Sequence record: PZ445429.1
From: a phage
Length of the DNA stretch: 64,000 bases
Direction: 5' to 3' (one strand)
Position numbers and translations under genes: made by a program
Notes under the pieces: generated by a model
What the model saw: only the letters and a program-made list of their open reading frames with translations
The model's database searches: none
Told to the model about the DNA's origin: nothing
Part shown: in pieces, positions 1-64,000 of the stretch
Position numbering within the stretch: the stretch's first letter is position 1
Layout of the letters: every line of letters starts with the position of its first letter

Positions 1-1531
1 CATAGGAAATGCACCCACCAGAAGCAATAGGAGTAAAGTTAGACTCATAATCAAACTTCACATTTGGAGCAACCTTACGTTCTACATCAAGGTGATGGGA
101 ATTAGTGTAATATCCTTTAGCCAGAATATCTTCATGCTCTGGGAAATACTCACGGTCTAGGCGACAGAAGCGATCACATAGAGATTCAGATGGTGTAGCA
201 TACAGACTATACCCTAATTGAGTCTCTTCCTTCTTCTGATCAGCACGATCACGCATGTATTGTAGCACACGTTGAACGAACTTGATACAAGACTCAGACA
301 TTGTATCTACATCTTTACCAAACATGAGTTGCAACATTTCGTGGCAGCCAATATATCCTAGGGATACAGAAGCACGCTTGTAGAAATGATCAAATACATA
401 TTCATCTGGCCCCAGACGTAATCCAAAGGCTCCTGACATATAGAGGATGGGCGCAGCTTTAGCTTGAATGTATTTTAAGCGATCAACTCTCCACTCCAAT
501 GCTTTTAACGCGGTATCCACACGCAGCTCAAGCAGATCGAAGAATAGATCAATATTTCCTTCCGCTTCGATAGCGATTCGAGGAAGGTTTACGGAAACAA
601 CGCCTAAGTTGTTACGACCAGAAGTTTCACCATCTTCCGCAGCAGCCAGGAATGAACGACAGCCCATAGAGACTTTGTAGCCCCCCGTAACTTCTACAAC
701 CTTATCATAACTGATGTAGTCAGGATACATACGTTCAGCAGTACATTTCATAGCTAACTTCTTGATATCATAGTTAACATCACCAGGTTTCATGTTTACG
801 CCCTCACGCAAAACAAATACCAGTTTAGGGAAGATAGCTGTACGTTTATTGATACCCAAACCATCCATACGTACTTCTAGTATTGCTTTCTGTACAAGAC
901 GTGCTTCCCAAGAAGTTCCTAGACCAAAACCAAAGGTAATAAACGGACTTTGACCATTAGAGTTGAACATCGTATTGATTTCATACTCCAGGCCCTGACA
1001 GGCATCGTAAACTTCTTTCTCAGTCATTTCCGTAGCCATTACAGATGCTTTAGCTTCATCCTTAGTCCAGCGCTTTGCAAACGCATGATTCTTATCATAA
1101 GACTTACGAACATAAGGAGCCAATACTTCATCTAATCGGTCCACAGAAGTACCCCCATATTGATGTGAACTAACCTGAGTGATAATCTGAGCTGTGATAG
1201 CAGCCGCAGTAGTAATAGAGTTTGGTGTACTGATTTCAGCATTACCAACCTTCATACCATTCTTCAACATATCTTCCAAAGCAACCAGGCAACAGTTAGT
1301 CATACCTAACGCAGCGTAATCAGCATCATGGAAGTGAATATCACCAATCATGTGAGCATTTCGAATCTGGATTGGCATTTCTTCCAGAATCAGATATTTA
1401 CTCAATTCCCCTGCAAGCATATCCCTTTGTGTAGGGAAACGTTCTGAGGGCTTATTGGCATTATTAAACAGCAGCTCTTCATCTGCTGAACCTTCGATAA
1501 TTTCTTTGCAGTTTCGAATCAAGGACTGCAT
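1..1531 (-). CDS. nrdD: anaerobic ribonucleoside-triphosphate reductase (class III RNR), N-terminal ~510 codons; 3' end runs off the window
   Basis: Minus-strand translation from ATG at 1531 gives NANKPSERFPTQRD, GDIHFHD, HQYGGT, NLGVVSVNLPRIA, SMGCRSFL, SLGYIG, GYYTNS motifs; frame open to position 1. Confidence 0.85.
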   Translation of the reverse strand, partial: MQSLIRNCKEIIEGSADEELLFNNANKPSERFPTQRDMLAGELSKYLILEEMPIQIRNAHMIGDIHFHDADYAALGMTNCCLVALEDMLKNGMKVGNAEISTPNSITTAAAITAQIITQVSSHQYGGTSVDRLDEVLAPYVRKSYDKNHAFAKRWTKDEAKASVMATEMTEKEVYDACQGLEYEINTMFNSNGQSPFITFGFGLGTSWEARLVQKAILEVRMDGLGINKRTAIFPKLVFVLREGVNMKPGDVNYDIKKLAMKCTAERMYPDYISYDKVVEVTGGYKVSMGCRSFLAAAEDGETSGRNNLGVVSVNLPRIAIEAEGNIDLFFDLLELRVDTALKALEWRVDRLKYIQAKAAPILYMSGAFGLRLGPDEYVFDHFYKRASVSLGYIGCHEMLQLMFGKDVDTMSESCIKFVQRVLQYMRDRADQKKEETQLGYSLYATPSESLCDRFCRLDREYFPEHEDILAKGYYTNSHHLDVERKVAPNVKFDYESNFTPIASGGCISY

Positions 1532-1813
1532 TCCTTTATACTTTAGTTCTTCATTGCGATTCATTATACCCTCCTTCTCTAACTAAGACTACTATTATAA
1601 CTCATTCGAAGGCGGATGTCAACAATATTTTACTATAAAGTTCTGTAACATGATCTGAGTCAAAAAATTTTATTTGCCAACCTCTACTAAAAATAGTATA
1701 ATCACGCATCCGTGTACGCGATATAAAATGATTATCTAGTACCATACATCTCCCAATAAAAGCAAGCAAATTTTTTATTTAAATGCAATATCATAGGCTT
1801 ATTTAAAATTGTA

Positions 1814-1842
1814 GTTGCTTTCTCCCGTATATATTGGTATAA
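1814..1842 (+). promoter_or_regulatory. early promoter, TTGCTT-N17-TATAAT family (phoH)
   Basis: TTGCTT ... GGTATAATA upstream of phoH; divergent nrdD promoter region 1563-1800 is AT-rich. Confidence 0.5.
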
Positions 1843-1916
1843 TATATTTGTAAGTTGATAAACAAGATCTTTTTGTTGATCCTCTGTTAGCGAAGTACAC
1901 TATAGGAGTGTTATTT

Positions 1917-2669
1917 ATGGGAAAAGCACGTCAAAAAAGAGAGAACCGCAATGGTTCAAGAAAGCGTGGCAACAAGTATGAGAGTAACGTAATTCAAGCA
2001 GATTTCTCTGGTGATTACGCCAATCCAGTTGCTAAATCCCTAGTTGGTAAAAACCGTGAGCAAAAATCATATATCAATATGATCAAGAACAACACAGTGA
2101 CTGTGGGTATTGGTGAACCAGGTACTGGTAAAACCTTTATTCCGTCCGTTCTTGCAGCTCAGGAACTCGTAGACATTCACTCAGATATTGAGCAAGTGAT
2201 CCTCGTGCGTCCGAACGAACCTCTAGGTAAATCTCTTGGTATGCTCCCAGGTGATCTGGCAGAAAAGCTAGAGCCTTGGTTGGAACCAATAGCCGATGGC
2301 ATGAAATGGGCAATCGGTGATCACGCCTACAAAGGATATGTCGAACGTCAGAAAATTAAATTCCTGGCTATCGAACATGCCCGTGGCCGAACTTTCAACA
2401 ACTCCTATGTAATTGTCGATGAAGCTCAGAATATCTCCGTTGAAGCAATGATCTGTCTTTTGACCCGTGTAGGACAAGATTGTCGTTTAATTATCTGTGG
2501 AGATATAGCTCAGAAAGACATCAAGGGTGATTCAGGTCTAGCACTTCTTATGGAAGTCTATGAGAAGTACGAAAACTCTCCTTTCTCTATGATCGAACTG
2601 ATCGACAACGTTCGCTCACCAGAGTCTAAAGCATTCTACGATATCTTTAAGGATATGGGGAAGGTGTAA
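1917..2669 (+). CDS. phoH: PhoH-like ATPase
   Basis: Walker A GIGEPGTGKTF, Walker B VIVDEAQN; RBS AGGAG before ATG 1917 (track ORF starts at GTG 1908). Confidence 0.85.
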   Translation: MGKARQKRENRNGSRKRGNKYESNVIQADFSGDYANPVAKSLVGKNREQKSYINMIKNNTVTVGIGEPGTGKTFIPSVLAAQELVDIHSDIEQVILVRPNEPLGKSLGMLPGDLAEKLEPWLEPIADGMKWAIGDHAYKGYVERQKIKFLAIEHARGRTFNNSYVIVDEAQNISVEAMICLLTRVGQDCRLIICGDIAQKDIKGDSGLALLMEVYEKYENSPFSMIELIDNVRSPESKAFYDIFKDMGKV

Positions 2670-2670
2670 T

Positions 2671-2913
2671 ATGGGAAACGTCGTACATCTGCACCGCAAA
2701 ACTAAGATCCACCGTACTTCATTGAGTGCTGCTAATATGATTACACGTAAGGAAGGGGAAGAAAGTCCTAAGACTACCCTAGCGTGGAAAATTGTAGCCT
2801 CTAATCCAAATCGGCCTTTCAACTATAATGAACTGAGTACTTCTATAGACATTCTTATGGCTAAGGAAATACGACAGAAACTAACTGATATGACCGATAA
2901 ACTTAAATGGTAA
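2671..2913 (+). CDS. hypothetical protein (80 aa)
   Basis: ORF directly after phoH, followed by hairpin terminator. Confidence 0.5.
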   Translation: MGNVVHLHRKTKIHRTSLSAANMITRKEGEESPKTTLAWKIVASNPNRPFNYNELSTSIDILMAKEIRQKLTDMTDKLKW

Positions 2914-2919
2914 GACAGA

Positions 2920-2955
2920 CGAGCCTGGGTATGAAAATATCCGGGCTCTTTTTAT
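2920..2955 (+). terminator. rho-independent terminator
   Basis: hairpin GAGCCTGGG...CCGGGCTC then TTTTTAT. Confidence 0.55.
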
Positions 2956-3036
2956 CTGTAAAATTGTACTTGCTAAATGACTGAGAATAAAGTAAACTAT
3001 TTCCTAAATCCTGATAACTACAAAAAGGAAAGCCAA

Positions 3037-5367
3037 ATGAGCCATCGCATCGAAAAAGTAATTAAACGTGACGGTACTGTTCAGGACTTTGCTCCTGAAA
3101 AACTCAATGATTGGGCTGCATGGGCATGTAAAGATACTGACGTAAGTTGGTCTGCCGTAGTTATGGCTGCCCTGAAAAATCTACCCAAAGGTGTTGTAGA
3201 TTCCGATACACTCCAAGATGTGTTAATTAAAGCTGCTGAAGGTCTTATCAAAGACAATCCAGCATATGATACTGTAGCAAAGGAATTACGTCTTGCGCAG
3301 ATGCGTAAACGCCTCTATGATTCCTTCGAACCACCTTCTCTACGTTTCTTCCACGATCATATGGTTCGTGTCGGCGCTTGGGAAGACATGAGTGCATGGA
3401 TTAGCGATGATCAGTTTGACGCTCTGAACCAAGTTATTGATCATGATCGCGATCGTTTATTCACCAGTGGTGGACTGAAACAGTTCTTCGACAAGTATTC
3501 CCGTCGTAATATTGCAACTGGTGAAATTTATGAAACCCCGCAGTTTGCCTACATGGGTATGGCAATGGCGATGCTATCTCAACCTAACTGGACAATTCTC
3601 GATGCAATCGACCTCTACAACGCAATGTCACTCCATAAAATCAACGTGCCGACTCCACCTCTCGTGGGTCTTAGGAGCAGCGACCGCGGTTTTGCTTCTT
3701 GTTGTCTTGTTGATAGTACTGATACCCTCGATTCAATCGACACAGCCGAGCACATCGTCTTCAAAATGGTCGCAGCCAGAGCGGGAATCGGGTATCATCT
3801 TGAAAGCCGATCAATTGCTGATCCGGTGCGAAATGGGGCATTCCCGCATTCCGGAAAACTGCCATATTATCGACACATTGACCGATCAGTAAAAGCTAAC
3901 ACTCAGCAAACCCGTGGTGGTTCTGCTACTGTGTCTTACCCATACTTCGATCCTGAAATCATTCAGTTGATGCAGGTTAAGCAGCAACGTGCTACAGACG
4001 AGAATAAAATCGATAAGATGGATTACTCTCTGAGCTTTAACAACCTTCTGTTAAAACGTTACCTGAAAAATGAAGATATTACGCTAATGTCCTACTTCTA
4101 CGCACCAGAAGTTCATGAAGCGTTTTATGGCGAAGATGAGGCTAAGTTTGAAGAAATCTACGTGGCAGCGGAGAAACGTGTGGCATCTCTTACAAAGATC
4201 GACCACGAAGGAAAAACAATTCCAGCAGCTCCTAGAATCTCTGCAAAAGAAATCCTAGATACTTGGTTACGTATCCGTATGGAAACAGGGCGTATGTATG
4301 CTCATCACATTGGTGAATCTAACCGTCATGGTAACTTCCTTGACCCGATTCGTATGACCAACCTTTGTGTTGAAATTACTCAGCCAACCCGTCCATTCCA
4401 TCACATTACGGAGCTGTATAAGACCCAAGATCAGTTAGACGATATGCGTCCAGAAGATATTGGTGAAGTATCTCTGTGTAACTTAGGTGGTGTTGTACTA
4501 GGTCGTATGGAATCTCTGGCTGAATGGGAGAAAACTTGCTACATTCTTCTGAAATTCGTTGATACAATCATCGAGATTCAGGATTACCCATTCCCAACTA
4601 TGGAGTACACGGCTAAGAAACGTCGTAACGTTGGTATTGGTCTGATGAACGCAGCAGGTGCAATGGCAGCAGAAGGTTTGGCTTACGAAGGTGTTGAAGC
4701 CCGTAACTGGATTCACCGTGAAGCTGAAAAGCTGTCCTACTTCCTACATAAAGCCTCTGTACGTCTGGCTAAAGAACAAGGTGCATGTGACTGGTTTAAT
4801 CGTACTAAGCCTTCGCAAGGAACTCTGGTAATCGACACGTACAAGAAAACTGTTGATGAACTGGTAACTGTAGGTCTAGAAATGGATTGGGAATCTCTGC
4901 GTGCAGATATTCTGAAATATGGTATGCGCAACTCTGTTCTGACTGCTCAGATGCCAGGTGAAAGTTCCTCTGTACTGCTAGGTGTTACTAACTCTATCGA
5001 ACCGCCCCGTAAGATCGTATCTATCAAGGGTAGTGCAGTGAATAAAGTAATTGCAATTGCTCCAGGTGCAACTGATTGGGATACATTAATGAGCTATAAA
5101 CTGGCTTATGATGTAGATCGTATCGAGTGGATCAAATGGGTAGCAACCATGCAGAAATTCTTCAGCCAGTCTATCAGTACGAATATGTACTATGACTACA
5201 CCAAGTTCGAGAATGAAATCATTCCCGGCCCAGTAGTAGTTCGTGACTTTATGACTGCTGTTAAGTACGGTTGGAAAACTTGGTACTACGCTAACTTCAA
5301 CACTGAAAATGGTGGTGGAGCTGGTGAAGAAGCAGCAGGTTGTGCATCAGGTGGTTGTAACCTATAA
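3037..5367 (+). CDS. nrdA: ribonucleoside-diphosphate reductase alpha subunit (class Ia)
   Basis: ATP-cone VIKRDG at N-terminus, catalytic NLCVEI region, C-terminal Cys pair, 776 aa; start moved to ATG 3037 with RBS AAGGAAAG. Confidence 0.95.
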   Translation: MSHRIEKVIKRDGTVQDFAPEKLNDWAAWACKDTDVSWSAVVMAALKNLPKGVVDSDTLQDVLIKAAEGLIKDNPAYDTVAKELRLAQMRKRLYDSFEPPSLRFFHDHMVRVGAWEDMSAWISDDQFDALNQVIDHDRDRLFTSGGLKQFFDKYSRRNIATGEIYETPQFAYMGMAMAMLSQPNWTILDAIDLYNAMSLHKINVPTPPLVGLRSSDRGFASCCLVDSTDTLDSIDTAEHIVFKMVAARAGIGYHLESRSIADPVRNGAFPHSGKLPYYRHIDRSVKANTQQTRGGSATVSYPYFDPEIIQLMQVKQQRATDENKIDKMDYSLSFNNLLLKRYLKNEDITLMSYFYAPEVHEAFYGEDEAKFEEIYVAAEKRVASLTKIDHEGKTIPAAPRISAKEILDTWLRIRMETGRMYAHHIGESNRHGNFLDPIRMTNLCVEITQPTRPFHHITELYKTQDQLDDMRPEDIGEVSLCNLGGVVLGRMESLAEWEKTCYILLKFVDTIIEIQDYPFPTMEYTAKKRRNVGIGLMNAAGAMAAEGLAYEGVEARNWIHREAEKLSYFLHKASVRLAKEQGACDWFNRTKPSQGTLVIDTYKKTVDELVTVGLEMDWESLRADILKYGMRNSVLTAQMPGESSSVLLGVTNSIEPPRKIVSIKGSAVNKVIAIAPGATDWDTLMSYKLAYDVDRIEWIKWVATMQKFFSQSISTNMYYDYTKFENEIIPGPVVVRDFMTAVKYGWKTWYYANFNTENGGGAGEEAAGCASGGCNL

Positions 5368-5376
5368 TAAAAACAA

Positions 5377-5401
5377 GGAGATCTTCGGGTCTCCTTTTTT
5401 C
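5377..5401 (+). terminator. rho-independent terminator after nrdA
   Basis: GGAGATC-TTCG-GGTCTCC then TTTTTTCTTT. Confidence 0.65.
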
Positions 5402-5414
5402 TTTGAAATTTTAC

Positions 5415-5443
5415 TTGCTAATCGCTACCAGATTTGCTATAAT
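5415..5443 (+). promoter_or_regulatory. early promoter TTGCTA-N17-TATAAT (HNH/nrdB unit)
   Basis: exact -35/-10 hexamers with 17-bp spacer. Confidence 0.6.
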
Positions 5444-5467
5444 ATCTCTATATTAAGGAGATATACT

Positions 5468-5986
5468 GTGAAACCTCAACTAACAAAAGAATTTCTAGAG
5501 AAATATCTAGAACTCAGAGAAGATACTCTCTATTGGAAGCCAAGAGAGACTAATAAAGGTGGATTTAATACTAGATTTGCTGGAAAACCTGTAGGAGCCG
5601 TCAATGGAAATGGCTACCTATGCTTCCGACTTAACGTGGAAGGTTATAGATGGGAATTAAGAAATCATGTAGTAATCTTCTGTCTCTATTATGGATATTA
5701 CCCAACTAAGACAGTAGACCATAAAGATACAAATAAACTTAATAACCATCCTTTAAATCTACGAGAATCAACCGATGCTGGTAATGCCCAAAATAGGGGA
5801 GCCGGTAAAAACAATACCCATGGACATAAAAACCTAGAGCCTCTTAGTTCAGGAAACTGGAGGGTTAGGATAACACACAACGGTACTGTTTACAGATCTT
5901 CCGCAATGCCTCTAGAAAAAGCTCTAGAACATAGAGATATTAAACTTAAAGAATTTCATGGCGAATACGCTAATAATGGAGAATAA
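5468..5986 (+). CDS. HNH homing endonuclease (free-standing, between nrdA and nrdB)
   Basis: YYGYYPTKTVDHKDTNKLNNHPLNLRESTDAGNAQNRG HNH motif; own promoter TTGCTA-N17-TATAAT (5415-5443) and RBS AAGGAG before GTG 5468. Confidence 0.75.
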   Translation: MKPQLTKEFLEKYLELREDTLYWKPRETNKGGFNTRFAGKPVGAVNGNGYLCFRLNVEGYRWELRNHVVIFCLYYGYYPTKTVDHKDTNKLNNHPLNLRESTDAGNAQNRGAGKNNTHGHKNLEPLSSGNWRVRITHNGTVYRSSAMPLEKALEHRDIKLKEFHGEYANNGE

Positions 5987-5989
5987 TTA

Positions 5990-7135
5990 ATGACAACCTT
6001 ACTAAATCTGAACTGGAATCCTGATTCTGAAGAGCTATTTCTCGGAGATGCCCTGGGAGTAGCAGACTATGTTCGTGTTGCTCATCCAGAGCTAGAACGA
6101 CTCGCACTATTACAGAGGAGCCAGTTTTGGACTGAAACTGAAATCAGTCTAGAAAGTGACAAAAAGCAATGGCCTAATCTTCCAAGAGAAATACAAGAAA
6201 TCACTCTGCTGAACTTAGCTTGGCAGGTTCAAACAGATTCTTTCATTAGCCGTGCTCCTGAAGCAGCTATTATGCCGCTTGTAAGCCGTCCTGAATTGGA
6301 GGGTATGCTCAAGCAGTGGAGCTACTTCGAAGATCTGCACAGCCGTGCGTATAGTAATATTATTCGTAACGTTCTGACTGATCCAGCAGAATTTATTGAT
6401 TCTGTAACTAAAAACCAAGAAGCATTTGCACGTATCGCAGATTCTGTTGAACTGTTTGATGAATTGTATCTGTTAGGTCAGTATTTCCTTGCAGTACGTG
6501 ATCATCGTGGTGATAATACTTATCCAGAAACTGAGTTCCCTGAAGTTAAACGTGAAACTCAGGCTAAGCTGTTAGATGCTTACTTTGCAATCTACGGTCT
6601 GGAAGCAATGCAGTTCTACGCATCCTTTGCATGTACCTTTGCTCTAGCAGAGAACGATATTCTGCAAGGTATTGCTAAGAACCTGCAATTAATCGCTAAA
6701 GATGAAGCTCTACATACTCAAATGTCTAAAGCTATCATCCAGATTATGTTTCAGCAATTTGATAAAGATCTGGTAGATGAAGCATTAGCTAAAGCACCAA
6801 CACAACTCCTAAAAACTCTGAAAACTGAGATTGAATGGGGTCATTTTATCTTTAAAGGCCGTAGTCTGATTGGTTTGAACGCAGAACTGCTTGAAGAATA
6901 CCTTTACTTTGTAGGACGTAACGCATTTATGCACATTGGTGTAGAATGGCCAAGCCACTTACCTGTAATTACTAAGAACCCTATTCCGTGGATCATGAAC
7001 TGGTTGGATACTACATCTTTACAACCTGCTCCGCAAGAGATTCAGATTGGCGCAGCATATCGTGTAGGTCAAGTCACAGAAACATCTATGGATACTCTGA
7101 AAGATCTTGGCAACGAATTTGAGGGTATGTTCTAA
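5990..7135 (+). CDS. nrdB: ribonucleoside-diphosphate reductase beta subunit
   Basis: 381 aa, di-iron ligand pattern (ENDILQG...EALHTQ), conserved F/Y region. Confidence 0.9.
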   Translation: MTTLLNLNWNPDSEELFLGDALGVADYVRVAHPELERLALLQRSQFWTETEISLESDKKQWPNLPREIQEITLLNLAWQVQTDSFISRAPEAAIMPLVSRPELEGMLKQWSYFEDLHSRAYSNIIRNVLTDPAEFIDSVTKNQEAFARIADSVELFDELYLLGQYFLAVRDHRGDNTYPETEFPEVKRETQAKLLDAYFAIYGLEAMQFYASFACTFALAENDILQGIAKNLQLIAKDEALHTQMSKAIIQIMFQQFDKDLVDEALAKAPTQLLKTLKTEIEWGHFIFKGRSLIGLNAELLEEYLYFVGRNAFMHIGVEWPSHLPVITKNPIPWIMNWLDTTSLQPAPQEIQIGAAYRVGQVTETSMDTLKDLGNEFEGMF

Positions 7136-7665
7136 TGATAGCAGCAATCTATGCAACTGGGCCGAATGGGGAGTTCGGCCTCAATGGTAAACTCCCTTGG
7201 GGTTCTTTCAAAGAAGAACTAGATATCTTCTATGCTACTTTGGATTCTCTAGCACCTGACAATATTATTGTAGGAGCAGGAACTTGGTTAGCATTCCCTG
7301 AGACTCTGCAAAAAAGAATACTAGGAGATTCTGACCTATTTATTTATGCAAATAGACCACTACCTAACTCTGTAGGATCAGCCACACGCATAAGTAATAT
7401 TGGATATAGTCTGCCTGATTTCCTCAAGGAAGAAGTAACTGTAGTATTAGGAGGAGCAACTCTGCTTCTTGAAATGTACGTCAATAATCATCTAGATATG
7501 GCGTATGTATCTACTATTACTTCAGCCACACCATTATCTGCTGATGTACATCTGCATCATCATATTACTTTAACTAATTCAATGGCAACTAGAATGGACT
7601 ATGTGGCAGGACAGAATGCAGATAAAACGCTTTCATTCTTACAAGAATTGGTGATATTTAAATGA
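7135..7665 (+). CDS. frd: dihydrofolate reductase
   Basis: 176 aa, N-terminal [22 protein letters not shown] resembles DHFR I-A-A...G...LPW signature; sits between nrdB and thyA as in T-phages. Confidence 0.7.
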
Positions 7666-8516
7666 AGCAATATATTGAAACTGGAAAACGTATTCTTGAA
7701 GAGGGTGTATGGGTAACGAATCCTAGAACAGGGGTTCGTTGCCTAACCATTATTGATGCAGACTTTACCTTTAACGTAGGAGCAGGAGAACTGCCGCTAG
7801 TAACTACTCGTAAAGCATTTGCTAAACAAGCAATAATGGAAATGATCGGATATCTCCGTGGGTACGACTCAGCAGCACAATTCCGCGCTATTGGTGTTAA
7901 TACATGGAATGCTAATGCAAATGAAAATATTGCCTGGCTAGGTAATCCATTCCGTAAAGGCGAGGATGATATGGGACGAGTCTATGGTGTTCAAGGACGT
8001 CATTGGACTAATTCTGATGGTATGGTATTTGATCAGTTAGCCAAAGTCTATCATAATTTGAAAAGAGGGATTGACGATCGTGGAGAAATTTTAACTTTTT
8101 GGAACCCTGGGGAATTTCGTAAAGGATGCCTACGTCCGTGTATGCATACCCATCAATTCTCTATTTTAGGTGATACACTATACCTAAACTCTTTCCAGAG
8201 GTCTAATGATTTCTTGCTGGGCCAAGTATTTAATATGGTGCAATGCTATGCACTTCTAGCTATTATGGCACAGATTACAGGTCTTAAGCCAGGTATTGCT
8301 CGTCAAAAGATTATTAATCTTCATATCTATGAAGATCAGTATAATGTTCTGATGGAGCACAAGCAATTCGATCGTGAACCTTTTGCACCTCCTACTTTAG
8401 AAATCAATCCAAATATTAGAACTTTGGATGATGTATTAACGTGGGTAAGTAAGGATGATTTTACTGTTCGTGGCTATGAACACCATCCTGCTATTGCATA
8501 TCCATTTACGGTGTAA
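7662..8516 (+). CDS. thyA: thymidylate synthase
   Basis: 284 aa, catalytic RPCMHTHQF and downstream [10 protein letters not shown] regions of ThyA. Confidence 0.8.
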
Positions 8517-8519
8517 CAT

Positions 8520-8873
8520 ATGTTAATTATACTATTATTTGTCATATTCTTTCTAAAACATTTTATGGCCGATTATCCACTCCAAACACCATATATGCTA
8601 AGAAAGACGCATAAAATAGGGTGGAAACTTCCATTATTAACCCATTCGCTAGTACATGCTGGATTAACATTTGCAATTCTAATCCTATTCACATCACCAG
8701 GAATGTCTATAGCTTTAGCTATTATGGAATTAATTCTACACTTTATTATAGATTATTGGAAAGCACAACGCTGTAAATACGCTATAAGCGATGCTAAGTT
8801 TTGGATAGCTTTAGGATTTGATCAGTTACTGCATTATCTGACATACGCCCTAATAATCTTGATTATAATCTAA
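8520..8873 (+). CDS. small membrane protein (117 aa)
   Basis: 3-4 hydrophobic helices; hairpin terminator at ~8880-8896. Confidence 0.5.
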   Translation: MLIILLFVIFFLKHFMADYPLQTPYMLRKTHKIGWKLPLLTHSLVHAGLTFAILILFTSPGMSIALAIMELILHFIIDYWKAQRCKYAISDAKFWIALGFDQLLHYLTYALIILIII

Positions 8874-8971
8874 TTCAAATAGCCCTTCGGGGCTATTATA
8901 TTTAAATTTCATTTGCTTACTGAGTGAAATTCAAATATAATATACTTCTAATTTGACAGAAGGATTTAATA

Positions 8972-9550
8972 ATGACAGCCATAGTAGCATTTAAATATAA
9001 AGATAAAGTATACTTAGCTGGTGATCGTATGGGTTCTAATGGCTATACGAAACTGCTGGTTAAAAATCCGAAAGTATTCAAAATCTCTGATGATTTGTAC
9101 TTCGGATACACTAGTTCCTTCTACATGGGACAATTACTAGAGCATAGCTTTACTGTACCACCACGTTTAGCAGATATTTCTGATGATAAATATTTATATA
9201 CGGAAATAGTACCTAAATTACGTGATATGTTTAACCAGAAAGATTTTGGCGAAAAGAAAAATGAAAAATATGCTGAACCTAATCTGGGACAATTTATTAT
9301 GCTCTACAAAGGAAGAATCTTTATTTTCCAATCTAATGCTTCTATTCTAGAAGTTGAATATGCCGGTGTAGGCTGTGGAGGAGAAGATGTACTTTCCAGT
9401 ATTCGTACAGGTTTAGCTATTGCGGATTGTCGAGCCACAGATTTAGATGTAGATGATATATTTGAAATCATTGATCTGGCTTTTACGCATTGTGCAGATT
9501 ATATGTGTGGTGTATCTTCTCAACATGATGTTTTAGTAATTGGAGAATAA
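8972..9550 (+). CDS. Ntn-hydrolase, HslV/proteasome-beta-like (putative)
   Basis: N-terminal M-TAIVAFKYKDKVYLAGDRMGS parallels HslV TTIVSVRRNGHVVIAGDGQ (Thr1 nucleophile after Met removal); RBS GAAGGA. Confidence 0.4.
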   Translation: MTAIVAFKYKDKVYLAGDRMGSNGYTKLLVKNPKVFKISDDLYFGYTSSFYMGQLLEHSFTVPPRLADISDDKYLYTEIVPKLRDMFNQKDFGEKKNEKYAEPNLGQFIMLYKGRIFIFQSNASILEVEYAGVGCGGEDVLSSIRTGLAIADCRATDLDVDDIFEIIDLAFTHCADYMCGVSSQHDVLVIGE

Positions 9551-9552
9551 AT

Positions 9553-9822
9553 ATGTCTATTCTTTTATCTGCTTTAGAAGCAAAACAAAATACTATTGCT
9601 AGCATTAAAAAGGAAGTAATTGACCTAGAATCACTTATTGCCGTAGAGATTGACAAAGCTATTAAAGATAAAGAATTTAATTGTCACATCCAGGGATTAA
9701 CTGAATACTCAGAAAACGCTAGAAATAGCGTCATGCAAAAACTTAGCAAACTAGGTTATGTTGTAGAAGCTAAGTATGAACAGCGTGAAGGTTTTTGGCT
9801 TGAAATTGATTGGAGCAAATAA
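9553..9822 (+). CDS. hypothetical protein (89 aa)
   Basis: ORF with RBS, no motif recognised. Confidence 0.45.
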   Translation: MSILLSALEAKQNTIASIKKEVIDLESLIAVEIDKAIKDKEFNCHIQGLTEYSENARNSVMQKLSKLGYVVEAKYEQREGFWLEIDWSK

Positions 9823-10298
9823 TGTCGGTTTTCCACATATATACAGATGGTGCATGTAAAGGCAATCCTGGTTTAGGTGCGTGGGGATTCGTTGTCTATA
9901 ATGATAATGATGATCGTATTGGCTCTAAATCTGGCTTCAGCCCTAAAACTACTAATAACGAAATGGAACTTACTGCAATTGTAGAAGTTCTTCGTTGGTC
10001 TACTAAGAAAGATAATCGTCCAGTAATTATCTACACTGATTCTGCTTACTGCAAAAATGGTATGGAAAGCTGGATGTGGTCTTGGCAGAAGAAAGGCTGG
10101 AAGAAGGGAGATGGTGAAACTCCTCTTAATCTAGAACTCTGGCAAGAAGCATTTAAACTAACTCAACAGTATATTAACTTCCATGATACCAATCCAACCT
10201 TTGTTAAGGTTAAAGGTCACTCAGGTATTCGTGGTAATGAAGAAGTTGATGCTCTATGCAATACTGTAATTACTGAGCAAGAACTTGCTGAGATGTAA
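9822..10298 (+). CDS. rnhA: ribonuclease H
   Basis: YTDGACKGNPGLGAWG ... TNNEMELTAIVEVL ... YTDSAYCKNGM ... VKGHSGIRGNEEVDAL matches RNase HI catalytic DEDD pattern; start at ATG 9822 after RBS GGAG. Confidence 0.85.
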   Translation: MSVFHIYTDGACKGNPGLGAWGFVVYNDNDDRIGSKSGFSPKTTNNEMELTAIVEVLRWSTKKDNRPVIIYTDSAYCKNGMESWMWSWQKKGWKKGDGETPLNLELWQEAFKLTQQYINFHDTNPTFVKVKGHSGIRGNEEVDALCNTVITEQELAEM

Positions 10299-10318
10299 TA
10301 AATAATTTAAAAATTCAC

Positions 10319-10347
10319 TTGCTTAAAGCCCTCGAATTTAGTATAAT
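10319..10347 (+). promoter_or_regulatory. early promoter TTGCTT-N17-TATAAT
   Basis: AAAAATTCACTTGCTT ... GTATAATAT. Confidence 0.65.
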
Positions 10348-10374
10348 ATTCGTATTGAAAGTGAGGAGGGCTTT

Positions 10375-10653
10375 ATGCGAATTTACAACTCAAATTCATT
10401 AGGATTTAAACCTTTGAGAAAACGCGCACAATCTCCGCGTCAGATCAGAAAGGCAAATATTGGTGAGCCAGAAACTAGGCTTCCACCACCTCCGGAGCAG
10501 CGTCTAGTTTATCTAGATGAAGAATTAGCCGAAAGGGAACGCAAAGCTCAAGAAGAAATTGAGCGCAAGAAACTGTGTACTGCTCCTGCATATAACAAGG
10601 GTGGTTATCAGTACGTTTCCAGTGAGGAACAAGCTAAGATGATCGGCAGATAA
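10375..10653 (+). CDS. hypothetical protein (92 aa)
   Basis: promoter 10319-10347, RBS GGAGG. Confidence 0.5.
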   Translation: MRIYNSNSLGFKPLRKRAQSPRQIRKANIGEPETRLPPPPEQRLVYLDEELAERERKAQEEIERKKLCTAPAYNKGGYQYVSSEEQAKMIGR

Positions 10654-10669
10654 TTTTTAAAAAATTCAT

Positions 10670-10698
10670 TTGCTAAACGCTTCAAAATTTCGTATAAT
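10670..10698 (+). promoter_or_regulatory. early promoter TTGCTA-N17-TATAAT
   Basis: AAAAATTCATTTGCTA ... CGTATAATAT. Confidence 0.65.
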
Positions 10699-10736
10699 AT
10701 ATCTCATAAATTGATCAACAAAAAGGAAAACAAATA

Positions 10737-11252
10737 ATGGCTAAGCAGAAAAACGCAAAAACTCAGGCAGCTCCGGCAGTTAAAACTTTCGCTCAGACCG
10801 AAGCCAATCGTAAGGCTCGTCTGGAACGTCATCTGCGTAAGCATCCTACTGATGCTCAGGCTCAGACTGCCCTGAAGTCTGCGGCTCCGGTTCGCCAGAA
10901 GCCGAAGGCCAAGAACTCTACTCGCGCAACTGCTAAGCAGGTTGTGTTCATCAAGGGTGAAGGTCATAAGTCTGTACCGGTAACTCTGAGCTTTAACGGC
11001 GGTGCTGAGATGTTCGCCCGCAACGGTATGGCTCTGAAAGACTACGAAAAAGCAGTCAATCAGAAGCGTAAGCCAATGGCTGACGTAATGCGTGAATCCC
11101 GTGGACAGTTTGGCTCCGTTAAACCGAATATTTTCGGTGTAGAGTATAGCCGTGACAACGTTCGCGCTCTGTGCTACGGTATCGGTATTAAGTTTACTGG
11201 TGCTTCTGATCGTAAATCCGCTAAACCTACTCGTAAGCGTAAAGCGAAGTAA
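10737..11252 (+). CDS. lysine/arginine-rich basic protein, E. coli-optimal codon usage (possible abundant nucleic-acid-binding protein)
   Basis: 171 aa, pI strongly basic, CTG/CGT/CCG-rich codons unlike neighbours; promoter 10670-10698; terminator 11259-11276. Confidence 0.6.
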   Translation: MAKQKNAKTQAAPAVKTFAQTEANRKARLERHLRKHPTDAQAQTALKSAAPVRQKPKAKNSTRATAKQVVFIKGEGHKSVPVTLSFNGGAEMFARNGMALKDYEKAVNQKRKPMADVMRESRGQFGSVKPNIFGVEYSRDNVRALCYGIGIKFTGASDRKSAKPTRKRKAK

Positions 11253-11258
11253 TGATTG

Positions 11259-11280
11259 ATGGGGCGAAAGCCCCATATAC
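11259..11280 (+). terminator. hairpin terminator
   Basis: ATGGGG-CGAAA-GCCCCAT. Confidence 0.5.
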
Positions 11281-11313
11281 TAACTCTTTCTCTGACTAAT
11301 TAAGGATATTTTT

Positions 11314-11529
11314 ATGTTCTCTAAGAAACCACGTTCCGTTACTGAAATCGTTGCTTCCTTTACCACTATTACTGATGAACTTCAAGCTCGTATTGAAGCT
11401 GACCAGAAAACTGCTGCTGATATTCAGAAACAGCAGGAAGAACTCGCTCTGAAACTGGCTGAAACCAATAAGAGTGAAAAATCTGCTCAAACTATTAAGG
11501 AAAATATCCTTAAACTGCTGGGCAAGTAA
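11314..11529 (+). CDS. hypothetical coiled-coil protein (71 aa)
   Basis: ORF with RBS AAGGA, terminator 11538-11554. Confidence 0.5.
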   Translation: MFSKKPRSVTEIVASFTTITDELQARIEADQKTAADIQKQQEELALKLAETNKSEKSAQTIKENILKLLGK

Positions 11530-11537
11530 TTTAAATC

Positions 11538-11560
11538 AGGGGGCGAAAGCCCCTCTTATT
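11538..11560 (+). terminator. hairpin terminator
   Basis: AGGGGG-CGAAA-GCCCCT then CTTATTT. Confidence 0.5.
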
Positions 11561-11570
11561 TGGAGAAACT

Positions 11571-11783
11571 ATGCGTAACTTCGTTGCAAAGAATGATTTT
11601 AACCGTGCTAGCACTCACAAGTCTGCTAGAGACTACACTCGTCTTTCTAAACATGAGCTTCTAGAAGAAATCATGGAAGAAAACTGGGATGTTAGTGAAA
11701 ATGGAACAGACCTGTTTGAAGAAGAGGAACTTCCTCTGAAAGACCCCAAACAGTGGGAGTCTATTAAAGAGACAGCTCTTTAA
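11571..11783 (+). CDS. hypothetical acidic protein (70 aa)
   Basis: ORF with RBS GGAGAAAC. Confidence 0.45.
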   Translation: MRNFVAKNDFNRASTHKSARDYTRLSKHELLEEIMEENWDVSENGTDLFEEEELPLKDPKQWESIKETAL

Positions 11784-11813
11784 TAGTTTTCTACAACAAT
11801 AAAGGACATAATT

Positions 11814-12515
11814 ATGAAATTCAAGCCCTTTGGTATGCTGGACATTGAATCTCTAGGTACTCCAGGAAATTGCGGTACTACTCATATTGCAATGCCTTCT
11901 TTCGCTTTTGTAGCGATGCACGGAATTGATAAAGATCCTGATCTGGTATTCGTTACTCTAGACGTTCAAGATCAGCTTAATGCGGGTGCTAAGGTAACTG
12001 CCTCTACTATTGCATTCTGGATGGATCAAGCTAAAAACAGTCCATCTGCGCTCCATATTATGGAGGCTCTAAATGGTCGTAATCCTAAACTGATTGCCTT
12101 CCGTGATGGTAAGCATCACTGCACTAATGACGTAGGCTCTAATTATGCTGCCTTCTCTATGGCTCAGAACATTATGGAATTGTCTCTAGGAGATAATGCT
12201 CTGTATTACGGCAATGGCCCAGAGTTTGATATGACAATCTACTCTGCAAATACGTTCCATGCCGGAACCCATGAAGAAATAGTTCCGTGGAAATTCTGGA
12301 ACTTAGGTAACGTTCGATCTTTCCGTAATCAGTGGATGCAAGCTGGTTATAGCTATAAAGATCTAGAAGCCGAAGGTGCTAGCTGGGCAAAAGCTAAAAT
12401 GGAAAAGATGGACACCATTCGTTATGGAATCTATCCTGTGAAGCATGATCCAGCATTCGATGCTTTAGTTGAAAGTTATTGTGTAGCCGTCATGATCGAA
12501 AAAATCAAAATTTGA
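11814..12515 (+). CDS. hypothetical protein (233 aa)
   Basis: ORF with RBS AAGGA; no motif recognised. Confidence 0.55.
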   Translation: MKFKPFGMLDIESLGTPGNCGTTHIAMPSFAFVAMHGIDKDPDLVFVTLDVQDQLNAGAKVTASTIAFWMDQAKNSPSALHIMEALNGRNPKLIAFRDGKHHCTNDVGSNYAAFSMAQNIMELSLGDNALYYGNGPEFDMTIYSANTFHAGTHEEIVPWKFWNLGNVRSFRNQWMQAGYSYKDLEAEGASWAKAKMEKMDTIRYGIYPVKHDPAFDALVESYCVAVMIEKIKI

Positions 12516-12517
12516 TT

Positions 12518-12546
12518 TGCTTTCAGCTCCAAAATTCTGTATAATA
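12518..12546 (+). promoter_or_regulatory. early promoter TTGCTT-N17-TATAAT
   Basis: family consensus. Confidence 0.6.
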
Positions 12547-12585
12547 TATTCATAAATTTGAGAGAACAACAAAAGGAAAACAATT

Positions 12586-12768
12586 ATGCCAGTATCTAAA
12601 AACGTCCGTAAAAATGGTAAAGTAGCAAAACGTAACCTGGGTCTGCGTCGTATGGCTGAACGTCAGTCCGGCATCCAGAAAATCTTTAACGTACTGAATC
12701 GCGCCAATCCGAATATTGATAACAGTTCTGATACTGTTCTGCGCACTCTGCTCGCAATCGGTCTGTAA
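12586..12768 (+). CDS. small basic protein (60 aa)
   Basis: promoter 12518-12546, RBS AAAGGAAAA, optimal codons. Confidence 0.5.
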   Translation: MPVSKNVRKNGKVAKRNLGLRRMAERQSGIQKIFNVLNRANPNIDNSSDTVLRTLLAIGL

Positions 12769-12822
12769 TAGACCGTTTTTAAAACAAATTCAAATCTCAA
12801 ACTTCATATAAGGAAGCAAATA

Positions 12823-13461
12823 ATGACTACTCGTATCTCTAAAACTCGTGCTCTGGCAACTATCAAGTCTCTGGAAGCTAAAATCCGTAAAGCTACTGAA
12901 CAACAGCTTTTGATTGCTGTTGGTGAAGGTAAAGACAAGAATCAAGTTGTCGTTGGTGCTGCAATCGAAGTAGATGCTCTGTCTACTCGTATTAAAACTG
13001 ATTTCCAGTCTCTGCTGGATATGATGACCCAGCGTGATCATCTGAAAGCAGCGCTGATCAAGAGCAATGCTGAAACTGTTGTAGAGATCGGTTCCCGCTC
13101 TATGACTGTTGCGGAAGCAATCGAAGCTAAGCGTTCTATGGAACTCAAAGCTCAGTTGCTGGCTAACATGCGTAAGCAGTTCCATGCTGCTACTGTTAAG
13201 TTTAACACTCAAAAGGCTCAGTTTGATGCCAAGTATGAGCGTTTGCAGGATACCATGGCTACCCGTGACAAGAAGACTTCCGAGGATGAAGTTAAGATGC
13301 AGCTTAACCTGCTGGAACTCAAGAACACTCCGTTCCTGATCGATCCGCTGGAGCTGGAAAAGCTGATCAAGCAACACGACGAAGAGTACCAGGACTTTGC
13401 AACCAACGTTGACTTTGTTCTGTCTGAGTCCAACGCCTCTACTTTTATCGAAGTAGAGTAA
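12823..13461 (+). CDS. hypothetical coiled-coil protein (212 aa), high-expression codon usage
   Basis: RBS AAGGAAG; CTG/CGT-rich codons. Confidence 0.55.
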   Translation: MTTRISKTRALATIKSLEAKIRKATEQQLLIAVGEGKDKNQVVVGAAIEVDALSTRIKTDFQSLLDMMTQRDHLKAALIKSNAETVVEIGSRSMTVAEAIEAKRSMELKAQLLANMRKQFHAATVKFNTQKAQFDAKYERLQDTMATRDKKTSEDEVKMQLNLLELKNTPFLIDPLELEKLIKQHDEEYQDFATNVDFVLSESNASTFIEVE

Positions 13462-13846
13462 TAATTTAAAAGACTAGTAAATCGGTAGACGAAAGCCCAA
13501 GCATCTTACCTCGCAGCAGCGGTTGAAATACGAGGTTAAATAAGACCGCTGACCATACTATAAAGTATAATCTATTGGAGATTATGTTTATTACATCAGA
13601 CATTTAATCTGACACGTAAAAACAAAAGGTCGTTGGTAGTACCAACACAACTTCAAAGATCAACGCTCAAGTATGAAAGCTGAAAAGTTAAAAGCACTCA
13701 AACTTCTAACCTTCTAAAGCTAAAAGATGCAAAGTATTCGTTGATGATTCAAACCCTAGATCAAAGGTACATGGCTCATAAGATATGGCCTGTGGCGCCT
13801 CTAGGCTGTTTATCGGTTTACTAGTCTCTCAATTTAAAAATGTATT

Positions 13847-13874
13847 TGCTAATTAGTTTAGTTTTCTGTATAAT
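13847..13874 (+). promoter_or_regulatory. early promoter TTGCTA-N16-TATAAT
   Basis: family consensus. Confidence 0.6.
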
Positions 13875-13904
13875 ATATTTTTAAATTGATGAGACGAGGC
13901 TATT

Positions 13905-14222
13905 ATGATTTTTCATATTCTGATTGATGATGTGCGTAACCTTCATGGAATGGACATTATCATTCGAACCCCCGAAGCCGCTGTTGAGTTTCTGAATAAA
14001 ACCGATACCACCGGACATTTCATTTATATGGATAACGATCTGGCTGTAGATGGTATGGAAGGTTATCAAATTCTTCGATTACTCCTAGAATTTGGTCAGA
14101 GACCCAAGAAAGTGGTACTAGTAACCTCGAACCCAGTAGCTAAAGAGACCATGCGTAATGATCTCTTAGACGAAGGGTATCAAGAAAGCCCTAATCGTAT
14201 TGAGTACGATTGGCCGGAGTAA
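13905..14222 (+). CDS. hypothetical protein (105 aa)
   Basis: promoter 13847-13874, RBS GAGG. Confidence 0.5.
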   Translation: MIFHILIDDVRNLHGMDIIIRTPEAAVEFLNKTDTTGHFIYMDNDLAVDGMEGYQILRLLLEFGQRPKKVVLVTSNPVAKETMRNDLLDEGYQESPNRIEYDWPE

Positions 14223-14677
14223 ATAAAATGAAGGCAGCTTTGCTTTTAATAGCTGCCCTAACCTATAGCTTCAATAGTCATGCGACCTACGACTCAAAGC
14301 AGATTGATTGCATTGCAAAAAATATCTACTTCGAAGCACGAGGTGAGGGCACTAAAGGAATGATCGCAGTTGCACAGGTTACTAAAAACCGTGTTAACTC
14401 TGGTACTTTTCCTGATTCTTACTGTAAAGTAGTATATCAGTCTAACCAGTTCTCTTGGGTGGCCAAGAGACCAAAAGTTGATAAAACCGATGAGGCTTGG
14501 CAAGTTGCTAAGAATTTAGCTAGAGTGATATACTACGTTGATTTACCACAAGATCCAACACATGGAGCGTTATACTTCCATAGTGGTAAAGATAAACCGT
14601 ACTGGACAAAGAAGTTTAAGAAAACAACGAAGATTCAAGGCCATACGTTCTACAAGCCTGTGGTTAAGAAAACTTAA
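14210..14677 (+). CDS. secreted cell-wall hydrolase, SleB/Hydrolase_2-like (putative)
   Basis: signal peptide MKAALLLIAALTYSFNSHA; NIYFEARGEG...AVAQVTKNR...YCKVVYQSNQFSW pattern. Confidence 0.5.
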   Translation: MAGVNKMKAALLLIAALTYSFNSHATYDSKQIDCIAKNIYFEARGEGTKGMIAVAQVTKNRVNSGTFPDSYCKVVYQSNQFSWVAKRPKVDKTDEAWQVAKNLARVIYYVDLPQDPTHGALYFHSGKDKPYWTKKFKKTTKIQGHTFYKPVVKKT

Positions 14678-14686
14678 AAATTCGAT

Positions 14687-14714
14687 TGCTTAAAGCCTTA
14701 AATTTCTGTATAAT
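14687..14714 (+). promoter_or_regulatory. early promoter TTGCTT-N16-TATAAT
   Basis: family consensus. Confidence 0.6.
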
Positions 14715-14746
14715 ACTTTCATAAATTAATGAGAGGAAGCGAAATA

Positions 14747-14917
14747 TGAAATCAGTTGTAATTATTGGTGTTAATACTCGTGGTATCCGTACTACGAAAA
14801 CAGTTAAAACTACTAACGTTGCTGAAATTACTACAAACCCTAAGAAGTTTGATTTCGCCAAAGTCTCAGCAGTTATGACAGAACAATCTTTTAACCAAGC
14901 ACTGGGAATTAAATAAT
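14747..14917 (+). CDS. small ORF (56 aa), not in track
   Basis: promoter 14687-14714 and RBS GAGAGGAAG precede ATG 14747. Confidence 0.4.
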
Positions 14918-15359
14918 GGAAGAGAATATTCTAGATGTTTTGCGTAGGGCTTTGCAGGAATCTAAGGTTGATGGTTCTGATAAAGAAGTAGCTAAAAGCT
15001 ACCAGACCATAATCGGAGATCTTCAGCGTGTTGATAAAGACTTCATTACTTCTGAACAGTTTGTATCTTATCTAAAAGCTCAACTGAAAAGCATTAATCA
15101 GACGAAAGCTAAACTTCACGGTCAAGACCTCGATAATTATAGCTTGCAGTCTGCTCAGTATGAATATATACTGAACAAATGGTTACAGCAGTATTTGCCT
15201 CCTCAGCTATCTGATTCTGAGATTCGCAAATACTTTGCAGAATTAGTTAAGTTGAACCCTGGGATTACAAAAGGTATGCTGATGAAAGCGATTAAGGAAG
15301 AGTTTCCTGGTCGTTACGACGGTGGCATTGCTGCTCAGGTTGCTGGCGAATTTAATTAA
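14916..15359 (+). CDS. hypothetical protein (147 aa)
   Basis: ORF overlapping previous stop (ATGA-type coupling). Confidence 0.5.
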   Translation: MEENILDVLRRALQESKVDGSDKEVAKSYQTIIGDLQRVDKDFITSEQFVSYLKAQLKSINQTKAKLHGQDLDNYSLQSAQYEYILNKWLQQYLPPQLSDSEIRKYFAELVKLNPGITKGMLMKAIKEEFPGRYDGGIAAQVAGEFN

Positions 15360-15367
15360 AAATTGAT

Positions 15368-15396
15368 TTGCTAAACGCCTCAAAATTCTGTATAAT
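15368..15396 (+). promoter_or_regulatory. early promoter TTGCTA-N17-TATAAT
   Basis: family consensus. Confidence 0.6.
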
Positions 15397-15402
15397 AGAT
15401 TC

Positions 15403-15885
15403 ATGAAAAGGAAAGAATACCCTACTAAAGAAATACTTGAAAAATATTTTGTAGCTGATCCTGATAATGGGATACTATATAGGAAAACAAAGAAAGGTTT
15501 GAAAGAGTGTTGTGCCAATAATAAGAAATCACATCCAGATGTGGGATTTCAGGGCGACACCTATCAACTGCATGTCTTATTATTTATTATGTACTATGGA
15601 TATAGGCCTGAAGAAGTAGATCATAAGGATACTAATCCTAGAAATAATAGGAAAAATAATCTAAGGGACGCCTCTAGATCGCAAAATAATGCGAATAGAA
15701 ACCAACAATGCAATAATACTTCTGGGTACAAAGGAGTAAGTTGGGAAGGCTCTTCCTGGAGATACCAAGTAAGACATGAAGGAAAAAATTACAGTAAAAG
15801 AGGGTTTAAAACTGCGGAAGAGGCTTTCGAGGCCTCTAAGATATTAAGAGAATCCTTACATAAAGAATTTACTAACTTTGGTTAG
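15403..15885 (+). CDS. HNH homing endonuclease
   Basis: YYGYRPEEVDHKDTNPRNNRKNNLR...GYKGVSW (HNH plus AP2-like DNA-binding motif); promoter 15368-15396. Confidence 0.7.
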   Translation: MKRKEYPTKEILEKYFVADPDNGILYRKTKKGLKECCANNKKSHPDVGFQGDTYQLHVLLFIMYYGYRPEEVDHKDTNPRNNRKNNLRDASRSQNNANRNQQCNNTSGYKGVSWEGSSWRYQVRHEGKNYSKRGFKTAEEAFEASKILRESLHKEFTNFG

Positions 15886-16513
15886 TAATAGTGGGGTGCC
15901 GAAACCACTTATGTAACAACACTGCCGTCCTAGTATAATAGGTATTATTAGGGCTTCACCGCCTGAAGATGTGGGTTCGAGTCCCACGGTCGGAAAGAGT
16001 TGGATAACTGGTGCTTCTAATGGCGAAGCAATCGCAGGCAGTTGCGCACTGCCAAAACCACGCGGTAGTTGGTTCCAGGCTAACCAACCACTCTTGAAAA
16101 GTATATACTATGGTTTTGCTTGTTCAAGAAGCTTCGCATCGAAAATCGGAGGTGCGATTTTATCCGACCGCGTGGAGGACGTCTCTCCGTTAAGTGACGA
16201 AAAGTGGGACGATTCAGGTAGAGCTGGATATGGAACACCTATACATATGCGGAGTGCGCACAAAGCATATTGCGGTGGTACTAAACGAAATTAGGAGTCA
16301 TGACCTGCACAAGTTTAGTATGTCATAACCGATGTACATTCAGTACAAAAACCACTGAAGCTAAGATAGATAGTCACCTTGACTTAAACTGGAAGATATT
16401 GTCTGACGGAAGGGCTGCAGAGCTTAATCTGAGGGGGCTGACCCTACCTACCGTCGGGTATCTTTAAGAGCTTTTATAAGAGTTCTTAAAAATACCTAAC
16501 AAAAGGAATCAAT
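15886..16513 (+). ncRNA. ~630-nt ORF-poor GC-richer segment with tRNA-like T-arm and hairpins (candidate structured RNA)
   Basis: GUGGG-UUCGAGU-CCCAC T-arm at ~15971-15988, hairpin GGCAGUUGCGCACUGCC, long-range complementarity GGUCGG(15990)/CCGACC(16166); only a low-quality 107-aa ORF. Confidence 0.25.
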
Positions 16514-17023
16514 ATGAATCTAGGAACAACTTGTATCTTTGATCATCAAGAAATGTGTTGCCCTCGTATTCTGCATATAGCACACTTCTCCGAACGATTG
16601 ACGCTTGATCAAGCTCGTGAGAAAATGAGTGAGATTACAGGATACAATCTTCGAGAAGGTGAATACTTTAGCGTAGCTTTGGATTATATCGACAATACTC
16701 GTCTTTATCACTTAGTTCAGCTTGGTGAAGAAACTGAGGAAGTAAAAATGGCGAAAGATACATTACGTCGTTATCGCCCTCAGATTCTAGAGCGTACACT
16801 TCGTGGAGAGCCTAGTGATTACTTCTATATGCGTTGCTATGACGCAGATGCTACTCAATATGTTAATCTAAATCGCTTCTATCATGATGTGAATGATTTT
16901 CTGGACAAGAAATATGATGAATTAATCATAGCATCCAAAGCACAACGTGCCGCTAGAAATGCTGAAAAGGCTGCTAAAGAAGCTGTAGAAAGCCAAACTA
17001 AATTGAACGAAATCATTAAGTAA
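16514..17023 (+). CDS. hypothetical protein (169 aa)
   Basis: ORF with RBS AAAGGAA. Confidence 0.5.
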   Translation: MNLGTTCIFDHQEMCCPRILHIAHFSERLTLDQAREKMSEITGYNLREGEYFSVALDYIDNTRLYHLVQLGEETEEVKMAKDTLRRYRPQILERTLRGEPSDYFYMRCYDADATQYVNLNRFYHDVNDFLDKKYDELIIASKAQRAARNAEKAAKEAVESQTKLNEIIK

Positions 17024-17031
17024 TCAACTTT

Positions 17032-17106
17032 CGGGGTGTAGTCTAAAGGAGAGGCAGGAGTCTTCTAAATTCCTTTATGCAGGTTCGAATCCTGTCACCT
17101 CGGCCA
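17032..17106 (+). tRNA. tRNA-Arg (anticodon UCU)
   Basis: cloverleaf by hand: acceptor CGGGGUG/CACCUCG, anticodon loop CUUCUAA, T-loop UUCGAAU, encoded CCA. Confidence 0.7.
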
Positions 17107-17139
17107 ATTTTATTAACTGTAATTAAACAAAGGAAATAT

Positions 17140-18084
17140 ATGTTTACTAAAAACACTAAAGAACTGACTTCTGAGCAAAAAGTAATTCGCACTATCAAAC
17201 GTTGGGGTGTTGGTGCTGTATTTGGTCTTGGCGCTATTATTCTGGCTCTCAATTCCTACACAGTTGTTCAGGATGGTACTGTTAAGACTCAAACCTTCCT
17301 GGGTAAAGTTAGCCCGAACCCTGTACTGCCCGGCTTCCATATTGTTAACCCATTTGCTTCTTTTGATACTTTTAGTACGAAAGATATTTCTATGAAACTG
17401 GATAAACTTCAGGTTCCTAGCCAGGATAAGTTTAAGTCTACTGTTGACATTACCGTTATGTTGCAGTTTGATGGTGCTAAAGCTCCTATGAACCGTGTTA
17501 ACGCAGGTACTCAGGATCAGGCTCTGAACAAGTACGTTGAAGAGAAGATGCTATCTACGATTCGTGAGTTTGGTAAGTCTGTACCAAAAGCACAAGATCT
17601 GTTCGACGCTAAGATTCAGGCTCAACTGCAAACTGCTATTCAGCAAGAAGTAGAAGAGTATGCGCGTCCTTATGGTTACACCGTTAAGCAAGTATTCCTT
17701 CAGGATATTACTCTGCCACCGGTAATCATGGAACAGGTACAGAACACCAAAGTTCGTGAAGAACAAGTTAACGCTGCAAAAGCTGAACTGGCTCGTGTTG
17801 AACAAGAAGCACAGCAGAAAGTTAAGCAAGCTGAGGCAGATCGTTCCGCTCGTGAAAACATGGCAGTAGCTAACGAACGTGACGCAGATGCTAAACTGTA
17901 CGCAGCTAAGAAAGAAGCTGAAGCTAACGCCGCTCTGCAACGTACCATTACTCCTGAAATGATTCGTTGGAAGCAGCTGGAAGTTGAAATGCTTCGTGCT
18001 GAAAAATACCAAGGTGGTGTACCGCAGACTGTTGTTGGTACTGGCTATGATGGTCAAATGATCATGGATATGCGTAACAAGTAA
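17140..18084 (+). CDS. SPFH/band-7 (prohibitin-like) membrane protein
   Basis: N-terminal TM helix then SPFH-like core and long Ala/Glu/Gln-rich coiled coil; start moved to ATG 17140 because track N-terminus overlaps a tRNA. Confidence 0.55.
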   Translation: MFTKNTKELTSEQKVIRTIKRWGVGAVFGLGAIILALNSYTVVQDGTVKTQTFLGKVSPNPVLPGFHIVNPFASFDTFSTKDISMKLDKLQVPSQDKFKSTVDITVMLQFDGAKAPMNRVNAGTQDQALNKYVEEKMLSTIREFGKSVPKAQDLFDAKIQAQLQTAIQQEVEEYARPYGYTVKQVFLQDITLPPVIMEQVQNTKVREEQVNAAKAELARVEQEAQQKVKQAEADRSARENMAVANERDADAKLYAAKKEAEANAALQRTITPEMIRWKQLEVEMLRAEKYQGGVPQTVVGTGYDGQMIMDMRNK

Positions 18085-18107
18085 TAGTTACACGTAATCT
18101 TCGAACC

Positions 18108-18195
18108 AAGCCCGCGTTTCCTCCGAGAGCGCGGGCTTTTCTGTATTTAAGACAAAAGAAAAGCCCCTTACCTTTCGGCAGGGGCTTTGTTTTTG
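18108..18195. terminator. pair of hairpin terminators between convergent SPFH (+) and Q/M-rich (-) genes
   Basis: AAGCCCGCG...CGCGGGCTTTT and AAAAGCCCCTTACCTTTCGGCAGGGGCTTTGTTTTT. Confidence 0.6.
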
Positions 18196-18401
18196 GTTTA
18201 GAACCATATACTCTTGTTACAGCAACCACCCATACGGGAGACCAATCTTGACTGAAAATCTACTCTAGGGGGCAGGATAAGAGTAGGCTTAAAGGCAAAC
18301 GGATTGAACACCGGTATTTGCGTAAACATTGCTGGAGAGCAACAACGTGCTACAGGCATTGGGCAGCATGACGTAGGTTTTCTACAACACATATAAACTC
18401 C

Positions 18402-18821
18402 TTAGGATTTCTCCCCATTTTGCGCTTTTGCAACTTGACTTTGACAGAAACTGTTAAACTTACCCATAAGTGATACAAGTTGCTTTCCATCCTCTGTTTT
18501 AGCGAAGTCTTCGAAAAGGGCTAGAACAGCCTGTCCTTCCGCAGATACCTGCGGTTGTTGGGTTTGTTGAGTCATCTGCTGCTGTGGTTGCATTTGCTGA
18601 GGCATCATCTGCTGAGGCATCATTTGTTGCATTTGCATTTGCGGCTGCATTTGCATCTGGTTGATGTTTCCCTGCGGGTTTTGCAGGGAATTTTGCATTT
18701 GCTGTGCTTCTGCCAATCTCTGTTGCAACTGTTGTAAGTAGGGGTTATCAAGCCCCGGAACGGGCTGCTGGGAGCCCATACTTTGATTAAATCCGTTGTT
18801 CACAAAACCATATTTACTCAT
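18402..18821 (-). CDS. Gln/Met-rich low-complexity protein (139 aa)
   Basis: minus-strand ORF with RBS GGAGGAG; QMQPQMQMQQMMPQQMMPQQ repeats. Confidence 0.5.
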   Translation of the reverse strand: MSKYGFVNNGFNQSMGSQQPVPGLDNPYLQQLQQRLAEAQQMQNSLQNPQGNINQMQMQPQMQMQQMMPQQMMPQQMQPQQQMTQQTQQPQVSAEGQAVLALFEDFAKTEDGKQLVSLMGKFNSFCQSQVAKAQNGEKS

Positions 18822-18843
18822 GATGGGCTCCTCCCCTTAATTA

Positions 18844-19839
18844 TTAAGCCGGCAGTTTAGCCTGCAGACCAGCCAGAGTCTGAGTGATAGCACCAAGACT
18901 TACAGCGATTTGGTTGATTACCTGACCGTTAGCACCACTACCCTGAGCGATAGCTTCACGCAGACGGCATTCGTTCAGTTCGTCCTGAATACGCGCAGTA
19001 GTTACACCAGCGATTGCAGACTGAAGTTCACAGCAGCATTCAGCGATCTGACGTTCCAGAGCGTTCTGGTTAGCACAAGCCTGAGCAGCTACAGCAGCGA
19101 ACTGGTTGTTAGTCTGGATAGACTGAGCAAACATGATCTGAGCGGTATCGAACTTGTCTTGAGCACGTGCGATCTGGTTAGCAGCGAAAGCTTGATCCAT
19201 CTGGCGAGAAAGATCGAACTGACCCTGAATAACGTTACGAGTTTCCTGACAGATCTGGTTGGACAGGTTAGCACCAGTACCGTAGATCGTAGTCAGAAGC
19301 TGTTGAGTACTAGCAGCTTGAGCAGCTCCTACACCATTTACTGCACTCAGAACAGCACCAGTACCCTGATTAGCTTCAGTACGAGTAGTGTTGATTGCAG
19401 CTAGAATACTTGCAGTATCCTGGTTAGAAAGGATCGCGTCCACAGCAGTTCCCTCAGCGGCAACACCAGCACCGCGGCCAAAACCACCGAAACCACCGAA
19501 TCCACCTGTTAATAGAGCACCGATTAAGATAGCTCCGAATAGACCCATACCTTCACCACCGAAAGCACCGTTAGCAACTGCTGGGTAACCACCCATTAGG
19601 CCAGGGAAGCCACTAGTGAATACGTTTACTGGTTCTTGCATTTTATGTTTTCCATGTTTATGACAATGTTCATCATCGTCATCTTCTTCATCATCTTCAT
19701 CGTGTTCACGATGTTCTTTTTCGTAGGCTTTGACCTTCTCCCACTTTTTCTTGTCTGATTCTTCGTGACGACGCAGTTCTGCTGCTACGCCAGCGACCGT
19801 ATCAGGACTCTTAGCTACTTCTTCTGTCATTTTTGACAC
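18844..19839 (-). CDS. His/acidic N-terminus plus glycine-zipper membrane segment protein (331 aa)
   Basis: minus-strand ORF with RBS GGAGGTG; HREHDEDDEEDDDDEHCHKHGKHK then GGFGGFGGFGRGAG then Ala/Gln-rich domain with CCC motif. Confidence 0.55.
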   Translation of the reverse strand: MSKMTEEVAKSPDTVAGVAAELRRHEESDKKKWEKVKAYEKEHREHDEDDEEDDDDEHCHKHGKHKMQEPVNVFTSGFPGLMGGYPAVANGAFGGEGMGLFGAILIGALLTGGFGGFGGFGRGAGVAAEGTAVDAILSNQDTASILAAINTTRTEANQGTGAVLSAVNGVGAAQAASTQQLLTTIYGTGANLSNQICQETRNVIQGQFDLSRQMDQAFAANQIARAQDKFDTAQIMFAQSIQTNNQFAAVAAQACANQNALERQIAECCCELQSAIAGVTTARIQDELNECRLREAIAQGSGANGQVINQIAVSLGAITQTLAGLQAKLPA

Positions 19840-20036
19840 CTCCTAGTATATAGAAAATGTGTGTCTCTTTGATCACTCATCCATAACATATACTTTACAC
19901 TACCCCAGCGAAAATGTCAAGGGGTCTTTAAAAATTGCCCCCGGATTTTTAGTGGGGTAACAATTTCTGGACCTCACCACTCACCTGCTACCCTTAAGTG
20001 CCCTGCGATTTTCCACTAAAAAGTTTAAAAATTCGA

Positions 20037-20065
20037 TTGCTTGAATGCTAAATTCTCTATATAAT
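20037..20065 (+). promoter_or_regulatory. early promoter TTGCTT-N17-TATAAT (nadR-pnuC)
   Basis: family consensus. Confidence 0.6.
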
Positions 20066-20095
20066 ATATTTATAAATTTGAGAGAGGAATCAAAT

Positions 20096-21151
20096 ATGAT
20101 TAAGACTGGTCTAGTAATTGGTAAGTTCGCACCATTAACGCGTGGTCATATTAACCTAATAAACACAGCAGCAACTATGTGTGAACGAGTTATTGTTGTA
20201 GTTAGTCATGATAATCGTTGGCTGGATAAGCAGAACACACGTGATCAGGAAGTATTACAGTTAAAGAATCGACTTCGTTGGTTAGAACAAACTTACGCGG
20301 ATATTGAGCACATTTCGGTAGAGTACATTATTGAAGATGATATTCCTGAATATCCGAATGGTTGGCCGGAATATGCTAGAATCCTTAATGAAAATTACGG
20401 ACATTTGCCTGAGATCACCATTTTCTCTAGCGAACTAGACTATGATGCAGAATATAAGAAATATCTGCCGAAGTTTGGTCATTATATTGTAGATTCTGAT
20501 CGGACTCGTGTTCCAATCTCAGCTACAATGATTCGTAATGATCTTATGAAGTATTGGGAGTTTCTTCCTAGCGTAGTTCGTAAAGATTACGTGCGTAAGG
20601 TTGTAATCATTGGGACTGAAAGCTCGGGAAAGACTACTTTAACAAAATACCTTGCGAAGCTATACAACACTTCGTGGGTAGAAGAATATGGCCGAACGTA
20701 TTGTGAAGTTGATCTAGTTGGTAACGAAAATCTACTTACCAGTGAAGATTATAGTAAAATTGCGTTCAGACACAAAGAGCTAGAGTTTGAAGCAGAACGT
20801 ACTGCAAATAAGATCATGTTTGTGGATACAAATGCTTTTATTACTGAGTTCTACCACAGACTTTATGAACATCGTAAGAATCCTGTGGTTACAGCAATTG
20901 CAAAAGAAGAACATTACGATTTAGTAATTGTTCTAGCGCCTACTGTTAAGTGGGTAGATGATGGTTTACGTATTAACTCCGATCGTTCAATTACTTCTGA
21001 ACTGTTCGAGCAGATGAAGAAAGAATTTCCAAATCAGTTCCCTGAAGGGCGTACTGTTTACATCGACTCCCCGGACTACAAAGTTCGTATGGACGAAGCA
21101 GTAAACGCAGTAGACTGGCTGATTCATCACTTTAACGTTGGAGAGTTTTAA
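20096..21151 (+). CDS. nadR: NadR-like bifunctional NMN adenylyltransferase / ribosylnicotinamide kinase
   Basis: GKFAPLTRGH nucleotidyltransferase (H/T)xGH motif; second P-loop VIIGTESSGKTTL; promoter 20037-20065. Confidence 0.7.
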   Translation: MIKTGLVIGKFAPLTRGHINLINTAATMCERVIVVVSHDNRWLDKQNTRDQEVLQLKNRLRWLEQTYADIEHISVEYIIEDDIPEYPNGWPEYARILNENYGHLPEITIFSSELDYDAEYKKYLPKFGHYIVDSDRTRVPISATMIRNDLMKYWEFLPSVVRKDYVRKVVIIGTESSGKTTLTKYLAKLYNTSWVEEYGRTYCEVDLVGNENLLTSEDYSKIAFRHKELEFEAERTANKIMFVDTNAFITEFYHRLYEHRKNPVVTAIAKEEHYDLVIVLAPTVKWVDDGLRINSDRSITSELFEQMKKEFPNQFPEGRTVYIDSPDYKVRMDEAVNAVDWLIHHFNVGEF

Positions 21152-21152
21152 T

Positions 21153-21830
21153 ATGACTAACTATCTTGTAAATGACTTTAAAAACTGGAAACCTTTGGAA
21201 TATCTGTGGCTGTTTATAGCAGTCGCCTTTATTAGTTTAGCAAACTATAATGGTACAGCTCTAGATTGGGCTACTGCAATAACCAATGTGGTTTGTGTTA
21301 TTCTGGTTGCAAAAGGACGTGTTTCCAACTATATTTGGGGCTTAGTGGGTGTTCTTACATACGGTATTACAGCTTTAAACGCAGATCTTTATGGTAATGC
21401 TGCACTAAACCTGCTATACTACGTTCCTATGCAGTTTTATGGAATGTACTTATGGCATAAAAATAAGCCAAGTAATCTGCCAGATGTTCCAACTAAGGTT
21501 CTGAATAAAGCCCAAGCTCTGCTGACTCTAGGGATTCTAGCAGTAGCTACTTTAGGTTACGGCAGCTTCCTTGCTACTACCGCTGATCCATTCCCAATGC
21601 TTGACGCATTTACTGCGGTTGGTAGTGTGATTGCTATGTGGCTTATGGTCAAACAATATGCTGAACAATGGCTGATTTGGATTGTTATTAACATTGGTAC
21701 TGTGTACATTTGGCTTGTAACTGCTCAATCTACAGGTGCATCTTACGCAATCCTAGCAATGTGGCTAGTATTCTTAGGCAACTCTATTCTTGGAGCTTAT
21801 AAAGGATACTTTGTACGCGTTAACAAATAA
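21153..21830 (+). CDS. pnuC: PnuC-like nicotinamide riboside transporter
   Basis: multi-TM protein, translationally coupled to nadR, WGLVGVLTYGITAL / Trp-rich PnuC-like helices. Confidence 0.6.
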   Translation: MTNYLVNDFKNWKPLEYLWLFIAVAFISLANYNGTALDWATAITNVVCVILVAKGRVSNYIWGLVGVLTYGITALNADLYGNAALNLLYYVPMQFYGMYLWHKNKPSNLPDVPTKVLNKAQALLTLGILAVATLGYGSFLATTADPFPMLDAFTAVGSVIAMWLMVKQYAEQWLIWIVINIGTVYIWLVTAQSTGASYAILAMWLVFLGNSILGAYKGYFVRVNK

Positions 21831-21837
21831 AGTAGTT

Positions 21838-21862
21838 ATAGCCCTCTAAGCGAGGGCTATTA
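21838..21862 (+). terminator. hairpin terminator after pnuC
   Basis: ATAGCCCTC-TAAGC-GAGGGCTAT. Confidence 0.55.
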
Positions 21863-21940
21863 TACAGAAATTTTCACTTGCTTAATATAGAAAATTTCTG
21901 TATAATATATTTATAAATTCGAGAGAGAGAGGAATCAAAC

Positions 21941-22237
21941 ATGAAACGCATTGTACTTGCATTGACTCTAGTATCTACTTCTGTATTTGCTGCTCCGCAA
22001 CAGGAACTTTGTCAAGTTCAGGTTTGTAATAAGTTAGAACGATTTACTTTGGATATTTGGTCACACATTAAAGATAATATGGGTGAACAGTGTTTTGATA
22101 TTGTTCTGCCAAAAGAGCAGGCTGTTCCTGGTGCTGTTCTTAGCTCAGAGTCACGTTGGTGGCAGGGTTCTTCTATCAACCCAACTAAGAAGTCAGTGAC
22201 ACGTATCAAACAGGTATATCAGTGCAATGTTCAGTAA
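21941..22237 (+). CDS. secreted Cys-containing protein (98 aa)
   Basis: signal peptide MKRIVLALTLVSTSVFA; promoter upstream. Confidence 0.5.
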   Translation: MKRIVLALTLVSTSVFAAPQQELCQVQVCNKLERFTLDIWSHIKDNMGEQCFDIVLPKEQAVPGAVLSSESRWWQGSSINPTKKSVTRIKQVYQCNVQ

Positions 22238-22246
22238 AATTTCACT

Positions 22247-22276
22247 TGCTTAATGCCGAAATTTTCTGTATAATAT
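22247..22276 (+). promoter_or_regulatory. early promoter TTGCTT-N17-TATAAT driving the first tRNA block
   Basis: TTTCACTTGCTT ... CTGTATAATAT immediately upstream of tRNA-Ser. Confidence 0.55.
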
Positions 22277-22288
22277 ATTCATAAATTT

Positions 22289-22382
22289 GGAAGATTAACC
22301 CTAAAGGTAAGGGAGCTGTTTGCTAAACAGCCAGTAACTGTGGATACACGGTGTGCCAGTTCGAATCTGGCATCTTCCTCCA
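22289..22382 (+). tRNA. tRNA-Ser (anticodon GCU), type II
   Basis: acceptor GGAAGAU/AUCUUCC, anticodon loop UUGCUAA, long variable arm, T-loop UUCGAAU, CCA. Confidence 0.65.
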
Positions 22383-22387
22383 AATTT

Positions 22388-22465
22388 GGTTCTCAAGCTC
22401 ATTTGGTATGAGCCGTCGCCTCATAAGCGAAAGGTAGGTAGGTTCGAATCCTCCGGGAGCCACCA
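22388..22465 (+). tRNA. tRNA with CAU anticodon (Met, fMet or Ile-lysidine)
   Basis: anticodon loop CUCAUAA; T-loop UUCGAAU; CCA; 17 nt before ORF start 22483. Confidence 0.6.
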
Positions 22466-22482
22466 ATTAATTAGGAGACTAT

Positions 22483-22668
22483 ATGTCTAGATTCTACGAA
22501 ATGAAGAAAGCATTAGAAGAATGTCGGTGTAAGGACTGTCATGGTGGTGGTAGGCAGGATGATGCAGAACCTGGGGATATTTTCTGTAGAGAATGGGAAT
22601 GTCCTACATGTAAAGGTACTGGTATCAACCCTGAATATGCAATTTGTCTAGACATTGAGCGAGGCTAA
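22483..22668 (+). CDS. zinc-ribbon protein (61 aa)
   Basis: CRCKDC ... CPTCKG Cys pairs; RBS AGGAG. Confidence 0.5.
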   Translation: MSRFYEMKKALEECRCKDCHGGGRQDDAEPGDIFCREWECPTCKGTGINPEYAICLDIERG

Positions 22669-23008
22669 GATGGATATTTTTACTACTCCGGCAATAAACC
22701 TTTTAGGTGTTGGCTTGTTCCAAGCTACGGTGTATCGTACTGATGATTCTACTGATGTGGTAACGTTCATCGTACCTGAGTTCTTCCTAGAAAAGTTCTT
22801 TGAAGAGTTTGAGCAGTTCCGTGAAGAACACAATGCTCATTCCGATATGGAAGATCTAGCAGCTATGTTCCCTGTGGTTTACGGCTATATCTTTGAAGGT
22901 AATGGCCTAGATCTTAATAAATCTGAACTCGTTGAACTTAACTGGGGCATCAATTTTGAAGTTGGCTCTCCATTTCCTCGATATTTCCAGGGTTTAGAGA
23001 TTCGATAA
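22655..23008 (+). CDS. hypothetical protein (117 aa)
   Basis: ORF overlapping previous by 14 nt. Confidence 0.5.
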   Translation: MSEAKMDIFTTPAINLLGVGLFQATVYRTDDSTDVVTFIVPEFFLEKFFEEFEQFREEHNAHSDMEDLAAMFPVVYGYIFEGNGLDLNKSELVELNWGINFEVGSPFPRYFQGLEIR

Positions 23009-23016
23009 GATTACAT

Positions 23017-23093
23017 GGGGGTGTAATCGAATTGGCATAGGTACTGGACTTAAAATTCAGGTTTTGTGGGTTCGAATCCCACCACCCCTACCA
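23017..23093 (+). tRNA. tRNA with UAA anticodon (Leu-decoding by anticodon) but short variable loop
   Basis: acceptor GGGGGUG/CACCCCU, anticodon stem CUGGA/UUCAG loop CUUAAAA, T-loop UUCGAAU, discriminator A, CCA. Confidence 0.5.
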
Positions 23094-23244
23094 AATTAAG
23101 GAAATAAAATGAAAGCTAGTAAGAAAGCACTACGTAAATTTATGTACTGTCGTTTTCATAGCATCAAGACTTCAACTAATGGTACGACTTATGATCGCTA
23201 TGATCCTAAGTTTGGCTTACATTCTAAATAACTGGAGAAAACAA

Positions 23245-23451
23245 ATGGCTAATCCTGAAATTACGGCACAGCGCTTTATGCTAAAAGGTATTATTGCTGA
23301 AGCAGGCGTGACACAAGAAGTGGAAGATTTCCATAAGCAGTTCCTAAATATTCTCACTCAAGCCAAAGAGCTAGGAGAGAAAGAACATGGCGCGGCTATT
23401 ATGGCAATCACATTGGTTGGGCTTGATCTGGCAGAAGAATCAGGAGTTTAA
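23245..23451 (+). CDS. hypothetical protein (68 aa)
   Basis: ATG 23245 after RBS GGAGAAAA (track start 23179 lacks RBS). Confidence 0.45.
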   Translation: MANPEITAQRFMLKGIIAEAGVTQEVEDFHKQFLNILTQAKELGEKEHGAAIMAITLVGLDLAEESGV

Positions 23452-23541
23452 CTCCTCCAAGCAGAAATTTTAAAAATGTACTTGCCTTTTGCTTTAAATT
23501 TCTGGTATAATAGTTATATAAATTGATGAAGGAGTTAACGA

Positions 23542-23817
23542 ATGCAAAATCGTGTTATAGCAACTGGTATTGAAAGTGCAATCTGTAAATCCTGGGAAGG
23601 CTGGGAAGGTGAGATTGAATGGCTTTATTTCTACGATGTAGAACTTCTGCCGGAAGTTAAAGCTAAATGTGTTGAAGCTGGCATGGCTCCAGATGCAAAA
23701 GCTGATATTGATATTTCAATGTCTGAACTTAAAGGTCGTGTAATTACTGTTAGTGATGAGGGCGAAGAAGTTTTCGAACTTCCATTCTCCTTAACTGTCA
23801 CTCCTAAGTTCGATTAA
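23542..23817 (+). CDS. hypothetical protein (91 aa)
   Basis: promoter ~23481-23509, RBS GAAGGAG. Confidence 0.5.
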   Translation: MQNRVIATGIESAICKSWEGWEGEIEWLYFYDVELLPEVKAKCVEAGMAPDAKADIDISMSELKGRVITVSDEGEEVFELPFSLTVTPKFD

Positions 23818-24007
23818 CTAATACAGCACTTAGCAAGTTCTTTAAAATTTGACTTGCTCAGTGCCTTAAAACTTGATATAATAGTTATCTAATTTGGAAA
23901 ACATATCTGAATGAGAAGTAACTAAGCGAGTTGCTTTTAGGGGTAAAGTCAGGATTTCCTGAAATATTCCACTTTGAGTTTAACCGACTTACTTTTCATT
24001 CAAATAT

Positions 24008-24088
24008 GGGGGATTGGCTCAGTGGCGACGGCGCCTGGCTGTAGACCGGGTATATCACGCGGAGGTTCGAGTCCTCCATCCCCCACCA
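24008..24088 (+). tRNA. tRNA-Tyr (anticodon GUA), type II
   Basis: acceptor GGGGGAU/AUCCCCC, anticodon loop CUGUAGA, long variable arm, T-loop UUCGAGU, CCA. Confidence 0.6.
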
Positions 24089-24096
24089 AAATTAAT

Positions 24097-24171
24097 GCAC
24101 CTATCGTCTAATGGTTAGGACATCAGGATTTCAATCTGAGAATCGGAGTTCAATTCTCCGTGGGTGTGCCA
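24097..24171 (+). tRNA. tRNA-Glu (anticodon UUC)
   Basis: D-stem GUCU/GGAC, anticodon stem UCAGG/UCUGA loop AUUUCAA, T-loop UUCAAUU, CCA. Confidence 0.55.
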
Positions 24172-24180
24172 ATTAATAAT

Positions 24181-24251
24181 TGGGGTACGCATAGGTTGCT
24201 AGTGGGCCTCCAAAACCCATGAAAAGGTTTCGAATACCTTTACCCCTGCCA
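24181..24251 (+). tRNA. tRNA-Trp (anticodon CCA), compact
   Basis: anticodon loop CUCCAAA, T-stem AAGGU/ACCUU loop UUCGAAU, discriminator G, CCA; U1:U72 and C31:A39 mismatches. Confidence 0.5.
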
Positions 24252-24257
24252 ATATTT

Positions 24258-24332
24258 GCACCTTTAGCTGAGATGGATTAGCGCTTGCCTGAAGAGCTTG
24301 AGAGGTTGGATCGTTACCAACGGGGTGCACCA
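24258..24332 (+). tRNA. tRNA, anticodon unresolved (non-canonical T-loop AUCGUUA)
   Basis: acceptor GCACCUU/GGGGUGC plus CCA; anticodon arm could not be folded cleanly by hand. Confidence 0.35.
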
Positions 24333-24334
24333 AT

Positions 24335-24622
24335 TTGAAGGAGATGCTGATGCATCCTGAAAACTTCTTTATTTACTGTGCGGATAAGTCATTAAAACGC
24401 AGAATTAATAAAGTCTATCATTATCGTGCCAGTCAACAGCCTTATGTTTATGCTTTTGACGGAGATCACATCCCACTAGAACAATTGGCATGTGATTACA
24501 TGGTATTGAAGAACTTTGACGAGACAAAGATCTCAAGCGTTCATAATCGACAGAACCCGTTAACGTGGAAATATAAGAAGAAAAAGAAAGGCATCATATT
24601 TCTGAAAAATGTAGTTGCTTAA
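24335..24622 (+). CDS. hypothetical protein (95 aa)
   Basis: ORF immediately after tRNA block, RBS AAGGAG. Confidence 0.45.
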   Translation: MKEMLMHPENFFIYCADKSLKRRINKVYHYRASQQPYVYAFDGDHIPLEQLACDYMVLKNFDETKISSVHNRQNPLTWKYKKKKKGIIFLKNVVA

Positions 24623-24672
24623 CCACTTAAAGTTCTGTATAATTATTACATAAGTTGAACTGGAGAAGCAAC

Positions 24673-24897
24673 ATGACAGAACAAGAATTGAAAGAACGTA
24701 AGCTGGTAATGCTTCGCTTACTAAACATTTTCTCTGGTATGGATGGTGGTATTGACTTCATTCAACTACGCACTTTTGTAGAAGAAGCAGAAGGCGAGGC
24801 TATCACTAGGATTCTTAAACATATGGGTTTGTTACTAGATGCTGCTAATGTGGCTACTCAATATAAACTCAAAGATTTACCAGAGCGTGTTAAATGA
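24673..24897 (+). CDS. hypothetical protein (74 aa)
   Basis: ATG 24673 after RBS GGAGAAG. Confidence 0.45.
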   Translation: MTEQELKERKLVMLRLLNIFSGMDGGIDFIQLRTFVEEAEGEAITRILKHMGLLLDAANVATQYKLKDLPERVK

Positions 24898-25085
24898 AAA
24901 TGTTAGTTAAATTTAAGTGTTGTGGTTCTGAACATATTTTCACTCGTTATAGAGAGTTTAAGATGTGTGAGTGTGGTAAGTCAGGCTATGATGCTGGAGA
25001 TGGCTTTTATGCTAGATCTTTAGGACATTCTAAAGATCTAGAGTTTACTAATCTCGAAAAGCAAGATAAATCGACCGTTGGCTGA
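24894..25085 (+). CDS. small Cys-rich protein (63 aa)
   Basis: CCGSEH ... CECGKSG; 3' end overlaps start of tRNA-Cys. Confidence 0.4.
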   Translation: MKMLVKFKCCGSEHIFTRYREFKMCECGKSGYDAGDGFYARSLGHSKDLEFTNLEKQDKSTVG

Positions 25086-25147
25086 ATGGCTTAGGCGGAG
25101 GCCTGCAAAACCTCCTTATGTGAGTTCGAATCTCATGCGGTCGTCCA
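25072..25147 (+). tRNA. tRNA-Cys (anticodon GCA)
   Basis: acceptor CGACCGU/GCGGUCG, anticodon loop CUGCAAA, T-loop UUCGAAU, CCA; 5' end overlaps stop of ORF 24894-25085. Confidence 0.6.
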
Positions 25148-25153
25148 AATTTA

Positions 25154-25239
25154 GGGCCGTTGGCTGAATGGTTTAAGCGCCGGACTGTTAATCCGTATCC
25201 GCAAGGATAAAGTAGGTTCGACTCCTACACGGCCCGCCA
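25154..25239 (+). tRNA. type II-like tRNA, simplest fold gives anticodon GUU (Asn) with a 15-nt variable-arm hairpin
   Basis: acceptor GGGCCGU/ACGGCCC, anticodon loop CUGUUAA, variable hairpin AUCC-GCAA-GGAU, T-loop UUCGACU, CCA. Confidence 0.45.
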
Positions 25240-25266
25240 ATTTCATTAACAACTGAGGAAATAGAT

Positions 25267-25452
25267 ATGACAACTCGTGCAATTGCTCGACTAGAAGCTG
25301 ATCGTGATAATCTGATTAATAATATTAAGGTTCGTGGTAATATTATTAAGGCTCTGAAAGCTGAACTTCTTGAAGAACTTCAAGGTCAAGTAGAGCGTCG
25401 TGAAGCTCTAAAAGAGGTTGAGGAAGCTATCGAAAAACTCAAGGCTGAATAA
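25267..25452 (+). CDS. small coiled-coil protein (61 aa)
   Basis: RBS GAGGAAA. Confidence 0.45.
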   Translation: MTTRAIARLEADRDNLINNIKVRGNIIKALKAELLEELQGQVERREALKEVEEAIEKLKAE

Positions 25453-25455
25453 ATT

Positions 25456-26037
25456 ATGCACGGAATATCCTTACCCATTCCAGGGTTTGAGGAGTACTTA
25501 GTAAGTTTGGATGGGTTAGTATTTAGTATCAAATCAAACAAAATACTAACCCCAATAACCAGTAATTACGGATACTTATCTATACGTCTCCATAAAAATG
25601 GTCAACAGAGAAATACCGGTGTACATAGGATTTTAGCATGTGCATTTAAGAAATTACCAAGTCTAGACTCTGAACTAGAAGTTGACCATATTAACACAGA
25701 CATTACTTATTGGGGTCTTAATAACTTACAAGTGCTCACAAAAGAGCAGCATCTAGAAAAGACTTTAAAAGACAAAGGATTTAGTAAACTAAACCATGAT
25801 AATTGTTGTAAGGATTGTGGTAAAGCTATTTCTTTAAAAGCTGAAAAATGTCAGGAGTGCTCTTCACATAAACCAAAAGATATCTCTATAACTAAAGAAA
25901 TAATCGAGGTTACAGTAAGAGAGCTAGGCTGGTCAGGTGCAGGGAGAAAGTTAAGTTATTCAGATAATGGGTTGCGTAAAAGATACACTTCTTTAGGAGG
26001 CAATCCTAAAGAACTTAAAAAGTTAAAGGTACTATAG
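25456..26037 (+). CDS. HNH homing endonuclease with C-terminal zinc ribbon
   Basis: HRILACAF...EVDHINTD...NNLQVLTKEQH HNH core; CKDCGK...CQEC. Confidence 0.65.
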   Translation: MHGISLPIPGFEEYLVSLDGLVFSIKSNKILTPITSNYGYLSIRLHKNGQQRNTGVHRILACAFKKLPSLDSELEVDHINTDITYWGLNNLQVLTKEQHLEKTLKDKGFSKLNHDNCCKDCGKAISLKAEKCQECSSHKPKDISITKEIIEVTVRELGWSGAGRKLSYSDNGLRKRYTSLGGNPKELKKLKVL

Positions 26038-26102
26038 TCTAACGGTTAGGATACTCCCCTGTCACGGGAGAGGTAGGGTTTCGATTACCCTTAGTACCGC
26101 CA
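26028..26102 (+). tRNA. tRNA-Asp (anticodon GUC)
   Basis: acceptor GGUACUA/UAGUACC, anticodon stem CUCCC/GGGAG loop CUGUCAC, T-loop UUCGAUU, CCA. Confidence 0.7.
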
Positions 26103-26108
26103 AATTAT

Positions 26109-26185
26109 ACATCCATAGCTCAATTGGTTAGAGCTACCGCCTCTTAAGCGGTAGGTTCTAGGTTCAAGTCCTAGTGGGTGTACCA
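26109..26185 (+). tRNA. tRNA-Lys (anticodon CUU)
   Basis: anticodon stem ACCGC/GCGGU loop CUCUUAA, T-loop UUCAAGU, CCA. Confidence 0.65.
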
Positions 26186-26267
26186 AACATCAGAGCAGCG
26201 TGATGTACTGCAAAGACCCAAAGTCCGGGGTGGACTTCTTGATTCAAAGGAGCAGGCATTAATTATC

Positions 26268-26389
26268 ATTCTAGCGTGGTGGAGAGGGGACACCAGCTTG
26301 CCGAGGGTAGAAGCTCGTTCGATTCGAGTGAAAGAATGGTTCTCGTAAATCCGCACAAGTGATAGTAGGTTCAAGTCCTACCTAGATTG
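26268..26389 (+). ncRNA. tRNA-like element with ~45-nt insertion (interrupted or degenerate tRNA)
   Basis: terminal helix AUUCUAG/CUAGAUU (6 of 7 bp) encloses 122 nt ending in canonical T-arm GUAGG-UUCAAGU-CCUAC; no CCA. Confidence 0.25.
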
Positions 26390-26398
26390 ACTCATTAT

Positions 26399-26469
26399 GC
26401 GTTCGTAGTTAAAAGGTATAATTTTTGGTTGCCAACCAGAAGTTGAGGGTTCGATTCCCTCCGACCGCA
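26399..26469 (+). tRNA. tRNA-Gly (anticodon GCC), CCA not encoded
   Basis: D-stem GUUA/UAAU, anticodon stem UUUGG/CCAGA loop UUGCCAA, T-loop UUCGAUU; one acceptor mismatch. Confidence 0.5.
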
Positions 26470-26788
26470 CAAAATCTTTGTAGGTCGCGTCACTTATAGT
26501 GGGACTACAGGGTAAACAAGGCGATGAGTTTCCGGCCGGTTCTAGTCGCTGAAAATCCTCCCGACCAGGTAGGTGTAGGTAAACGAAAGTTTACTTATTG
26601 AGTAGGTTCCGATAGATCGGCGGGTCTATTCTGGCGTTTAAGAGAAGTCTCGCAAACTTCTTTGTCAGCCGTGGGGCTTGAACCCTCCAGGTGGCCTACG
26701 CAATAAGTAAATTTATTAAAAATTCATTTGCTATTTTGCTTAATTCTCTGTATAATATATCTTATAAAGTGTTGAGAAGGAAAGCAAA

Positions 26789-26986
26789 ATGAAAAAAGTT
26801 ATGTTACTATCTGTATTCTTACTCACTGGTTGCTTTAAATTTGATTCAACCATTAACAAGGAGTATGAATTTGCAAAAAATTTCTGTGGTGGAGAGAGTA
26901 AAATACAAAACTTCAGTATACACTCTACAATTCCTAGTACCATTTACTGCATAGATGGACGGAATATTAATATTCCACCACAATAA
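26789..26986 (+). CDS. small lipoprotein (65 aa)
   Basis: signal peptide with lipobox LLTGC; promoter ~26730-26758. Confidence 0.5.
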   Translation: MKKVMLLSVFLLTGCFKFDSTINKEYEFAKNFCGGESKIQNFSIHSTIPSTIYCIDGRNINIPPQ

Positions 26987-26995
26987 AAGAATATT

Positions 26996-27072
26996 CTCCG
27001 ATTAGCTCAATTGGCTAGAGTACACCGTTTGGGGCGGTGGGGTTGAAGGTTCGAGTCCTTCATTGGAGACCA
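26996..27072 (+). tRNA. tRNA-Pro (anticodon UGG)
   Basis: anticodon stem CACCG/CGGUG loop UUUGGGG, T-loop UUCGAGU, CCA. Confidence 0.65.
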
Positions 27073-27078
27073 AACAAT

Positions 27079-27156
27079 TGCGGGTTAGATCTTTGGTAGA
27101 GATCGCTAGTCTCATAAGCTAGAAAGAGGTAGGTTCGATTCCTACACCCGCTTCCA
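27079..27156 (+). tRNA. tRNA with CAU anticodon (second copy; Met/fMet/Ile-lysidine)
   Basis: anticodon stem CUAGU/GCUAG loop CUCAUAA, T-loop UUCGAUU, CCA. Confidence 0.6.
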
Positions 27157-27177
27157 ATTTAATAGAAGGATTTCGAA

Positions 27178-27342
27178 ATGAAATTATTTCGTTTAAAAGT
27201 AAGTGATCTACGTTCTAGCAAAGATCGTAAGAAGTATCCACTAGCCCATTACGGTAAAGATGAAAACGAAGTGATGGCGGAATTTGGTATTAATCATCCT
27301 TACTTAAAAGTCTACTCTATTAAAGAAGTCTATGCTAATTAA
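27178..27342 (+). CDS. small ORF (54 aa), not in track
   Basis: RBS AAGGA before ATG 27178. Confidence 0.35.
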   Translation: MKLFRLKVSDLRSSKDRKKYPLAHYGKDENEVMAEFGINHPYLKVYSIKEVYAN

Positions 27343-27805
27343 TAAAGTTTTAGCTGCCTTAAACCTTCCTGATAACTTCATTATAGATGATAAGCTCATA
27401 AGAGCTTATATGAGCAAATATAACGAAATTTCGGGTAAAGAAGGTAAGTTAAAAACTTCAGAGTTTAGATTCTGTTATCGAATGGCAGCCTTAAATCTCT
27501 TAAAGTATAAAAGGGAGCATAAAATACCTATAACGGAAGGTTTTGTATATGTAATTGGTAATCCAGCATGGCCAGGCATGTATAAAATAGGTATGACTAT
27601 AGATGTGAATGAGAGGTTAGCAAGTTATCAAACTTATTCACCTAATAGAGACTACAAGCTATACCATTTCAGATTTTCGTCGGATAAAAGACGTACAGAG
27701 AAAGAATTACATAATCTTCTTAAAGATTATAGAGTATCTGGAGAATGGTTTGAAGTACCTGTACTAGATGCTTTTAAATTATTAGTAGAAAAATTGGATT
27801 GCTAG
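27332..27805 (+). CDS. T5orf172-type (GIY-YIG-like) domain protein, putative homing endonuclease
   Basis: GFVYVIGNPAWPGMYKIGMT ... EWFEV pattern of GIY-YIG-like/T5orf172 family; 3' end overlaps tRNA start. Confidence 0.55.
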   Translation: MLINKVLAALNLPDNFIIDDKLIRAYMSKYNEISGKEGKLKTSEFRFCYRMAALNLLKYKREHKIPITEGFVYVIGNPAWPGMYKIGMTIDVNERLASYQTYSPNRDYKLYHFRFSSDKRRTEKELHNLLKDYRVSGEWFEVPVLDAFKLLVEKLDC

Positions 27806-27873
27806 CTCAACTGGATAAGAGTAGCGGACCTTTAATCCGTCAGTTCTGGGTTCGAATCCCAGGCAATCCACCA
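27796..27873 (+). tRNA. tRNA-Lys (anticodon UUU), C at position 33
   Basis: anticodon stem GCGGA/UCCGU loop CCUUUAA, T-loop UUCGAAU, CCA; 5' end overlaps stop of ORF 27332-27805. Confidence 0.5.
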
Positions 27874-27877
27874 AATT

Positions 27878-27951
27878 GCTCGGTTAGTTTAATGGGAGAA
27901 CCCCGTCTTTACACGGCGGTTGCGATAGTTCGATTCTATCACCGAGTACCA
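27878..27951 (+). tRNA. tRNA-Val (anticodon UAC)
   Basis: anticodon stem CCGUC/GGCGG loop UUUACAC, T-loop UUCGAUU, CCA. Confidence 0.6.
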
Positions 27952-27970
27952 ATTAACTCAAAATAAGGAA

Positions 27971-28330
27971 TTGCAAATGCAATTATCAAGCAAGGTTCAA
28001 GGCTATTTCGGGCATGTAACAATGGAGTTCGCTATCTCTAAAGGTTGGGACTTCGAACAAGATCTAGCTGAGTTCTACAAAGATATTGATCTGAACGTAC
28101 CATACATGGGACTCTCCACTGGTCAAGAGATCACAGAAGGCGATGTGTTCAAGGCAAGTCAAGGTGAGGTAACACCTAGTTTTGCCAAGTTCTGGTTAGG
28201 TATCACACTGAAAGAAGATGCACCAGAGGATGGTGTGGTTATGCAGAGTATGCACTCTGGAAGCTCTGATTACCTTTTCGTTAGTGACGTTAAGGAAATA
28301 CAAGAAATCGCTAAAAATGTACTTGCTTGA
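27971..28330 (+). CDS. hypothetical protein (119 aa)
   Basis: RBS AAGGAA. Confidence 0.5.
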   Translation: MQMQLSSKVQGYFGHVTMEFAISKGWDFEQDLAEFYKDIDLNVPYMGLSTGQEITEGDVFKASQGEVTPSFAKFWLGITLKEDAPEDGVVMQSMHSGSSDYLFVSDVKEIQEIAKNVLA

Positions 28331-28591
28331 TGCTTAATTTCTTGTTATAATATTTATATAAATTGATGAGGAGAAATCCTCATCAAAGTTCACTAAGGTA
28401 TTAGCTCGACCCAGGACTGGCTGCCAAAAAGCACGATCCCTACGACTCGGGAGAAGTTCTAGATTAGTCCACTAGATTCAGCGGCAACTGAATAGTGTAT
28501 CGGGTTTGTGAAGAGCGGTTATCCTCTACTGGCTAATGTCTGAGGGTAATACGCACACCGAGCTAATAGCCTTAGTAAACTTAAAGATTTT

Positions 28592-28665
28592 GGGGATATA
28601 GTTTAATGGTAGAACATCTGCTTTGCACGCAGAAGACGAGGGTTCAACTCCCTCTTTCTCCACCA
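28592..28665 (+). tRNA. tRNA-Ala (anticodon UGC)
   Basis: G3:U70 pair, anticodon stem UCUGC/GCAGA loop UUUGCAC, T-loop UUCAACU, CCA. Confidence 0.6.
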
Positions 28666-28671
28666 AAATTC

Positions 28672-28747
28672 GGGGTCATAGGTTATTTGGTTAAACTTAC
28701 TGCCTTGCAAGCAGTGGAACTCAGTTCAATTCTGAGTGACTCCACCA
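28672..28747 (+). tRNA. tRNA, anticodon UGC by simplest fold (second Ala-like copy)
   Basis: G3:U70 pair, anticodon stem ACUGC/GCAGU loop CUUGCAA, T-loop UUCAAUU, CCA. Confidence 0.45.
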
Positions 28748-28754
28748 AACAAAT

Positions 28755-28835
28755 GGGGATGTGGCGAAATTGGCAGACGCGCTAGATTTAGGTTCTAGTC
28801 TTCGGGTGTGGGTTCGAGTCCCTCCATCCCTACCA
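28755..28835 (+). tRNA. tRNA-Leu (anticodon UAG), type II
   Basis: anticodon stem CUAGA/UCUAG loop UUUAGGU, long variable arm, T-loop UUCGAGU, discriminator A, CCA. Confidence 0.6.
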
Positions 28836-29009
28836 AACATTGGATTAACTCATGATGAAAACTCCTATAACTGATATCTGGTTAGCTGTTAATACATTAA
28901 CTAAAGAGTATGTGTTTATAGAGTATGGTCAGAGGTATGACCAAAAGATGTATAATCTCATACTTCCAGTATCCGCTAATGAAGTTTATGATTTAATCCT
29001 GAGATCTAC

Positions 29010-29101
29010 GGAAGAGCAAATCGATAGGTGACGAAAACCGCTTGGAAAGTGGCTGACTTGTTAAAGCAGGCTTGAGAGTTCGAATCTCTCTTCTTCCGCC
29101 A
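29010..29101 (+). tRNA. tRNA-Ser (anticodon GGA by best fold), type II, 92 nt
   Basis: acceptor GGAAGAG/UUCUUCC, D-stem UCG/CGA, anticodon loop UUGGAAA, ~20-nt variable arm, T-loop UUCGAAU, CCA. Confidence 0.45.
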
Positions 29102-29108
29102 AACAACT

Positions 29109-29198
29109 GGAAGGTAGGACATAGTGGTATGTAACAGGTCTTGAAAACCTGCCCGCTGTAGCGATATGGTGATGGTTCGACTCCATTACCTTCCTCCA
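29109..29198 (+). tRNA. tRNA-Ser (anticodon UGA), type II
   Basis: acceptor GGAAGGU/ACCUUCC, anticodon stem CAGGU/ACCUG loop CUUGAAA, long variable arm, T-loop UUCGACU, CCA. Confidence 0.65.
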
Positions 29199-29214
29199 AC
29201 TAATAAGGAAAAAT

Positions 29215-29550
29215 ATGAGTAGTTATACTAAAATGTATATTGCAGTACTAGATGAAGCACCCGATTATATGGTACCAACTCTAGTTGCTCACTCTGTTTT
29301 AAACGCTCATATTAAGTTTCAGGATGACCCTAGGTATGGGGATTGGCTTGATAATTCTTTTAAGAAAGTAATTCTTAGGGTTAATAAAAAAGAATTTAAA
29401 AAGATCATATCTACCCTAGAGTGTTACGTAGGTTTTGAGCGCACTATCTGTAATGCAGAACCTAGCTGTTTAGTAGTTATGCCTATGAGTTCTGTTGATA
29501 TGCCAAATGTTTTAAAATTTGCTAGACTTTGGAAACCTAAAGATGTTTAG
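29215..29550 (+). CDS. hypothetical protein (111 aa)
   Basis: RBS AAGGAAAAA. Confidence 0.5.
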   Translation: MSSYTKMYIAVLDEAPDYMVPTLVAHSVLNAHIKFQDDPRYGDWLDNSFKKVILRVNKKEFKKIISTLECYVGFERTICNAEPSCLVVMPMSSVDMPNVLKFARLWKPKDV

Positions 29551-29938
29551 CAACTAGTATTCTTGAAGTATGCCGGAATCGGTAGACGGGGCTTCCTAAA
29601 GGGCGTAAGGGGAACATCCACTCCTCATAAGATACCCGAAAACGAGGCTGAGATAAATGGTCTATCTCATGAAGGTTCAAGTCCTTCTGCTTCTTGATAT
29701 TCAATGGCTCAAAGTGTAACGGTGCTATTTGATGTTCTTAGTAAGACTTTCCCGACATGCGTTCGGGAGTAAGCTGCTAAGGCTAGAGTAGAAGAGTTTC
29801 GGAGAGCCGCCACAATTGAGTATTACTAGAGAGCATTCGCAAGAAAGAATCAGGAGAAAGACCTGTGCGCAGAATGACTAACTTTGGTACCTTAGACGGC
29901 CAAATGGAGGACTGATCATCCCCTAATAGTATTCAATT

Positions 29939-30015
29939 GTGGCTATATCATAATTGGTTAATGATCCTGATTGTGAATCAGGCCTATGTGGATTCGAATT
30001 CCACTAGCCACCCCA
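29939..30015 (+). tRNA. tRNA-His (anticodon GUG)
   Basis: acceptor GUGGCUA/UAGCCAC, anticodon stem CCUGA/UCAGG loop UUGUGAA, T-loop UUCGAAU, discriminator C, CCA. Confidence 0.65.
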
Positions 30016-30021
30016 AATATT

Positions 30022-30096
30022 GCGTCCTTATTTCAACGGAAAGAATGTAAAGCTACGAACTTTACGATCGGGGTTCGATTCCCTGAGGATGCACCA
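30022..30096 (+). tRNA. tRNA-Arg (anticodon ACG)
   Basis: anticodon stem UAAAG/CUUUA loop CUACGAA, T-loop UUCGAUU, CCA. Confidence 0.65.
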
Positions 30097-30120
30097 ATTA
30101 ACTTAAACAGGAAATAAAAT

Positions 30121-30321
30121 ATGGCTGATTTCTGCAAAGAATGCTCTATTGATATGTGGGGAAGAGATACTGGTGATCTTTCTGGTCTGATTACAGAAGC
30201 CGAAGTTAAAGAAGGCTATGGTGCCGTTGTAATCTGTGAAGGTTGTGGCATTATCCGTGTTGATCATAATGGTAAACGTCTAGAAGAGCCTGATCCAATC
30301 GCCACGGTTTCTGTAGAATAA
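30121..30321 (+). CDS. small zinc-binding protein (66 aa)
   Basis: CKEC ... CEGC; RBS CAGGAAA. Confidence 0.45.
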   Translation: MADFCKECSIDMWGRDTGDLSGLITEAEVKEGYGAVVICEGCGIIRVDHNGKRLEEPDPIATVSVE

Positions 30322-30329
30322 AAAATTAT

Positions 30330-30405
30330 TGGAGTGTAGCTCAACTGGCAGAGCGACGGTTTCTGACACCGTAGGTTTCTAGTTCGATCCTAGACATTCC
30401 AGCCA
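30330..30405 (+). tRNA. tRNA-Gln (anticodon CUG)
   Basis: anticodon stem ACGGU/ACCGU loop UUCUGAC, T-loop UUCGAUC, discriminator G, CCA. Confidence 0.6.
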
Positions 30406-30411
30406 AACAAT

Positions 30412-30489
30412 TGGGGATTAGCTTAGCTTGGCCTAAAGCTTCGGCCTTTGAAGTCGAGATCATTGGTTCAAATCCAATATCCCCTGCCA
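30412..30489 (+). tRNA. tRNA-Gln (anticodon UUG)
   Basis: D-stem GCUU/AAGC, anticodon stem UCGGC/GUCGA loop CUUUGAA, T-loop UUCAAAU, discriminator G, CCA; U1:U72. Confidence 0.55.
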
Positions 30490-30497
30490 AACAATAA

Positions 30498-30573
30498 GCG
30501 GTTAAGCACACGGGTTGTGCCGCAGGCCTTCCAAGCCCCGCTGAGTAGGGTTCGATTCCCTCTAGCCGCTCCA
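30498..30573 (+). tRNA. tRNA, possibly Gly (anticodon UCC), weak anticodon stem
   Basis: acceptor GCGGUUA/UAGCCGC, candidate loop CUUCCAA, T-loop UUCGAUU, CCA. Confidence 0.4.
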
Positions 30574-30590
30574 ACTTTAAGGAAACATTT

Positions 30591-30812
30591 ATGCACGTTT
30601 TTGAGTTTCGTGATAAAAGTAACAATAAACGAGTTATTGTTATTGGAGAAACATACCTAGCATACGAACAAACTGACGGCTCTGTTATCTTGAATGATGA
30701 GAAAGCAAATTTTAGCTTTTATCCAGAAGAACCTTATGAAGAGTTTCGTACTAAGTTTCTTTTACCAGACTGGCTAGCAGTAGCCGAGCAACTAGAATCC
30801 GAAGATGGCTGA
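30591..30812 (+). CDS. hypothetical protein (73 aa)
   Basis: RBS AAGGAAA. Confidence 0.45.
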   Translation: MHVFEFRDKSNNKRVIVIGETYLAYEQTDGSVILNDEKANFSFYPEEPYEEFRTKFLLPDWLAVAEQLESEDG

Positions 30813-30969
30813 TAACCTGAAACTAAAGGTTGACAAACAAAAGAAACGTGTAGAGATTGAGCTTGGTGACGAACGCCTAGCACTATCCTTCGAGTTTCTT
30901 CAGCAGTTGGCGATGACAGTAATGTCTGATAAGTCTCCTGTATTTGAAAAAGAAATCCCGTTGAAATGA
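30805..30969 (+). CDS. small ORF (54 aa), not in track
   Basis: ATG overlapping previous stop (ATGGCTGA); ends just before tRNA-Thr. Confidence 0.3.
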   Translation: MADNLKLKVDKQKKRVEIELGDERLALSFEFLQQLAMTVMSDKSPVFEKEIPLK

Positions 30970-30979
30970 CGGGTTTATT

Positions 30980-31054
30980 GCTCCTAAAGCATTGCTGGCG
31001 ATGCAGTTGCCTTGTAAGCATCTGAACTGGGTTCGACTCCTGGTGGGAGCACCA
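30980..31054 (+). tRNA. tRNA-Thr (anticodon UGU)
   Basis: D-stem GCAU/AUGC, anticodon loop CUUGUAA, T-loop UUCGACU, CCA. Confidence 0.6.
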
Positions 31055-31128
31055 AATTTAAAAATTCATTTGCCTTCTCTCTTATTTCTTGTTATAATAT
31101 TTATATAAATTAATGAGAGGGAAACCAA

Positions 31129-31422
31129 ATGAAACGTTATCTTTCTGTCGTATTCCAAACGGGTGGTCAACGCTATACTTACGAATTTCCTGAGTCTTGG
31201 AAAATTAAAGAAGGTGATCAAGTTGTTGTATTAACACCTCGTGAAGGCTTCAAAGTAGTAACGGTTAAACAAGTCTTTCCAAAAGATCACGAACCATCTA
31301 AGTCTATTCAGTACAAGATGATTCACGGTCTGGTACGAAAAGTACCTAGAACAGAAGTCGAAGTAGATAAAACTGGGGAAGCTAAATACCAGTATACTTC
31401 TTACTTGGATGAAATGATGTAA
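31129..31422 (+). CDS. hypothetical protein (97 aa)
   Basis: promoter ~31068-31096, RBS GAGAGGGAAA. Confidence 0.5.
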   Translation: MKRYLSVVFQTGGQRYTYEFPESWKIKEGDQVVVLTPREGFKVVTVKQVFPKDHEPSKSIQYKMIHGLVRKVPRTEVEVDKTGEAKYQYTSYLDEMM

Positions 31423-31423
31423 T

Positions 31424-31499
31424 GCTCTGATAGTTCAACAGGTTAGAACAGGCGACCGATAATCGTCAAATCTTGGTTCGATCCCAAGTCGGAGTACCA
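31424..31499 (+). tRNA. tRNA-Ile (anticodon GAU)
   Basis: D-stem GUUC/GAAC, anticodon stem GGCGA/UCGUC loop CCGAUAA, T-loop UUCGAUC, CCA. Confidence 0.55.
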
Positions 31500-31505
31500 A
31501 ATTAT

Positions 31506-31581
31506 AGTTAGTTGGCAGAGTGGTTATGCACCTCCTTCATACGGAGCGACTACAGTGGTTCAACTCCACTACTAACTACCA
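31506..31581 (+). tRNA. tRNA with CAU anticodon (third copy; Met/fMet/Ile-lysidine)
   Basis: acceptor AGUUAGU/ACUAACU, anticodon loop UUCAUAC, T-loop UUCAACU, CCA. Confidence 0.55.
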
Positions 31582-31764
31582 AAGATAAGATCAGGCCTTT
31601 GTGCCAGATCTCTGTGTTTATTAAACTGAATGGGACTATCAATCCACAAGCCGGACTACGAGCGATTATCGGGTATTCACTTAATAAACAGCCTGCCTCC
31701 CAGTTTTTATCTTGCTTCTGGGTTAACAAAAAGCTGAGCCAAATTCTAACATCAGGGAGATCTA

Positions 31765-32133
31765 ATGAAAGCATATCAAAGTCTTAAGTCTGGCGTAATT
31801 AACCTTGTTCATGATAACCAGATCATTCAGCTATATTCTAAAGATGGTGAACTTAAACAAAAGGTTCTAGTTGAAGATCTAGAGGATATCACACCTCATT
31901 TTGACCCTGAGGCCTTCCGCATTGTAGATGTAGAAGTGGTTCCTCAAGTCGAGGGTGGTCAGCACCTAAATGTCAATGTGTTAAGCCGTGATCAGCTTTT
32001 GGATGCACAGAAACATCCTGAAAAATATCCTCAGTTGACCATCCGTGTCTCTGGCTATGCTGTTCGATTTAACGCATTGACGCGTGAACAACAGAACGAC
32101 GTTATTAGTCGTACATTTACTCAGGCGATATAA
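31765..32133 (+). CDS. hypothetical protein (122 aa)
   Basis: RBS GGGAGA. Confidence 0.5.
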
Positions 32134-32214
32134 TGGGGTTTGGATACGATTTCTCCCAGCTACGCAAGGTAGTCGAGCAAACTCCATTTATCTCCCAAGT
32201 TTTAGGAGAAATGT

Positions 32215-32514
32215 GTGGATCGAGCATTAAGACGCCATCACCGGCAACGTGTGAAAAACAATCGCAAGAAGTATTGGACAGTCTTCCCACACGAAGAAAG
32301 TCCTAAGCGGTTAGGCATTATCACTACCACTCCTTGCATCTGTTCTTGTTGGATGTGTGGGAATCCTCGCAAATACTATAAGAATAGTAAAGCAGGCATG
32401 AAAATCTCGGAGATTAAAAAGATGGATGCAATGATTATGGGCATCACCTTTACAGGTGGTATCTCTGATGAATTCGACGGTTTTGTAAATCAGGATATTG
32501 TCGAAATTATCTAA
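32215..32514 (+). CDS. Cys-rich protein (99 aa)
   Basis: GTG start after RBS AGGAG; CICSCWMCG; terminator 32524-32556. An alternative 57-aa frame from ATG 32134 exists. Confidence 0.4.
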   Translation: MDRALRRHHRQRVKNNRKKYWTVFPHEESPKRLGIITTTPCICSCWMCGNPRKYYKNSKAGMKISEIKKMDAMIMGITFTGGISDEFDGFVNQDIVEII

Positions 32515-32523
32515 TTAATAATA

Positions 32524-32560
32524 AACCCCAGCTATTGAATAAGTAGTCTGGGGTTTTCTT
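32524..32560 (+). terminator. rho-independent terminator
   Basis: AACCCCAG...CTGGGGTTTTCTT. Confidence 0.6.
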
Positions 32561-32578
32561 GTATATAGGATTTTCGAA

Positions 32579-32764
32579 ATGAAAATTTTTAAAGTGAACT
32601 ATAGCGGCCTGTGGTTAGGTGGTACAGCTATTGTTGTTGCGGAAACTGCAGAAGAAGCAATCGAACTGGCTAGAAATCATAGAAGTTCTATAGAATTCGA
32701 GAATGTGACAGTAGAAGAACTCCCTAGCAGTGGGGTAGTATACAACGACAACGGAGATTACTAA
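32579..32764 (+). CDS. hypothetical protein (61 aa)
   Basis: short ORF. Confidence 0.4.
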   Translation: MKIFKVNYSGLWLGGTAIVVAETAEEAIELARNHRSSIEFENVTVEELPSSGVVYNDNGDY

Positions 32765-32822
32765 TGTTATATTTTGAAGTTCGTCCACATTAAGTTAATT
32801 TAAAAGACTTAATGGAGGTAAT

Positions 32823-33218
32823 ATGAGCCGTACATATCGTAAACAATCTGGTGATCGTCACTGGCGTGATGCACATCGTTCTACTTATAATTTTCATAGC
32901 ACTAATATCCGTATTCCGTATATCTACACGGATAGGGATGGTAAGCAGTGGAAATATTATCAAGTTCGATCCAATGAAGCATGGGCTAAAACTTGGGATG
33001 AAATTGAGAAGGAGATTCAGGAAAATATCATTCGTAACGAGAAGAAAGATGGGCACTGGTGGGATTCTATTAGTAGAAGTGTTAAGTGGCATTCTAACAA
33101 AATGGTTCGTCAGGGAAACCGTCGTGAACTTCACCGTGTGATGAAAGATCCAGAAAATTACGACTATAATCGTGATCATGACCTGCGTAAGCGTGGGTTA
33201 TGGTGGGTTTATGACTAA
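32823..33218 (+). CDS. basic Trp/His-rich protein (131 aa)
   Basis: RBS GGAGGTAATATG. Confidence 0.5.
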   Translation: MSRTYRKQSGDRHWRDAHRSTYNFHSTNIRIPYIYTDRDGKQWKYYQVRSNEAWAKTWDEIEKEIQENIIRNEKKDGHWWDSISRSVKWHSNKMVRQGNRRELHRVMKDPENYDYNRDHDLRKRGLWWVYD

Positions 33219-33294
33219 TTTCATAAATAATTCATTTGCTAAAACCCTCTCCTTTTGATATAATATTTATATAAATTGATGAGAGGGCTTTGAA

Positions 33295-33567
33295 ATGAAA
33301 GAAGCAGAAATTAATGAAATGGCTAGAATATTCATCGTTTCCTATATGCAAGGCAGTTGCAATAGTTTATTCGAGTCTGCTATAGTATTTCAGGAAATGT
33401 TAGCCGAGAAAGGCGTACATATGGAAGATACTGAAATTGAAGATCTTCTAATGGAAACTTGTAGTAGTGCTGAAGTCTTCCAGTGTGGTAACTGTAATTG
33501 GTGGTGTCCAGAGCATGATCGTTCTGAAGAAGGTTCCTACTGTTCCGATTGTGAAGGAGAAGAATAA
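33295..33567 (+). CDS. Cys-rich protein (90 aa)
   Basis: CGNCNWWC ... CSDC; promoter ~33235-33263. Confidence 0.5.
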   Translation: MKEAEINEMARIFIVSYMQGSCNSLFESAIVFQEMLAEKGVHMEDTEIEDLLMETCSSAEVFQCGNCNWWCPEHDRSEEGSYCSDCEGEE

Positions 33568-33866
33568 TGAATAAGTTTATTATTGCTCTAGTAATTTCAG
33601 CAGTTAGTTTCGGTTCTCTGGCATCTACCAAAGTTTCTATGAAAAATGGTAATGTTAAAGTTCAGCAGAATGGCATTACCACCGAATATGGTAAAGTACG
33701 TGATGTAAAAGAACGTAATGGCAAAGTAGAAATATATACTAATAAAAACTTCTCTACTCCGGCTGTTACTATTAGTAAACGTGGTGAAATCACTACTCAA
33801 CGTACTAATAGTTCTGATTCTTTTACTTGCCGTTATGACTGCGGCTTTGAAGGTGAAGATGAGTAA
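33567..33866 (+). CDS. secreted protein (99 aa)
   Basis: signal peptide MNKFIIALVISAVSFGSLA. Confidence 0.5.
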   Translation: MNKFIIALVISAVSFGSLASTKVSMKNGNVKVQQNGITTEYGKVRDVKERNGKVEIYTNKNFSTPAVTISKRGEITTQRTNSSDSFTCRYDCGFEGEDE

Positions 33867-34278
33867 TTTAGACCCTAGAATTAAACATGCAGTTGAAGAA
33901 ATCCAAGATCAAATCGATGAGGATTTCACTGTTTGGTCAAGATTTGGTAATGGTGAAGGTTGTCAGCTTTATAGCATGAAAATGGGTATCTCGATTGAAC
34001 TTAGTATCAATCCCGAGGGTAACGTAGAAGCCCAACCCATGTTCAGTGTTCCAGGCTTCTCTGGATTTGTTATGGGCATGAAACTATGTCTACCAAATAA
34101 ACATCTTTACCGTGTTATCTGTCAGCTAGAAACAATTAAACATTTCTTGCCAGAAGATAACATTAATGACTACTATCATGAAGTTGTAGCAGCTTACATG
34201 ATGAAAGAACGCAAACGTCGGAGAGCAGAACGTGAAAGAGCTAAATCTCAACAGTCTAGTACAGATTCCAGCAACTGA
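33859..34278 (+). CDS. hypothetical protein (139 aa)
   Basis: ATG 33859 overlapping previous stop. Confidence 0.45.
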   Translation: MSNLDPRIKHAVEEIQDQIDEDFTVWSRFGNGEGCQLYSMKMGISIELSINPEGNVEAQPMFSVPGFSGFVMGMKLCLPNKHLYRVICQLETIKHFLPEDNINDYYHEVVAAYMMKERKRRRAERERAKSQQSSTDSSN

Positions 34279-34528
34279 TGCTGTACTAGACTTCCTCAAG
34301 CAGGAACATATTAAGTTCTGGACTAACTATGCAGAACAGTACGAAGAAACTTCTAGTGCAATAACATTCGCGGATAAACGAATAGCTGAGTATACAGATC
34401 CTAGAGTTAAAAATGGTATGATTACCTTACCACTTTGGGATGTAATGGAAAAGTTTGGTAAAGATTTGTGCCCAGGTTGTATACCATTGTTTGTTACTAT
34501 TCTAATTGACGAAAAGGATCTTAAATGA
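34232..34528 (+). CDS. hypothetical protein (98 aa)
   Basis: GTG start; start uncertain. Confidence 0.35.
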   Translation: MKELNLNSLVQIPATDAVLDFLKQEHIKFWTNYAEQYEETSSAITFADKRIAEYTDPRVKNGMITLPLWDVMEKFGKDLCPGCIPLFVTILIDEKDLK

Positions 34529-34809
34529 TTATCTCTCCATTTGCTTTGTGGTTTGTTATTGGTGCAGTTGTCGCGATTTACAGTCTGATTGATGATCTGT
34601 ATATCTCTAAAAATAAAGATGTTATTCTTTATGTTATAAACAAATATCGTCCGCCAGAATTAGCAGAATTTGACGATGAAAAGATGTTCAAATTCATTAT
34701 GTCAGGTATGCTTATTATGGACACCTTATTCGGGCCAGTAGCTACTTATTTCTTCTTCCGTAAAACTCGTAAGATGAAAAAGTTCCGTGCTGAAATGCAG
34801 AGCAAGTAA
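34525..34809 (+). CDS. membrane protein (94 aa)
   Basis: two TM helices. Confidence 0.45.
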   Translation: MIISPFALWFVIGAVVAIYSLIDDLYISKNKDVILYVINKYRPPELAEFDDEKMFKFIMSGMLIMDTLFGPVATYFFFRKTRKMKKFRAEMQSK

Positions 34810-34925
34810 AGAACTCGCGTAGGACCGAGTTGCGTCACCTGCAACTGTTACGGATAAGGGAGTCGTGCCCCTTAGTGCGGTAAGTGGTGAGTTGGTCGCT
34901 GACCTCAACTTTAACTGGAGATATC

Positions 34926-35273
34926 ATGAGCTTTATTTTATTCATTGTAGCAGCATGGTTTATTATTGGTTTAGGCTATGCTATTGCAGTTATTCGTCAT
35001 CTGGATGAATATTCTGCTGAATGGTTTATTAAGTACCTACGTTTAGACGATCAAGAACACGAGTTCGACAGTGCTGAGGAAAGACAGGCTGTCCAGTCAA
35101 TGACTCCCAAAGAATGCTTGCTTTACATGCGTGTAATTGGTTTCTTTGGACTGTTGGTAGCGGGGCCGCTAGGTCTTACTATTGCTCCCTACAAAGAAGT
35201 TGTTGACGACATTAAACTATGGAGAACCGCTGGATCGCTACGTCGTGCTAGAGAATTAAGTAAACAAGAGTGA
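34926..35273 (+). CDS. membrane protein (115 aa)
   Basis: ATG 34926 after RBS GGAGATATC; TM helices. Confidence 0.45.
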   Translation: MSFILFIVAAWFIIGLGYAIAVIRHLDEYSAEWFIKYLRLDDQEHEFDSAEERQAVQSMTPKECLLYMRVIGFFGLLVAGPLGLTIAPYKEVVDDIKLWRTAGSLRRARELSKQE

Positions 35274-35307
35274 TGATAATCACCTCCTAGCAAGAATAAT
35301 AATGACA

Positions 35308-35343
35308 AAGCCCAGCCTGCAATTTTGCGACTGGGCTATTTTT
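35308..35343 (+). terminator. rho-independent terminator
   Basis: AGCCCAG...CTGGGCTATTTTTG. Confidence 0.6.
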
Positions 35344-35418
35344 GTAATAAAATTTCAGTTGCTCAGATGCCACAAGTATTGTATAATATGTTTATAGATT
35401 GAGGCAAAAGGATAATTT

Positions 35419-36117
35419 ATGAGAATCATTTCAAAGTTCAATGATGTATACGATTTGCAGAATAGTTTATTTGATCCAGATCGTGTCTGGGAGCGTAAAA
35501 CTGAAGAGCTGCTGGTAAAAGTAACTGACGATGTAGAAAAGAATATCGTTCATAATCGTCAGGTGTTTCGTGAGGGTTCCTTATCCTTCCGTGGTGATTT
35601 CGAATACTCAGTAAATCCGCTATTTATTGCAGGTGAAGTTTACTGGTTACATGAGCTGTCCTGCTGGCATCCGGCATTCAGTTTCAAAACGTTCAACATC
35701 GATGCTGTATTTGATAAAATGGAAGAAATGGGATTACATGCCCGTTCTTACTTACTAGATAAGAATCGTGGTGATGTTCGTGAAACCATGCGAGATATGT
35801 TGGTTGAAGCAAAACCTAAAGCAGAACGTATCTTATCTGAACTGCGCGTACCAATTGCGTATGTGAAAGGTATTAAGAAGAACGATAACGATGATGTTCG
35901 TAACTTCGTAATTCAGACAAACATTCGTTTCCACCAGTCAGATATTCCGTGGCAGGAAATTGAAAGTAACTTATACCGTTTACACCAAGTTCTCGAACAG
36001 TATATCTTCGGTGTATTAGGAACTGGTGAGCCTGATATGATTACCGTATCAGATAAAGACAGGTTAGCAGCACATGGATTTGATACAAAAACTTCTTTCA
36101 GGAATATGGCAAGGTAA
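35419..36117 (+). CDS. hypothetical protein (232 aa)
   Basis: promoter ~35355-35383, RBS AAAGGA. Confidence 0.55.
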   Translation: MRIISKFNDVYDLQNSLFDPDRVWERKTEELLVKVTDDVEKNIVHNRQVFREGSLSFRGDFEYSVNPLFIAGEVYWLHELSCWHPAFSFKTFNIDAVFDKMEEMGLHARSYLLDKNRGDVRETMRDMLVEAKPKAERILSELRVPIAYVKGIKKNDNDDVRNFVIQTNIRFHQSDIPWQEIESNLYRLHQVLEQYIFGVLGTGEPDMITVSDKDRLAAHGFDTKTSFRNMAR

Positions 36118-36523
36118 GTGGTATATCCTGGGAGCTGGTCTTGCGATAGGTATCGGATTCGGTGCTTATCATTTAGTAAATAAGGTTGAAACTTTAGCGG
36201 GAGATCTTGCAGTTGCGACTAAAAAGATCTCCACTCTAGAGACTTCTCTTAATAAAGTGAAAACTGAGAGTGAACTTCGTGAGACTCGAATGAATCAGTA
36301 TTTCACAATGAATAATGTTTCGCAAGCAGATCTAGACAAAAAGATTAAGCAGTTAGATAAAGCTCTTAGTCGTCAAGATGTTATCGCTGCAAAGCCTGGA
36401 TTGGTAACATTAATTGCTAAAAAGCAGAATAAAGAGTTCGAGGAAAGATTAGCATGTTTAACTGGAAACTTGGAGTACTGCTCGCAGCCGCAATCACAAT
36501 CACAGGCTGTGCAGAAGAAATAA
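36074..36523 (+). CDS. putative i-spanin-like protein (N-terminal TM + periplasmic coiled coil)
   Basis: 149 aa, TM helix ILGAGLAIGIGFGAYHLV then coiled coil; 3' end overlapped out of frame by a lipoprotein ORF. Confidence 0.4.
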   Translation: MDLIQKLLSGIWQGKWYILGAGLAIGIGFGAYHLVNKVETLAGDLAVATKKISTLETSLNKVKTESELRETRMNQYFTMNNVSQADLDKKIKQLDKALSRQDVIAAKPGLVTLIAKKQNKEFEERLACLTGNLEYCSQPQSQSQAVQKK

Positions 36524-36807
36524 AACCAGAGCCATCTCATGAGTTAAAGCAAGCTCATGTTGACTGGCCTAAAGGACTTCAGCCGTGTAGCTTTGATTTC
36601 AAATTCGAAAAGAAATTAGCTACAAATGGTGAAGATGGCGTAGTAGTTGTTGTACCTTACAAAGATTGGAATGCAAAAGCAAAATGCGAGGAAGCAGTTT
36701 ACTCTTACATTTCACGACTGACCGGTATGGTTTGCTTCTATCGTCAAGATTTACAAGAAAAACGTTGCTTAGTTTACTATCCACCCATTACAAATAGGAA
36801 AGATTAA
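36454..36807 (+). CDS. putative o-spanin-like lipoprotein
   Basis: 117 aa, signal peptide with lipobox ITGC, several Cys; starts inside previous gene in a different frame. Confidence 0.4.
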   Translation: MFNWKLGVLLAAAITITGCAEEIKPEPSHELKQAHVDWPKGLQPCSFDFKFEKKLATNGEDGVVVVVPYKDWNAKAKCEEAVYSYISRLTGMVCFYRQDLQEKRCLVYYPPITNRKD

Positions 36808-37559
36808 TGTCAGTATTAGTCGGTTTACATGGTGAGGCTGGTGCGGGAAAAGATACCGTTGCAGAATTAATGATTGACTGGTGTAATGACACGTTCCCAA
36901 CGTGTTTATCCCGTCGTTACAGTTTTGCTAAACCCGTTTACGAACTTGCATCCGTAATCCTCGGGGTAACTCCAGAGTTTCTGGGAGAGCGCAGGGGAAA
37001 AGAGATTGACCAATGGTTTACGGTCACACAATCTCAATTGGAGCGAGCTAGAGACGTATGGTTTAAGTATGGTATCGATAAGTTTGAGGACTTCTCGTAC
37101 GTTTGGCCGATTTTTGAAGGAAAATACCTTGATCCTCAGCAGTTAATTGGGCAAGCTGATGATGCGCTGTATAGCGTGTTTATCTCCCCAAGAAAAATGC
37201 TACAGCTTGTAGGTACTGAGTTAGGAAGGCAGCTGGTGCATGAACGCATTTGGCTCATAATTCTGGAGCAATCCATCGATAAAGACGACCCAGACGTCGC
37301 AATCGTTACCGATGTGCGTTTCCCCAATGAGGGAGAGCTAATCATGGAAACCAATACTCTAGATATGGATTCCATGCTTATTAAGGTTGAATCTGGTATT
37401 ACTAATAAGTATCGCATCGAGACAGATCATCCGTCTGAAAGCGGTATTCCTGAAAAATACATTTCTCATAAATTTGAGAATACCTTCAACGGACTTGATG
37501 CACTTCGTACCGATGTGTACCACTTCTGTGACTTAGAGCTAGAACCACTAGTTGGATAA
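36807..37559 (+). CDS. dnk: deoxynucleoside monophosphate kinase (putative)
   Basis: P-loop LVGLHGEAGAGKDTVAE at N-terminus, 250 aa. Confidence 0.55.
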   Translation: MSVLVGLHGEAGAGKDTVAELMIDWCNDTFPTCLSRRYSFAKPVYELASVILGVTPEFLGERRGKEIDQWFTVTQSQLERARDVWFKYGIDKFEDFSYVWPIFEGKYLDPQQLIGQADDALYSVFISPRKMLQLVGTELGRQLVHERIWLIILEQSIDKDDPDVAIVTDVRFPNEGELIMETNTLDMDSMLIKVESGITNKYRIETDHPSESGIPEKYISHKFENTFNGLDALRTDVYHFCDLELEPLVG

Positions 37560-37571
37560 TTAAGGATCACT

Positions 37572-38171
37572 ATGACTAATAAGAAAGAAGAAAAGACTAA
37601 CCTGTTTCACACTGTTCGCCAATCTAACGAATATACCTTTTTCTTTGATGAAGAATTAGGCTCACCGGATGAGTATCGTGACCTATCCATGATACTGATG
37701 CAGGCTGGTGAAGATGATGAAATTAATCTGATGATTAATGGGCCTGGTGGTTACGTTGATACTGCTGCACAACTATCTAACTTAATCGCTAACTGTCGTG
37801 GAACGGTTATTGGACACCTGCTCGGTCCTAGTGCTTCTGCTTACTGCACAATCTTCCTGTCTTGCCACGGTTGGGTTGTACATCCACATGCTACGCTTAT
37901 GGGGCATACGTTCTCTGGCGGATTCTGTGAGAAAGGTCAAGAAATCAAGAAAGCCTATGAATCTTACAACCAGTTTGTAGAAGATATGATGCTAGATGTT
38001 TACTTCCCGTTCTTCTCTATTGACGAGATCGAGGACATGGTAAAAGAGAATAAGAATATCTACCTCAACAGCAAAGAAATCAATAAGCGTATTGAAATTT
38101 TGGCGAATTATCGCAAAGAGCAATATAGTAAAGCTCAAGCTCCGCATCCAGAAGAACATGGAGAAGTGTAA
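37572..38171 (+). CDS. ClpP/S14-like peptidase family protein (putative)
   Basis: INGPGGYV (cf. ClpP INSPGG), 199 aa; terminator 38181-38204. Confidence 0.4.
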   Translation: MTNKKEEKTNLFHTVRQSNEYTFFFDEELGSPDEYRDLSMILMQAGEDDEINLMINGPGGYVDTAAQLSNLIANCRGTVIGHLLGPSASAYCTIFLSCHGWVVHPHATLMGHTFSGGFCEKGQEIKKAYESYNQFVEDMMLDVYFPFFSIDEIEDMVKENKNIYLNSKEINKRIEILANYRKEQYSKAQAPHPEEHGEV

Positions 38172-38180
38172 GTAGTTTTA

Positions 38181-38212
38181 AGCCAGAGTTTAACGACTCT
38201 GGCTTTTCTTTT
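38181..38212 (+). terminator. rho-independent terminator
   Basis: AGCCAGAG-TTTAACGAC-TCTGGCTTTTCTTTTG. Confidence 0.6.
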
Positions 38213-38327
38213 GCCTAAAATTCTTCTTGACAACGACAAAAAATTGTGCTCCAGAAGTGATCTTTAAAAACACATTGTAATTTTCCTCTAGAATTAGTAT
38301 AATGGTAATGGTTAGAGGAGGTTACAA

Positions 38328-38984
38328 GTGGAAAAGTTTCTACAACTATTAACGGTACTGCTCCAAGAAGCGAAAGATCCAGCTTCGCTACTAAAACGTC
38401 TGCTAACTATCTTAGTTGCTGTCATTATTTTCTTGTTTGTAAGTAACACTAGCGAGGTGATGTCATTTTTAAAGACTTTCTCCACGTCTGCGGTTTTACA
38501 GGATGTTCAAACCCAAAGGATAGATAACTTTCCTAATGTAGCACGAGAAAAGAGCATGGTTCTTTTCTCTCAGACGGGTGCGGATGCTGTTTTTGTAGTC
38601 AAGTATAAACCCGATGCTATAAACGATTATTCGAACATTATTGCATGGGAAAGCAATGCGCAATTGGATAGGGCTGACTTGGCCGATAAAGCAGTAAACA
38701 AGACGTCTGAACTTTATAGACGTCACCTGGAAGGCTTTAACTATGCTTCGGATTTAAGTGTAAAAGTAAATAAATATATGGGGTCAAATATACCCGCGTT
38801 TAAGAACGTTACTTTTAATTACGTCTACACTTGTCCGTATTTCAACCTAAATAATATCTATGCTGGATACATAGGTATTGCCTGGAAGGATAAACCCGTA
38901 GATACAGCTGACTCGGAACAATTTAATGAGTACTTAACAAAGCTTTGCTCACCGCAGCAAAGATCATTAGGTAGATCTATATGA
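38328..38984 (+). CDS. holin (T5-type, putative)
   Basis: 218 aa, single N-terminal TM, immediately upstream of and overlapping endolysin. Confidence 0.45.
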   Translation: MEKFLQLLTVLLQEAKDPASLLKRLLTILVAVIIFLFVSNTSEVMSFLKTFSTSAVLQDVQTQRIDNFPNVAREKSMVLFSQTGADAVFVVKYKPDAINDYSNIIAWESNAQLDRADLADKAVNKTSELYRRHLEGFNYASDLSVKVNKYMGSNIPAFKNVTFNYVYTCPYFNLNNIYAGYIGIAWKDKPVDTADSEQFNEYLTKLCSPQQRSLGRSI

Positions 38985-39394
38985 GTTTTAAATTTGGTAA
39001 AAATAGCGAAAAACAATTAGCAACTGTTAAGCCCGAGCTACAGAAGGTAGCTCGTAGGGCTTTAGAATTATCTCCATATGATTTCACAATCGTACAGGGT
39101 ATTCGTACAGTAGCACAAAGTGCCCAAAACATTGCTAATGGTACTTCATTTTTGAAAGACCCTAGCAAGAGTAAGCATGTAACTGGAGACGCTATCGATT
39201 TTGCACCATATATTAATGGAAAGATTGATTGGAAAGATCTGGAAGCATTTTGGGCTGTTAAGAAGGCTTTTGAACAAGCCGGTAAGGAACTTGGTGTCAA
39301 ACTTCGTTTTGGTGCCGACTGGAATAGTTCTGGTGATTATCATGATGAGATCGATCGTGGTACTTACGACGGTGGTCACGTAGAATTAGTCTGA
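38981..39394 (+). CDS. endolysin, L-alanyl-D-glutamate peptidase (M15 family)
   Basis: 137 aa, HVTGDAIDF and DGGHVEL zinc-ligand motifs of M15/VanY peptidases; terminator 39404-39427. Confidence 0.6.
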   Translation: MSFKFGKNSEKQLATVKPELQKVARRALELSPYDFTIVQGIRTVAQSAQNIANGTSFLKDPSKSKHVTGDAIDFAPYINGKIDWKDLEAFWAVKKAFEQAGKELGVKLRFGADWNSSGDYHDEIDRGTYDGGHVELV

Positions 39395-39403
39395 TAATAA
39401 ATC

Positions 39404-39430
39404 AAGGCGGGGTAATTCCCGCCTTTTAAA
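39404..39430 (+). terminator. rho-independent terminator after endolysin
   Basis: AAGGCGGG-GTAATT-CCCGCCTTTT. Confidence 0.65.
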
Positions 39431-39469
39431 GCAAAGGGGGCTTTAAAAACTTAATGATAGGAGAAAGCC

Positions 39470-39886
39470 ATGTTTGCAGAACTATTCACCATGATATTAC
39501 TAGGAATATGGAAAATAAGCCTAGTAATTTTCATCTTAATGATAATTCTCACTGTTGTCACACTAGTTACCCAAAATGATACATTAAAGAAAGTCGTTCA
39601 TGGGCTAGAGTATATAATTATGGGCACATTCGGCGTTTGCAAATGCAACTGCCAGAGGAATACGAAATATTGTTGGCTTTGGATGGAGTTAGAGAACTGC
39701 ATCACAGTAGCCCTGGCTGTCTCATTCGGTATGATTCTTATGGCCCTAACTCTAGCATTGATACCACTAATGTTAGCTGGGGGAGTCACGGCTTATTTCA
39801 CCCTTTTCTCCCCTATACTTATGTATTCAATATATCCAATAACTATGTACTTAGTTAGGAAGAGATTCCCACATCAAGCACACTAA
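39470..39886 (+). CDS. membrane protein (138 aa)
   Basis: 3-4 TM helices, Cys cluster. Confidence 0.45.
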   Translation: MFAELFTMILLGIWKISLVIFILMIILTVVTLVTQNDTLKKVVHGLEYIIMGTFGVCKCNCQRNTKYCWLWMELENCITVALAVSFGMILMALTLALIPLMLAGGVTAYFTLFSPILMYSIYPITMYLVRKRFPHQAH

Positions 39887-39961
39887 TATAAAAAAGTAGT
39901 TGACTTTCCGCTGAAATTTTTATATAATATTTGTATAAATTGAATCAGAGGAGTTTCACAA

Positions 39962-40372
39962 ATGTCAGATCGTTACTATACTCAGATGGCTAACCATTAC
40001 AATATGGCTCCGTATGAATTGAACATCGCATTACGTGACCTCGATTCACCAGAGCGTGCAAAACTTGAGAAAAAGGCGGGAATTCGTATGTCTAGCAAGG
40101 GCAAGAAACTTACTCGTATTGACTTAAATACCATGCTAATGGAAGAGCTTGGCGTGAATATTGAAGGTCAGAAGTTGCCTCTCAATGTTCTTGAAACGAT
40201 GCTGGATAAAGTCAAAAAGAAAACCTATAAGAAAGTACAAGTACCGGAAGGCAGGCTAAAAGCCCCTTATCAGGCTGCTGTATCTGAGTGCTTAGGTGCT
40301 ACCTTAGATCTTAGCACTGCAACTGTTAAAGTGATGAAGGCATTTTTGGAGGCCATTAATAAACATGAGTAA
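39962..40372 (+). CDS. hypothetical protein (136 aa)
   Basis: promoter ~39903-39931, RBS GAGGAG. Confidence 0.5.
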   Translation: MSDRYYTQMANHYNMAPYELNIALRDLDSPERAKLEKKAGIRMSSKGKKLTRIDLNTMLMEELGVNIEGQKLPLNVLETMLDKVKKKTYKKVQVPEGRLKAPYQAAVSECLGATLDLSTATVKVMKAFLEAINKHE

Positions 40373-40655
40373 ATTAGTATATCTATTAAAGGGATCTACC
40401 TGCAATCCGTGCAAAATGTTCGAGCCTGTATTCGATAAAGTAGTACAGGACTACAGTCTAGAAGTTCATAAAGAGACTGATAACACAGAACTTATGCAGA
40501 AATTTGGCGTTCGTCAGGTTCCTGTAGTAGTTCTAGCAGATCGTCTCCCTAATGGTCGTGTGGAAGCCAACCACATTCTGATTGGTCGTCAGCTTCGTAA
40601 AGAAACTATGCACGATGCAATCAAAAACTTCCTGGAAGATAATCCAGAAGATTAA
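40365..40655 (+). CDS. thioredoxin/glutaredoxin-like protein
   Basis: CNPC redox motif near N-terminus, 96 aa. Confidence 0.5.
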   Translation: MSKLVYLLKGSTCNPCKMFEPVFDKVVQDYSLEVHKETDNTELMQKFGVRQVPVVVLADRLPNGRVEANHILIGRQLRKETMHDAIKNFLEDNPED

Positions 40656-40661
40656 TAAATC

Positions 40662-40693
40662 CAACCCAGATCTTAGCTGATCTGGGTTTTTAT
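40662..40693 (+). terminator. rho-independent terminator
   Basis: AACCCAGATC-TTAGCT-GATCTGGGTTTTTATT. Confidence 0.65.
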
Positions 40694-40756
40694 TACTTGC
40701 TTTCTGCTAAAAATTTTGATATAATATATGTATAAATTGATGAGAGGAGTATCACA

Positions 40757-41137
40757 TTGAATTACGCATATCTTATAATACATAACAACGTGGTCTGTGG
40801 TACTCGAGCTGTAGAGATGGGAATCACAGAAGAAAAGTATAACTCTTTGTCTAAATCGGAGCAAGAATACTATGTTGAACAGGCTGCTTGGGAATATGCT
40901 GAGGCTTATCCCGAAGAACGTGAAGGCCGTGTTACTATTGTTGTTACTTTGGGACTGGTGGGCTGTGATACCGAAGTTGATACAGATCTAGAAACACTTG
41001 AAGAATGGGAAGAATTGGATATTGCAGAACAAAATGCTATCATCCGTCAATCTTTCTGGGAAGCAGTAGACTGTCACGTTGTCTTTGAGCCAAATGATAC
41101 AGAAGCTGAAAAACACACTAATTGGATGACTCGATAA
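40757..41137 (+). CDS. hypothetical acidic protein (126 aa)
   Basis: TTG start after RBS GAGAGGAG. Confidence 0.4.
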   Translation: MNYAYLIIHNNVVCGTRAVEMGITEEKYNSLSKSEQEYYVEQAAWEYAEAYPEEREGRVTIVVTLGLVGCDTEVDTDLETLEEWEELDIAEQNAIIRQSFWEAVDCHVVFEPNDTEAEKHTNWMTR

Positions 41138-42000
41138 TGAAAAAAGAATTTAACCTGCACGAAATGTTAGTAGTACCAGACGATGTTAACCTGTTCTTCG
41201 TAGGAGATATTCACGGCTGTAATGATATGCTGGAAGGTGCTCTTAAACTAGCAGGATATAAAGAAAAGCGTGACTATGTTGTCTGTGTTGGCGACTTAAT
41301 TGACCGTGGCCCGCAGAACTTACAGGTTCTAGCCAAATTCTTATATAACCCACGCTTCCGCAGCGTTCGTGGCAACCATGATCAGTTTATGATTGCTGGT
41401 GACTACGCCAACTGGATGTATAATGGTGGAATGTGGGCAATGAATGATCTAGATACCGATACAATTAAAGGTATCGCAGAAGATATGGCAGTTAAAATGC
41501 CAGTATTCATGACTGTACTCCATCGTGGCAAGAAATATGGTGTTGTTCATGGTGGAATACCATTCCGATATAAAGATGCGGGATTAGATGTACATACACC
41601 TAATTGGGACGATATTATTGATCATATCGCTGCAAGTGAAAATGATCCTAATGATCATCCTAGTTATTACATTGAGCCATATCTATGGGATCGTGATGTA
41701 ATTCAGGAAATTGGTTTTCATCTGTCTAAGCAAGGTGCAGAGCACCCCTATTTCCAGCGTTATGCAGGATTTAAAGATGAACTGACTGTGGAAGTGCCAG
41801 AAGTTGAAAGTGTAGATTTCGTATTCCATGGTCACACTGGTGTTCCTTACCCAATTCTGTACAAGAACCGTGTTTATCTCGATACTGGCGGTGTTTTCAA
41901 CGGGCAGTTGACGGTTGCGCAACTTAATGATGAAGCCGGTAAAATCATGACATTTACCACAGATAAAAATGATAGCTGTGGTATACAGAGGATTCTATAA
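41137..42000 (+). CDS. Ser/Thr protein phosphatase (PPP-family metallophosphoesterase)
   Basis: GDIHG ... GDLIDRG ... GNHD motifs. Confidence 0.7.
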   Translation: MKKEFNLHEMLVVPDDVNLFFVGDIHGCNDMLEGALKLAGYKEKRDYVVCVGDLIDRGPQNLQVLAKFLYNPRFRSVRGNHDQFMIAGDYANWMYNGGMWAMNDLDTDTIKGIAEDMAVKMPVFMTVLHRGKKYGVVHGGIPFRYKDAGLDVHTPNWDDIIDHIAASENDPNDHPSYYIEPYLWDRDVIQEIGFHLSKQGAEHPYFQRYAGFKDELTVEVPEVESVDFVFHGHTGVPYPILYKNRVYLDTGGVFNGQLTVAQLNDEAGKIMTFTTDKNDSCGIQRIL

Positions 42001-42368
42001 TGGAACGTGAAGAACGTTATGTAGTTATAAAGCTATCTGATATTGAGAAAGCCATAGAATTAGGGCATATCACTCAAAGTAACTTTACTACTTTGGAGCA
42101 TATCTTGTCCAAACTATGGTATAGTCGAGCACAACGTGGTAAAGAGGATCTTAAAACAGTCGTAGTAGAGCATGATTGGCCAGAGTACGAAGAAGTCTGG
42201 AAGATGCTAGAGAATCGTGTTGAATTTGAACAAGCACGACAGGAAGAGATTGACAAAGGCTACCAAGAAGCGAAAGAGCACCATGAGGTTTATGATGAAA
42301 TATTCAAACTTCGTGGTATTAGTAGTTATTATCAGGGTTGGAATAAATATGCGGAGGAAGTTCTGTAA
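42000..42368 (+). CDS. hypothetical protein (122 aa)
   Basis: translationally coupled ORF. Confidence 0.45.
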   Translation: MEREERYVVIKLSDIEKAIELGHITQSNFTTLEHILSKLWYSRAQRGKEDLKTVVVEHDWPEYEEVWKMLENRVEFEQARQEEIDKGYQEAKEHHEVYDEIFKLRGISSYYQGWNKYAEEVL

Positions 42369-42574
42369 TGAAGAGATTACTACTATTATCAGTACTAATA
42401 CTAGCTGGATGTGATTCCTACGACGATAATGTGAGATTTACTGCAGAAGATACAAAACACTTATGTGATGTAGCTGGAGGTGAGCTAGATTATTCCAGTA
42501 TTCAAATTGGACTCACAAAAGGTATATTCTACGATAGTTATACTATTACATCCACATGTGTAAGGAATAAATAA
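42368..42574 (+). CDS. small lipoprotein (68 aa)
   Basis: signal peptide with lipobox LAGC. Confidence 0.45.
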   Translation: MKRLLLLSVLILAGCDSYDDNVRFTAEDTKHLCDVAGGELDYSSIQIGLTKGIFYDSYTITSTCVRNK

Positions 42575-43164
42575 TGAAAGTTAAATTCTGGAGTGAACTC
42601 CACTTAGACCACCCAGGGATTCTTCGTTTTCGCCCCTGGTTTAAGAACATGAAAGAGCACGATGAGTATATCCTAGATACTTTGTCCAAGCACATTGGCA
42701 AGCGTACAAAACTTGTGCTGCTAGGAGATAGTGCCGTGGGGCGAGAAGGGTTGGCCAAGTTGAAGTCGGTTATCCACAACGTGCCTAACCAACTAATTAT
42801 GGGAAACCACGATGCTGAGCGTCAGGGTCTGCATATTAAAGATCTTGTAGACGTTTATGATGATATTCAGGCTCTAGGTAAGCAAACAGGTGGTGGCAAG
42901 AAGTTTTGGCTGTCACATTGTCCATTGCACGAAGCAGAACTTCGTGGTAGGCTAAACATTCACGGACATGTGCACACTAATTCTGTGCGTGACCCACGTT
43001 ATATCAACGTCTCTTTTGAGATGAGCAAGACTCCTATTCCTCTAGAGGATATTGTGTCTGGCAAATTCACAAGCTATGATAAAGTGGTTAACTGCACTAC
43101 TGGTGAAGTACTCCAAATCGATGAAGATGTGGCAGCGGTATTGAGGGGAGATATCAATGTTTGA
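42574..43164 (+). CDS. calcineurin-like metallophosphoesterase
   Basis: GDSAVG ... GNHD ... HGHVH motifs. Confidence 0.55.
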   Translation: MKVKFWSELHLDHPGILRFRPWFKNMKEHDEYILDTLSKHIGKRTKLVLLGDSAVGREGLAKLKSVIHNVPNQLIMGNHDAERQGLHIKDLVDVYDDIQALGKQTGGGKKFWLSHCPLHEAELRGRLNIHGHVHTNSVRDPRYINVSFEMSKTPIPLEDIVSGKFTSYDKVVNCTTGEVLQIDEDVAAVLRGDINV

Positions 43165-43325
43165 TTTTGATGGCATGGCTCGTGAGATATTTATAGCAAT
43201 AGGGATAGTAGTTCTTATCTCTTTCTTTATAGGCCTAGGCTTAGGCCTTTTATTTTAAAACTTCATTTGCTAAAACTCTTAGTTTTCTGTATAATTACTT
43301 TATAAATTGATGAGAAGGAATCAAA

Positions 43326-43757
43326 ATGCAAAAGATTGATAAAGCACTTTTAATCGCAACAGCAGATAAGTTTGAGCAAGTTAAATCTACTTTTAAGGCA
43401 GTCTTTCAGTCCTATGTTCAAGACAAATCGAACCCGATTTCTGAGCGTTTGATGATGTGGGAATGTTTTGCTTGCAATGCTCTGCTAATTTCCGATTATA
43501 AGGGAGAAGTATCTGAGGAATTGCATGAGATCTTTATTAATGAGGATACTCCACGCTATCAGTTAGTGAACTTCCAAGATCTAGCTGAGCAAGTTATTCC
43601 TGATGATCTTTGGGACAAGTATTACGGTGATCCTGAAGAAGATGGTATGGAACCTGAGAAGTGCATCGAACTGATCTGTAAGGATCATACTGAAATTGCT
43701 GAGAAATTTGAGTTAGTATTTGCTTCTGAGTTCTCAGGTTTCGTTAACGATTGGTAA
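43326..43757 (+). CDS. hypothetical acidic protein (143 aa)
   Basis: promoter ~43269-43297. Confidence 0.5.
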   Translation: MQKIDKALLIATADKFEQVKSTFKAVFQSYVQDKSNPISERLMMWECFACNALLISDYKGEVSEELHEIFINEDTPRYQLVNFQDLAEQVIPDDLWDKYYGDPEEDGMEPEKCIELICKDHTEIAEKFELVFASEFSGFVNDW

Positions 43758-43835
43758 GTAAATAAAAAATTCAGTTGCTTTTAGCTTTAAAATTCTGTAT
43801 AATAAGTTCATAAATTAATGAGAGAGGAAATTCTA

Positions 43836-44087
43836 ATGGAAAACATGACTAAAACTGAAATGGCTAACGTTCTGGCAATTCTCCTCGATATGCAGGGTTT
43901 TGAAGGTCAGCTCATGAAGATGTCTATTCCGGCAATGAAAAAGATGTATGATTCTCTGAACAAGAATGCTATGGCATTCAACCTTGCGAAACAAGAAGCA
44001 CGTTTTGCGAAAGAGCATCAGGCAACTGCCGAACGTCGTGCAGCATCTTTTGAGCGTGAAGTTAAGCAACTGAAAGGTAAGAAATAA
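43836..44087 (+). CDS. hypothetical protein (83 aa)
   Basis: ATG 43836 after RBS GAGAGGAAA. Confidence 0.45.
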   Translation: MENMTKTEMANVLAILLDMQGFEGQLMKMSIPAMKKMYDSLNKNAMAFNLAKQEARFAKEHQATAERRAASFEREVKQLKGKK

Positions 44088-44485
44088 TGACTAATGGAAA
44101 ATTCTTACTTGTACTAGGGCTGAATGCCCTAGTCTCCCTAGCTATCACACTCGGTGTTAGTGACCTCATGCTTAATCAGCATGAGAAGAAAGAAGCTCTT
44201 GAACAAGTGTACATTAGCCCGGAAATCAAAGAACAAGCAAAACGTAATAAAATGCTCGCAGAAGCAAACCTTGTGCTTAATCAAGCAGAGTTTGATATAG
44301 CTCTCTCAAAATATTCCGGTGCTGAAGTAAAAGATGCACACGTTATGAAAGACTTGGAAGAAATAAAGCATCAAATTGAAGAGGCCAAAAGATTTTGTAA
44401 ATCAATTGACCAATCTTTAGAAAAAATCACGTTTTATAGAACTATAAGCCCATATATTGAATGTGGCAACGGAGTATTTAAATGA
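44087..44485 (+). CDS. membrane-anchored coiled-coil protein (132 aa)
   Basis: N-terminal TM helix. Confidence 0.45.
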   Translation: MTNGKFLLVLGLNALVSLAITLGVSDLMLNQHEKKEALEQVYISPEIKEQAKRNKMLAEANLVLNQAEFDIALSKYSGAEVKDAHVMKDLEEIKHQIEEAKRFCKSIDQSLEKITFYRTISPYIECGNGVFK

Positions 44486-44763
44486 TTACAGAAATTTTAA
44501 TTGGATTGCTGGTTCTCACGACTTTAGCAGCAATTGGCGGAATCATTGGCATTATTAATGCTAATAAAAATATGGGTAGGATGCGCCTAACCAATGATGG
44601 GCTAGTTAAACGTCTCGTTGAACAGGAAGAAGATATCGAATTAGCACAAAGACGCTCAGATCTTCTTAAAGAAAAGCTAACGAATATTGAAACTCTTGTT
44701 GGTAACACTAAACTTCCTATTAAAGTCCTGCGCGCTCAGGTAATCACGGAGATTAAGAAATGA
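44482..44763 (+). CDS. membrane protein (93 aa)
   Basis: N-terminal TM helix. Confidence 0.45.
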   Translation: MITEILIGLLVLTTLAAIGGIIGIINANKNMGRMRLTNDGLVKRLVEQEEDIELAQRRSDLLKEKLTNIETLVGNTKLPIKVLRAQVITEIKK

Positions 44764-45005
44764 TGTTAATTATCTTAGCTTTTTATCTGGTTATTGTTGG
44801 TGTTCTGGTTACTAAGTATCATACCTGGACCCCGAAGAACGTTGGTAAAGTAGCACTGTTTGTTCTGCCAGTTCCTATCATCATCGTTGCAATGCTGTTC
44901 ACGATGTTGGCCGGTAAAGTGACAAAAACTGACGTTAAACGCATTGTAGACGAACTACAGCAATCTTCTGACATGATCGAGGATATTCTGAAAGATGAAG
45001 CTTAA
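44760..45005 (+). CDS. membrane protein (81 aa)
   Basis: two TM helices. Confidence 0.45.
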   Translation: MMLIILAFYLVIVGVLVTKYHTWTPKNVGKVALFVLPVPIIIVAMLFTMLAGKVTKTDVKRIVDELQQSSDMIEDILKDEA

Positions 45006-45327
45006 TTTTAGTGAATTAACCCTGCTGGACGAGTTTCTAGGTTTTGTTACTGAACGTGGGTTTATTAATGTAGATCCTCAGACACTAGAAGTCTTGCAAT
45101 CCATCCAGAATAAAACTAAAACAGATCTGGAAGACTTATGGCGACCACTTTCTGAGCTAACTCCTCTTAATATGAAAGTGATTGTTAAAAATATTGAAAC
45201 TGGTGAAGAACGTGAGATGGTTCGTAAAGAACTGGCTAATAGTTATTCTCCAGAGTCCCTAGTGATGCATCATGACGATGAACCAGAAACACTTTGGACA
45301 GCCCATTATATTTGGCGTCTGCCTTGA
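44995..45327 (+). CDS. hypothetical protein (110 aa)
   Basis: coupled ORF. Confidence 0.45.
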   Translation: MKLNFSELTLLDEFLGFVTERGFINVDPQTLEVLQSIQNKTKTDLEDLWRPLSELTPLNMKVIVKNIETGEEREMVRKELANSYSPESLVMHHDDEPETLWTAHYIWRLP

Positions 45328-45427
45328 TTGATTTAACAACTGTTACGGCAATCCTAATCTTCGGCTTAGTGGTTGCCGTTTTCATAATCGTTGAGCAGGC
45401 CAAAGTAATACGGAGACTTAAAAATAG

Positions 45428-45628
45428 ATGATTAATTTTTATAACCCTAACTTGCAGAAAGCAACGTGGGATTACTTTATAATTCTACCAGCTTTTATGT
45501 TAAGTTGTGCAATCATTAACATTATGTATCAAGAAGCTGGTTGGACAGTTCAAGATTTCCACATTTCACAAGTTCTTCCTTTCATGTATGAAGGCGTTAT
45601 CGCAGCAATAAATGGAGTTCGTAAATGA
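45428..45628 (+). CDS. small membrane protein (66 aa)
   Basis: TM helix. Confidence 0.4.
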   Translation: MINFYNPNLQKATWDYFIILPAFMLSCAIINIMYQEAGWTVQDFHISQVLPFMYEGVIAAINGVRK

Positions 45629-46092
45629 CAGCACTGCAAAGATTACAGAATTACTGGTTTGATGGCCAATTTAATGATTTATTCATCCAGTTGTTTGTCG
45701 AAACGAACGGACGTTTTAATTACCGCTTCTTTAATACTTTCCATGAGACGAAGTTCTCGCATACAGAGATTAACGCAGCGATTCAAGATCTCACTGGTTC
45801 TAAGGTAATTCCTTATCGTGATGTAGATTTTGCACCTGACTGTTTTGGTTTTGAACTGTTTAAGAAAGCATATAAGTTCGGTAAGTTCGAAGATGCACGA
45901 CATTGGGTTCATGACTTCTGGTATAATACCGATATCGTCCCTAGCCGTGTACTGATCCTCAACTGGATTGCTAAACAACATCCGCCGAAGGCACAATCGG
46001 CATTCCTTCCAACTGATACAGGAAATCTTTACCATGACACAAAAGAAAAATCCAGTGCTAGAGCAGATGAAGCAGTTGGAGAAGCAGATTGA
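45625..46092 (+). CDS. hypothetical protein (155 aa)
   Basis: coupled ORF; 3' end overlaps next gene. Confidence 0.45.
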   Translation: MTALQRLQNYWFDGQFNDLFIQLFVETNGRFNYRFFNTFHETKFSHTEINAAIQDLTGSKVIPYRDVDFAPDCFGFELFKKAYKFGKFEDARHWVHDFWYNTDIVPSRVLILNWIAKQHPPKAQSAFLPTDTGNLYHDTKEKSSARADEAVGEAD

Positions 46093-46417
46093 GGAAGGAA
46101 GCGTTGATGGACAGTCAATTGTCAATCATGCTTTCGATCTTACAGTAGGATGTGCTAATCCGCTGGTGGCAGGTGAAACAGCAGATATTCTTGGGCTTTT
46201 AATGGCAGTTGGCCAGTTAATTGAGATTACCCAAGAAGAGCTAGACAATAATGAAGAAGTAACTGTTCATGATGTTCTCGGTGCTCTAGATCTGATTGTT
46301 AATGCTTACGCTTATAAACGCCGCCACTCAATTGATGAATATCTAGTTTCTCGTGAGATTACTGAATCTCTTCTGGAAACTGCTGATATGGCCTTAAACG
46401 GCAAGCAACTTCACTAA
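46034..46417 (+). CDS. hypothetical acidic protein (127 aa)
   Basis: ATG 46034; terminator 46425-46452. Confidence 0.45.
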   Translation: MTQKKNPVLEQMKQLEKQIEEGSVDGQSIVNHAFDLTVGCANPLVAGETADILGLLMAVGQLIEITQEELDNNEEVTVHDVLGALDLIVNAYAYKRRHSIDEYLVSREITESLLETADMALNGKQLH

Positions 46418-46461
46418 TCCTAGAGGCCAGGACTTAATTGTTCTGGCCTTTCGTGTATACT

Positions 46462-46980
46462 ATGAGAGATAAAATAAACGAATTACTTTATGAGGAAGCA
46501 TTACAGTTTCCCATAAATAGATTCACTAAATCAGATGGATCTATTAATAGAATTAAACTCAAACAACTTCATCCAGACTTCCAGCAAGATGCACTTAATC
46601 TAATCTTTATCAGGAGAGCTGTAGAAGCACATGGTAAGTTCTTTGGATATGAAAGAGTTAAGTATAGAACTATGCAACAGCAGGTTGAGATCTATTGCCC
46701 AGATCACGATGGTTACTTCTTACAAACTGCACGGTCTCACTTAGAAGGACATGGTTGCCGATTATGTGCTCATAAAGTTGTAACACGCTTAACAGAATAT
46801 GGAGTGTATACCGTACCAGCACCTTTCCACAAATTTGTAGTTGACGGTGAGCACATAATTTGGTATAATAAAGATCAAAAGTTAAAACAGGAGTTAAAGA
46901 AAGATGGAGTACGTAGTCTGGTCAAACCCCTTAGCTCTACTATCCCACAAACTGTTCAAGACGACGTGGGGAAGGAATGA
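46462..46980 (+). CDS. Cys/His-rich protein, possible nuclease-like zinc finger
   Basis: CPDHDG ... HLEGHGCRLCAH; next ORF (46904-47191) overlaps in another frame, possible frameshifted single gene. Confidence 0.35.
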   Translation: MRDKINELLYEEALQFPINRFTKSDGSINRIKLKQLHPDFQQDALNLIFIRRAVEAHGKFFGYERVKYRTMQQQVEIYCPDHDGYFLQTARSHLEGHGCRLCAHKVVTRLTEYGVYTVPAPFHKFVVDGEHIIWYNKDQKLKQELKKDGVRSLVKPLSSTIPQTVQDDVGKE

Positions 46981-47191
46981 GATAACTGTTAATGAGAATC
47001 CCCTTAATCATCAACATCCTTTAGTCCCAATTCTCTACAAGATTACTATAAATGGTACAGAATACCTATTAGATGATTTCGGTAAAGAGTTTGTACAAGA
47101 AGCCATAGACGATAATAACGTTTCTATGGGAGAATTAATTAATAGAGCATCTAATTTTGATAAGAGTTGGATGTTAATTTGGAGTAACTAA
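46904..47191 (+). CDS. hypothetical protein (95 aa), possibly downstream part of frameshifted gene
   Basis: overlaps previous ORF by 77 nt in different frame. Confidence 0.3.
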   Translation: MEYVVWSNPLALLSHKLFKTTWGRNEITVNENPLNHQHPLVPILYKITINGTEYLLDDFGKEFVQEAIDDNNVSMGELINRASNFDKSWMLIWSN

Positions 47192-47424
47192 TGGAAATTG
47201 TAGCAAGCGTCTTAGTAGTTATGTTATTCATAGTAATACTTGTATCTTTCGTTATTATGCGTAGAGCCAGAGAATTAGCAGAGGATCTAACAAAGTTACG
47301 TGGCGAGGTGGCTACTCTTAAACTACAGCGTGAATCTCTCAAGCTATTCGTGGCTCAAGGTAGCCTAGAGCATGCACCAGAAGACTTCATCGTATATCTT
47401 AAACGTTACATGGGAATCAAATAA
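47191..47424 (+). CDS. membrane protein (77 aa)
   Basis: N-terminal TM helix. Confidence 0.4.
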   Translation: MEIVASVLVVMLFIVILVSFVIMRRARELAEDLTKLRGEVATLKLQRESLKLFVAQGSLEHAPEDFIVYLKRYMGIK

Positions 47425-47609
47425 TGGAAACATTACTTCTTATATTACTAGGCGTGTCACTCCTGACAATCCTGGGGCTGATACTGATTTGCAGTCGCCT
47501 TAACGTTAAGAATCTAGAATTAAATAGTGAAAATGAAATTCTTAACCGAGAAATTAAACAACATAATATCGCAGCTCGTAAGCTGTTAGATAAACTGGAG
47601 AATAGATAA
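47424..47609 (+). CDS. membrane protein (61 aa)
   Basis: N-terminal TM helix. Confidence 0.4.
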   Translation: METLLLILLGVSLLTILGLILICSRLNVKNLELNSENEILNREIKQHNIAARKLLDKLENR

Positions 47610-48220
47610 TGTTTACACAACAAACCATTAAAGTAGTAGCAGATCATGAACTCGACACATGGGATTACAGCTTTAAAGATCTGACTGCTACAGTACAGTT
47701 TAAATCTATGCAACTGTCGTTTTTGCACACTGATCTTCAAGGTTGCAAGGAATTTCAGGCTAAGCTCATGAATGCTCGTGCTATCTTTGGCACGGCTCGT
47801 ATCCCGGCTGATAATCTGATTAATACACTAATCGATGCTGGATACAAACTCGTGAAGACTGAGGTGAATCGCCCTAGTACTCCAGTGACTATTCGGGATC
47901 CGTGGCAGTCAGGGCCAATCGCAATGCTGAATAATTCTGATAAAAGATTAATGTCGGATATGCACAATGTTCCTTGTGGTGGCGTGGTAAGCAATACGCA
48001 ATCATATAAGTTTGGGGAAGCATCTAGCGTAGACGAGTGGAATAAAGCTGGCGTTGCAATGATGGGCTTTGCAAAAGATCGCGGAGCACAAGAAGACTCC
48101 GGAGTTTCTAGGAACTCATACACAATTCGTTTGAGCAATCCTAGCAAAGAAGGTGAGCTTGAAGAAATGTTAACGAAAGTATTCGAAGCTATTGATGCAG
48201 ATAAGGCTAGAGGTCGTTAA
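47609..48220 (+). CDS. hypothetical protein (203 aa)
   Basis: coupled ORF. Confidence 0.5.
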   Translation: MFTQQTIKVVADHELDTWDYSFKDLTATVQFKSMQLSFLHTDLQGCKEFQAKLMNARAIFGTARIPADNLINTLIDAGYKLVKTEVNRPSTPVTIRDPWQSGPIAMLNNSDKRLMSDMHNVPCGGVVSNTQSYKFGEASSVDEWNKAGVAMMGFAKDRGAQEDSGVSRNSYTIRLSNPSKEGELEEMLTKVFEAIDADKARGR

Positions 48221-49110
48221 TGGGATTTTATAGTAATAGAAAGCCGAAAGGTGTAGTTGGTAAATTCGCGGTGGAAGAGAGACCTTTTCCACCGGTCGAT
48301 GTAGAGAAACTACGTGAACTTCTAGAAATGCTAGAAGGTTGCCATGAACGTTGTTACTCTGAGCTTTCTTTAAACGAGAAACGTGTTGTTGAGATGTTCT
48401 GTATTCGGTCAGCTAGAACAGTTAGAGGTACTTCTCCAAAAGATGAAGTAAAAGAGTACAGAGTTCTTGTGATGCATGCTTGGGCACAACGTTTTGCAGT
48501 TCATTCACTTCAGGAATGGTTTAATCTTCCAGCATATAAAGATTTCCATGTTTATGAAGATGAAGTTATGAATTATAATGAGTTGTACGGTTTGTCATTT
48601 AAAAAGACAGGCTCACCAATGCATGATGCACTCAACTCATTCCCTGATCATTATCTTCCAGTTCGTGAATACAGAGATCGTGAAGGAAATAAACCTTGCT
48701 TCACTATATGGAATAAGTCTAAGACAATATCTGATCTAGATAATTATTGGTTCCGCACAAAAGAAGGATTCCTAGGAACAGAACCTTTACCTAAGGATCT
48801 CAAGCCTATCCTTCCACCTGTGAAACCTAAGCATGAAGTAACGATTGCTATTAATAGAATAATTCTAGGAGCAGATGATCTTACCAAACAAATCGCCGCA
48901 GTTATTGCAGTTCTGTTTGAAGGTACAAAATCTTCTACACGTTATGAGAAGCTAACTGATAACAAATTGCAGATACCTAACGAGTTGTACGAGAGTTCAT
49001 GTAAGATCTATGATAACTTCAGTAAAGTAGATTACCCTGTGAGATCCCTAGGAGAACTCATGGAGTATGCGGAGATGGGGATGAAAGGAAACCTCATGTT
49101 CGATGAATAA
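48220..49110 (+). CDS. hypothetical protein (296 aa); last early-region gene before repeat field
   Basis: coupled ORF, ATGA overlap with previous. Confidence 0.5.
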   Translation: MGFYSNRKPKGVVGKFAVEERPFPPVDVEKLRELLEMLEGCHERCYSELSLNEKRVVEMFCIRSARTVRGTSPKDEVKEYRVLVMHAWAQRFAVHSLQEWFNLPAYKDFHVYEDEVMNYNELYGLSFKKTGSPMHDALNSFPDHYLPVREYRDREGNKPCFTIWNKSKTISDLDNYWFRTKEGFLGTEPLPKDLKPILPPVKPKHEVTIAINRIILGADDLTKQIAAVIAVLFEGTKSSTRYEKLTDNKLQIPNELYESSCKIYDNFSKVDYPVRSLGELMEYAEMGMKGNLMFDE

Positions 49111-49117
49111 ACTCTAC

Positions 49118-49146
49118 TTGACGTTATGATTTCTGCATGTTATAAT
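49118..49146 (+). promoter_or_regulatory. strong sigma70-type promoter TTGACG-N17-TATAAT with no ORF downstream
   Basis: near-consensus hexamers; next 1.5 kb has no credible ORF. Confidence 0.5.
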
Positions 49147-49505
49147 AACTCTATGAAATAACATAGAATAAAGAGATCCACCCGGATACGGATGGTGGAT
49201 GGGAAACTTCTATTTCCCCCGTAGCTCGTCGGAGGGCTAGGGAAATCTTCAGAAGTTTTGTACCATCTCACGCAATTCGTATCCCAGGGGTGGAACATCT
49301 CTCACAATCCTTGAGGATCTTATACTTAAATTAAAGTTAAAACTTTTGACCACATAATTCACATTCAAGATGATACACTTGTTGCCGCCGCTCTTCCTAG
49401 GATGGCACAACACTTTCTAGTAGACTCCTAAGTTTCTAGGAAAACCCTGTCGTATTTGCCCATGTTATAGGGCAGTTTCTCCTGTTCCTAGAAACTCCAG
49501 CAATA

Positions 49506-49577
49506 GGCGGTTTAATACAGGGCGGTTTAATACAGGGCGGTTTAATACAGGGCGGTTATGGGGAGGGCGGTTATTTC
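49506..49577. repeat. 15-bp tandem direct repeat GGGCGGTTTAATACA x3 plus degenerate copies
   Basis: three exact head-to-tail copies followed by GGGCGGTTATG and GGGAGGGCGGTTAT. Confidence 0.8.
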
Positions 49578-49615
49578 TAGACAACATTTTTCCAAAACAC
49601 ATTTCTGGATTTTAC

Positions 49616-50217
49616 TGTCGGATTTGCACACTATGTTTCTAGAAATTTATGGTCGGATTTGCACATTGATAGGAGTCTCCAAAGTTTTTAGGAACACTGA
49701 AAATAGCAGCATTATTTCGGGCCGAAGGCCCGTATTTGCCTGAGTTTTTAGAGCCACAGGAATTTTCACTTGTCAAGCGATTTTGCCCCATTTTGCTAAT
49801 AAAATTTCGCTTTATCTCCACTAATCTCAATTCTAGCCAAAACATCCCACATTATCCCCAAAAACGCAGCAAACCGGTGCTGAAGCACCACCACAGCTGC
49901 ACCCTCCATAGTTCCTCCAAAAAACCTCGTCGGATTCGCACTTCTCCCCAAACTCACACAATCATACACCCTCTCATCGAAGTCACAAAAATCTTGTCGG
50001 TTTTGCACACCTTAACACTTGTCGTATTTGCACATATTCTAGTAAATCCAGCTGGATTGCATCGCAGTTGTGGATTGCTGGAGTTTTTAGGAAAATTCAT
50101 TGTCGGATTCGCACATATAAAAAATATTTCCCATCGGATTTGCACACTACCAAAAATTGTCGGATTCGCACATGCACACTGGCACGTAATCCGTGGGGGC
50201 AAATGTCGGATTTGCAC
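49616..50217. repeat. iteron array: at least 9 dispersed copies of TGTCGGATT(T/C)GCACA
   Basis: copies near 49616, 49651, 49926, 49994, 50019, 50101, 50132, 50158, 50203, mostly same orientation, irregular spacing. Confidence 0.75.
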
Positions 50218-50259
50218 AAAAGCGCAGGGCAAAAATGAAAATGCCCTGCCTGCCGAAAT

Positions 50260-50440
50260 GCGAATGATAATGAGATTGATTAGCATTTGAGAAGTTGAAT
50301 GCGAATGAGAATGATTCGCGTTTAGAAAGAGGAATGAGAATGGTTATCATTTAGAAAGCGGAATGAGAACAGTTATCATTTATAGAGTTGAATGCGAATG
50401 AGTCGCATAATGAGAATGATTCGCGTTTAGAAATGGAAGT
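50260..50440. repeat. GAATGAGAATG-type direct repeat family
   Basis: TTGAATGCGAATGAG...AATGATTCGCGTTTAGAAA twice and GGAATGAGAA(T/C)(G/A)GTTATCATTTA twice. Confidence 0.7.
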
Positions 50441-50460
50441 GAGAAACACTGTTATTTAAG

Positions 50461-50543
50461 TTATCAACAGGTTTATTAACAGCACGATTTGACTTGACAA
50501 AATCCTAGCGATTTTGAGGCGTTATCAACAGACTTATTAACAG
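50461..50543. promoter_or_regulatory. cluster of four DnaA-box-like 9-mers
   Basis: TTATCAACA x2 and TTATTAACA x2 (1-2 mismatches to TTATCCACA). Confidence 0.4.
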
Positions 50544-50550
50544 GTTATTC

Positions 50551-50570
50551 TACTGTATAAATATACAGTA
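50551..50570. promoter_or_regulatory. LexA (SOS) box, near-consensus
   Basis: TACTGTATAAATATACAGTA (consensus TACTGTATATATATACAGTA, 1 mismatch). Confidence 0.55.
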
Positions 50571-50599
50571 TTCCTATACAGTGAATAATTCTAATATAG

Positions 50600-50630
50600 C
50601 TCTAAAACGCTCTGTAACGCATCCTAACGC
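50600..50630. repeat. 31-bp direct-repeat motif TCTAAAACGCTCTGTAACGCAT(C/T)CTAA(C/G)CGC, copy 1
   Basis: second copy at 54886-54916, both preceded by TTATTAACAGG. Confidence 0.6.
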
Positions 50631-50715
50631 GTTTATTTTTGGAGGAGGTATTTTAATAAGGGGAAATTTGTTTGCAGGCAGAAAAGGCGGGGCCGATAGT
50701 TGCGCCCCGTTATTA

Positions 50716-50955
50716 TTAGTCTGCTATGTATTCCTTCTCGTAGTCGTCAAAGATCTGGACGGTTTCGGCTGGCGTATATCCGTATGAATCAAAATGCGTA
50801 CATGTTGAAACTGAATTGATCCACGCCCCTAGCGCCGCCGTACTAGCTCCGCTTTTCTGCATTTCTAAAAATTGCGCATATTGCGCATCAGTTAAATGAT
50901 GCTGCATAATATCGGTTTCTTTACGTTCTACATATCGTAAAATTCTTACAGCCAT
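50716..50955 (-). CDS. pre-early cassette protein (79 aa)
   Basis: minus-strand ORF with RBS AGGAG; last gene of IR-bracketed cassette. Confidence 0.45.
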   Translation of the reverse strand: MAVRILRYVERKETDIMQHHLTDAQYAQFLEMQKSGASTAALGAWINSVSTCTHFDSYGYTPAETVQIFDDYEKEYIAD

Positions 50956-51078
50956 GCCATTGCTCCTAGAATGAGAATGATTATCAATATCATTGTAAAG
51001 CCATTACCAAATCGTAAACGCTGGGAATGTTTCCCAGCGGTATTATTAGATTTATGGCTTTGTGTTTTTCGCCACCAG

Positions 51079-51279
51079 CTATTCACGGTAAACGCTCCAA
51101 CCGTCTAGCTTCCATTCCTCCCCCTTGCGAATATTGAAAAACCAATCATTAAAATTGTAACCATCTTCCGACATGATCACGCCGTTTTCTTTCATGTACA
51201 AAAATTCATCGCTAGTAAAATATTGATTACTAACTTTGAAACCTTGTTTCATTTTTTCTAACGCTTCATCTTTAGTCAT
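51079..51279 (-). CDS. pre-early cassette protein (66 aa)
   Basis: minus-strand ORF, coupled to upstream gene. Confidence 0.45.
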   Translation of the reverse strand: MTKDEALEKMKQGFKVSNQYFTSDEFLYMKENGVIMSEDGYNFNDWFFNIRKGEEWKLDGWSVYRE

Positions 51280-51620
51280 TGCGCCACCTTTCGAAACGCT
51301 GTTTCGATACTTTCAGCGGTTGATTGAATATATGCGCCTTTCATAATCAGGCGCTCTGTACATACTTTGCGGAAAATGTCAATAAATTCATTTTCATTTT
51401 CTGCTACTAATGGCTCACCCATAACCTGTACATCACATGCGCCAAAAGTAAGAAACTGGAAGGCAAGCTCGCGAGCAACAACGGCATTAATCTTATAATG
51501 TGCTTTGCCTTCATAGATATTAACCACGCCTTTATAAACTGGTGAAAGCTGATTTAAATAGCTTGCTAATAATGCCGGACGGCAATTAGTAACAAAACGA
51601 TTACCCTCGTATATAACCAT
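51276..51620 (-). CDS. pre-early cassette protein (114 aa)
   Basis: minus-strand ORF with RBS. Confidence 0.5.
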   Translation of the reverse strand: MVIYEGNRFVTNCRPALLASYLNQLSPVYKGVVNIYEGKAHYKINAVVARELAFQFLTFGACDVQVMGEPLVAENENEFIDIFRKVCTERLIMKGAYIQSTAESIETAFRKVAQ

Positions 51621-51729
51621 TTGTCAAGCTCCTAAAGCTGGGAAAATATCAGGTACATTTTTAAAACAAATGCAGCGAATGAGCAAACAACGCCAACGGT
51701 AGCAAACGCTAGAGCAATATATAAGGATC

Positions 51730-51948
51730 TCATAATACCCCCCGAAAAGCAGCGTAAAAGGTGGCAAAGTGTTTAACCGTTTCGGCTACCAAATTTCCGC
51801 GCTTGTCAAATTTCTTTTCAGTAACACGAAACGCGTTTTTGTTGCGTGCTACATATTCGATTTTACAATCTGGACGCTCAAACGTGTTAACATCCACCAG
51901 CTTAAAACCTTTAGAACGGGCAAGGGAAACATTCTTTAACATTTGCAT
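51730..51948 (-). CDS. pre-early cassette protein (~72 aa)
   Basis: start set at ATG after RBS AGGAG (track ORF 51730-52035 overlaps neighbour). Confidence 0.4.
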   Translation of the reverse strand: MQMLKNVSLARSKGFKLVDVNTFERPDCKIEYVARNKNAFRVTEKKFDKRGNLVAETVKHFATFYAAFRGVL

Positions 51949-51995
51949 GACTCCTAGTAAGGGAATGAGGGGCGAAAGTAACGCCCCGTTATTAT

Positions 51996-52226
51996 TTACA
52001 TTAAAACAATTTTCGCCGCTTGCTTTTTGGTGCAATGTTCTGATTTCAACGTGTCCAGCAAAAATCCGGCGGTTTGCTGGTCAATCTTATCATTATCATA
52101 AAGCGCCTGAATGGTAACATAAGTTTTACCAATCCCAAATTCAGAAACCATCTGATCAATAATCCAGCGATTAGACACCCAACCTTTACCAGTGAAAAGA
52201 GAGTCAGAAGAAGAGAAAGCAACCAT
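51996..52226 (-). CDS. pre-early cassette protein (76 aa)
   Basis: minus-strand ORF with RBS GGAGG. Confidence 0.45.
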   Translation of the reverse strand: MVAFSSSDSLFTGKGWVSNRWIIDQMVSEFGIGKTYVTIQALYDNDKIDQQTAGFLLDTLKSEHCTKKQAAKIVLM

Positions 52227-52333
52227 TTTAACGCCTCCTAGAAATCAGGGAAAATTTTCAATCCACCGTTTCGGTGTAAAGGCATTATAACAAAAAAGGC
52301 CGCCGATTAAGGCGACCTTTACAAAACTTTACA

Positions 52334-52828
52334 TTAGACTATTTCTAATGCTTCCACGCCGAAACAGCGTTTTAGTTCTTTCTGTAAAACGGCATATTCA
52401 CCCCAACGGGAATTATCAGGAATATAAACAAGCTGTTTTAATCGATTTGCATATAATAACGCCTTGTTACCAACTATTTCCGCGCCACCGTGTTTAATAA
52501 TTAGTTTCATAACGGTATTAATAGGATCGCCGCCATTTACATAAGTACCGGACTTACTCAATTGATAATGATAAAGACTCGCATATACATTATCATTTTC
52601 AATCCATTCCCCTGTTTCTTCATTTTCTTCCCCATCGCTACCGAAACGAGAAGCATTATCATATGCGTGTTCGTTTGCGAAAGCGTCCAGATCACAGCCA
52701 GCGGGAACAAAATGTTCTTCCGTCCAGCCCTCCCCACAATAGCCAGTATGACAATCAACTAAAACGATCATATCGTGTTTAGCTTCATTCACACTTTCTA
52801 GCGAAAAGCCATATTTTTCTTCTGACAT
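52334..52828 (-). CDS. pre-early cassette acidic protein (164 aa)
   Basis: minus-strand ORF with RBS GGAGACTAATTATG. Confidence 0.5.
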   Translation of the reverse strand: MSEEKYGFSLESVNEAKHDMIVLVDCHTGYCGEGWTEEHFVPAGCDLDAFANEHAYDNASRFGSDGEENEETGEWIENDNVYASLYHYQLSKSGTYVNGGDPINTVMKLIIKHGGAEIVGNKALLYANRLKQLVYIPDNSRWGEYAVLQKELKRCFGVEALEIV

Positions 52829-52841
52829 AATTAGTCTCCTA

Positions 52842-53150
52842 TTAATTAGTAGGGAAATAAAGAGAATTTGCTACACCGTAAAATCCTTTATTCAAGAAAA
52901 TTACGTCATCACGGACTATTTCATCCATTCCATAATCCAGCAAAGTTTCATCTACAAAAATACATAGCCAGCCATAACCACGATCAAAGAAAGCATGATA
53001 ATTATTCGCGCTTTCTACATGTTCCCATAAAAAGGGACGCCCTTGCTTTTCCCATATAGGAATATTGCTTTGATCGTCCGAATAATTAACATGTGGGCTA
53101 TTCGGCATTTTTTCGGCTAATTGCGCTAACATGATTTGATTTAGTTGCAT
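52842..53150 (-). CDS. pre-early cassette protein (102 aa)
   Basis: minus-strand ORF with RBS AGGAGACTAG. Confidence 0.5.
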   Translation of the reverse strand: MQLNQIMLAQLAEKMPNSPHVNYSDDQSNIPIWEKQGRPFLWEHVESANNYHAFFDRGYGWLCIFVDETLLDYGMDEIVRDDVIFLNKGFYGVANSLYFPTN

Positions 53151-53188
53151 AATAACTAGTCTCCTAACAATTAACAGGGAAATAGTAA

Positions 53189-53208
53189 AGCGGGGAATAA
53201 TCCCCGCT
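53189..53208. terminator. palindrome AGCGGGGAATAATCCCCGCT (family of three) downstream of minus-strand gene
   Basis: perfect GC-rich inverted repeat after stop of 53217-54212. Confidence 0.5.
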
Positions 53209-53216
53209 AGTAATTA

Positions 53217-54212
53217 TTACTCTGTTTCGGCGCTTTGAGTAAAGGTAGAAATGTCAATGCCTTTTACCATTTCATCGATCATTTCCGCAATGTTGAAACT
53301 CTGTACCATTTCCAACATTGCCGCTTCCATTGCCGCGCCTGCTACCGCTTTAGCTTTCGCATTAGTCGGGGCGTACTGGTCAACCGCTACGCTTAACAGG
53401 TTAGCGATCACTACGCGACCGATCGGCGTATCGATATAACCTTTAATCATAAACGGCGCTTTTTTCGCCGCTACTTTTGTGATTTGAATCAGTGCAATTT
53501 TACCCGCTTCCAATTTAGCAGCGTTTACAACGGCGGATTTATTAGCGGCAACGATAGAAGATACTTTAGACATAATATTTCCTTTATTTTCAGTAGTTTG
53601 CGCATTTGCGCTTGAAGTTTGAGATTGTACAGCCTGTTTTGTTACATTGTCAAGCGGTAAAAGTGTAAATCCAGCGTTTGCAACGTTTGATTCATTCCCA
53701 TACTCTAAATAATCGTTAGGGATCAACATGTTACCGCTAGCGCGTTCAAAACACAATACGCCAGTTGTTTCGATTGCGTCACTATCAGCACCTTTATAAC
53801 TGGATGATAATTCACGCCAGATACTAGATAGTAAATCTTCTACATCGCTGGAATTAATACCATTTACGCGAGTAGCGAAAACCATTTCTTTTTCTTGTAC
53901 ATTGTAACCACGGGCAATATAGCTTTTTTCGTCGTGACCTACAATGATAAAATCAATATCGCTTCCCCGCTGATTTCGCATGATGTGATAGTCACGGTTG
54001 TAAAGCACTAGAACGCGGGTAGGGTCTAGTAATTGTGTGAAATCACTTAAACAATAATGAGTATCATTATTATCTAAAATTTCATCGTGAATCTTTTCGA
54101 TAATAGTAGCCGTATGTTGTACGCTTGCCGCACTACTACCATCTAGCAGGTTGCGCAAACTACCCTTAATAATAGTGGCGTTTGCTGGTACTGCAATTCT
54201 TACAGTAGACAT
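53217..54212 (-). CDS. pre-early cassette protein (331 aa), first gene of minus-strand operon
   Basis: RBS GAGGGGGACAAAGAAATG; palindromic terminator downstream at 53189-53208. Confidence 0.55.
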   Translation of the reverse strand: MSTVRIAVPANATIIKGSLRNLLDGSSAASVQHTATIIEKIHDEILDNNDTHYCLSDFTQLLDPTRVLVLYNRDYHIMRNQRGSDIDFIIVGHDEKSYIARGYNVQEKEMVFATRVNGINSSDVEDLLSSIWRELSSSYKGADSDAIETTGVLCFERASGNMLIPNDYLEYGNESNVANAGFTLLPLDNVTKQAVQSQTSSANAQTTENKGNIMSKVSSIVAANKSAVVNAAKLEAGKIALIQITKVAAKKAPFMIKGYIDTPIGRVVIANLLSVAVDQYAPTNAKAKAVAGAAMEAAMLEMVQSFNIAEMIDEMVKGIDISTFTQSAETE

Positions 54213-54460
54213 TTCTTTGTCCCCCTCGTTAATCGGTGAGTGAATGATATAGATAATTGTTCGCTAGGGGCAAGAAAAAAGAAAAGGTTTTTTATTCCTT
54301 GCCTACTGCCTGTTTTTATGATAGCCGCGCGTTTTCTATTTCTAGCTCTCTGTATGCGTACACAAGGCTTTATTATAATAAGGGTAGCAGCGAGAAAACC
54401 GTTTAGAATGCGTTCTAGGCCGCTTAAATTTGATTGCGGTTGTTACTGCTACCATTCTAC

Positions 54461-54480
54461 CCTGTATATTTATACAGTAG
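54461..54480. promoter_or_regulatory. LexA (SOS) box
   Basis: CCTGTATATTTATACAGTAG, CTGT-N8-ACAG core; ~250 bp upstream of minus-strand operon start 54212. Confidence 0.5.
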
Positions 54481-54487
54481 GATAACC

Positions 54488-54569
54488 TGTGAATAAGTCT
54501 GTGGATAAGTCGCCAAAACGTCGCCTATTGCGTCAAGTTATTTTGTGCTGTGGATAACTTTGTGAATAA
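54488..54569. promoter_or_regulatory. cluster of four DnaA-box-like 9-mers
   Basis: TGTGGATAA x2 (perfect complement of TTATCCACA) and TGTGAATAA x2. Confidence 0.5.
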
Positions 54570-54885
54570 CCTAAATGATAGTGGTTCTCACTTAGCCGAT
54601 AGTTTCTTATAGTTATTATTTCTCTTTAATTTATAAGTATATAATATAATATGAAATAGTTAGTTGGCTAATAGGTTTTTAGAGTATTAATAGTCTGCTA
54701 ACTGTTTCGGCTGTTACAATCCACCAGCGTGATTATTATCCTAGCGATTGTTAGTATGCTAACCAATCAATGCACGTCTAAACTTATTTGTCAATGAAAA
54801 ATAACAGCAGAAAATACTTTTTTGAAAAATCAAGTGGATAACTCATTAAATTTCATTTTTGCTTTTTGTATAAGTTATTAACAGG

Positions 54886-54916
54886 GTCTAAAACGCTCTG
54901 TAACGCATTCTAAGCG
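54886..54916. repeat. 31-bp direct-repeat motif, copy 2
   Basis: see copy 1. Confidence 0.6.
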
Positions 54917-55303
54917 CCTCAAAGGAAAAGATAGGCAATCATAAGGGGTACACCGAGAAAACCTCACCACGAGGATTTTAGATTTTGTCAAGTACCCTAG
55001 AGCAGATATAAATGAAAAAATTACTTGCTAAAATGGTTGTTTTGGTGTTATTCGCGCGCCCGTTTCATTAAATTTAGTGCGCCGCTGGACGTGGTGCGGT
55101 GGCGTTTGTCTTTACGTTTCTTTACAAAAATACGCTTGCGCCATTTTCGGGAATAACCTATTATTTATCTCGTAGGACGGCAAGACGGAAACGAAAGGCC
55201 AGACTACAACGGCGGGGAAGTTTACCGCCATGCTCTTTAAAAACTAGGGAACATCTTAAAGCCTATCGGCGGTAAACTTATATAATATAAGGAATCGACG
55301 ATA

Positions 55304-55522
55304 ATGATCAAATCAAAAAACGCTTTAGTGATTAGTGCGAAACCTGCTAGCGCATTAGATAGCAGAACAAAAAATTTGTTGACAGTAGCGCAAAGATCTG
55401 TAAAATACAGATTCAAGCAATACAAGAAAGGCAAGCAACAAGGGCTGGAAATGGTGTGGCGTAATATAATGATTGATTTATATAACTCACATCAAATCGA
55501 AAAAAGTTTAAAAAACGCTTGA
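55304..55522 (+). CDS. small basic protein (72 aa)
   Basis: RBS AAGGAATCGACGATAATG. Confidence 0.4.
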   Translation: MIKSKNALVISAKPASALDSRTKNLLTVAQRSVKYRFKQYKKGKQQGLEMVWRNIMIDLYNSHQIEKSLKNA

Positions 55523-55686
55523 CACGCTAGCCGATAGGTTTTAAGATGTTCCCCGTAGTAACTGCTCTTTAAAAATTTGGATAACGGTAATGTTTAGGCT
55601 AACTCCTAGCGGATTATAATCTAATAGCGTTTCAAAGTATCGAGGCGCTATTGTGGAATAATCCCCAATAAACCGGAGTATTAAAA

Positions 55687-55938
55687 ATGCAAAACGTTAT
55701 TACCGCGCCGAAAGTAGGTCAATCTGTTTTCATTCCTTTTGTAACTAAAACTGATGAATTAACCGGAAAAGCCGAACGTATCAAAGGTGCGGCGCTTGAT
55801 CCTTTCGATAAAATCGAAGCGGTTTACGCGGAAACGGAACGTAGCAACAACGGCAAGCCGATTTATACCGTCCGTGTTAAATCTGGCGACGTTGTAAAGG
55901 TCATTCAGAAAGATGATAAATGGCAAGCTATCGCCTAA
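55687..55938 (+). CDS. hypothetical protein (83 aa)
   Basis: RBS ACCGGAGTATTAAAAATG. Confidence 0.45.
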   Translation: MQNVITAPKVGQSVFIPFVTKTDELTGKAERIKGAALDPFDKIEAVYAETERSNNGKPIYTVRVKSGDVVKVIQKDDKWQAIA

Positions 55939-56163
55939 TAGCTTATTATTAACCCGCGCCTTTAATCGGCGTAAATAAATAAGGCTAGCGCCTCATGTTA
56001 GATTTTCGATATATTAACCATGTAGTGTGAACAATGTTATGGCACACAATTTAAACTTATATGATTAGTGTTACTTTTATATTCCCCTGAAATATGGGGA
56101 ATATATGGATTAACATTAGTTAATCATAATCCCTTAATTAATAATTGAATGGAGTATTAAATT

Positions 56164-56580
56164 ATGTCTAACGTTAAAACCGAAAAAACCGCAAAATTTT
56201 CTTGGAACGAAGAAAACACCGAAAAAGCTGTTTCTATGTATTCTGAAATGGTCGCTAAAAGCGGGATTGAATTTGCAAACAGTGACGGCCTGAAAGAAAT
56301 TGCCGCCGCCGTTGGTGCTGCTAGTCCGGTGTCTGTACGTTCTAAATTGACCAGTGCAAAAGCCTACCAGAAAAGCGACAAGCCGCGTAAAGTTGGCGGC
56401 GGGTCTAGTGTCCGTAAAGCTCACTATGTGCGCGTCATTGCTAAACATGCCATTGATAGCGGCATTGTAAAAGACGCTGACGATCTGGCAAGTCTGGAAA
56501 GTGCAAAACTTGAAACGCTGGAAGCCGTGGCGCAATTGTTAGGCGTAGCGGAGGAAGTGAAACAGGCCGCAGGTGAATAA
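56164..56580 (+). CDS. hypothetical protein (138 aa)
   Basis: RBS GGAGTATTAAATTATG; palindrome terminator 56590-56609. Confidence 0.5.
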   Translation: MSNVKTEKTAKFSWNEENTEKAVSMYSEMVAKSGIEFANSDGLKEIAAAVGAASPVSVRSKLTSAKAYQKSDKPRKVGGGSSVRKAHYVRVIAKHAIDSGIVKDADDLASLESAKLETLEAVAQLLGVAEEVKQAAGE

Positions 56581-56589
56581 ATTTTAATT

Positions 56590-56609
56590 AGCGGGGAATA
56601 TTCCCCGCT
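56590..56609. terminator. palindrome AGCGGGGAATATTCCCCGCT
   Basis: 10 bp after stop of 56164-56580. Confidence 0.5.
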
Positions 56610-56638
56610 ATAATTTCCCTTTGACCGGAGTTATTAAA

Positions 56639-56866
56639 ATGATTTTCTTTCCTAGTGAAGCGTTTATTTTAGGTTTATTTATAGTTGCCGCTATATTTAT
56701 ATTTAATTACGGCAAATATATAATCTCTATTATCGGCATTAATTCAGCTTATGCCGCTGATATGTTTAAACGTCAAGCTAATAAACAAAAATATCTGGCG
56801 ATTATATTTTTAACGCTGGCTATTAGTTGCGGGTTTAGTTCTAGTCTTATGCCAATTCTAGAATAA
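56639..56866 (+). CDS. small membrane protein (75 aa)
   Basis: ATG 56639 after RBS CCGGAGTTATTAAAATG; two TM helices. Confidence 0.4.
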   Translation: MIFFPSEAFILGLFIVAAIFIFNYGKYIISIIGINSAYAADMFKRQANKQKYLAIIFLTLAISCGFSSSLMPILE

Positions 56867-56974
56867 TATTGCAAATTATAACGCCTTTTAAATTGTCCTC
56901 ACTTCAGGCAAGGCGTTATATTTGGCAATATTGCCAGTATTAATATTTATCCCTTTATAGGAGTTGATTTAGTT

Positions 56975-58639
56975 ATGAATATTTCCGCAGAAAAACAAGC
57001 TCAAATTCTGAAAATGGCCGCAGATTTTAACTTCTACGGTAAGCGTTTACGCGCTACTAAATTGGAAGTTTGCGACGATATTTCAAAAGCTGTTTATGAT
57101 ACGCCGAAACATTCAACCGCAATTTGTGACTGGCTGGAAGCAAATAAGCCAGCGAAACCGAAAGCGGCAAAAGCTGAAAAGGCGATTAAAAATGATGATC
57201 GCCCCGAAGCGGCGGGAATTGTTTCTAGTACCGTTGAACAATGGGAAGTTAAATCCGGTCGCCGTTTTATTCTAACGTCGATTCAAAATAATACTTTCCC
57301 GCATAAAAACTTTTTAGCAAGTCTGGAAAAATTCGCTGAATATTGCGGCGCTGAATTGCTGATTAGTAAATTCATTTATAATAAAAATGGATTCCAGAAC
57401 GGGGAAGGGGCAAACGGTATTAAATACGATCCCGCATTTGATAAATATGTTTGTGATAAAAACGTATTTTTAAATAACCGCCGCTTTGCTTTCATGGCTG
57501 AAATTAACGTTTTACCAACGGCAGATTATCCGCTTTCAGGATTCGCAGAAACCGCCACGGCTTTAAATATCGAAGGTCTGGCAATTGGTCACGCAAAAAT
57601 TACCGCTGAAAGTGTTCCCGCGCTTAAAGGTGAAGTAGTGCGCCGTATGTATTCAACCGGAACGGCTACGCTTAAAAACTACATTCAGCAGAAAGCAGGT
57701 CAAAAAGCTGAGGCTTTACATAATTACGGCGCTTTGCTGGTGGAGTTCGACGACGACGGAGAATTTTATTGCCGCCAGCTTGAAACAATGGATGAAAGCG
57801 GAATGTTCTATGATTTGAATGTTTGCGCTATGCCTACCGGATGTTTTGAAACGTCCGATCATGTTCTAGGCTTGCAATATGGCGATATTCACGCCGAAAA
57901 ACTAGATGATGATTGCGCCGTCGCTTCATGGGCTAGTGAAAACAGCTTGCTTGATATTCTTAAACCGAAATATCAATTTATTCATGATGTGCATGATTTT
58001 ACATCCCGCAATCACCATAACCGCGCAAGTGGTGTATTCCTTGCTAAACAATACGCCGCCGGACGTGATAAAGTTATTGATGATCTTATCGATACGGGTC
58101 GCGTATTAGAGTCTATGGAGCGTGATTTCTCTCAAACAATCATTGTGGAATCTAACCATGATTTAGCTCTTTCACGCTGGCTTGATGATCGTAACGCTAA
58201 CATTAAAGATGATCCCGCAAACGCGGAATTGTATCACCGTCTAAACGCTGCGATTTACGCCGCTATTGCTGAAAAGGATGATACCTTTAACGTGCTAGAT
58301 TACGCCTTGCGGAACGTCGCAGGTTGTGAATTTAACGCTATTTTCCTGACTACTGACCAATCATTTAAAATCGCTGGCATTGAATGCGGCGTACATGGTC
58401 ACAATGGCATTAACGGCAGTCGGGGCAATCCTAAGCAGTTTAAAAAGTTGGGACGCCTTAACACTGGTCACACTCACACGGCTAGCATTTACGGCGGCGT
58501 TTATACCGCTGGCGTTGCTGGTAGTCTCGATATGGGTTACAACGTTGGCGCGTCAAGCTGGACGCAAACGCATTTAATTACATATGCAAACGGTCAACGT
58601 ACCTTGATTGATTTCAAAAATGGCAAATTCTTTGCCTAA
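56975..58639 (+). CDS. A1: A1-like pre-early protein with calcineurin-type metallophosphoesterase/nuclease motifs
   Basis: 554 aa (T5 A1 is ~556 aa); GDIHAEKLD, ESNHDL, GHNG, GHTHTA motifs; followed by A2-like and dmp-like genes. Confidence 0.55.
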   Translation: MNISAEKQAQILKMAADFNFYGKRLRATKLEVCDDISKAVYDTPKHSTAICDWLEANKPAKPKAAKAEKAIKNDDRPEAAGIVSSTVEQWEVKSGRRFILTSIQNNTFPHKNFLASLEKFAEYCGAELLISKFIYNKNGFQNGEGANGIKYDPAFDKYVCDKNVFLNNRRFAFMAEINVLPTADYPLSGFAETATALNIEGLAIGHAKITAESVPALKGEVVRRMYSTGTATLKNYIQQKAGQKAEALHNYGALLVEFDDDGEFYCRQLETMDESGMFYDLNVCAMPTGCFETSDHVLGLQYGDIHAEKLDDDCAVASWASENSLLDILKPKYQFIHDVHDFTSRNHHNRASGVFLAKQYAAGRDKVIDDLIDTGRVLESMERDFSQTIIVESNHDLALSRWLDDRNANIKDDPANAELYHRLNAAIYAAIAEKDDTFNVLDYALRNVAGCEFNAIFLTTDQSFKIAGIECGVHGHNGINGSRGNPKQFKKLGRLNTGHTHTASIYGGVYTAGVAGSLDMGYNVGASSWTQTHLITYANGQRTLIDFKNGKFFA

Positions 58640-58651
58640 TTAAATTTAATC

Positions 58652-58671
58652 AGCGGGGAATATTCCCCGCT
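58652..58671. terminator. palindrome AGCGGGGAATATTCCCCGCT
   Basis: 13 bp after stop of A1-like gene. Confidence 0.5.
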
Positions 58672-58714
58672 TATATTCCCGAAAAAGTTAATTAAATAAT
58701 CTGGAGTTTTAAAC

Positions 58715-59107
58715 ATGAAAAACCAAAACATTCCTTTTGATCGCGCTACTTCTTCCATCGTTCTAGTTTATTCTAATGGCGAGCGTTATCACGTTGAATC
58801 GGGTCATATTATTGATGAACTGCTAGACTTTAACGAGGCGCTACAGGTAACAACATTTGCATATATTACCGGTAAAGCGTCAAGCCATACAAAAGCAAAA
58901 GGCGTTTATATTGATACCGTAAAAGAGCAAACTGTTATTATTGACGCTGTAAAATCAGGTCTAGCGTTTGCAGTTGTCGCGCCATGCCCCGCTTGCCTTG
59001 ATAATGCTCTTATGTCTGCAAAGGTCTACACTTGCGCGGGGATTCGTTCCAGCGTATCAGGTGAGGATATTAGTTTTATCGCTGATGCTCTTGCTTTTGG
59101 TCTTTAA
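58715..59107 (+). CDS. A2-like pre-early protein (130 aa)
   Basis: size and position downstream of A1-like gene; hairpin terminator 59121-59147. Confidence 0.3.
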   Translation: MKNQNIPFDRATSSIVLVYSNGERYHVESGHIIDELLDFNEALQVTTFAYITGKASSHTKAKGVYIDTVKEQTVIIDAVKSGLAFAVVAPCPACLDNALMSAKVYTCAGIRSSVSGEDISFIADALAFGL

Positions 59108-59120
59108 TAGCTAACTTATT

Positions 59121-59147
59121 ATTGCCCGCTTATAAATAGCGGGCAAT
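59121..59147 (+). terminator. hairpin terminator after A2-like gene
   Basis: ATTGCCCGCT-TATAAAT-AGCGGGCAAT. Confidence 0.55.
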
Positions 59148-59186
59148 GCTGAATTAACTATACCCTTAAATGGAGAACGTAACAAA

Positions 59187-59921
59187 ATGAATCAAGTTAA
59201 AATGAATATTACCCATAATTTCCCGCATATTTCCCGCGTCATGATTTGGGATCTGGACGGCACAATCATTAATTCTTTCCATCGTGTAGCGCCTTGCTTT
59301 GATGATAACGGGAATTTAAATTTAAATAAGTATTCCCGCGAAGCCTGTAAACATGAATTAATTATGCAGGATTCTTTATTGCCGTTGGTTGAATATATGC
59401 GCCAATGTATGAGTGACGCAAATACATTAAACATTATTTGTACCGCTCGCCTTATGTCTAAAAGCGATTATTTTTATTTACGCAAACAAGGCCTGCGAGG
59501 GCGCGGAAATAGTAATATCCGCGTATTTTCCCGCGATACACTGCATAAATACTTTGAAGCTGATAAGGTTAGCGAAATATACCACAGCAAAGACGCTGTA
59601 TACAAAAGCTATTACTTTGAACTATTTAAACAGCTATATCCGAACGCTGATTTTACGATGATTGATGATCATAAAGGCGTATTATCGGCGGCGGCAAGTG
59701 CTGGGTTCAAAACACTGGACGCCCAAGCCGTTAACGATATCCTATCAATCGGCGTAGCATTGATCGGTGAAACCTTTATTGATGAATCGTTAGATGATGA
59801 TAATGATTATCAATTCCTAGCCGAACGTTTAAAAATGTGTTGGGAAGGTATGACCGAGGAAGAACGCGCGGAATATAGTACCACACCGCAACAATTCATT
59901 GATAAATTAAAAGTTGCATAA
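59187..59921 (+). CDS. dmp: HAD-family 5'-deoxyribonucleotidase (dmp-like)
   Basis: 244 aa; HAD motif I MIWDLDGTIINS; later DD motif. Confidence 0.55.
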   Translation: MNQVKMNITHNFPHISRVMIWDLDGTIINSFHRVAPCFDDNGNLNLNKYSREACKHELIMQDSLLPLVEYMRQCMSDANTLNIICTARLMSKSDYFYLRKQGLRGRGNSNIRVFSRDTLHKYFEADKVSEIYHSKDAVYKSYYFELFKQLYPNADFTMIDDHKGVLSAAASAGFKTLDAQAVNDILSIGVALIGETFIDESLDDDNDYQFLAERLKMCWEGMTEEERAEYSTTPQQFIDKLKVA

Positions 59922-59938
59922 CAATTAAAAATAAAATA

Positions 59939-59976
59939 GTTTCATCCTGTAATTAAAAAATGGTTACAGGATGAAA
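59939..59976. terminator. bidirectional hairpin between dmp-like (+) and HNH (-)
   Basis: TTTCATCCTGTAA-TTAAAAAATGG-TTACAGGATGAAA. Confidence 0.6.
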
Positions 59977-60094
59977 CAGTTAGCATGGTAATAGTAACAC
60001 AGGGGGATTATTAGACTACTAACTATCCCCAGTCCCACTGAGCACATCTGCATGTGTAATCTTATGAAATTTCAAGATTTTCAAATTAGCGCTA

Positions 60095-60568
60095 TTAACC
60101 GTGGTTTGTGAACTCACCACATACTTTCTCACGTGCTTCCCTTATCGCACTTTCAGCTTCCTCAAGACTCTCGAAATAGGCCGAGATAAAATATTTGCCT
60201 TGGTGTCTACCGCGTGCTCTCCACTTCTTACGAGTGTTATCCCAGTATACTCCCTTAACTCCCGAGATATTGTTCTTAGATAGACGCTGATTCGCTAAGT
60301 TCTGCTCATGTGATGCTTTACGAAGATTATTCTTTCTATTATCTAGTCCCTCACAGTTTTTATGGTCTATGAGAGATTCTCCGGGATCTTCTCCGTAGAT
60401 GCACCACCAAGCTAGGCGATGCACTCTAAACTCTCCGAACTGTGGGTGACGATATATGAGATAACCTTCACTTTCCTTAGTATATCCTATAATAGGCAGG
60501 AATCGCCCCGTATCTGGATCGTATGAAAAACTACCAGCTATTTCATCAGGGATTTTCTTAAATATCAT
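60095..60568 (-). CDS. HNH homing endonuclease
   Basis: HRLAWWCIYGEDPGESLIDHKNCEGLDNRKNNLR ... GVKGVYW, paralogous to the 15403 HNH. Confidence 0.7.
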   Translation of the reverse strand: MIFKKIPDEIAGSFSYDPDTGRFLPIIGYTKESEGYLIYRHPQFGEFRVHRLAWWCIYGEDPGESLIDHKNCEGLDNRKNNLRKASHEQNLANQRLSKNNISGVKGVYWDNTRKKWRARGRHQGKYFISAYFESLEEAESAIREAREKVCGEFTNHG

Positions 60569-60810
60569 GAACTTCTCCTATCTACTGGCTTATCTCCCGA
60601 TTCTGACATACGAAACCTCCTCCGCGACGCCCGAGATCCATCAGACCATTCTCGCTCAAACTCCGCACGTTTCTCCGCAAACTTCCGCTCTCTTTCCGAA
60701 AGCTCTCGCGATACTCCCGCAATATATTCACGATGCTTATTAATCGCCCCGAGTGTTCCGAAGATTCCCGCAAGTACCCCGATAATGAAGATAGCTACAA
60801 AACTAAACAT
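60565..60810 (-). CDS. small membrane protein (81 aa)
   Basis: N-terminal TM helix, basic tail. Confidence 0.4.
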   Translation of the reverse strand: MFSFVAIFIIGVLAGIFGTLGAINKHREYIAGVSRELSERERKFAEKRAEFEREWSDGSRASRRRFRMSESGDKPVDRRSS

Positions 60811-60913
60811 TACTTGTCTCCACGCAGCTTACGTTCGATACGAGCTAAGTGGTTATCTAAGATGCACTGCCCTATAATTACCACAACTAGTAAAGCAATA
60901 ATTACTACTTCCA

Positions 60914-61099
60914 TTATAACCACCCCGCCATAGCTGCTAACCAAAAGAGTACAAAGATAAAGAATAACACAGTCCCGAATCCGAAACTATTTATCCAACT
61001 TTCGTACACTTCCCCGCGTCTGTTCTTTCTTCTGTTGTCGTCTGACATCTCTTTGCTTCTCCTGTAGTCTTGGTATTTGGAATACCATAGCAATTGCAT
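60914..61099 (-). CDS. small membrane protein (61 aa)
   Basis: C-terminal TM helix. Confidence 0.35.
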   Translation of the reverse strand: MQLLWYSKYQDYRRSKEMSDDNRRKNRRGEVYESWINSFGFGTVLFFIFVLFWLAAMAGWL

Positions 61100-61376
61100 G
61101 AACCATTATGACTGTCCCGATAAGATCCATTACTTCGTCGAAGCCGGATTCTTCTAGTAAGAAGGATGTTCCATCACGTCTTCTACTGTATCTTCTATGA
61201 CATCTTGAATGATTTCATCAATTGCATCATGTATTGCTTTTTATTCCTGGGATTTATTTCAAAGTTAACAGGTTCCTGAAAGGACTTTTCTTCATCTTGC
61301 ATTGTGTTTGCTACCTGTACCTCATCCCAGAAATAAAAATTTTTGTTTACTTCGAGATCTTTTTACTTTATACTAA

Positions 61377-61643
61377 TTACAAGTGACCAGATTGTTCTAG
61401 TTTAAATTTGCAATCACCATATTTGAGATCAAACTGTGACAAATCCCACCACCCAAACTTAGTGCGTAACTGAGTTTTAGGGAATCGGTAGCCCACAGTA
61501 CGTGCTTCTCTAATATCTAAAGCGTAGTGTTCTTCACCAACATGTCCATAAGACTTCACGTATGCCTTACAGAATGGCTCGGGAGCTGGTACACAACCAG
61601 TCAACACTACTGCTGCAACTACGATAGCTAGTAACTTTTTCAT
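61377..61643 (-). CDS. llp: Llp-like lipoprotein (receptor-blocking lytic-conversion lipoprotein, putative)
   Basis: 88 aa, signal peptide with lipobox LTGC; divergent from adjacent receptor-binding protein gene as for T5 llp/oad. Confidence 0.5.
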   Translation of the reverse strand: MKKLLAIVVAAVVLTGCVPAPEPFCKAYVKSYGHVGEEHYALDIREARTVGYRFPKTQLRTKFGWWDLSQFDLKYGDCKFKLEQSGHL

Positions 61644-61726
61644 AATCGTTCCTCTGTTTAATTTATAAATATATTATAGCAAAATAGAGGGATTTAAGCA
61701 AATACATTTTTAAAGAAGGAGATTGT

Positions 61727-63508
61727 ATGAGTTTTTTCGCAGGAAAATTTAGTGATGGTAAAACTGTATTATCTCTAAACGCTGCTAATGGTGGTGATAC
61801 TGGTGAGCACTATTCTCCAAATACTAATAGTATCTTCCACTCCGATATGCCTTTCGTCCTGGTTGATGGGACTTATGAAGCAGCCCTAGGTAATGCAGGT
61901 AATGGATACTTTGTTACTCAGATGCCTTGGGATATTATAAATATTAAATCCAATGATCCAGGTAGAGTTATATTAACTGCTATTGAGATAAACGGTACTC
62001 ATAGAGGATTCCTCAATGGTACTCAATCTCAGGTTGGCCAGTTCTTATCATTTTTTGAAGACCCACCACGTGCTGGTGCTGAATTATCTGTAACATCTGC
62101 TTTTGCGATCGGGGATAGTTTAGCTCATGGTACTTATATCTATAATGGTGGTCTTGGTCATGAGGAATCTATTGCTAGGCAAGGTTCTGGAGGCAGTTTA
62201 CTACAGTCCTCTGGTTTCCAGATCTTTAGACCTGGTGGTGTTCCTGCTGGTGAAGCCATTGCCAGAGCCTGGAGTCTTATGGGTTTTCCAACTGGTGTCT
62301 CTACTGTTCCTTTAAATGGTGGTAACGCTGATTATTGGGATCCTAACTGGCAGGCGCCTATTGGTTCTGCTGGTAGAGGCCATGATTGGTTTTATGTTTG
62401 TAGTTCTAATATTCGTGGCTTCGCAGGTAAAAAAGGCGTACTACCAGATAACGTAAACATTAACTACCAATCCCCCTCCTTTCCTACTAAAGTATACGTT
62501 TGCAGGGGTTCTACAACTAATATGGCTGCGCAAGCCACTAGAAAGGTATATGTACAGGACTGGTACAACGTTACGCCAACTAAGGTTATTTGGTATGTAC
62601 TAAATCTGCGCTATTCTAATGGTAGTATGGGAGTTTCTGGTAATCCATTTACCGGTTCAGATATCTTAATATCTCCATCTAACTTTACTATTAAAGGTGT
62701 TAGCCTACCAAATACAGGCTATAAATTTATTAACCAGAATGCTTTCGGAAACTTAGGCTATCGCCCTGATATGGAGTATGTTGGTAATAACGCTGCGTAT
62801 ACCGGAGTTTTTGGTGATAATACTGCACGATGTGAATTTATCGGCTCTAGTAATGGCGGATTGTGGTCTCCTGTTAACTATGGGGGTGCAGCTTCTCAAA
62901 TTAGCTTATATAAATTTGGTGTAGGTAAACAATGGTATGTAGATACTAATACCAACTCCATTGGTAATGAACATGGACCTGTATGGAGTCCTAGTACTGT
63001 ACCCCTCAGGTTATTCCCAGGCAACGTTGCAAGTACTTATGTAGGGGATGATATAACTCCATCCTACCCTGGTGCTGGTGACTTCTACACACCTTTGGCC
63101 ACAGTTTGGTTGGGATTACCAAATGCTCACTCTACTGTTATATTAACTACTGAAGTTATTATGGGTAATCTTAATACTGCTGGAATGCCCGTGCGTACTT
63201 ATGGTGGTAGTGCTTGGCAGGTACAAGGTAGACGTCAACAAAGTTATACAGCTGGTGATGGTGTATTCCATCAGATTCTTACTCTGCCACCTGGCTATCT
63301 AGTACCATATCACAGTACAACTTCCTATAGCTATACCCAAACGTGGGCTAGTAGGCCTGATGAGTTTGCTTTCCGTAGGAACGGATATATTTATACTATT
63401 AAAAACCTTGGTAATGGCAACGTTGAATTGGGTGTTATCATTCACGCTGCGGAAGCGGCGGCTGTTTTCTTGCCAAGACTACGTGTAACAGTTCAACGCC
63501 TAACCTAA
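61727..63508 (+). CDS. receptor-binding tail protein (pb5/Oad-like, putative)
   Basis: 593 aa Gly/Asn/Ser/Thr/Tyr-rich beta-type protein adjacent to llp-like gene; RBS AAGGAG. Confidence 0.45.
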
Positions 63509-63518
63509 AGGAGGATAT

Positions 63519-64000
63519 ATGGCAAATGATGTATTAGTTCCCGATCTCATGTCTCCTGAGGGCATGGATGTTATTGAAGCCTATTTACAGTGCAGTAGTG
63601 ATGTTCCTGCCGCCGCTCGTAGTCTTGGAATGTCCGAGATTGCATTTCGTGATATAATGAATCGTGGGGAAGTTAAAAACTATCTCAACGATATCTTTAT
63701 GGAAAGTGGCTTCCGTAATCGTGACCGCTTATTCGGAGTTCTTGATGAAGTTATCAAGCGCAAGTTGGAAGAACTCGAAGAAACTGGCATGGGTTCTGAC
63801 CAGGATATCATGGATATTCTCTGGAAGGCGCACAAGATGAAAATGGAAGAAATGAAAATGATGGTAGAACTGGAGAAAGTGAAGGCAGCAGCCCGTACTC
63901 CAGCTAACCAGACTAACATTCAGAATAATATTATTGCTGGAAGTGGTGACGAAAACTATATGAATCTTATTACCGCTCTAGCAGGAGGAGGTAAGAGATA
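63519..64000 (+). CDS. hypothetical protein with N-terminal helix-turn-helix (possible terminase small subunit); 5' part only
   Basis: RBS AAGGAGG then ATG 63519; frame open to window end. Confidence 0.3.

Follow-up and report, generated by a model that had tools for sequence, protein, structure and literature searches.

A three-gene operon of T5-like phages encodes a putative membrane-anchored helical rod protein with predicted relatives in giant viruses

What is encoded by the small minus-strand island in the tRNA region of T5-like phages, the products of which have been labelled 'hypothetical' since 2004? We addressed this question in the window, a 64,000-nucleotide stretch of phage DNA (PZ445429.1) from a T5-like Epseptimavirus, in which the island is homologous to the T5.077/T5.078/T5.079 operon (T5p075-077 among the T5 names, 'ORF 326aa/138aa/64aa' in BF23, and PHROGs 8119 and 7894). 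The T5 genes are direct orthologues that share gene order, the promoter P12, a bidirectional terminator and the tRNA-region position, with no material difference, and this match names the window genes without explaining them. No paper mentioning T5.077-079 or T5p075-077 was found in a literature search, and scans of the three proteins against Pfam, NCBIfam, PHROGs and PADLOC matched only PHROGs of unknown function. A sequence-only reading had suggested a membrane pore, toxin or exclusion protein accompanied by a prion-like protein, and had stated that it would be overturned by confident homology to a phage protein of established structural or housekeeping function; the corresponding searches were run and found nothing of the kind.

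The island is a self-contained three-gene operon on the minus strand, with its own promoter, ribosome-binding sites and terminator. It opens with a near-consensus sigma-70 promoter at 19920-19892 (TTGACA, a 17-nt spacer and TAAAGT; 10 of 12 consensus matches), and P12 is annotated at the homologous place in both the T5 and BF23 records, while identical hexamers lie upstream of a distant T5-like cassette (L034). Gene A, the T5.077 homologue (18844-19830, minus strand; 328 aa; phrog_8119, E=2.4e-196), starts at ATG 19830 with AGGAGG at 19844-19839. The sequence-only reading had picked out two minus-strand ORFs (18844-19839 and 18402-18821), both of which are real genes, but the start it gave to A, GTG 19839, falls within the AGGAGG Shine-Dalgarno sequence and is not the gene start; T5 and BF23 annotate a start equivalent to ATG 19830, and the protein has 328 rather than 331 residues. 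Gene B, the T5.078 homologue (18402-18821, minus strand; 139 aa; phrog_7894, E=2.4e-65), is followed by a gene C that had been missed, the T5.079 homologue (18392-18198, minus strand; 64 aa), which has its own AAGGAG ribosome-binding site. An intrinsic terminator read from the sequence at ~18188-18153 of the same strand (AAAGCCCCTGCC-GAAA-GGTAAGGGGCTTT, then a T run) closes the unit, which is wider than the 18402-19839 first assigned to it and runs from 19920 to ~18153. The T5 annotation describes this element as an 'efficient bidirectional rho-independent terminator', also named ter1 in the T5/BF23 annotation, and in L006, L008 and L034, too, a terminator comes immediately after gene C. Back-to-back with it is the plus-strand terminator (18108-18148) of a convergent SPFH gene, holding a GCGC site at which T5 has its major nick according to the T5/BF23 single-chain interruption annotation. 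The T5 endolysin gene lies 2.6 kb from A on the opposite strand. The genes of the island had been described as the only minus-strand genes of the early region, which holds for the tRNA neighbourhood but not for the window as a whole, where a minus-strand block is annotated at ~50.7-54.2 kb. Assignment of the operon to the late genes on the basis of orientation was rejected, structural genes being on the other strand.

All three genes have low dN/dS values against T5 (0.14 for A, 0.13 for B and 0.23 for C), indicative of real genes under purifying selection. Gene A contains 235 optimal codons where 158.5 are expected (z=+9.1), the highest adaptation among the 65 window ORFs of at least 100 aa, suggesting that the protein is probably made in very large amounts, in so far as codon adaptation predicts abundance and does not prove it.

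Protein A consists of a charged head, a Gly-rich hydrophobic anchor segment and an all-helical rod of ~200 residues, and the composition read earlier from the letters (acidic His-rich head, Gly-rich hydrophobic segment, Ala/Gln-rich tail, CCC) is present in full. The head is acidic and His-rich (HREHDEDDEEDDDDEHCHKHGKHK), with His runs of up to HHHHHH in some T5-like versions, and the His-rich character is not conserved outside the T5-likes. The nearly invariant Met64 (codon 19639-19641, minus strand) lies in the motif KMQEPVNVF, at which short family members begin; GGAG or AGGA is found 6-10 nt upstream in five of seven lineages, in a region that is purine-rich, and Met64 may mark either a start codon used internally or the junction with an N-terminal extension. 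The hydrophobic segment GLFGAILIGALLTGGFGGFGGFGRG reaches a Kyte-Doolittle 19-residue maximum of 1.72 and is the putative membrane anchor, at residues ~93-118 (GMGLFGAILIGALLTGGFGGFGGFGR; 19477-19554, minus strand). Other family members are strongly hydrophobic at the homologous position (for example FLLFLLLLL and WFWIILILLF), and the segment probably anchors A in a membrane, in keeping with the membrane association proposed earlier. It is not modelled as a helix in the full-length AF2 prediction of A, which has a pLDDT of 45, places a helix at 128-324 with low confidence and is unusable for fold searching. Several conserved cysteines are distributed along the protein, and its most conserved part is the moderately hydrophobic C-terminal segment NGQVINQIAVSLGAITQTLAALQ (Kyte-Doolittle 1.33).

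The rod carries the signature of the wider family, three consecutive cysteines (Cys265-Cys266-Cys267; 19030-19038, minus strand) in the motif Q-I-A-E-CCC-E-L. The superfamily motif is L-x2-Q-[MLI]-A-[EQD]-CCC-[ED]-[LI]-K-x2-[IV], which the window protein matches with ERQIAECCCELQSAI, departing in part through Gln in place of the consensus Lys at +5. The triplet is invariant in all 28 cassette-type proteins and present in 71 of 103 remote profile matches, these being the remote portion of 106 cluster representatives matched by hmmsearch. A heptad coiled coil was rejected because the family-wide hydrophobic periodicity lies at 3.64-3.67 residues, where the signal is four times that of shuffled sequences, and is missing at 3.5. 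Across the family, identity autocorrelation peaks at lags of 11, 22 and 33, and the T5-type protein alone has its top hydrophobic period at 3.69, which is marginal (p ~0.04-0.09). The cysteines at 0 and +1 of the triplet occupy core positions d and e of the hendecad, and many family members have core-facing cysteines and Cys ladders every 11 residues. AF2 modelling of the rod domain from a 41-sequence alignment gave a single helix over residues 2-117 (pLDDT 92), and a Foldseek search of the PDB with this high-confidence single-helix model found no match, nor did sequence searches of the PDB with the A1 and A3 profiles. A match to ApoA-IV (E=0.0024) was discarded as reflecting only 11/22-residue repeat composition. 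Comparison of the A1 profile with that of a soluble subfamily, A4, by hhalign gave 99.1% probability (E=1.7e-18); this subfamily is found largely in giant-virus MAGs. Across the family as a whole, many members have no hydrophobic segment, and such members keep both the rod and the CCC triplet. On the strength of these profile comparisons, the rod of A is assigned to a large undescribed viral superfamily common to tailed phages and giant viruses, which covers PHROGs 8119, 9288 and 16490 and has neither a Pfam model nor a solved structure. Some relatives carry Cys/Pro-rich tails (CPPPCPPPC), and giant-virus paralogues carry GYGLGYG. A literature search for hendecads in giant viruses found nothing, and a ferritin-like identity considered for ORFs beside the gut-phage relatives received no support from Pfam.

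The two smaller proteins also contain conserved cysteines. Protein B is Q/M-rich, as had been noted (27% Gln and 10% Met, encoded by short imperfect DNA repeats with periods of 6-30), and comprises an N-terminal helix, a Q/M/P-rich spacer and a C-terminal domain of ~30 residues (F..F..TEDGKQL...GKF..FCQ) with an invariant Cys126. The helix and the C-terminal domain are the conserved parts, not the Q/M tract; the spacer is Q/M-rich only in the T5-likes, and in their lambdoid, N4-like and KPP23-like counterparts it is Pro- or Pro/Gln-rich and varies in length. The proposal of a prion-like or condensate-forming protein is not supported by this comparison, since the tract is not conserved as such across lineages. 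Some GenBank and UniRef records label B a 'cAMP-dependent protein kinase catalytic subunit', which is spurious, as there is no kinase domain match, and which probably arose from Q-rich low-complexity similarity. Protein C begins MCCRKPTSCC and follows the pattern MCC..SCC..RCC..GCC, with four Cys-Cys pairs in a Pro/aromatic-rich sequence (FNPF). B has no signal peptide, and C has neither a signal peptide nor a lipobox in any of the six lineages. The six lineages examined all have B after A; C homologues lie downstream of B in L006, L008, L034, L035 and KPP23, and C is conserved in every lineage examined.

Gene A is encoded in 221 phage records, and the A-B-C order is shared by phages of the T5-like, N4-like, lambdoid and Pseudomonas KPP23-like groups, a distribution indicating that the operon is horizontally mobile between unrelated phages. 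In a lambdoid contig the A-B-C island lies between Q and the holin gene, and in an N4-like contig it adjoins the virion RNA polymerase and tRNA genes; in both of these, and in a distant T5-like contig, the neighbouring genes are encoded on the other strand. In KPP23-like Pseudomonas phages, by contrast, the cassette comes first in a block of genes that share its strand and diverge from the terminase genes. The three non-T5 lineages have a homologous divergent Zn-ribbon ORF upstream of A. The operon is dispensable for lytic growth on the basis of a record annotation and a published mutant: the T5 st0 deletion is annotated as covering it, and the viable T5Mos, in which deletion of 30661-38625 truncates the operon, still forms plaques (PMC11464382). 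Taken with the patchy distribution, this resembles phage morons (lambda bor and lom, T5 llp, T4 imm and sp), which likewise have their own promoter and terminator, are patchy and dispensable and encode a membrane-associated product; the operon is also oriented against its neighbours in four of the five lineages. It differs from morons in comprising three co-conserved genes (plus the Zn-ribbon ORF in three lineages) rather than one small gene, in being carried mainly by virulent phages and in lacking any sequence relation to known exclusion proteins. Searches of 185,579 prokaryotic genomes with the cassette and soluble-subfamily profiles yielded no relative, a set of 5,426 complete E. coli genomes contained no match to the lambdoid version, and plasmids gave no match either. 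Its absence from the prokaryotic genomes indicates that the cassette is not a common prophage conversion gene and weakens scenarios of exclusion in lysogens. An accessory role, possibly of the exclusion type suggested earlier, is supported.

The explanation that we tentatively prefer, and which could well be wrong, is that A forms an abundant, membrane-anchored, Cys-stapled helical rod assembly with an accessory role on the inner membrane of the infected cell. The rods would bundle into straight homo-oligomers, stapled at the cysteine layer by bound metal or by disulfides, with B and C as Cys-bearing partners; we infer such a complex from the conserved co-occurrence of the three genes and their shared conserved cysteines. 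Together they would make up a dense structural layer lining the inner membrane, most probably from the cytoplasmic side, and A would be neither a pore nor an enzyme. Our preferred guess at its role is protection or re-organisation of the envelope during lytic growth, through exclusion of competitors or through stabilisation of the envelope or of lysis timing. The cytoplasm is reducing and disulfide stapling would not occur there, which counts against this model. A broader and doubtful extension holds that phages and giant viruses share an ancient self-assembling, Cys-stapled, hendecad 'keratin-like' scaffold, of which the phage version would be a mobile membrane-anchored cassette with two Cys-bearing partners (and a Zn-ribbon regulator in three non-T5 lineages) forming a cross-linked inner-membrane layer. 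The comparison with keratin and keratin-associated proteins, and with exosporium ExsY/CotY and BclA, is a compositional analogy and implies no homology: a Gly/aromatic-rich head (GGFGGFGGFG, or GYGLGYG in the giant-virus paralogues), a long helical rod and a Cys/Pro-rich element (gene C, or fused) are the points of likeness, but the rod of A is hendecad rather than heptad.

A cytoplasmic rod is the more probable arrangement: the soluble and giant-virus relatives are devoid of export signals, B and C lack signal peptides, and the short transmembrane forms have acidic N-tails without Lys or Arg and a conserved Arg after the transmembrane segment, from which N-out/C-in is predicted. The long form conflicts with this prediction, as its 63-residue charged head, with Lys/His-rich residues (HKHGKHK) upstream of the hydrophobic segment, would be hard to translocate and favours N-in/C-out, with a periplasmic rod. 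On this arrangement A would be a type II inner-membrane protein with a cytoplasmic head and a ~300-Å helix spanning the periplasm, joined by inter-chain disulfides that DsbA would form at CCC and other cysteines. Its conserved hydrophobic C-terminus would touch the outer membrane, in the manner of an i-spanin, TolA or the phiX174 H tube, and would block competitor DNA or modulate lysis. We regard this trans-envelope arrangement, and its proposed action, as unlikely. The rod is long enough, the C-terminal segment is suitably conserved and moderately hydrophobic, there are several conserved cysteines as in spanins, and lysis genes adjoin the cassette or lie within a few kb of it in the lambdoid contig, T5 and a gut-phage fragment (L036). 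Lambda Rz/Rz1 offer a further likeness, A being a membrane-anchored helical rod with conserved cysteines and C being small, Pro-rich and Cys-containing. However, A is twice the size of Rz, is hendecad rather than heptad, and has a charged head of 90 residues before its transmembrane-like segment, which starts at residue 93; no PF03245, PHROG spanin or holin model was matched; C without a signal peptide or lipobox, like B, is no o-spanin-like partner; an Rz gene is already present in the lambdoid contig; and T5 lacking the operon still plaques. Resemblance to phiX174 H is likewise partial. Both have ~328 aa, a Gly-rich hydrophobic terminus (N-terminal in H), a long Gln/Asn/Ala-rich helix and 11-residue repeats (MQLDNQKEIAE and MQNETQKEIAG), but H belongs to the virion of an ssDNA phage and has neither CCC nor partner genes, and homology was rejected at an hhalign probability of 0.7%.

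Less likely is the pore-former first suggested, in which a glycine zipper in A would depolarise or permeabilise the membrane, whether as a toxin, a holin-like protein or an exclusion protein. Small membrane proteins are common among the exclusion and lysis proteins of phages, and the segment is Gly-rich and hydrophobic with GxxxG-type spacing in its GGF repeats; that spacing is confined, trivially, to the GGFGGFGGFG run, and the hydrophobic core reads GxxxxGxxxxG. No match to A was found with the glycine-zipper Pfam models (Gly-zipper_Omp, Gly-zipper_YMGG and Rick_17kDa_Anti; hmmscan E up to 1), SlyB in the PDB reached only E=0.7, no holin or toxin model matched, and no family in the PADLOC-DB v2 defence models matched A, B or C. 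At 328 aa, A is well beyond the ~60-150 aa of holins, and pore formation would not explain a conserved 200-residue rod or its retention with CCC in relatives that lack the hydrophobic segment. A pore made early and in mass, as the strong promoter and leading codon adaptation would imply, would abort infection, and we consider this function improbable.

Similarly poor prospects attach to a thiol or metal sink, in which Cys-lined bundles, C and the His/acid-rich head would store or sequester Cu, Zn or Ni or buffer thiol-reactive compounds. Cys-lined copper-storage bundles resemble the bundles envisaged for A, and the core-facing Cys ladders, the Cys-Cys pairs of C, the His runs and the high predicted abundance all fit such a function. 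Confinement of the His-rich head to the T5-likes does not, no homology to any metal-binding family was found, metal-storage bundles and metallothioneins included, no metal-related genes travel with the cassette, and a sink would leave both B and the membrane anchor unexplained. A virion or surface-fibre component, with the rod as a fibre or fibre anchor disulfide-linked after release, is highly improbable: some remote relatives do follow tail genes, others adjoin BclA_C-like or collagen-like genes, and the Cys/Pro-rich tails recall cross-linked structural proteins, but the T5-type operon is an early-region unit with a sigma-70 promoter in front of it, a membrane anchor is ill-suited to a virion, ORF072-074 were not listed by mass spectrometry of KPP23 virions (PMC4031330), and the st0 and T5Mos mutants still make infectious particles, indicating that A is not a virion protein.

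T5 is a classic model phage, and A, the best codon-adapted gene of the window, has had no assigned function. The operon has been exchanged among at least four unrelated phage groups infecting Gammaproteobacteria, and its rod domain would tie tailed phages to eukaryotic giant viruses through a family that has no literature; T5st0 and T5Mos already exist as natural deletion mutants. If A does build a Cys-stapled membrane assembly, this would be a new virus-built intracellular structure, comparable to the phage tubulins or the nucleus shell of jumbo phages, and the cysteine triplet in a hendecad core would be a new motif for protein design. Should its role be exclusion or envelope protection, the operon would be relevant to competition between phages and to T5-like therapeutic cocktails.

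Both minus-strand ORFs described in the sequence-only reading are present, with the composition ascribed to them, and belong to a three-gene operon whose products, here A, B and C, are the counterparts of T5.077, T5.078 and T5.079 (T5p075-077). The gene for A is real but its proposed start, GTG 19839, falls within the AGGAGG ribosome-binding site; the correct start is ATG 19830, 8 bases past AGGAGG, giving a protein of 328 aa in agreement with the T5 and BF23 annotations. Gene C (18392-18198, minus strand, 64 aa) lies 3' of B with its own AAGGAG site. The operon has a near-consensus sigma-70 promoter (19920-19892, minus strand, TTGACA-17-TAAAGT), named P12 in T5, and a strong hairpin terminator directly 3' of C. 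Comparison of the window with T5 gives dN/dS values of 0.14, 0.13 and 0.23 for A, B and C respectively, indicating that all three are genuine genes.

The operon sits in the tRNA region of the window, which has 28 tRNA genes. That these are the only early genes on the minus strand holds within the tRNA neighbourhood, but not for the window as a whole, which has an annotated minus-strand block at ~50.7-54.2 kb. One ARAGORN call in the window (15923-15996, plus strand; anticodon TCA, “tRNA-SeC”) may be either a miscall or a tRNA resembling an opal suppressor. Salmonella phage EH3 shares 99.5% identity with positions 17000-22000, and Escherichia phage GreteKellenberger 98.5%; both phages are T5-like, and the latter is recorded under Demerecviridae, genus Epseptimavirus. 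Immediately adjoining and divergent from the operon is a phage NAD-salvage pair (20045-21830, plus strand) encoding a NadR-like NMN adenylyltransferase/ribosylnicotinamide kinase and the transporter PnuC. On the other flank a strongly codon-adapted SPFH/band-7 gene (17077-18084, plus strand; z=+5.7) converges on the operon, so that two membrane-scaffold-type proteins, both predicted to be abundant, adjoin. Database labels for this membrane protein, a T5.080 homologue, vary (e.g. “lipoprotein”, “membrane protease”). Between it and the operon lie two back-to-back terminator hairpins, one per strand (18108-18188). The plus-strand hairpin includes GCGC, where T5 and BF23 annotate a major single-strand nick; the T5 annotation 3' of T5.077-079 reads “efficient bidirectional rho-independent terminator”, adjoining the major nick.

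An alignment of 28 cassette-type A sequences resolves six parts. The first is an N-terminal helix that is conserved (AAEL.RHE..DKK), followed by a variable spacer that is acidic or rich in His; then come the KM-QEPVNVF motif, which hardly varies, and a hydrophobic segment rich in Gly. The fifth part, long and rich in Ala, Gln and Asn, carries the invariant C252 and C265-267, and the C-terminus (NGQVINQIAVSLGAITQTLAALQAK) is highly conserved. With a Kyte-Doolittle value of 1.72 the hydrophobic segment is at the transmembrane threshold, and its equivalent is unambiguously hydrophobic in other family members. Short family members start exactly at the EPVNVF-type motif, just ahead of which stands the nearly invariant Met64 (codon 19639-19641). 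Five of seven lineages have a GGAG/AGGA-like sequence 6-10 nt upstream of it. Met64 is a possible internal translation start giving a short isoform, or a processing site, but the region is purine-rich anyway. A is also the strongest codon-usage outlier among 65 ORFs of at least 100 aa in the window (z=+9.1). Of its codons 235 are E. coli-optimal, where usage per amino acid across the window would give 158.5 (GCT 40/52, GGT 27/36, CGT 10/12), and this extreme adaptation predicts very high expression. Codon usage of B is average (z=-0.2). Two plus-strand ORFs elsewhere are codon-adaptation outliers as well, 12823-13461 (212 aa, z=+6.2) and 2977-5367 (796 aa, z=+5.7).

Two stretches of B are retained: a helix at the N-terminus (LQQ[RK]LAEAQ..Q) and, at the C-terminus, a domain of ~30 residues (F..F..TEDGKQL...GKF..FCQ) in which one Cys is invariant. 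The intervening tract, previously considered prion-like, varies in length and is Pro-rich outside the T5-likes, and from its sequence we read it as a flexible spacer and not as a prion-like domain under conservation. The first residues of C are invariably Met-Cys (MCC in five lineages out of six, MCGCC in the lambdoid version), and the protein contains additional Cys-Cys pairs and is Pro/aromatic-rich; conserved Cys are therefore common to all three proteins. No signal peptide was found in B or C, no significant match to A, B or C in Pfam, NCBIfam or PADLOC, no match in PDB sequence searches, and no mention of T5.077-079 in the literature searched. The PHROGs matches, 8119 for A and 7894 for B, are both families of unknown function. 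B is entered as “cAMP-dependent protein kinase catalytic subunit” in several records of GenBank and UniRef (Seabear, Sepoy, ESCO40); we rejected this name as there is no kinase-domain match, and it most likely arose spuriously from the Q-rich, low-complexity sequence.

Nearly all of the 221 tblastn matches of A among GenBank phages are T5-like, the exceptions being Pseudomonas phages KPP23 and RSP, and metagenomic contigs add three further settings: lambdoid, N4-like and a distant T5-like phage of 114 kb. Gene order is A, B, C in every setting, and three of these lineages have a terminator directly 3' of C. In the lambdoid phage the cassette has the Q antiterminator on one side and the holin-lysozyme-Rz genes on the other, and in the N4-like phage it adjoins three tRNA genes and the gene for the virion RNA polymerase; the surrounding genes use the other strand in these two settings and in the T5-like one. 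The KPP23-like cassette is the first part of a block of genes on one strand, from which the terminase genes diverge. Common to the lambdoid, N4-like and KPP23-like versions, and absent from T5-likes, is a small Zn-ribbon ORF (CxxCG...CxxCG...C.P.CR.RK; pairwise E-values 1e-7 to 1e-17) upstream of A and in divergent orientation, whose product may regulate the cassette specifically. It lies on the minus strand at 5716-5919, 4756-4911 and 5746-5892 of the non-T5 contigs L006, L035 and L008, and at about 4380-4523 of L040 (KPP23). The cassette was not found in 185,579 representative prokaryotic genomes, 5,426 complete E. coli genomes or plasmids; it is therefore a module carried by phages in lytic growth, and not a gene commonly used in prophage conversion. 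The phage can do without it, since the T5 st0 deletion takes in the whole operon according to the record annotation, and T5Mos is viable without 30661-38625, having lost P12 and the 5' half of T5.077 (PMC11464382).

Searched against 1.8 billion cluster representatives, the profile matched 106 proteins, and CCC is present in 71 of 103 remote superfamily matches, in the context L-x2-Q-[MLI]-A-[EQD]-CCC-[ED]-[LI]-K-x2-[IV]. Some members have a Gly-rich anchor and others are soluble, and many terminate in fused Cys/Pro-rich tails, which C resembles in composition. The T5-type rod aligns with the soluble subfamily by hhalign (99.1%, E=1.7e-18), and AF2 models the rod domain (41-sequence alignment) as a single unbroken helix (residues 2-117, pLDDT 92). 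In 138 members taken together, hydrophobicity has its spectral peak at 3.64-3.67 residues, at four times the level of shuffled sequences and with no signal at 3.5, and residue identity is autocorrelated at lags 11, 22 and 33, indicating hendecad repeats and not heptad coiled coils; for the T5-type protein on its own the periodicity is only marginal. Hendecad repeats are seen in straight bundles or in amphipathic helices lying on surfaces. In this register the first two Cys of CCC occupy core positions d and e, and many members have additional Cys every 11 residues. A CCC-less sister group (P0032-P0035, P0040, P0058-P0064 and others) keeps the HE-rich head, VNVF-type motif, Gly-rich anchor and long Gln/Asn-rich helix, and ends in a conserved N-T-x-V-[RK] motif.

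The soluble-subfamily profile identified 43 IMG/VR loci, many carrying a giant-virus MAG label or on contigs of 200-470 kb; those sampled have a GC content of 22-42%, and several carry a family-B DNA polymerase, an MSV199 domain or an ATP-dependent ligase. In giant-virus MAGs the CCC genes are three tandem paralogues near the family-B DNA polymerase (L042 2969-5711, L043 3613-6326, L061 3657-5996); their heads are rich in Gly/Tyr and their tails have CPPPCPPPC. Directly downstream in L061 is a collagen-like ORF (GPTGSTG repeat). Human-gut and other phage fragments (L036 950-2909, minus strand; L037 2446-4590, plus strand; L012 8001-9096) place three ORFs side by side: one B-like and rich in Q/M, one of the anchored CCC type whose tail is Cys-rich, and one that is BclA_C-like by a sub-threshold Pfam match. 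Upstream in L036, a sigma-70 region-4 protein is encoded together with a peptidase of the M15 family.

We propose that A would homo-oligomerize into straight bundles, with their anchor in the inner membrane and stapled at the Cys layer via metal or disulfides, with B and C as putative partners, the three together building an abundant structural layer. Sequence features make the cytoplasm the most probable site of the rod: export signals are missing from the soluble and giant-virus relatives, the N-tails of anchored short forms are acidic and contain no Lys/Arg while an Arg is conserved past their anchor, and B and C are predicted to be cytoplasmic. The 63-residue charged head of long-form A argues against this placement. 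A periplasm-spanning rod, similar to spanin, TolA or the H tube, is rather unlikely; C has no lipoprotein signal, there is no Rz match at all, and phiX174 H has a similar architecture but is not homologous (hhalign probability 0.7%). The glycine-zipper pore of the sequence-only reading is improbable, being at odds with the expression signals of A and the relatives lacking an anchor. There is similarly little probability that A, for all its Cys, is a thiol or metal sink. A virion fibre is very improbable, because ORF072-074 were undetected by mass spectrometry of KPP23 virions (PMC4031330) and T5 deletion mutants still form infectious particles, making a virion role unlikely for this type of cassette.

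The genes themselves are not new, having been annotated as hypotheticals long ago. Undescribed in the databases and literature searched are the grouping of three to four genes as a mobile cassette, the codon adaptation of A, which is extreme, and the hendecad/CCC superfamily with its reach into giant viruses. As a membrane-anchored structural layer, the cassette would, we infer, play an accessory role in lytic growth, for example in competitor exclusion or envelope stabilization.

Follow-up and report, generated by a model that had tools for sequence, protein, structure and literature searches.

What does the nadR-like and pnuC-like gene pair of this phage do, and could it counter bacterial defences that work by depleting NAD+? 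NAD+ depletion is among the commonest bacterial routes to abort a phage infection. Whether a phage can grow on NAD+-depleting hosts is decided by phage routes that rebuild NAD+, and these routes are relevant to the design of phage therapy. An earlier interpretation of this DNA, referred to here as the sequence-only reading, had proposed that the two genes convert imported nicotinamide riboside (NR) to NAD+ and that this may have an anti-defence function. The window, meaning the whole stretch of 64,000 nucleotides that was analysed (sequence record PZ445429.1), was used to examine the two proteins, their expression signals, their published relatives and their neighbours.

The window comes from a T5-like phage (Demerecviridae, Epseptimavirus) of Salmonella/E. 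coli. Over bases 19840-22000 the identity was 99.8% with Salmonella phage EH3 and 99.4% with Sw2 and Stitch (both Demerecviridae, Epseptimavirus), and at least part of the stretch was matched by 395 phage records. The genes around the module encode PhoH, ribonucleotide reductase, DHFR, thymidylate synthase, dNMP kinase, an A1-type DNA transfer protein and a receptor-binding protein, together with a block of 28 tRNA genes. Together these genes make up the T5 early and pre-early regions. Two extra minus-strand genes upstream of the module (18402-18821 and 18844-19839) are common to the window, Sw2, Stitch and T5. Both ORFs of the module are on the + strand, exactly where the sequence-only reading had placed them, and no ORF on the minus strand opposite them is longer than 58 aa. 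The coding features are as follows.

20096-21151, + strand: nadR-like gene without the HTH domain, 351 aa (Pfam, NCBIfam, PHROG, identity to Bas30_86).
Residues ~1-160 of the nadR-like product, + strand: NMN adenylyltransferase domain (motifs TRGH and ISAT).
20138-20149, + strand: TRGH nucleotidyltransferase signature, residues 15-18, the T variant of (H/T)xGH.
20516-20527, + strand: ISAT, second motif of the NMN adenylyltransferase domain.
Residues ~165-351 of the nadR-like product, + strand: ribosylnicotinamide kinase domain (P-loop).
20612-20635, + strand: P-loop GTESSGKT of the ribosylnicotinamide kinase domain, residues 173-180.
21140-21143, + strand: ribosome-binding site of pnuC (GGAG), within the end of the nadR coding sequence.
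21153-21830, + strand: pnuC-like nicotinamide riboside transporter gene, 225 aa (Pfam, TIGR01528, PHROG, 4QTN).

The nadR-like product contains two Pfam domains, CTP_transf_like at residues 7-147 (E 3.3e-7) and the P-loop kinase domain AAA_28 at residues 168-314 (E 1.1e-31). PHROG 3462, annotated as 'nicotinamide-nucleotide adenylyltransferase', matches it end to end (E 8.7e-154). The NCBIfam NadR profile NF005988 scored 256.1 bits against a cutoff of 201, and positions 65-407 of its 411 positions were aligned. Since the match begins at profile position 65, the N-terminal HTH repressor domain is absent. The score with TIGR01526 was 272.8, below the equivalog cutoff of 341.15. Judged by these profiles, the nadR-like product is a diverged, truncated relative and no equivalog of the bacterial trifunctional NadR. 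The sequence-only reading had called it a NadR-like bifunctional enzyme with an HxGH adenylyltransferase motif and a ribosylnicotinamide-kinase P-loop. The bifunctional assignment and the P-loop are borne out by the two Pfam domains, by GTESSGKT and by 350/351 identical residues in the published enzyme Bas30_86. The nucleotidyltransferase motif is also present, but it reads TRGH and not HxGH.

The neighbouring claim, a PnuC-like NR importer adjacent to nadR, agrees with all of the searches. The pnuC-like product matched the Pfam NMN_transporter family PF04973 (E 2.2e-43, 148.7 against a cutoff of 27.3), TIGR01528 PnuC (120.6 bits against a cutoff of 42.45) and PHROG 1880 (E 3.4e-73). The solved PnuC structure of Neisseria mucosa, 4QTN, was also matched (E 1.3e-32). 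The HMM search that had been suggested as a check of the gene identities thus placed NF005988, PF04973 and TIGR01528 above their cutoffs and TIGR01526 below. Chance ORFs or decayed pseudogenes can be rejected as an explanation of the locus, for both genes are full-length, E-values against phage families go down to 8.7e-154, and protein identity is 95-100% across ~200 phage genomes. Pnu-family substrates include thiamine or riboflavin relatives, and family-level HMM matches alone do not fix the substrate. A second alternative is that the transporter carries another Pnu-family substrate, or that the NadR-like protein is a regulator rather than an enzyme. The low TIGR01526 score is on the side of this alternative; the absence of the HTH domain speaks against a regulator.

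The nadR and pnuC genes do not overlap. The nadR stop codon TAA (21149-21151) is followed by one base and then by the pnuC ATG at 21153. The Sw2 annotation has a ribosome-binding site at the place equivalent to the GGAG at 21140-21143. Translational coupling of the two genes is plausible, with a 1-base gap and a GGAG that are compatible with it. An alternative pnuC start at TTG 21138 was rejected because it goes against the crystallised/annotated Bas30 proteins and the start of the PHROG profile.

The sequence-only reading had placed the pair under an early promoter of its own. The signals found around the pair are listed below.

20037-20070, + strand: predicted sigma-70 promoter of the T5 early type (sequence; alignment with P15a).
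20071-20095, + strand: conserved leader with a ribosome-binding site, ATAAATTTGAGAGAGGAA (recurrent cassette, alignment).
21838-21860, + strand: hairpin AUAGCCCUC-UAAGC-GAGGGCUAU, directly 3' of pnuC.

The promoter has a -35 element TTGCTT (20037-20042), a 17-nt spacer, a -10 element TATAAT (20060-20065) and the discriminator ATATT (20066-20070). It aligns nearly base for base with P15a of the T5 RefSeq record and with the region upstream of TrudiRoth bas30_0086. Klimuk et al. 2020 (PMC7472727) report ATATT as the discriminator of every known T5 early promoter. An early promoter belonging to nadR-pnuC, as had been claimed, is thus well supported by the sequence. The leader sequence ATAAATTTGAGAGAGGAA stops 6 nt short of the nadR ATG, with GAGG at 20084-20087, 8 nt before the ATG. 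Against 0.19 expected, the window contains 15 copies of the cassette of -10 element and leader; 13 lie on the + strand. A generic promoter scan made no call at nadR. This was overturned by the alignment to annotated T5 promoters; the scanner missed the site because TTGCTT has only 3/6 bases of TTGACA. A possible nadR start at ATG 20045 was also considered and rejected, since it lies inside the promoter and disagrees with the crystallised/annotated Bas30 protein and with the start of the PHROG profile.

The hairpin downstream of pnuC has a predicted energy of -17.1 kcal/mol (z = -4.1), and no shuffled sequence was as stable. A terminator is annotated at the equivalent position in Sw2. The hairpin is probably a terminator; its U tract is weak. 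The consensus scanner made no terminator call here because the T tail is too short. Between positions 15000 and 23500 tRNA was the only known RNA family to reach the Rfam gathering thresholds, which makes a known NAD+ riboswitch unlikely and suggests that the module is probably controlled by its promoter alone. From the arrangement of these signals we infer that nadR and pnuC would be transcribed together and early. A paper on expression timing in Yersinia phage phiR2-01 makes no mention of nadR/pnuC genes.

A structure search hit the entries 9X6F and 9X6H, and the TrudiRoth locus (MZ501109) was then compared directly with the window. The nadR-like product is identical to Bas30_86 of Escherichia phage TrudiRoth (9X6H/9X6F) at 350/351 residues (99.7%); the only substitution is R260 in the window, which is S in Bas30_86. 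The pnuC-like product is identical to Bas30_87 at 221/225 residues (98.2%), with differences at A25V, N118T, V178A and L213M. Together Bas30_86 and Bas30_87 are NARP3 (Yan et al., Sci Adv, 12 Aug 2026, PMC13464706). None of the five substitutions falls at a residue tested in that study. The NR-binding residues N45, Q94 and N180 of the transporter are kept in the window. So are the mutated or pocket residues K10, F11, S37, E80, P84, G89, F110, S112, D115, V139, I141, K163, R167, K168, E230 and D275 of the enzyme. The likeness extends to the locus, with the same gene pair, order, 1-nt spacing, promoter and leader in a phage of the same genus, Epseptimavirus. One difference is that TrudiRoth lacks the minus-strand genes of the window at 18402-18821 and 18844-19839. 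As far as the sequence goes, no feature contradicts identification of the module with NARP3.

The properties of NARP3 have been measured (PMC13464706). Crystal structures of Bas30_86 were determined without ligand (9X6H) and with NAD+ bound (9X6F), and in vitro the enzyme converts NR to NMN and NMN to NAD+. Bas30_87 binds NR with a Kd of ~0.66 uM, and N45A, Q94A and N180A each abolish binding. Both genes together, and neither alone, restore NAD+ and NADH in cells with Sir2-HerA. Co-expression rescues T7 and lambda 10^3- to 10^4-fold from Sir2-HerA, and DSR1 is likewise counteracted. External NR is required for rescue, and in minimal medium its EC50 is ~4-6 uM. The anti-defence assays used plasmid-borne genes helping T7, lambda and Klebsiella phages.

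These measurements bear on the matter of substrate and function that the family-level searches had raised. The retained binding residues and the NR affinity of Bas30_87 argue against another substrate, and the in vitro activity of Bas30_86 argues against a regulator. The published data on near-identical proteins already contradict the alternative of another Pnu-family substrate or a regulatory NadR, which we rate as highly improbable. NR uptake and the conversion of NR through NMN to NAD+ are to be expected of the window proteins, given their near-identity to the measured ones. Very probably, then, the window module is a copy of NARP3 that produces NAD+ from imported NR. The two functional proposals of the sequence-only reading are both found in the literature: conversion of imported NR to NAD+ is published for Bas30_86/87, which share 99.7% and 98.2% identity with the window proteins, and the countering of NAD-depleting defence is published for the same two proteins expressed from plasmids (PMC13464706).

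The following sequence of events is proposed. Soon after entry of the phage DNA, host RNA polymerase would transcribe the nadR-like and pnuC-like genes as one short unit, driven by the strong T5 early-type promoter. The PnuC-like membrane protein would admit external NR to the cell. The kinase domain of the NadR-like enzyme would then phosphorylate NR to NMN and so trap it, and the NMNAT domain would adenylate NMN to NAD+, with two ATP spent overall. Without the HTH repressor domain of bacterial NadR, the NadR-like protein would act solely as an enzyme. NAD+ could thus be rebuilt from an external precursor during infection and could outrun NADase systems such as Sir2-HerA and DSR1. Since the pathway needs external NR, the value of the module would depend on the environment. 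By analogy with the plasmid experiments, an anti-defence benefit may also extend to a T5-like phage in its own Salmonella or E. coli host.

A competing explanation is that the main role of the module is metabolic support. NAD+ would be supplied to the NAD+-consuming enzymes of the phage itself and to redox metabolism after T5-type host shut-off, and the counter-defence effect would be a by-product. TrudiRoth, the closest relative that has been characterised, has genes for a Sir2-like protein and for both subunits (A and B) of an NAD-dependent DNA ligase, all outside the stretch covered by the window. Within the window, the neighbours of the module are ribonucleotide reductase, DHFR, thymidylate synthase and dNMP kinase. 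These genes fit a metabolic role, as does the fact that the anti-defence assays used plasmid-borne genes to help other phages. The size of the rescue from Sir2-HerA on heterologous expression points the other way, and the two roles are not exclusive. The T5 genome offers a further argument. In T5 the promoter P15a drives other cargo, a 171-aa Toprim-like gene (T5.076), and no homologue of NadR or PnuC was found in the part of T5 that was searched, positions 33-47 kb with the syntenic slot. It follows that the slot, within the early tRNA region, can exchange its cargo, and that the module is accessory rather than core. The presence of a different gene at this slot, within the 33-47 kb of T5 examined, argues against an essential housekeeping role. 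We regard a mainly metabolic role as possible though rather unlikely, and retain NAD+ rebuilding by NARP3, with its published effect on defence, as the preferred reading.

The DNA beyond the hairpin contains a further transcription unit.

From 21878, + strand: second T5-type promoter copy, TTGCTT 21878-21883 and TATAAT 21901-21906, of the adjoining unit.
21941-22237, + strand: gene for a 98-aa secreted protein, equivalent to bas30_0088, the next gene after pnuC.

The 98-aa protein carries a signal peptide and the motif SESRW(Y/W)QGSSINPTKKSVTR, and four of its cysteines are invariant. Its conservation is unusually high, at 47-85% identity over the full set of 75 clusters, and it belongs to no Pfam family. 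An AF2 model (pLDDT 76.6) consists of a strand, a helix and three further strands, and gave no significant match in the PDB. We examined 33 loci with the gene, including the window, equivalent to 20 clusters at 80% identity. NadR and PnuC were encoded 0.3-3.5 kb from the gene in 6/20 clusters from three unrelated lineages, which are T5-like, ~145-kb Mydovirus-like and ~360-kb Eneladusvirus/XbC2-like. The gene order is nadR-pnuC-orf98 in the T5-like phages and orf98-nadR-...-pnuC in the Mydovirus-like and Eneladusvirus/XbC2-like phages. Neither nadR nor pnuC was present within 6 kb in the remaining 14/20 clusters. ICP1 has the nadR/pnuC pair without the 98-aa gene, and the equivalent slot of T5 is without all three genes. 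The 98-aa gene is therefore regarded as a non-random but non-obligate neighbour of nadR/pnuC. It is not mentioned in the NARP3 paper (PMC13464706), and its recurrence beside the pair is a new observation. The 98-aa protein might be a third partner of the module, making NR available outside the cytoplasm or otherwise serving NAD+ salvage. This seems doubtful given the clusters with no pair nearby, the pair that stands alone in ICP1, and the two genes that suffice in E. coli.

The module itself is not novel, since it is near-identical to published NARP3. Phage NadR was listed among the NAD+ salvage enzymes countering NADases by Iyer et al. 2022 (PMC9503650), and the NadR-PnuC operon of BASEL phages was named as a probable further pathway by Osterman et al. 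2024. The evidence supports the sequence-only reading as correct, yet already known: the proposals date from 2022 and 2024, and the demonstration from 2026. The significance of the pair had likewise been argued already, from the predictions of 2022/2024 to the work with structures in 2026. What the window adds is an intact, essentially identical copy of NARP3 in a Salmonella Epseptimavirus under what appears to be a T5 early-type promoter, its location in a swappable promoter slot that holds a Toprim-like gene in T5, and the recurrent small secreted neighbour of nadR/pnuC.

Several known systems resemble the module. Bacterial NadR and PnuC have the same two-domain enzyme (NMNAT plus RNK) and the same transporter fold; the nadR-like product matched H. 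influenzae NadR 1LW7 (E 3.7e-55) and E. coli NadR 8X7F (E 1e-51). The bacterial proteins work by facilitated uptake followed by trapping through phosphorylation, as is proposed for the window module. They differ in three respects. Bacterial NadR has an N-terminal HTH repressor domain that the phage enzyme lacks, the first residue of the nucleotidyltransferase motif is H in the bacterial enzyme and T in the phage enzyme, and the genes are unlinked in E. coli while the phage pair appears to form one unit under a phage promoter. NARP1 (Adps plus Namat) and NARP2 (Nampt plus Nmnat, for example NadV/NatV of KVP40) are further phage-encoded pathways that restore NAD+ and weaken NADase defences. Both use other enzymes, NARP1 to recycle ADPR and nicotinamide and NARP2 to use nicotinamide and PRPP, whereas the window module would need external NR and a transporter. 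Among phages, NadR and PnuC at 90% or more identity to the window proteins are carried by ~200 T5-like records. More distant NadR-like and PnuC-like pairs, with only 35-47% identity to the window proteins, occur in Vibrio phage ICP1, Mydovirus, and the Eneladusvirus and XbC2 jumbo phages; the two genes lie side by side in ICP1 and Eneladusvirus-type phages, near each other in Mydovirus, and adjacent or nearly so in XbC2.

The gene directly 3' of pnuC encodes a 98-aa secreted protein, orf98, whose sequence includes four invariant cysteines together with the motif SESRW(Y/W)QGSSINPTKKSVTR. This gene and the other features considered here are listed below.

Features of the window outside nadR and pnuC
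5309-5986, +, HNH homing-endonuclease ORF between two ribonucleotide reductase subunit genes
15923-15996, +, tRNA-like gene, anticodon TCA (ARAGORN label SeC; Rfam tRNA 33 bits, cutoff 29)
18402-18821 and 18844-19839, -, two genes (PHROGs 7894 and 8119), flanked by the SPFH-like gene and the nadR promoter
20015-20098, +, nadR promoter region, compared with T5 NC_005859 37802-37876 (minus strand, 4790-4880 of the T5 segment L006)
21878-22237, +, T5-type promoter and gene of the 98-aa secreted protein (bas30_0088, PHROG 6894)
25456-26037 and 27332-27805, +, two ORFs in the tRNA block, candidate homing endonucleases by length and position

Between widely differing phages the 98-aa proteins are 47-67% identical. 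The gene adjoins nadR/pnuC in three unrelated lineages, in differing gene orders, and lacks them as neighbors in 14/20 sequence clusters. Comparison of the predicted structure with the PDB yielded no fold match, and the gene is not mentioned in the NARP3 paper (Yan et al., Sci Adv 2026, PMC13464706). As the list indicates, the promoter preceding the gene is its own.

Other NAD+ and ADP-ribose genes were identified in other phages. Outside the window, TrudiRoth, the nearest relative to have been characterized, encodes a two-subunit NAD-dependent DNA ligase and a Sir2-like protein (MZ501109 39377-41486 and 49559-50410). Both consume NAD+ and could profit from the salvage module. In the jumbo phages pEa_SNUABM_50 (Erwinia; L008) and XbC2 (Xanthomonas; L032), an ADP-ribosylglycohydrolase gene precedes the orf98-nadR-pnuC cluster by ~3.5-4 kb, a position that hints at a wider NAD+/ADP-ribose neighborhood.

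The sequence TATAAT-N6-ATAAATT-N-GAGAG, comprising a promoter -10, leader and RBS, occurs at 15 sites in the window (12540-61678) versus 0.19 expected. The + strand holds 13 of these copies, and several are immediately 5' of tRNA genes, such as that at 22269 preceding tRNA-Ser at 22289. The tRNA-like gene at 15923-15996 is separate from the main tRNA block, and its anticodon would read UGA. Within that block, the two candidate homing endonucleases agree in length and position with TrudiRoth genes annotated as putative homing endonucleases.

Neither minus-strand gene upstream of nadR matched Pfam. One product is strongly Q-rich. In the second, the N-terminus is acidic and rich in His, and the sequence also contains a Gly-rich stretch and a CCC cluster. 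The pair is present in Sw2 and absent from TrudiRoth; DNA alignment and size identify T5.078 and T5.077 as the T5 counterparts. The promoter before nadR is nearly identical to the annotated T5 promoter P15a, which in T5 drives a 171-aa Toprim-like gene (T5.076) in the place occupied by nadR in the window. Judged by these sequences, the slot appears to retain its promoter between T5-like genera while the cargo changes.

Follow-up and report, generated by a model that had tools for sequence, protein, structure and literature searches.

The DNA analysed here, a 64,000-nucleotide stretch of phage record PZ445429.1 that we call the window, contains a dense island of tRNA genes at positions 22289-31581. 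ARAGORN with default settings finds 26 tRNAs in this interval, as well as a tRNA-Arg(UCU) gene at 17032-17106. Rfam adds the Phe(GAA) gene at 24258 (33.4 bits), and relaxed-threshold ARAGORN adds Trp(CCA) at 24181-24251, Phe, and Gly(UCC) at 30498-30573, all three of which are annotated tRNA genes at matching positions in phage T5. The combined ARAGORN and Rfam total is thus 29 genes in the island and 1 outside, in agreement with the roughly 30 that had been counted by hand folding in the initial annotation; its repertoire of three CAU, two Gln, two Lys, two Ala-like and three Ser genes is likewise recovered by ARAGORN, which reads both Ala genes as Ala(UGC). Two further relaxed ARAGORN matches, 26265-26337 and 29327-29423, were counted as false positives because they have no CCA end and poor stems, and because the first lies within a stable-RNA homolog and the second within an ORF. 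The features are as follows.

17032..17106, +, tRNA-Arg(UCU), 30th tRNA, outside the island (ARAGORN; Rfam 50.5 bits; 98.7% identity to T5 tRNA-Arg)
22246..22274, +, T5-type early promoter TTGC-N17-20-TATAAT, first of seven in the island (motif search)
23482, 23854, 24615, 26728, 28323, 31070, the other six island T5-type promoters (motif search)
22289..22382, +, tRNA-Ser(GCU), 94 nt, class II (ARAGORN, Rfam)
22388..22465, +, CAU tRNA no. 1, homolog of T5 tRNA-Ile2(CAU), annotated in T5 as the AUA reader once lysidine-modified (ARAGORN; 85.9% identity to T5 Ile2, 100% to phage Stitch)
23017..23093, +, tRNA-Leu(UAA), 77 nt, class I (ARAGORN structure; Rfam 57.4 bits)
24008..24088, +, tRNA-Tyr(GUA), 81 nt (ARAGORN)
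24097..24171, +, tRNA-Glu(UUC) (ARAGORN, Rfam; 58-60% identity to T5 and Stitch alleles)
24181..24251, +, tRNA-Trp(CCA), 71 nt, U1·U72, G73, degenerate D-arm (relaxed ARAGORN only)
24258..24332, +, tRNA-Phe(GAA), T-loop AUCGUUA (Rfam; relaxed ARAGORN)
25072..25147, +, tRNA-Cys(GCA), 5' half almost the same as that of the adjoining Asn gene (ARAGORN; sequence comparison)
25154..25239, +, tRNA-Asn(GUU), 86 nt, class II-like (ARAGORN; Rfam 58.5 bits; RNAfold five-arm fold)
25456..26037, +, NUMOD4 + HNH homing-endonuclease ORF (Pfam NUMOD4 24.2 bits, over cut-off; HNH_3 18.5 bits)
26028..26102, +, tRNA-Asp(GUC) (ARAGORN, Rfam)
26109..26185, +, tRNA-Lys(CUU), without T5 counterpart (ARAGORN, Rfam; T5 comparison)
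26267..26391, +, homolog of T5 RNA2, a stable, tRNA-like RNA whose function the T5 annotation gives as unknown (blastn, 88% identity over 125 nt)
26399..26470, +, tRNA-Gly(GCC), CCA not encoded, gene ends ...GCACAA (ARAGORN, Rfam)
26602..26702, +, homolog of T5 stable RNA RNAIV (blastn, 94% identity)
26996..27072, +, tRNA-Pro(UGG) (ARAGORN, Rfam; 100% identity to T5)
27079..27156, +, CAU tRNA no. 2, homolog of T5 initiator tRNA fMet, with U1·U72 mismatch, A11:U24 and U73 (ARAGORN; 97.4% identity to T5 fMet)
27332..27805, +, T5orf172/MUG113 (GIY-YIG-like) ORF (Pfam MUG113 67.8 bits, T5orf172 55.9 bits)
27796..27873, +, tRNA-Lys(UUU), C33, C16, C41 (ARAGORN; comparison with E. coli lysT and T5 Lys)
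27878..27951, +, tRNA-Val(UAC) (ARAGORN, Rfam)
28399..28511, +, homolog of T5 stable RNA RNA2H (blastn, 96% identity)
28592..28665, +, tRNA-Ala(UGC) no. 1, G3:U70 (ARAGORN, Rfam)
28672..28747, +, tRNA-Ala(UGC) no. 2, G3:U70 (ARAGORN, Rfam)
28755..28835, +, tRNA-Leu(UAG), 81 nt (T5 allele 85 nt), variable region reduced to about 9 nt (ARAGORN)
29010..29101, +, tRNA-Ser(GGA) (ARAGORN; under the Rfam tRNA threshold; tRNA-Sec model 26.5 bits)
29109..29198, +, tRNA-Ser(UGA) (ARAGORN, Rfam)
29562-29705, +, homolog of T5 stable RNA RNA1, tRNA-like (blastn, 81% identity)
29706-29812, +, homolog of T5 stable RNA RNAI (blastn, 91% identity)
29939..30015, +, tRNA-His(GUG) (ARAGORN, Rfam; 100% identity to T5)
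30022..30096, +, tRNA-Arg(ACG), without T5 counterpart (ARAGORN, Rfam; T5 comparison)
30330..30405, +, tRNA-Gln(CUG) (ARAGORN, Rfam)
30412..30489, +, tRNA-Gln(UUG), U1·U72 mismatch (ARAGORN; 100% identity to T5 Gln1)
30498..30573, +, tRNA-Gly(UCC), weak anticodon stem (relaxed ARAGORN; 97.4% identity to T5 Gly1)
30980..31054, +, tRNA-Thr(UGU), G39 (ARAGORN)
31424..31499, +, tRNA-Ile(GAU), C33 (ARAGORN)
31506..31581, +, CAU tRNA no. 3, homolog of T5 tRNA-Met (ARAGORN, Rfam; 98.7% identity to T5)

The 30 genes carry 27 anticodons and represent all 20 amino acids, and 29 of them encode the CCA end. With strict wobble decoding, the set covers 50 of the 61 sense codons, equal to 85% of phage codon usage. 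In megablast comparisons, Epseptimavirus and other T5-like phages match 80-92% of the island at 92-95% identity, and the gene order of the T5 record agrees tRNA by tRNA, stable RNAs included, except that T5 lacks counterparts of Lys(CUU) and Arg(ACG). Against 1.5 expected, the window has 26 copies of the promoter motif, 25 of them on the + strand, with T5 promoters annotated at positions homologous to those of the island, and Pfam identifies the homing-endonuclease ORFs (HNH, T5orf172) interspersed among the tRNA genes. These sequence comparisons place the island in a virulent T5-like enterobacterial phage (Demerecviridae, Epseptimavirus type), as its tRNA-rich region; a 30-tRNA island as such is already well known and ordinary for this family.

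The alleles that occupy these fixed loci are, on the identities found, mosaic. His, Val, Pro, Phe, Cys and Leu are 97-100% identical to T5 or Stitch, while Tyr, Glu, Asp, Lys(UUU), Asn, one Ala and one Gln share 58-80% identity with both. Homing endonucleases could drive such allele replacement with no selection by defence systems.

The initial annotation had pointed to several non-canonical tRNAs, which might have been hand-folding errors; the tools reproduce each one where it had been placed. Two involve the overall architecture of the molecule. For both, viral samples were chosen by pattern search, using patterns made for this analysis, so that the sizes of the resulting families, 147 unique viral sequences for Leu and 98 for Asn, are not prevalences.

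The first is the 77-nt Leu(UAA) tRNA, which according to ARAGORN does lack a long variable arm. It has a 5-nt variable loop (GUUUU) and a Leu-type D-arm with a 3-bp D-stem and an 11-nt D-loop, GAAUUGGCAUA. With A73, A15-U48, G18G19 and A20a retained despite the loss of the long arm, every E. coli LeuRS determinant is kept, as read from the gene, and the long arm itself is dispensable for E. coli LeuRS (review PMC9976931). The RNAfold MFE structure is not a cloverleaf. In GenBank, 291 phage records contain the gene at no less than 99% identity; a search of 5,426 E. coli genomes gave no match. Leu anticodons are present in all 124 pattern matches, though the pattern leaves the anticodon unconstrained; in the class I family, A73 is found in 147/147 sequences, all anticodons are Leu, and each stem position is paired in 92-100% of sequences, with 2-6 pair types.

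The second is the Asn(GUU) tRNA, whose type II-like fold and GUU anticodon are borne out by ARAGORN and RNAfold, both of which draw the variable-arm hairpin AUCC-GCAA-GGAU. This hairpin has been gained while GUU and G73 are retained; the D-stem is 3 bp, and the anticodon arm agrees with that of E. coli asnT over 18 nt. Within the class II Asn family, G73 is present in 93/98 sequences, and there are 53 distinct variable-arm stems, most capped by GNRA loops. All four variable-arm pairs covary (0.598 versus 0.150 shuffled; 0 of 500 shuffles reach the score). The pattern matches at least 120 viral contigs, but among 185,579 cellular genomes only 30 stretches, 11 of them inside dense tRNA arrays; like the Leu tRNA, the window's own Asn(GUU) is matched in none of the 5,426 E. 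coli genomes. Because aminoacylation determinants are conserved and the stems covary, we take the odd Leu and Asn tRNAs to be working decoders. Neither architecture was found described within the searchable literature.

The smaller oddities also held up. The U1·U72 mismatches noted in Trp and Gln(UUG) are present, and the CAU tRNA at 27079 has one as well; C33 in Lys(UUU) (loop CCUUUAA) is shared by Ile(GAU); and the unusual T-loop at 24258-24332 is that of Phe, AUCGUUA versus UUCGAAU, with A54 and U58 swapped. All three features are found again in other phages. Stitch, Proteus phage Stubb and Aeromonas phage LAh_8 carry exactly this Phe T-arm, GTTGGATCGTTACCAAC; the C33 anticodon arm of Lys(UUU) also occurs in an unrelated backbone (L023); and of 107 unique Ile(GAU) tRNAs from phages, 23 have C33. 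Trp(CCA) differs from the annotated T5 tRNA-Trp at 3 of 71 nt, and its RNAfold MFE structure is cloverleaf-like. The reported overlaps of ORF ends with tRNA genes amount to four pairs by ORF coordinates: ORF 24894-25085 with Cys at 25072, the NUMOD4 + HNH ORF with Asp at 26028, the T5orf172/MUG113 ORF with Lys(UUU) at 27796, and ORF 28852-29031 with Ser(GGA) at 29010, each at the ORF's 3' end.

What might such tRNAs be for? The initial annotation had suggested, among other things, suppressor-like or defence-resistant molecules, and of these two only the latter is supported. Stop anticodons are absent from all the tRNAs that end in CCA. The single UCA fold, at 15923-15996, was rejected as a suppressor, as it has no CCA end and its 'anticodon' varies between phages. 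As for the T5 homologs as functional tRNAs, the T5 record states that those for Gly(UCC), Gln(UUG), Lys, Tyr, His, Ala and Ser become effective amber suppressors once the anticodon is replaced.

The defence-resistant reading is supported by homology to T5 and SP15 tRNAs that have been tested. PARIS is cancelled by T5 Lys, Thr(UGU) and Asn tRNAs acting together (PMC11464382, PMC12409363), and AriB cannot cleave T5 tRNA-Lys, two of whose three protective changes lie at positions 16 and 41 (PMC12409363); the window's Lys(UUU) has C16 and C41. At position 39, where U stands in the AriB target motif UAAUC|A (PMC12409363), the window's Thr(UGU) has G, and this portion of the anticodon arm is the same as in T5 Thr. 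Published work also has PrrC170 defeated by a phage tRNA-Lys. Retron-Eco7 acts through a nuclease that cuts the variable loop, and it is defeated by T5 and SP15 tRNA-Tyr (PMC11555353, PMC12673091); PtuAB cuts tRNA-Tyr at U47/C48 in that loop, and evasion needs the SP15 variable loop. The window's Tyr(GUA), 81 nt long, has a variable region shortened to 10 nt and G37 in its anticodon loop, CUGUAGA; its identity to the alleles of the same locus in T5 (88 nt) and Stitch (91 nt) is only 60-67%.

The Asn tRNA, however, retains a host-like AriB motif, UAAUC|C, and T5 relatives can be PARIS-sensitive although they encode an Asn tRNA (PMC12409363), so that its variable arm may not protect against PARIS. 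For one such relative, Bas34, whose Asn allele may differ from that of the window, Asn cleavage could not be excluded by the authors (PMC12409363). Genes, structures, conservation, covariation and homology to the tested tRNAs are direct results; by extension from them, we infer that the window's own alleles would be correctly charged and nuclease-resistant, and that gain or loss of a variable arm would be an evasion device in itself.

Two other roles deserve consideration. The odd tRNAs might, as the initial annotation also proposed, act as decoys; competitive inhibition by phage tRNAs is a mechanism that the PARIS and retron papers themselves bring up. Codon supply may be an added role of the island, as CUA, AGA, GUA and UUA are rare in the host, common in the phage and served by dedicated tRNAs, though a codon-usage test has low power since the tRNA set spans nearly all codons.

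Overall, we consider it likely that this T5-like region supplies decoding tRNAs, the odd ones being inherited design variants rather than errors, decoys or suppressors. The tRNA genes would probably be transcribed from the strong T5-type early promoters, at least seven in number, in short units that also carry small ORFs, homing-endonuclease genes and stable RNAs, and the transcripts would be processed by host enzymes. The product would be a nearly self-sufficient decoding pool, with which phage translation could persist while defences aimed at tRNA, among them PARIS AriB, PrrC and retron-Eco7 PtuAB, cut or deplete the host tRNAs. Each odd tRNA would retain its synthetase determinants and diverge from the host at sites where binding or cutting by tRNA nucleases is known or might be expected: Lys(UUU) and Thr(UGU) at AriB-contacted positions, and Tyr in the variable loop cut by PtuAB. 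The odd Leu and Asn families, present in many viral contigs, have probably been shaped by conflict with tRNA-cutting host enzymes.

Default ARAGORN reported 28 tRNA-like genes in the window, 26 of them within the island at 22289-31581 and the other two being Arg(UCU) at 17032 and a weak element at 15923. The Rfam tRNA model at its gathering score also gave 28 hits, gaining Phe(GAA) at 24258 and missing Ser(GGA), and ARAGORN with relaxed thresholds added Trp(CCA) at 24181-24251, Phe, and Gly(UCC) at 30498-30573, each of which matches in position an annotated tRNA gene of phage T5. Two other relaxed hits, 'Ala' at 26265-26337 and 'Leu(aag)' at 29327-29423, were rejected as false. This makes 29 genes in 9.3 kb and a thirtieth outside the island, with 27 distinct anticodons, all 20 amino acids represented, and an encoded CCA end in 29 of the 30 genes; the estimate of the initial annotation, about 30 tRNA genes with 29 in 9 kb, is borne out by these counts. 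The sole gene without an encoded CCA is Gly(GCC) at 26399-26470 (...GCACAA), whose ortholog in phage Stitch ends in ...GCACCA.

The structural oddities that had been described from hand folding are recovered as well. ARAGORN places at 23017-23093 a Leu(UAA) of 77 nt whose variable loop measures 5 nt, leaving no long arm, and ARAGORN and RNAfold together give an 86-nt, type II-like GUU tRNA with a variable-arm hairpin at 25154-25239. The tools also confirm the U1·U72 mismatch in Trp and Gln(UUG), which is present in the CAU tRNA at 27079 too; the C33 of Lys(UUU), found in Ile(GAU) as well; the odd T-loop at 24258-24332, which belongs to Phe and reads AUCGUUA; and the overlap of tRNAs with upstream ORF ends, four ORFs reaching into the next tRNA. 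Since ARAGORN, Rfam and RNAfold themselves assign unconventional structures, rather than conventional ones throughout, the original observation stands. One could still argue that the oddities come from errors in hand folding or from pseudogenes in decay, considering that Trp, Phe and Gly(UCC) score under the ARAGORN default threshold, that Trp is missed by Rfam even at E = 10, and that the Stitch record calls the tRNAs at the Ser(GCU) and Trp loci pseudo-tRNAs. This reading is hardly credible, however: each unusual structure was found by automated tools, the sequences are kept in T5 and other genera, effective suppressors have been obtained from T5 Gly(UCC) and Gln(UUG), and the pairing and variable-arm covariation of the families described below contradict it.

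As a whole the island is unremarkable: it belongs to a much-studied type of locus, the tRNA-rich region carried by T5-like (Demerecviridae) phages. It matches Epseptimavirus-like phages at 92-95% identity over 80-92% of its length, in 6-13 pieces, and its relatives include numerous T5-like phages of Escherichia and Salmonella, among them SUT_E1620, PMBT22, EPS7 and bobsandoy. The gene order is that of T5, tRNA by tRNA, and the T5 record names the three CAU tRNAs as Ile2(CAU), 'initiator fMet' and Met. The tRNA regions of T5 (AY543070, ~28-41 kb), SP15, BF23 and EPS7 have the order, the promoter type and the stable RNAs in common with the window, and in T5-like regions, too, homing endonucleases are interspersed with tRNA genes and ORFs overlap tRNA 5' ends. 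The features in question are as follows.

Features accompanying the tRNA genes of the window
15882-16102 and 16370-16499: homolog of the T5 stable RNA 'RNAX', with a tRNA-like fold at 15923-15996 that has a good T-arm
22246, 23482, 23854, 24615, 26728, 28323 and 31070: T5-type promoter motif, seven in the island (motif scan)
25456-26037, + strand: NUMOD4/HNH homing-endonuclease-type ORF, overlapping a tRNA start
26267-26391: RNA2 homolog, structured gap between tRNA genes
26602-26702: RNAIV homolog, structured gap between tRNA genes
27332-27805, + strand: T5orf172/MUG113 homing-endonuclease-type ORF, overlapping a tRNA start
28399-28511: RNA2H homolog, structured gap between tRNA genes
29562-29812: RNA1 and RNAI homologs, structured gap between tRNA genes

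For TTGC-N17-20-TATAAT, the promoter motif of T5 type, the window has 26 copies where 1.5 would be expected, 25 of them on the + strand; a generic sigma-70 scan was without enrichment (22 sites against 24.1 expected). The gaps between the tRNA genes are the places into which the T5 record puts 'stable RNAs with unknown functions', and homologs of RNA1, RNAI, RNA2, RNA2H, RNAIV and RNAX were found in the window at 72-96% identity; an RNAIII homolog was not detected in this comparison with T5. RNA2, RNAIV, RNA2H, RNA1 and RNAI are all annotated as of unknown function in T5, and two of them are tRNA-like. An Rfam search of the non-coding gaps from 15 to 33 kb, at E up to 10, gave nothing beyond tRNA and tRNA-Sec above noise. 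Upstream of the island, an ORF of 147 aa at 14916-15359 (+ strand) has a YqeY-like (GatB-tail-like) match of 25.4 bits, just under the Pfam cut-off of 27, and its Stitch homolog is annotated 'tRNA amidotransferase'; the product possibly binds tRNA, and the gene lies beside the tRNA/RNAX region.

The suggestion that some of the odd tRNAs are suppressor-like does not hold, as none of the 30 tRNAs has a CUA, UUA or UCA anticodon. The weak element called 'SeC(tca)' at 15923-15996 was rejected as a decoder: it has no CCA end, and the 'anticodon', UCA here, reads ACU in T5 and Stitch, so the RNAX fold resembles a tRNA but is no opal suppressor.

Conservation is uneven across the set. Several of the window tRNAs are 97-100% identical to their T5 counterparts, and for His, Val, Pro, Phe, Cys and Leu the identity to T5 or Stitch is 97-100%. 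Leu(UAA), Lys(CUU), Gly(GCC), the second Ala and Arg(ACG) have no T5 counterpart, and the alleles (versions of the gene at a shared locus) of Tyr, Asn, Lys(UUU), Glu, Asp, Ser(GCU) and Ile differ from those of T5: the Asn tRNA is class II in the window and class I in T5, and Lys(UUU) has C33 and U39 where T5 has U33 and A39. Tyr, Glu, Asp, Lys(UUU), Asn, one Ala and one Gln show only 58-80% identity to both T5 and Stitch. Tyr, Asn and Asp are queuosine tRNAs, and Lys, Glu and Gln are mnm5s2U tRNAs, both being classic substrates of anticodon nucleases; the apparent match between these substrates and the variable loci is suggestive. The Tyr locus holds three allele lengths, 81 nt in the window (24008-24088), 88 in T5 and 91 in Stitch, and the window allele has G37 (loop CUGUAGA) in place of the A37 of E. 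coli, T5 and Stitch.

Two architectures reach well beyond the window, the first of them the Leu tRNA without a long arm. Besides its variable loop, GUUUU, which ends in U48, Leu(UAA) has a 3-bp D-stem, the T-loop UUCGAAU, A73, and an 11-nt D-loop, GAAUUGGCAUA, that aligns with that of E. coli leuZ, GAAUCGGUAGA, and retains A14, A15, G18, G19 and A20a. The essentials for E. coli LeuRS are A15-U48, G18G19 and A20a, and variants lacking the long arm remain active (PMC9976931); with A73 and each of these elements, Leu(UAA) carries all known LeuRS determinants. GenBank contains an identical sequence (99% identity or more) in 291 phage records. A pattern constrained only to a Leu-type D-loop and class I spacing (GAATWGGYATASGT-N24-28-GGTTCGA) matched at least 120 IMG/VR contigs, and among the matches listed the anticodon was a Leu anticodon in 124 of 124 (CAA 44, UAG 39, UAA 30, CAG 6, AAG 4, GAG 1). 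The 147 unique 77-nt sequences among the matches listed all have A73, most have the Leu-type D-loop, and their stems are 92-100% paired everywhere, with 2-6 pair types per position. The RNAfold minimum-free-energy structure of Leu(UAA) is not a cloverleaf, and support for the fold is therefore drawn from this covariation instead. In loci chosen without regard to Leu, 50 of 117 unique Leu tRNAs were class I. Class I tRNA-Leu is a large phage family. Reviews hold that tRNA-Leu without a long arm is confined to animal mitochondria, a statement to which phages are an exception. Like the phage tRNAs, the mitochondrial ones lack the long variable arm and are recognized via A73 and D-loop elements; the phage tRNAs differ in their fully canonical D-loop/T-loop core, in belonging to viruses of bacteria, and in being presumably charged by bacterial LeuRS.

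The second architecture is the reverse case, a long variable arm on tRNA-Asn, an arrangement normally restricted to Leu, Ser, Tyr and Sec. In place of a short loop of 4-5 nt, Asn(GUU) has a 15-nt variable region containing AUCC-GCAA-GGAU, that is, 4 bp closed by a GCAA loop. Its D-stem is of 3 bp, its anticodon arm is identical to that of E. coli asnT over 18 nt, and G34, U35, U36 and G73, the complete known set of AsnRS determinants, are present. Variable arms with compensatory changes are found in Stitch (GUC-GAAA-GAC), in Proteus phage Stubb and Phapecoctavirus ESCO13 (each GUUC-GAAA-GAAC), and in the T4-like Klebsiella phage Roth04 (GUCA-GAAA-UGAC); in T5, Vibrio phage JSF12 and Aeromonas phage LAh_8 the Asn tRNA is of the usual class I form. 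No description of class II tRNA-Asn or class I tRNA-Leu in phages was found in the literature searched, which is not proof of novelty.

A scan of IMG/VR for a host-like anticodon arm followed by class II spacing matched at least 120 contigs, and 98 unique long-arm sequences were among the matches listed. Within these 98, G73 is present in 93, the variable stem is of 3-4 bp in a variable region of 13-17 nt, the stems are of 53 different sequences, and most loops are GNRA (GAAA in 42). When 33 sequences of the same geometry were aligned, both-side changes were seen at all four pairs of the arm, the inner three being 97-100% paired, and the covariation score was 0.598 against 0.150 for shuffled alignments, none of 500 shuffles scoring as high and slid registers giving at most 0.10. 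The same pattern is nearly absent from cellular genomes, with only 30 stretches across 185,579 species at one genome each, 11 of them in dense tRNA arrays, and neither Leu(UAA) nor Asn(GUU) was matched in 5,426 complete E. coli genomes. Both architectures form broad, covarying families in viral contigs, and generalize beyond the window.

Could such tRNAs recode rather than decode, with SerRS charging the class II GUU tRNA so that Asn codons are read as Ser, or with another synthetase charging Leu(UAA)? The window Asn does have features of E. coli tRNA-Ser, namely G1-C72, G2-C71, C11:G24, G73 and the variable arm itself. However, among the matches listed, 64 of the 98 family members have U1-A72, as in E. 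coli tRNA-Asn, and only 23 have the Ser-typical G1 and G2, so that the family is an Asn family; GUU plus G73 makes up the complete known AsnRS set; the variable regions of the family are of 13-17 nt, against ~17-22 nt in the window Ser tRNAs, that of the window Asn having only 4 bp in 15 nt; and the class I Leu tRNAs, among the matches listed, combine A73 without exception and a mostly Leu-type D-loop with exclusively Leu anticodons. Recoding is thus very improbable, while SerRS may cross-charge the subgroup to which the window Asn belongs (G1-C72, G2-C71, G73). The nematode nev-tRNAs, which provide a parallel in shape, reportedly carry Leu. As described in PMC3333845, they are class II tRNAs with Gly or Ile anticodons and, like the phage Asn, set a long variable arm beside an anticodon of a class I family. 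Because the phage Asn tRNAs have the Asn determinants G73 and, in most cases, U1-A72, no recoding is implied for them, unlike for the nev-tRNAs.

In the window, the neighbours Cys(GCA) and Asn(GUU), at 25072-25239, have near-identical 5' halves (CCGTTGGCTGAATGG[C/T]TTA[G/A]GCG), which suggests a duplication or gene conversion between adjoining tRNA genes. On viral contigs elsewhere, variable-arm hairpins occur on Thr(UGU) (12/145), Lys (9/137), Cys (9/89) and Pro (7/137); examples with GNRA caps recur, and such tRNAs are rarer in phages than class I Leu and class II-like Asn. Class I and variable-arm copies of one isoacceptor lie side by side in the IMG/VR loci L043, L047, L127, L196 and others, the pairs of L043 measuring 72/89 nt for Asn, 75/89 for Cys, 76/87 for Pro and 73/90 for Asp. 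ARAGORN also found, in IMG/VR loci such as L232, L238 and L183, 33 unique sequences of a tRNA-Ile(UAU) of 88-101 nt (mostly 91-96), again a long arm with a class I anticodon; many have a similar variable-region insert, consensus ~CCAGATTAGCG, and none is present in the window. Finally, actinobacterial chromosomes of Micromonospora and Verrucosispora (L245, L246, L250, L269) carry class II-like Asn(GUU) within arrays that pack 23-36 tRNA genes into 8 kb and look like tRNA blocks of the kind found in phages and mobile elements.

The smaller oddities differ in how widely they are shared. C33 is found in 2.2% of 2,819 unique phage tRNAs overall, in 23 of 107 Ile(GAU) and in 4 of 103 Lys(UUU), one of these Lys tRNAs having the same anticodon arm on an unrelated backbone. 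The Phe T-arm, GUUGGAUCGUUACCAAC, with A54-U58 instead of the usual U54-A58, is identical among Salmonella, Proteus and Aeromonas phages while the remaining stems vary; the T5 T-loop is canonical. The U1·U72 mismatch of Gln(UUG) fits Gln identity, because GlnRS must open the 1:72 pair. This tRNA is 100% identical to T5 Gln1, from which, according to the T5 record, an effective amber suppressor was obtained. Trp and its T5 counterpart are the same at all but 3 of 71 positions. The CAU tRNA at 27079-27156, whose T5 homolog is annotated as the initiator, has U1·U72 and A11:U24, both as in initiators, along with U73 and only one of the three initiator G:C pairs in the anticodon stem (G30:C40).

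Perhaps the set serves codon supplementation only, topping up isoacceptors for phage-preferred codons, with the oddities as neutral drift tolerated by the synthetases. Relative to an E. coli sample that is itself small (6,204 codons), the phage ORFs do have higher RSCU for CUA (1.21 vs 0.37), AGA (1.09 vs 0.35) and GUA (1.47 vs 0.56), all three rare in the host, UUA, CCA and GGA are also commoner, and all six codons have dedicated phage tRNAs. Yet by strict wobble the set reads 50 of the 61 sense codons, or 85% of the codons in 62 window ORFs, including codons that the host supplies well, and the mean phage-minus-host RSCU is the same for covered as for uncovered codons (0.004 vs -0.016), a contrast that is weak in power because almost all codons are covered. 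Moreover, the identity of Leu(UAA) in all 291 records, the covariation of the Asn variable arm and the constancy of the Phe T-arm point to selection and not drift, and anti-defence roles have been demonstrated for T5 homologs. Supplementation as the whole explanation is therefore unlikely; a near-complete, autonomous tRNA set fits better than a selective supplement, and codon supply may contribute.

Those anti-defence roles concern bacterial systems that cut tRNA. T5-like phage tRNAs have been found in published experiments to be expressed, capable of decoding and able to neutralize PARIS, retron-Eco7 and PrrC. AriB, the nuclease of PARIS, cleaves the tRNA-Lys(UUU) of E. coli at the bond between positions 40 and 41, with Thr(UGU) and Asn(GUU) as further targets; T5 Lys escapes via U39A, A41C and U16C (PMC12409363). 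T5 Lys, Thr and Asn jointly cancel PARIS, and T5 deletion variants without tRNA genes are viable, yet PARIS-sensitive (PMC11464382, PMC12409363). The retron-Eco7 nuclease PtuAB cuts tRNA-Tyr in the variable loop, at U47/C48, and evasion requires the variable loop of SP15 Tyr (PMC11555353, PMC12673091). A phage tRNA-Lys has likewise rescued infection from PrrC170.

Compared with these cases, the window Lys and Thr carry substitutions among the tested positions 16, 39 and 41: Lys(UUU) has C16 and C41, keeps U39 and has C33 in addition, and Thr has G39, the same as T5. The C33 of Lys presumably adjoins the bond cut by PrrC. The window Tyr, with its 10-nt variable region and G37, differs in the variable loop, the one cut by PtuAB. 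A defence-resistant interpretation of the odd tRNAs, the part of the earlier suggestion that has fared best, is supported by homology to the tested T5 and SP15 tRNAs, and the window alleles would be expected to carry their usual amino acids and to resist AriB, PtuAB and PrrC.

It had also been suggested that the odd tRNAs are decoys. In its strong form, this would make class II Asn, Trp, the odd-T-loop Phe and Tyr mainly non-cleavable competitors that soak up nucleases. The PARIS study notes that overexpressed viral tRNAs may competitively inhibit AriB (PMC12409363), PtuAB toxicity is neutralized by overexpression of either tRNA-Tyr, with inhibition needing the SP15 variable loop, and the host-identical anticodon arm of the window Asn is bait-like. 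However, the conservation of anticodon, discriminator and all 4-5 helices, with covariation, is what one would expect of decoders, and the phage encodes no tRNA for Asn, Trp, Phe or Tyr other than these, in a set that otherwise is complete. A mainly inhibitory function is thus improbable; decoy and decoder roles are compatible, however, and the odd tRNAs may play both.

Within the defence-resistant interpretation, how do the changes in tRNA shape relate to nuclease escape? Published evasion mostly involves point substitutions in the anticodon stem-loop or D-loop, SP15 Tyr being the case that requires a variable loop, and anticodon-loop mutation has been proposed as a general hypothesis for phage tRNAs (van den Berg 2023). 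The window Asn, unlike these cases, adds a whole helix to a host-identical anticodon arm, and Leu loses one. It is possible, if on the whole doubtful, that gain and loss of the variable arm form a second escape route from tRNA-cutting defences, beside point mutations in the anticodon loop. Such variants would keep synthetase recognition while changing the shape at the hinge of anticodon stem, D-loop and variable region, where effectors bind or cut (PtuAB in the variable loop, AriB with contacts at positions 40/41 and the D-loop), and arm gain or loss would itself be the evasion device. Two points call for caution: the window Asn retains the AriB motif UAAUC|C, and some relatives of T5 are sensitive to PARIS even though they encode an Asn tRNA, that of Bas34 being possibly cleaved according to the authors (PMC12409363). 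Bacterial Schlafen was considered as a nuclease specific for type II tRNAs and rejected, the relevant paper showing no such specificity. We know of no nuclease that selects for the gain of the Asn arm or the loss of the Leu arm.

The island is a textbook T5-like feature, several of whose tRNAs have anti-defence roles already tested in T5, and it contains members of two tRNA families that extend across many viruses. If their shape changes are a form of immune escape, this would point to nucleases that recognize tRNA shape, would provide portable, nuclease-proof tRNA scaffolds, and would give a simple sequence signature for finding the tRNA arrays of phages and mobile elements in genomes.
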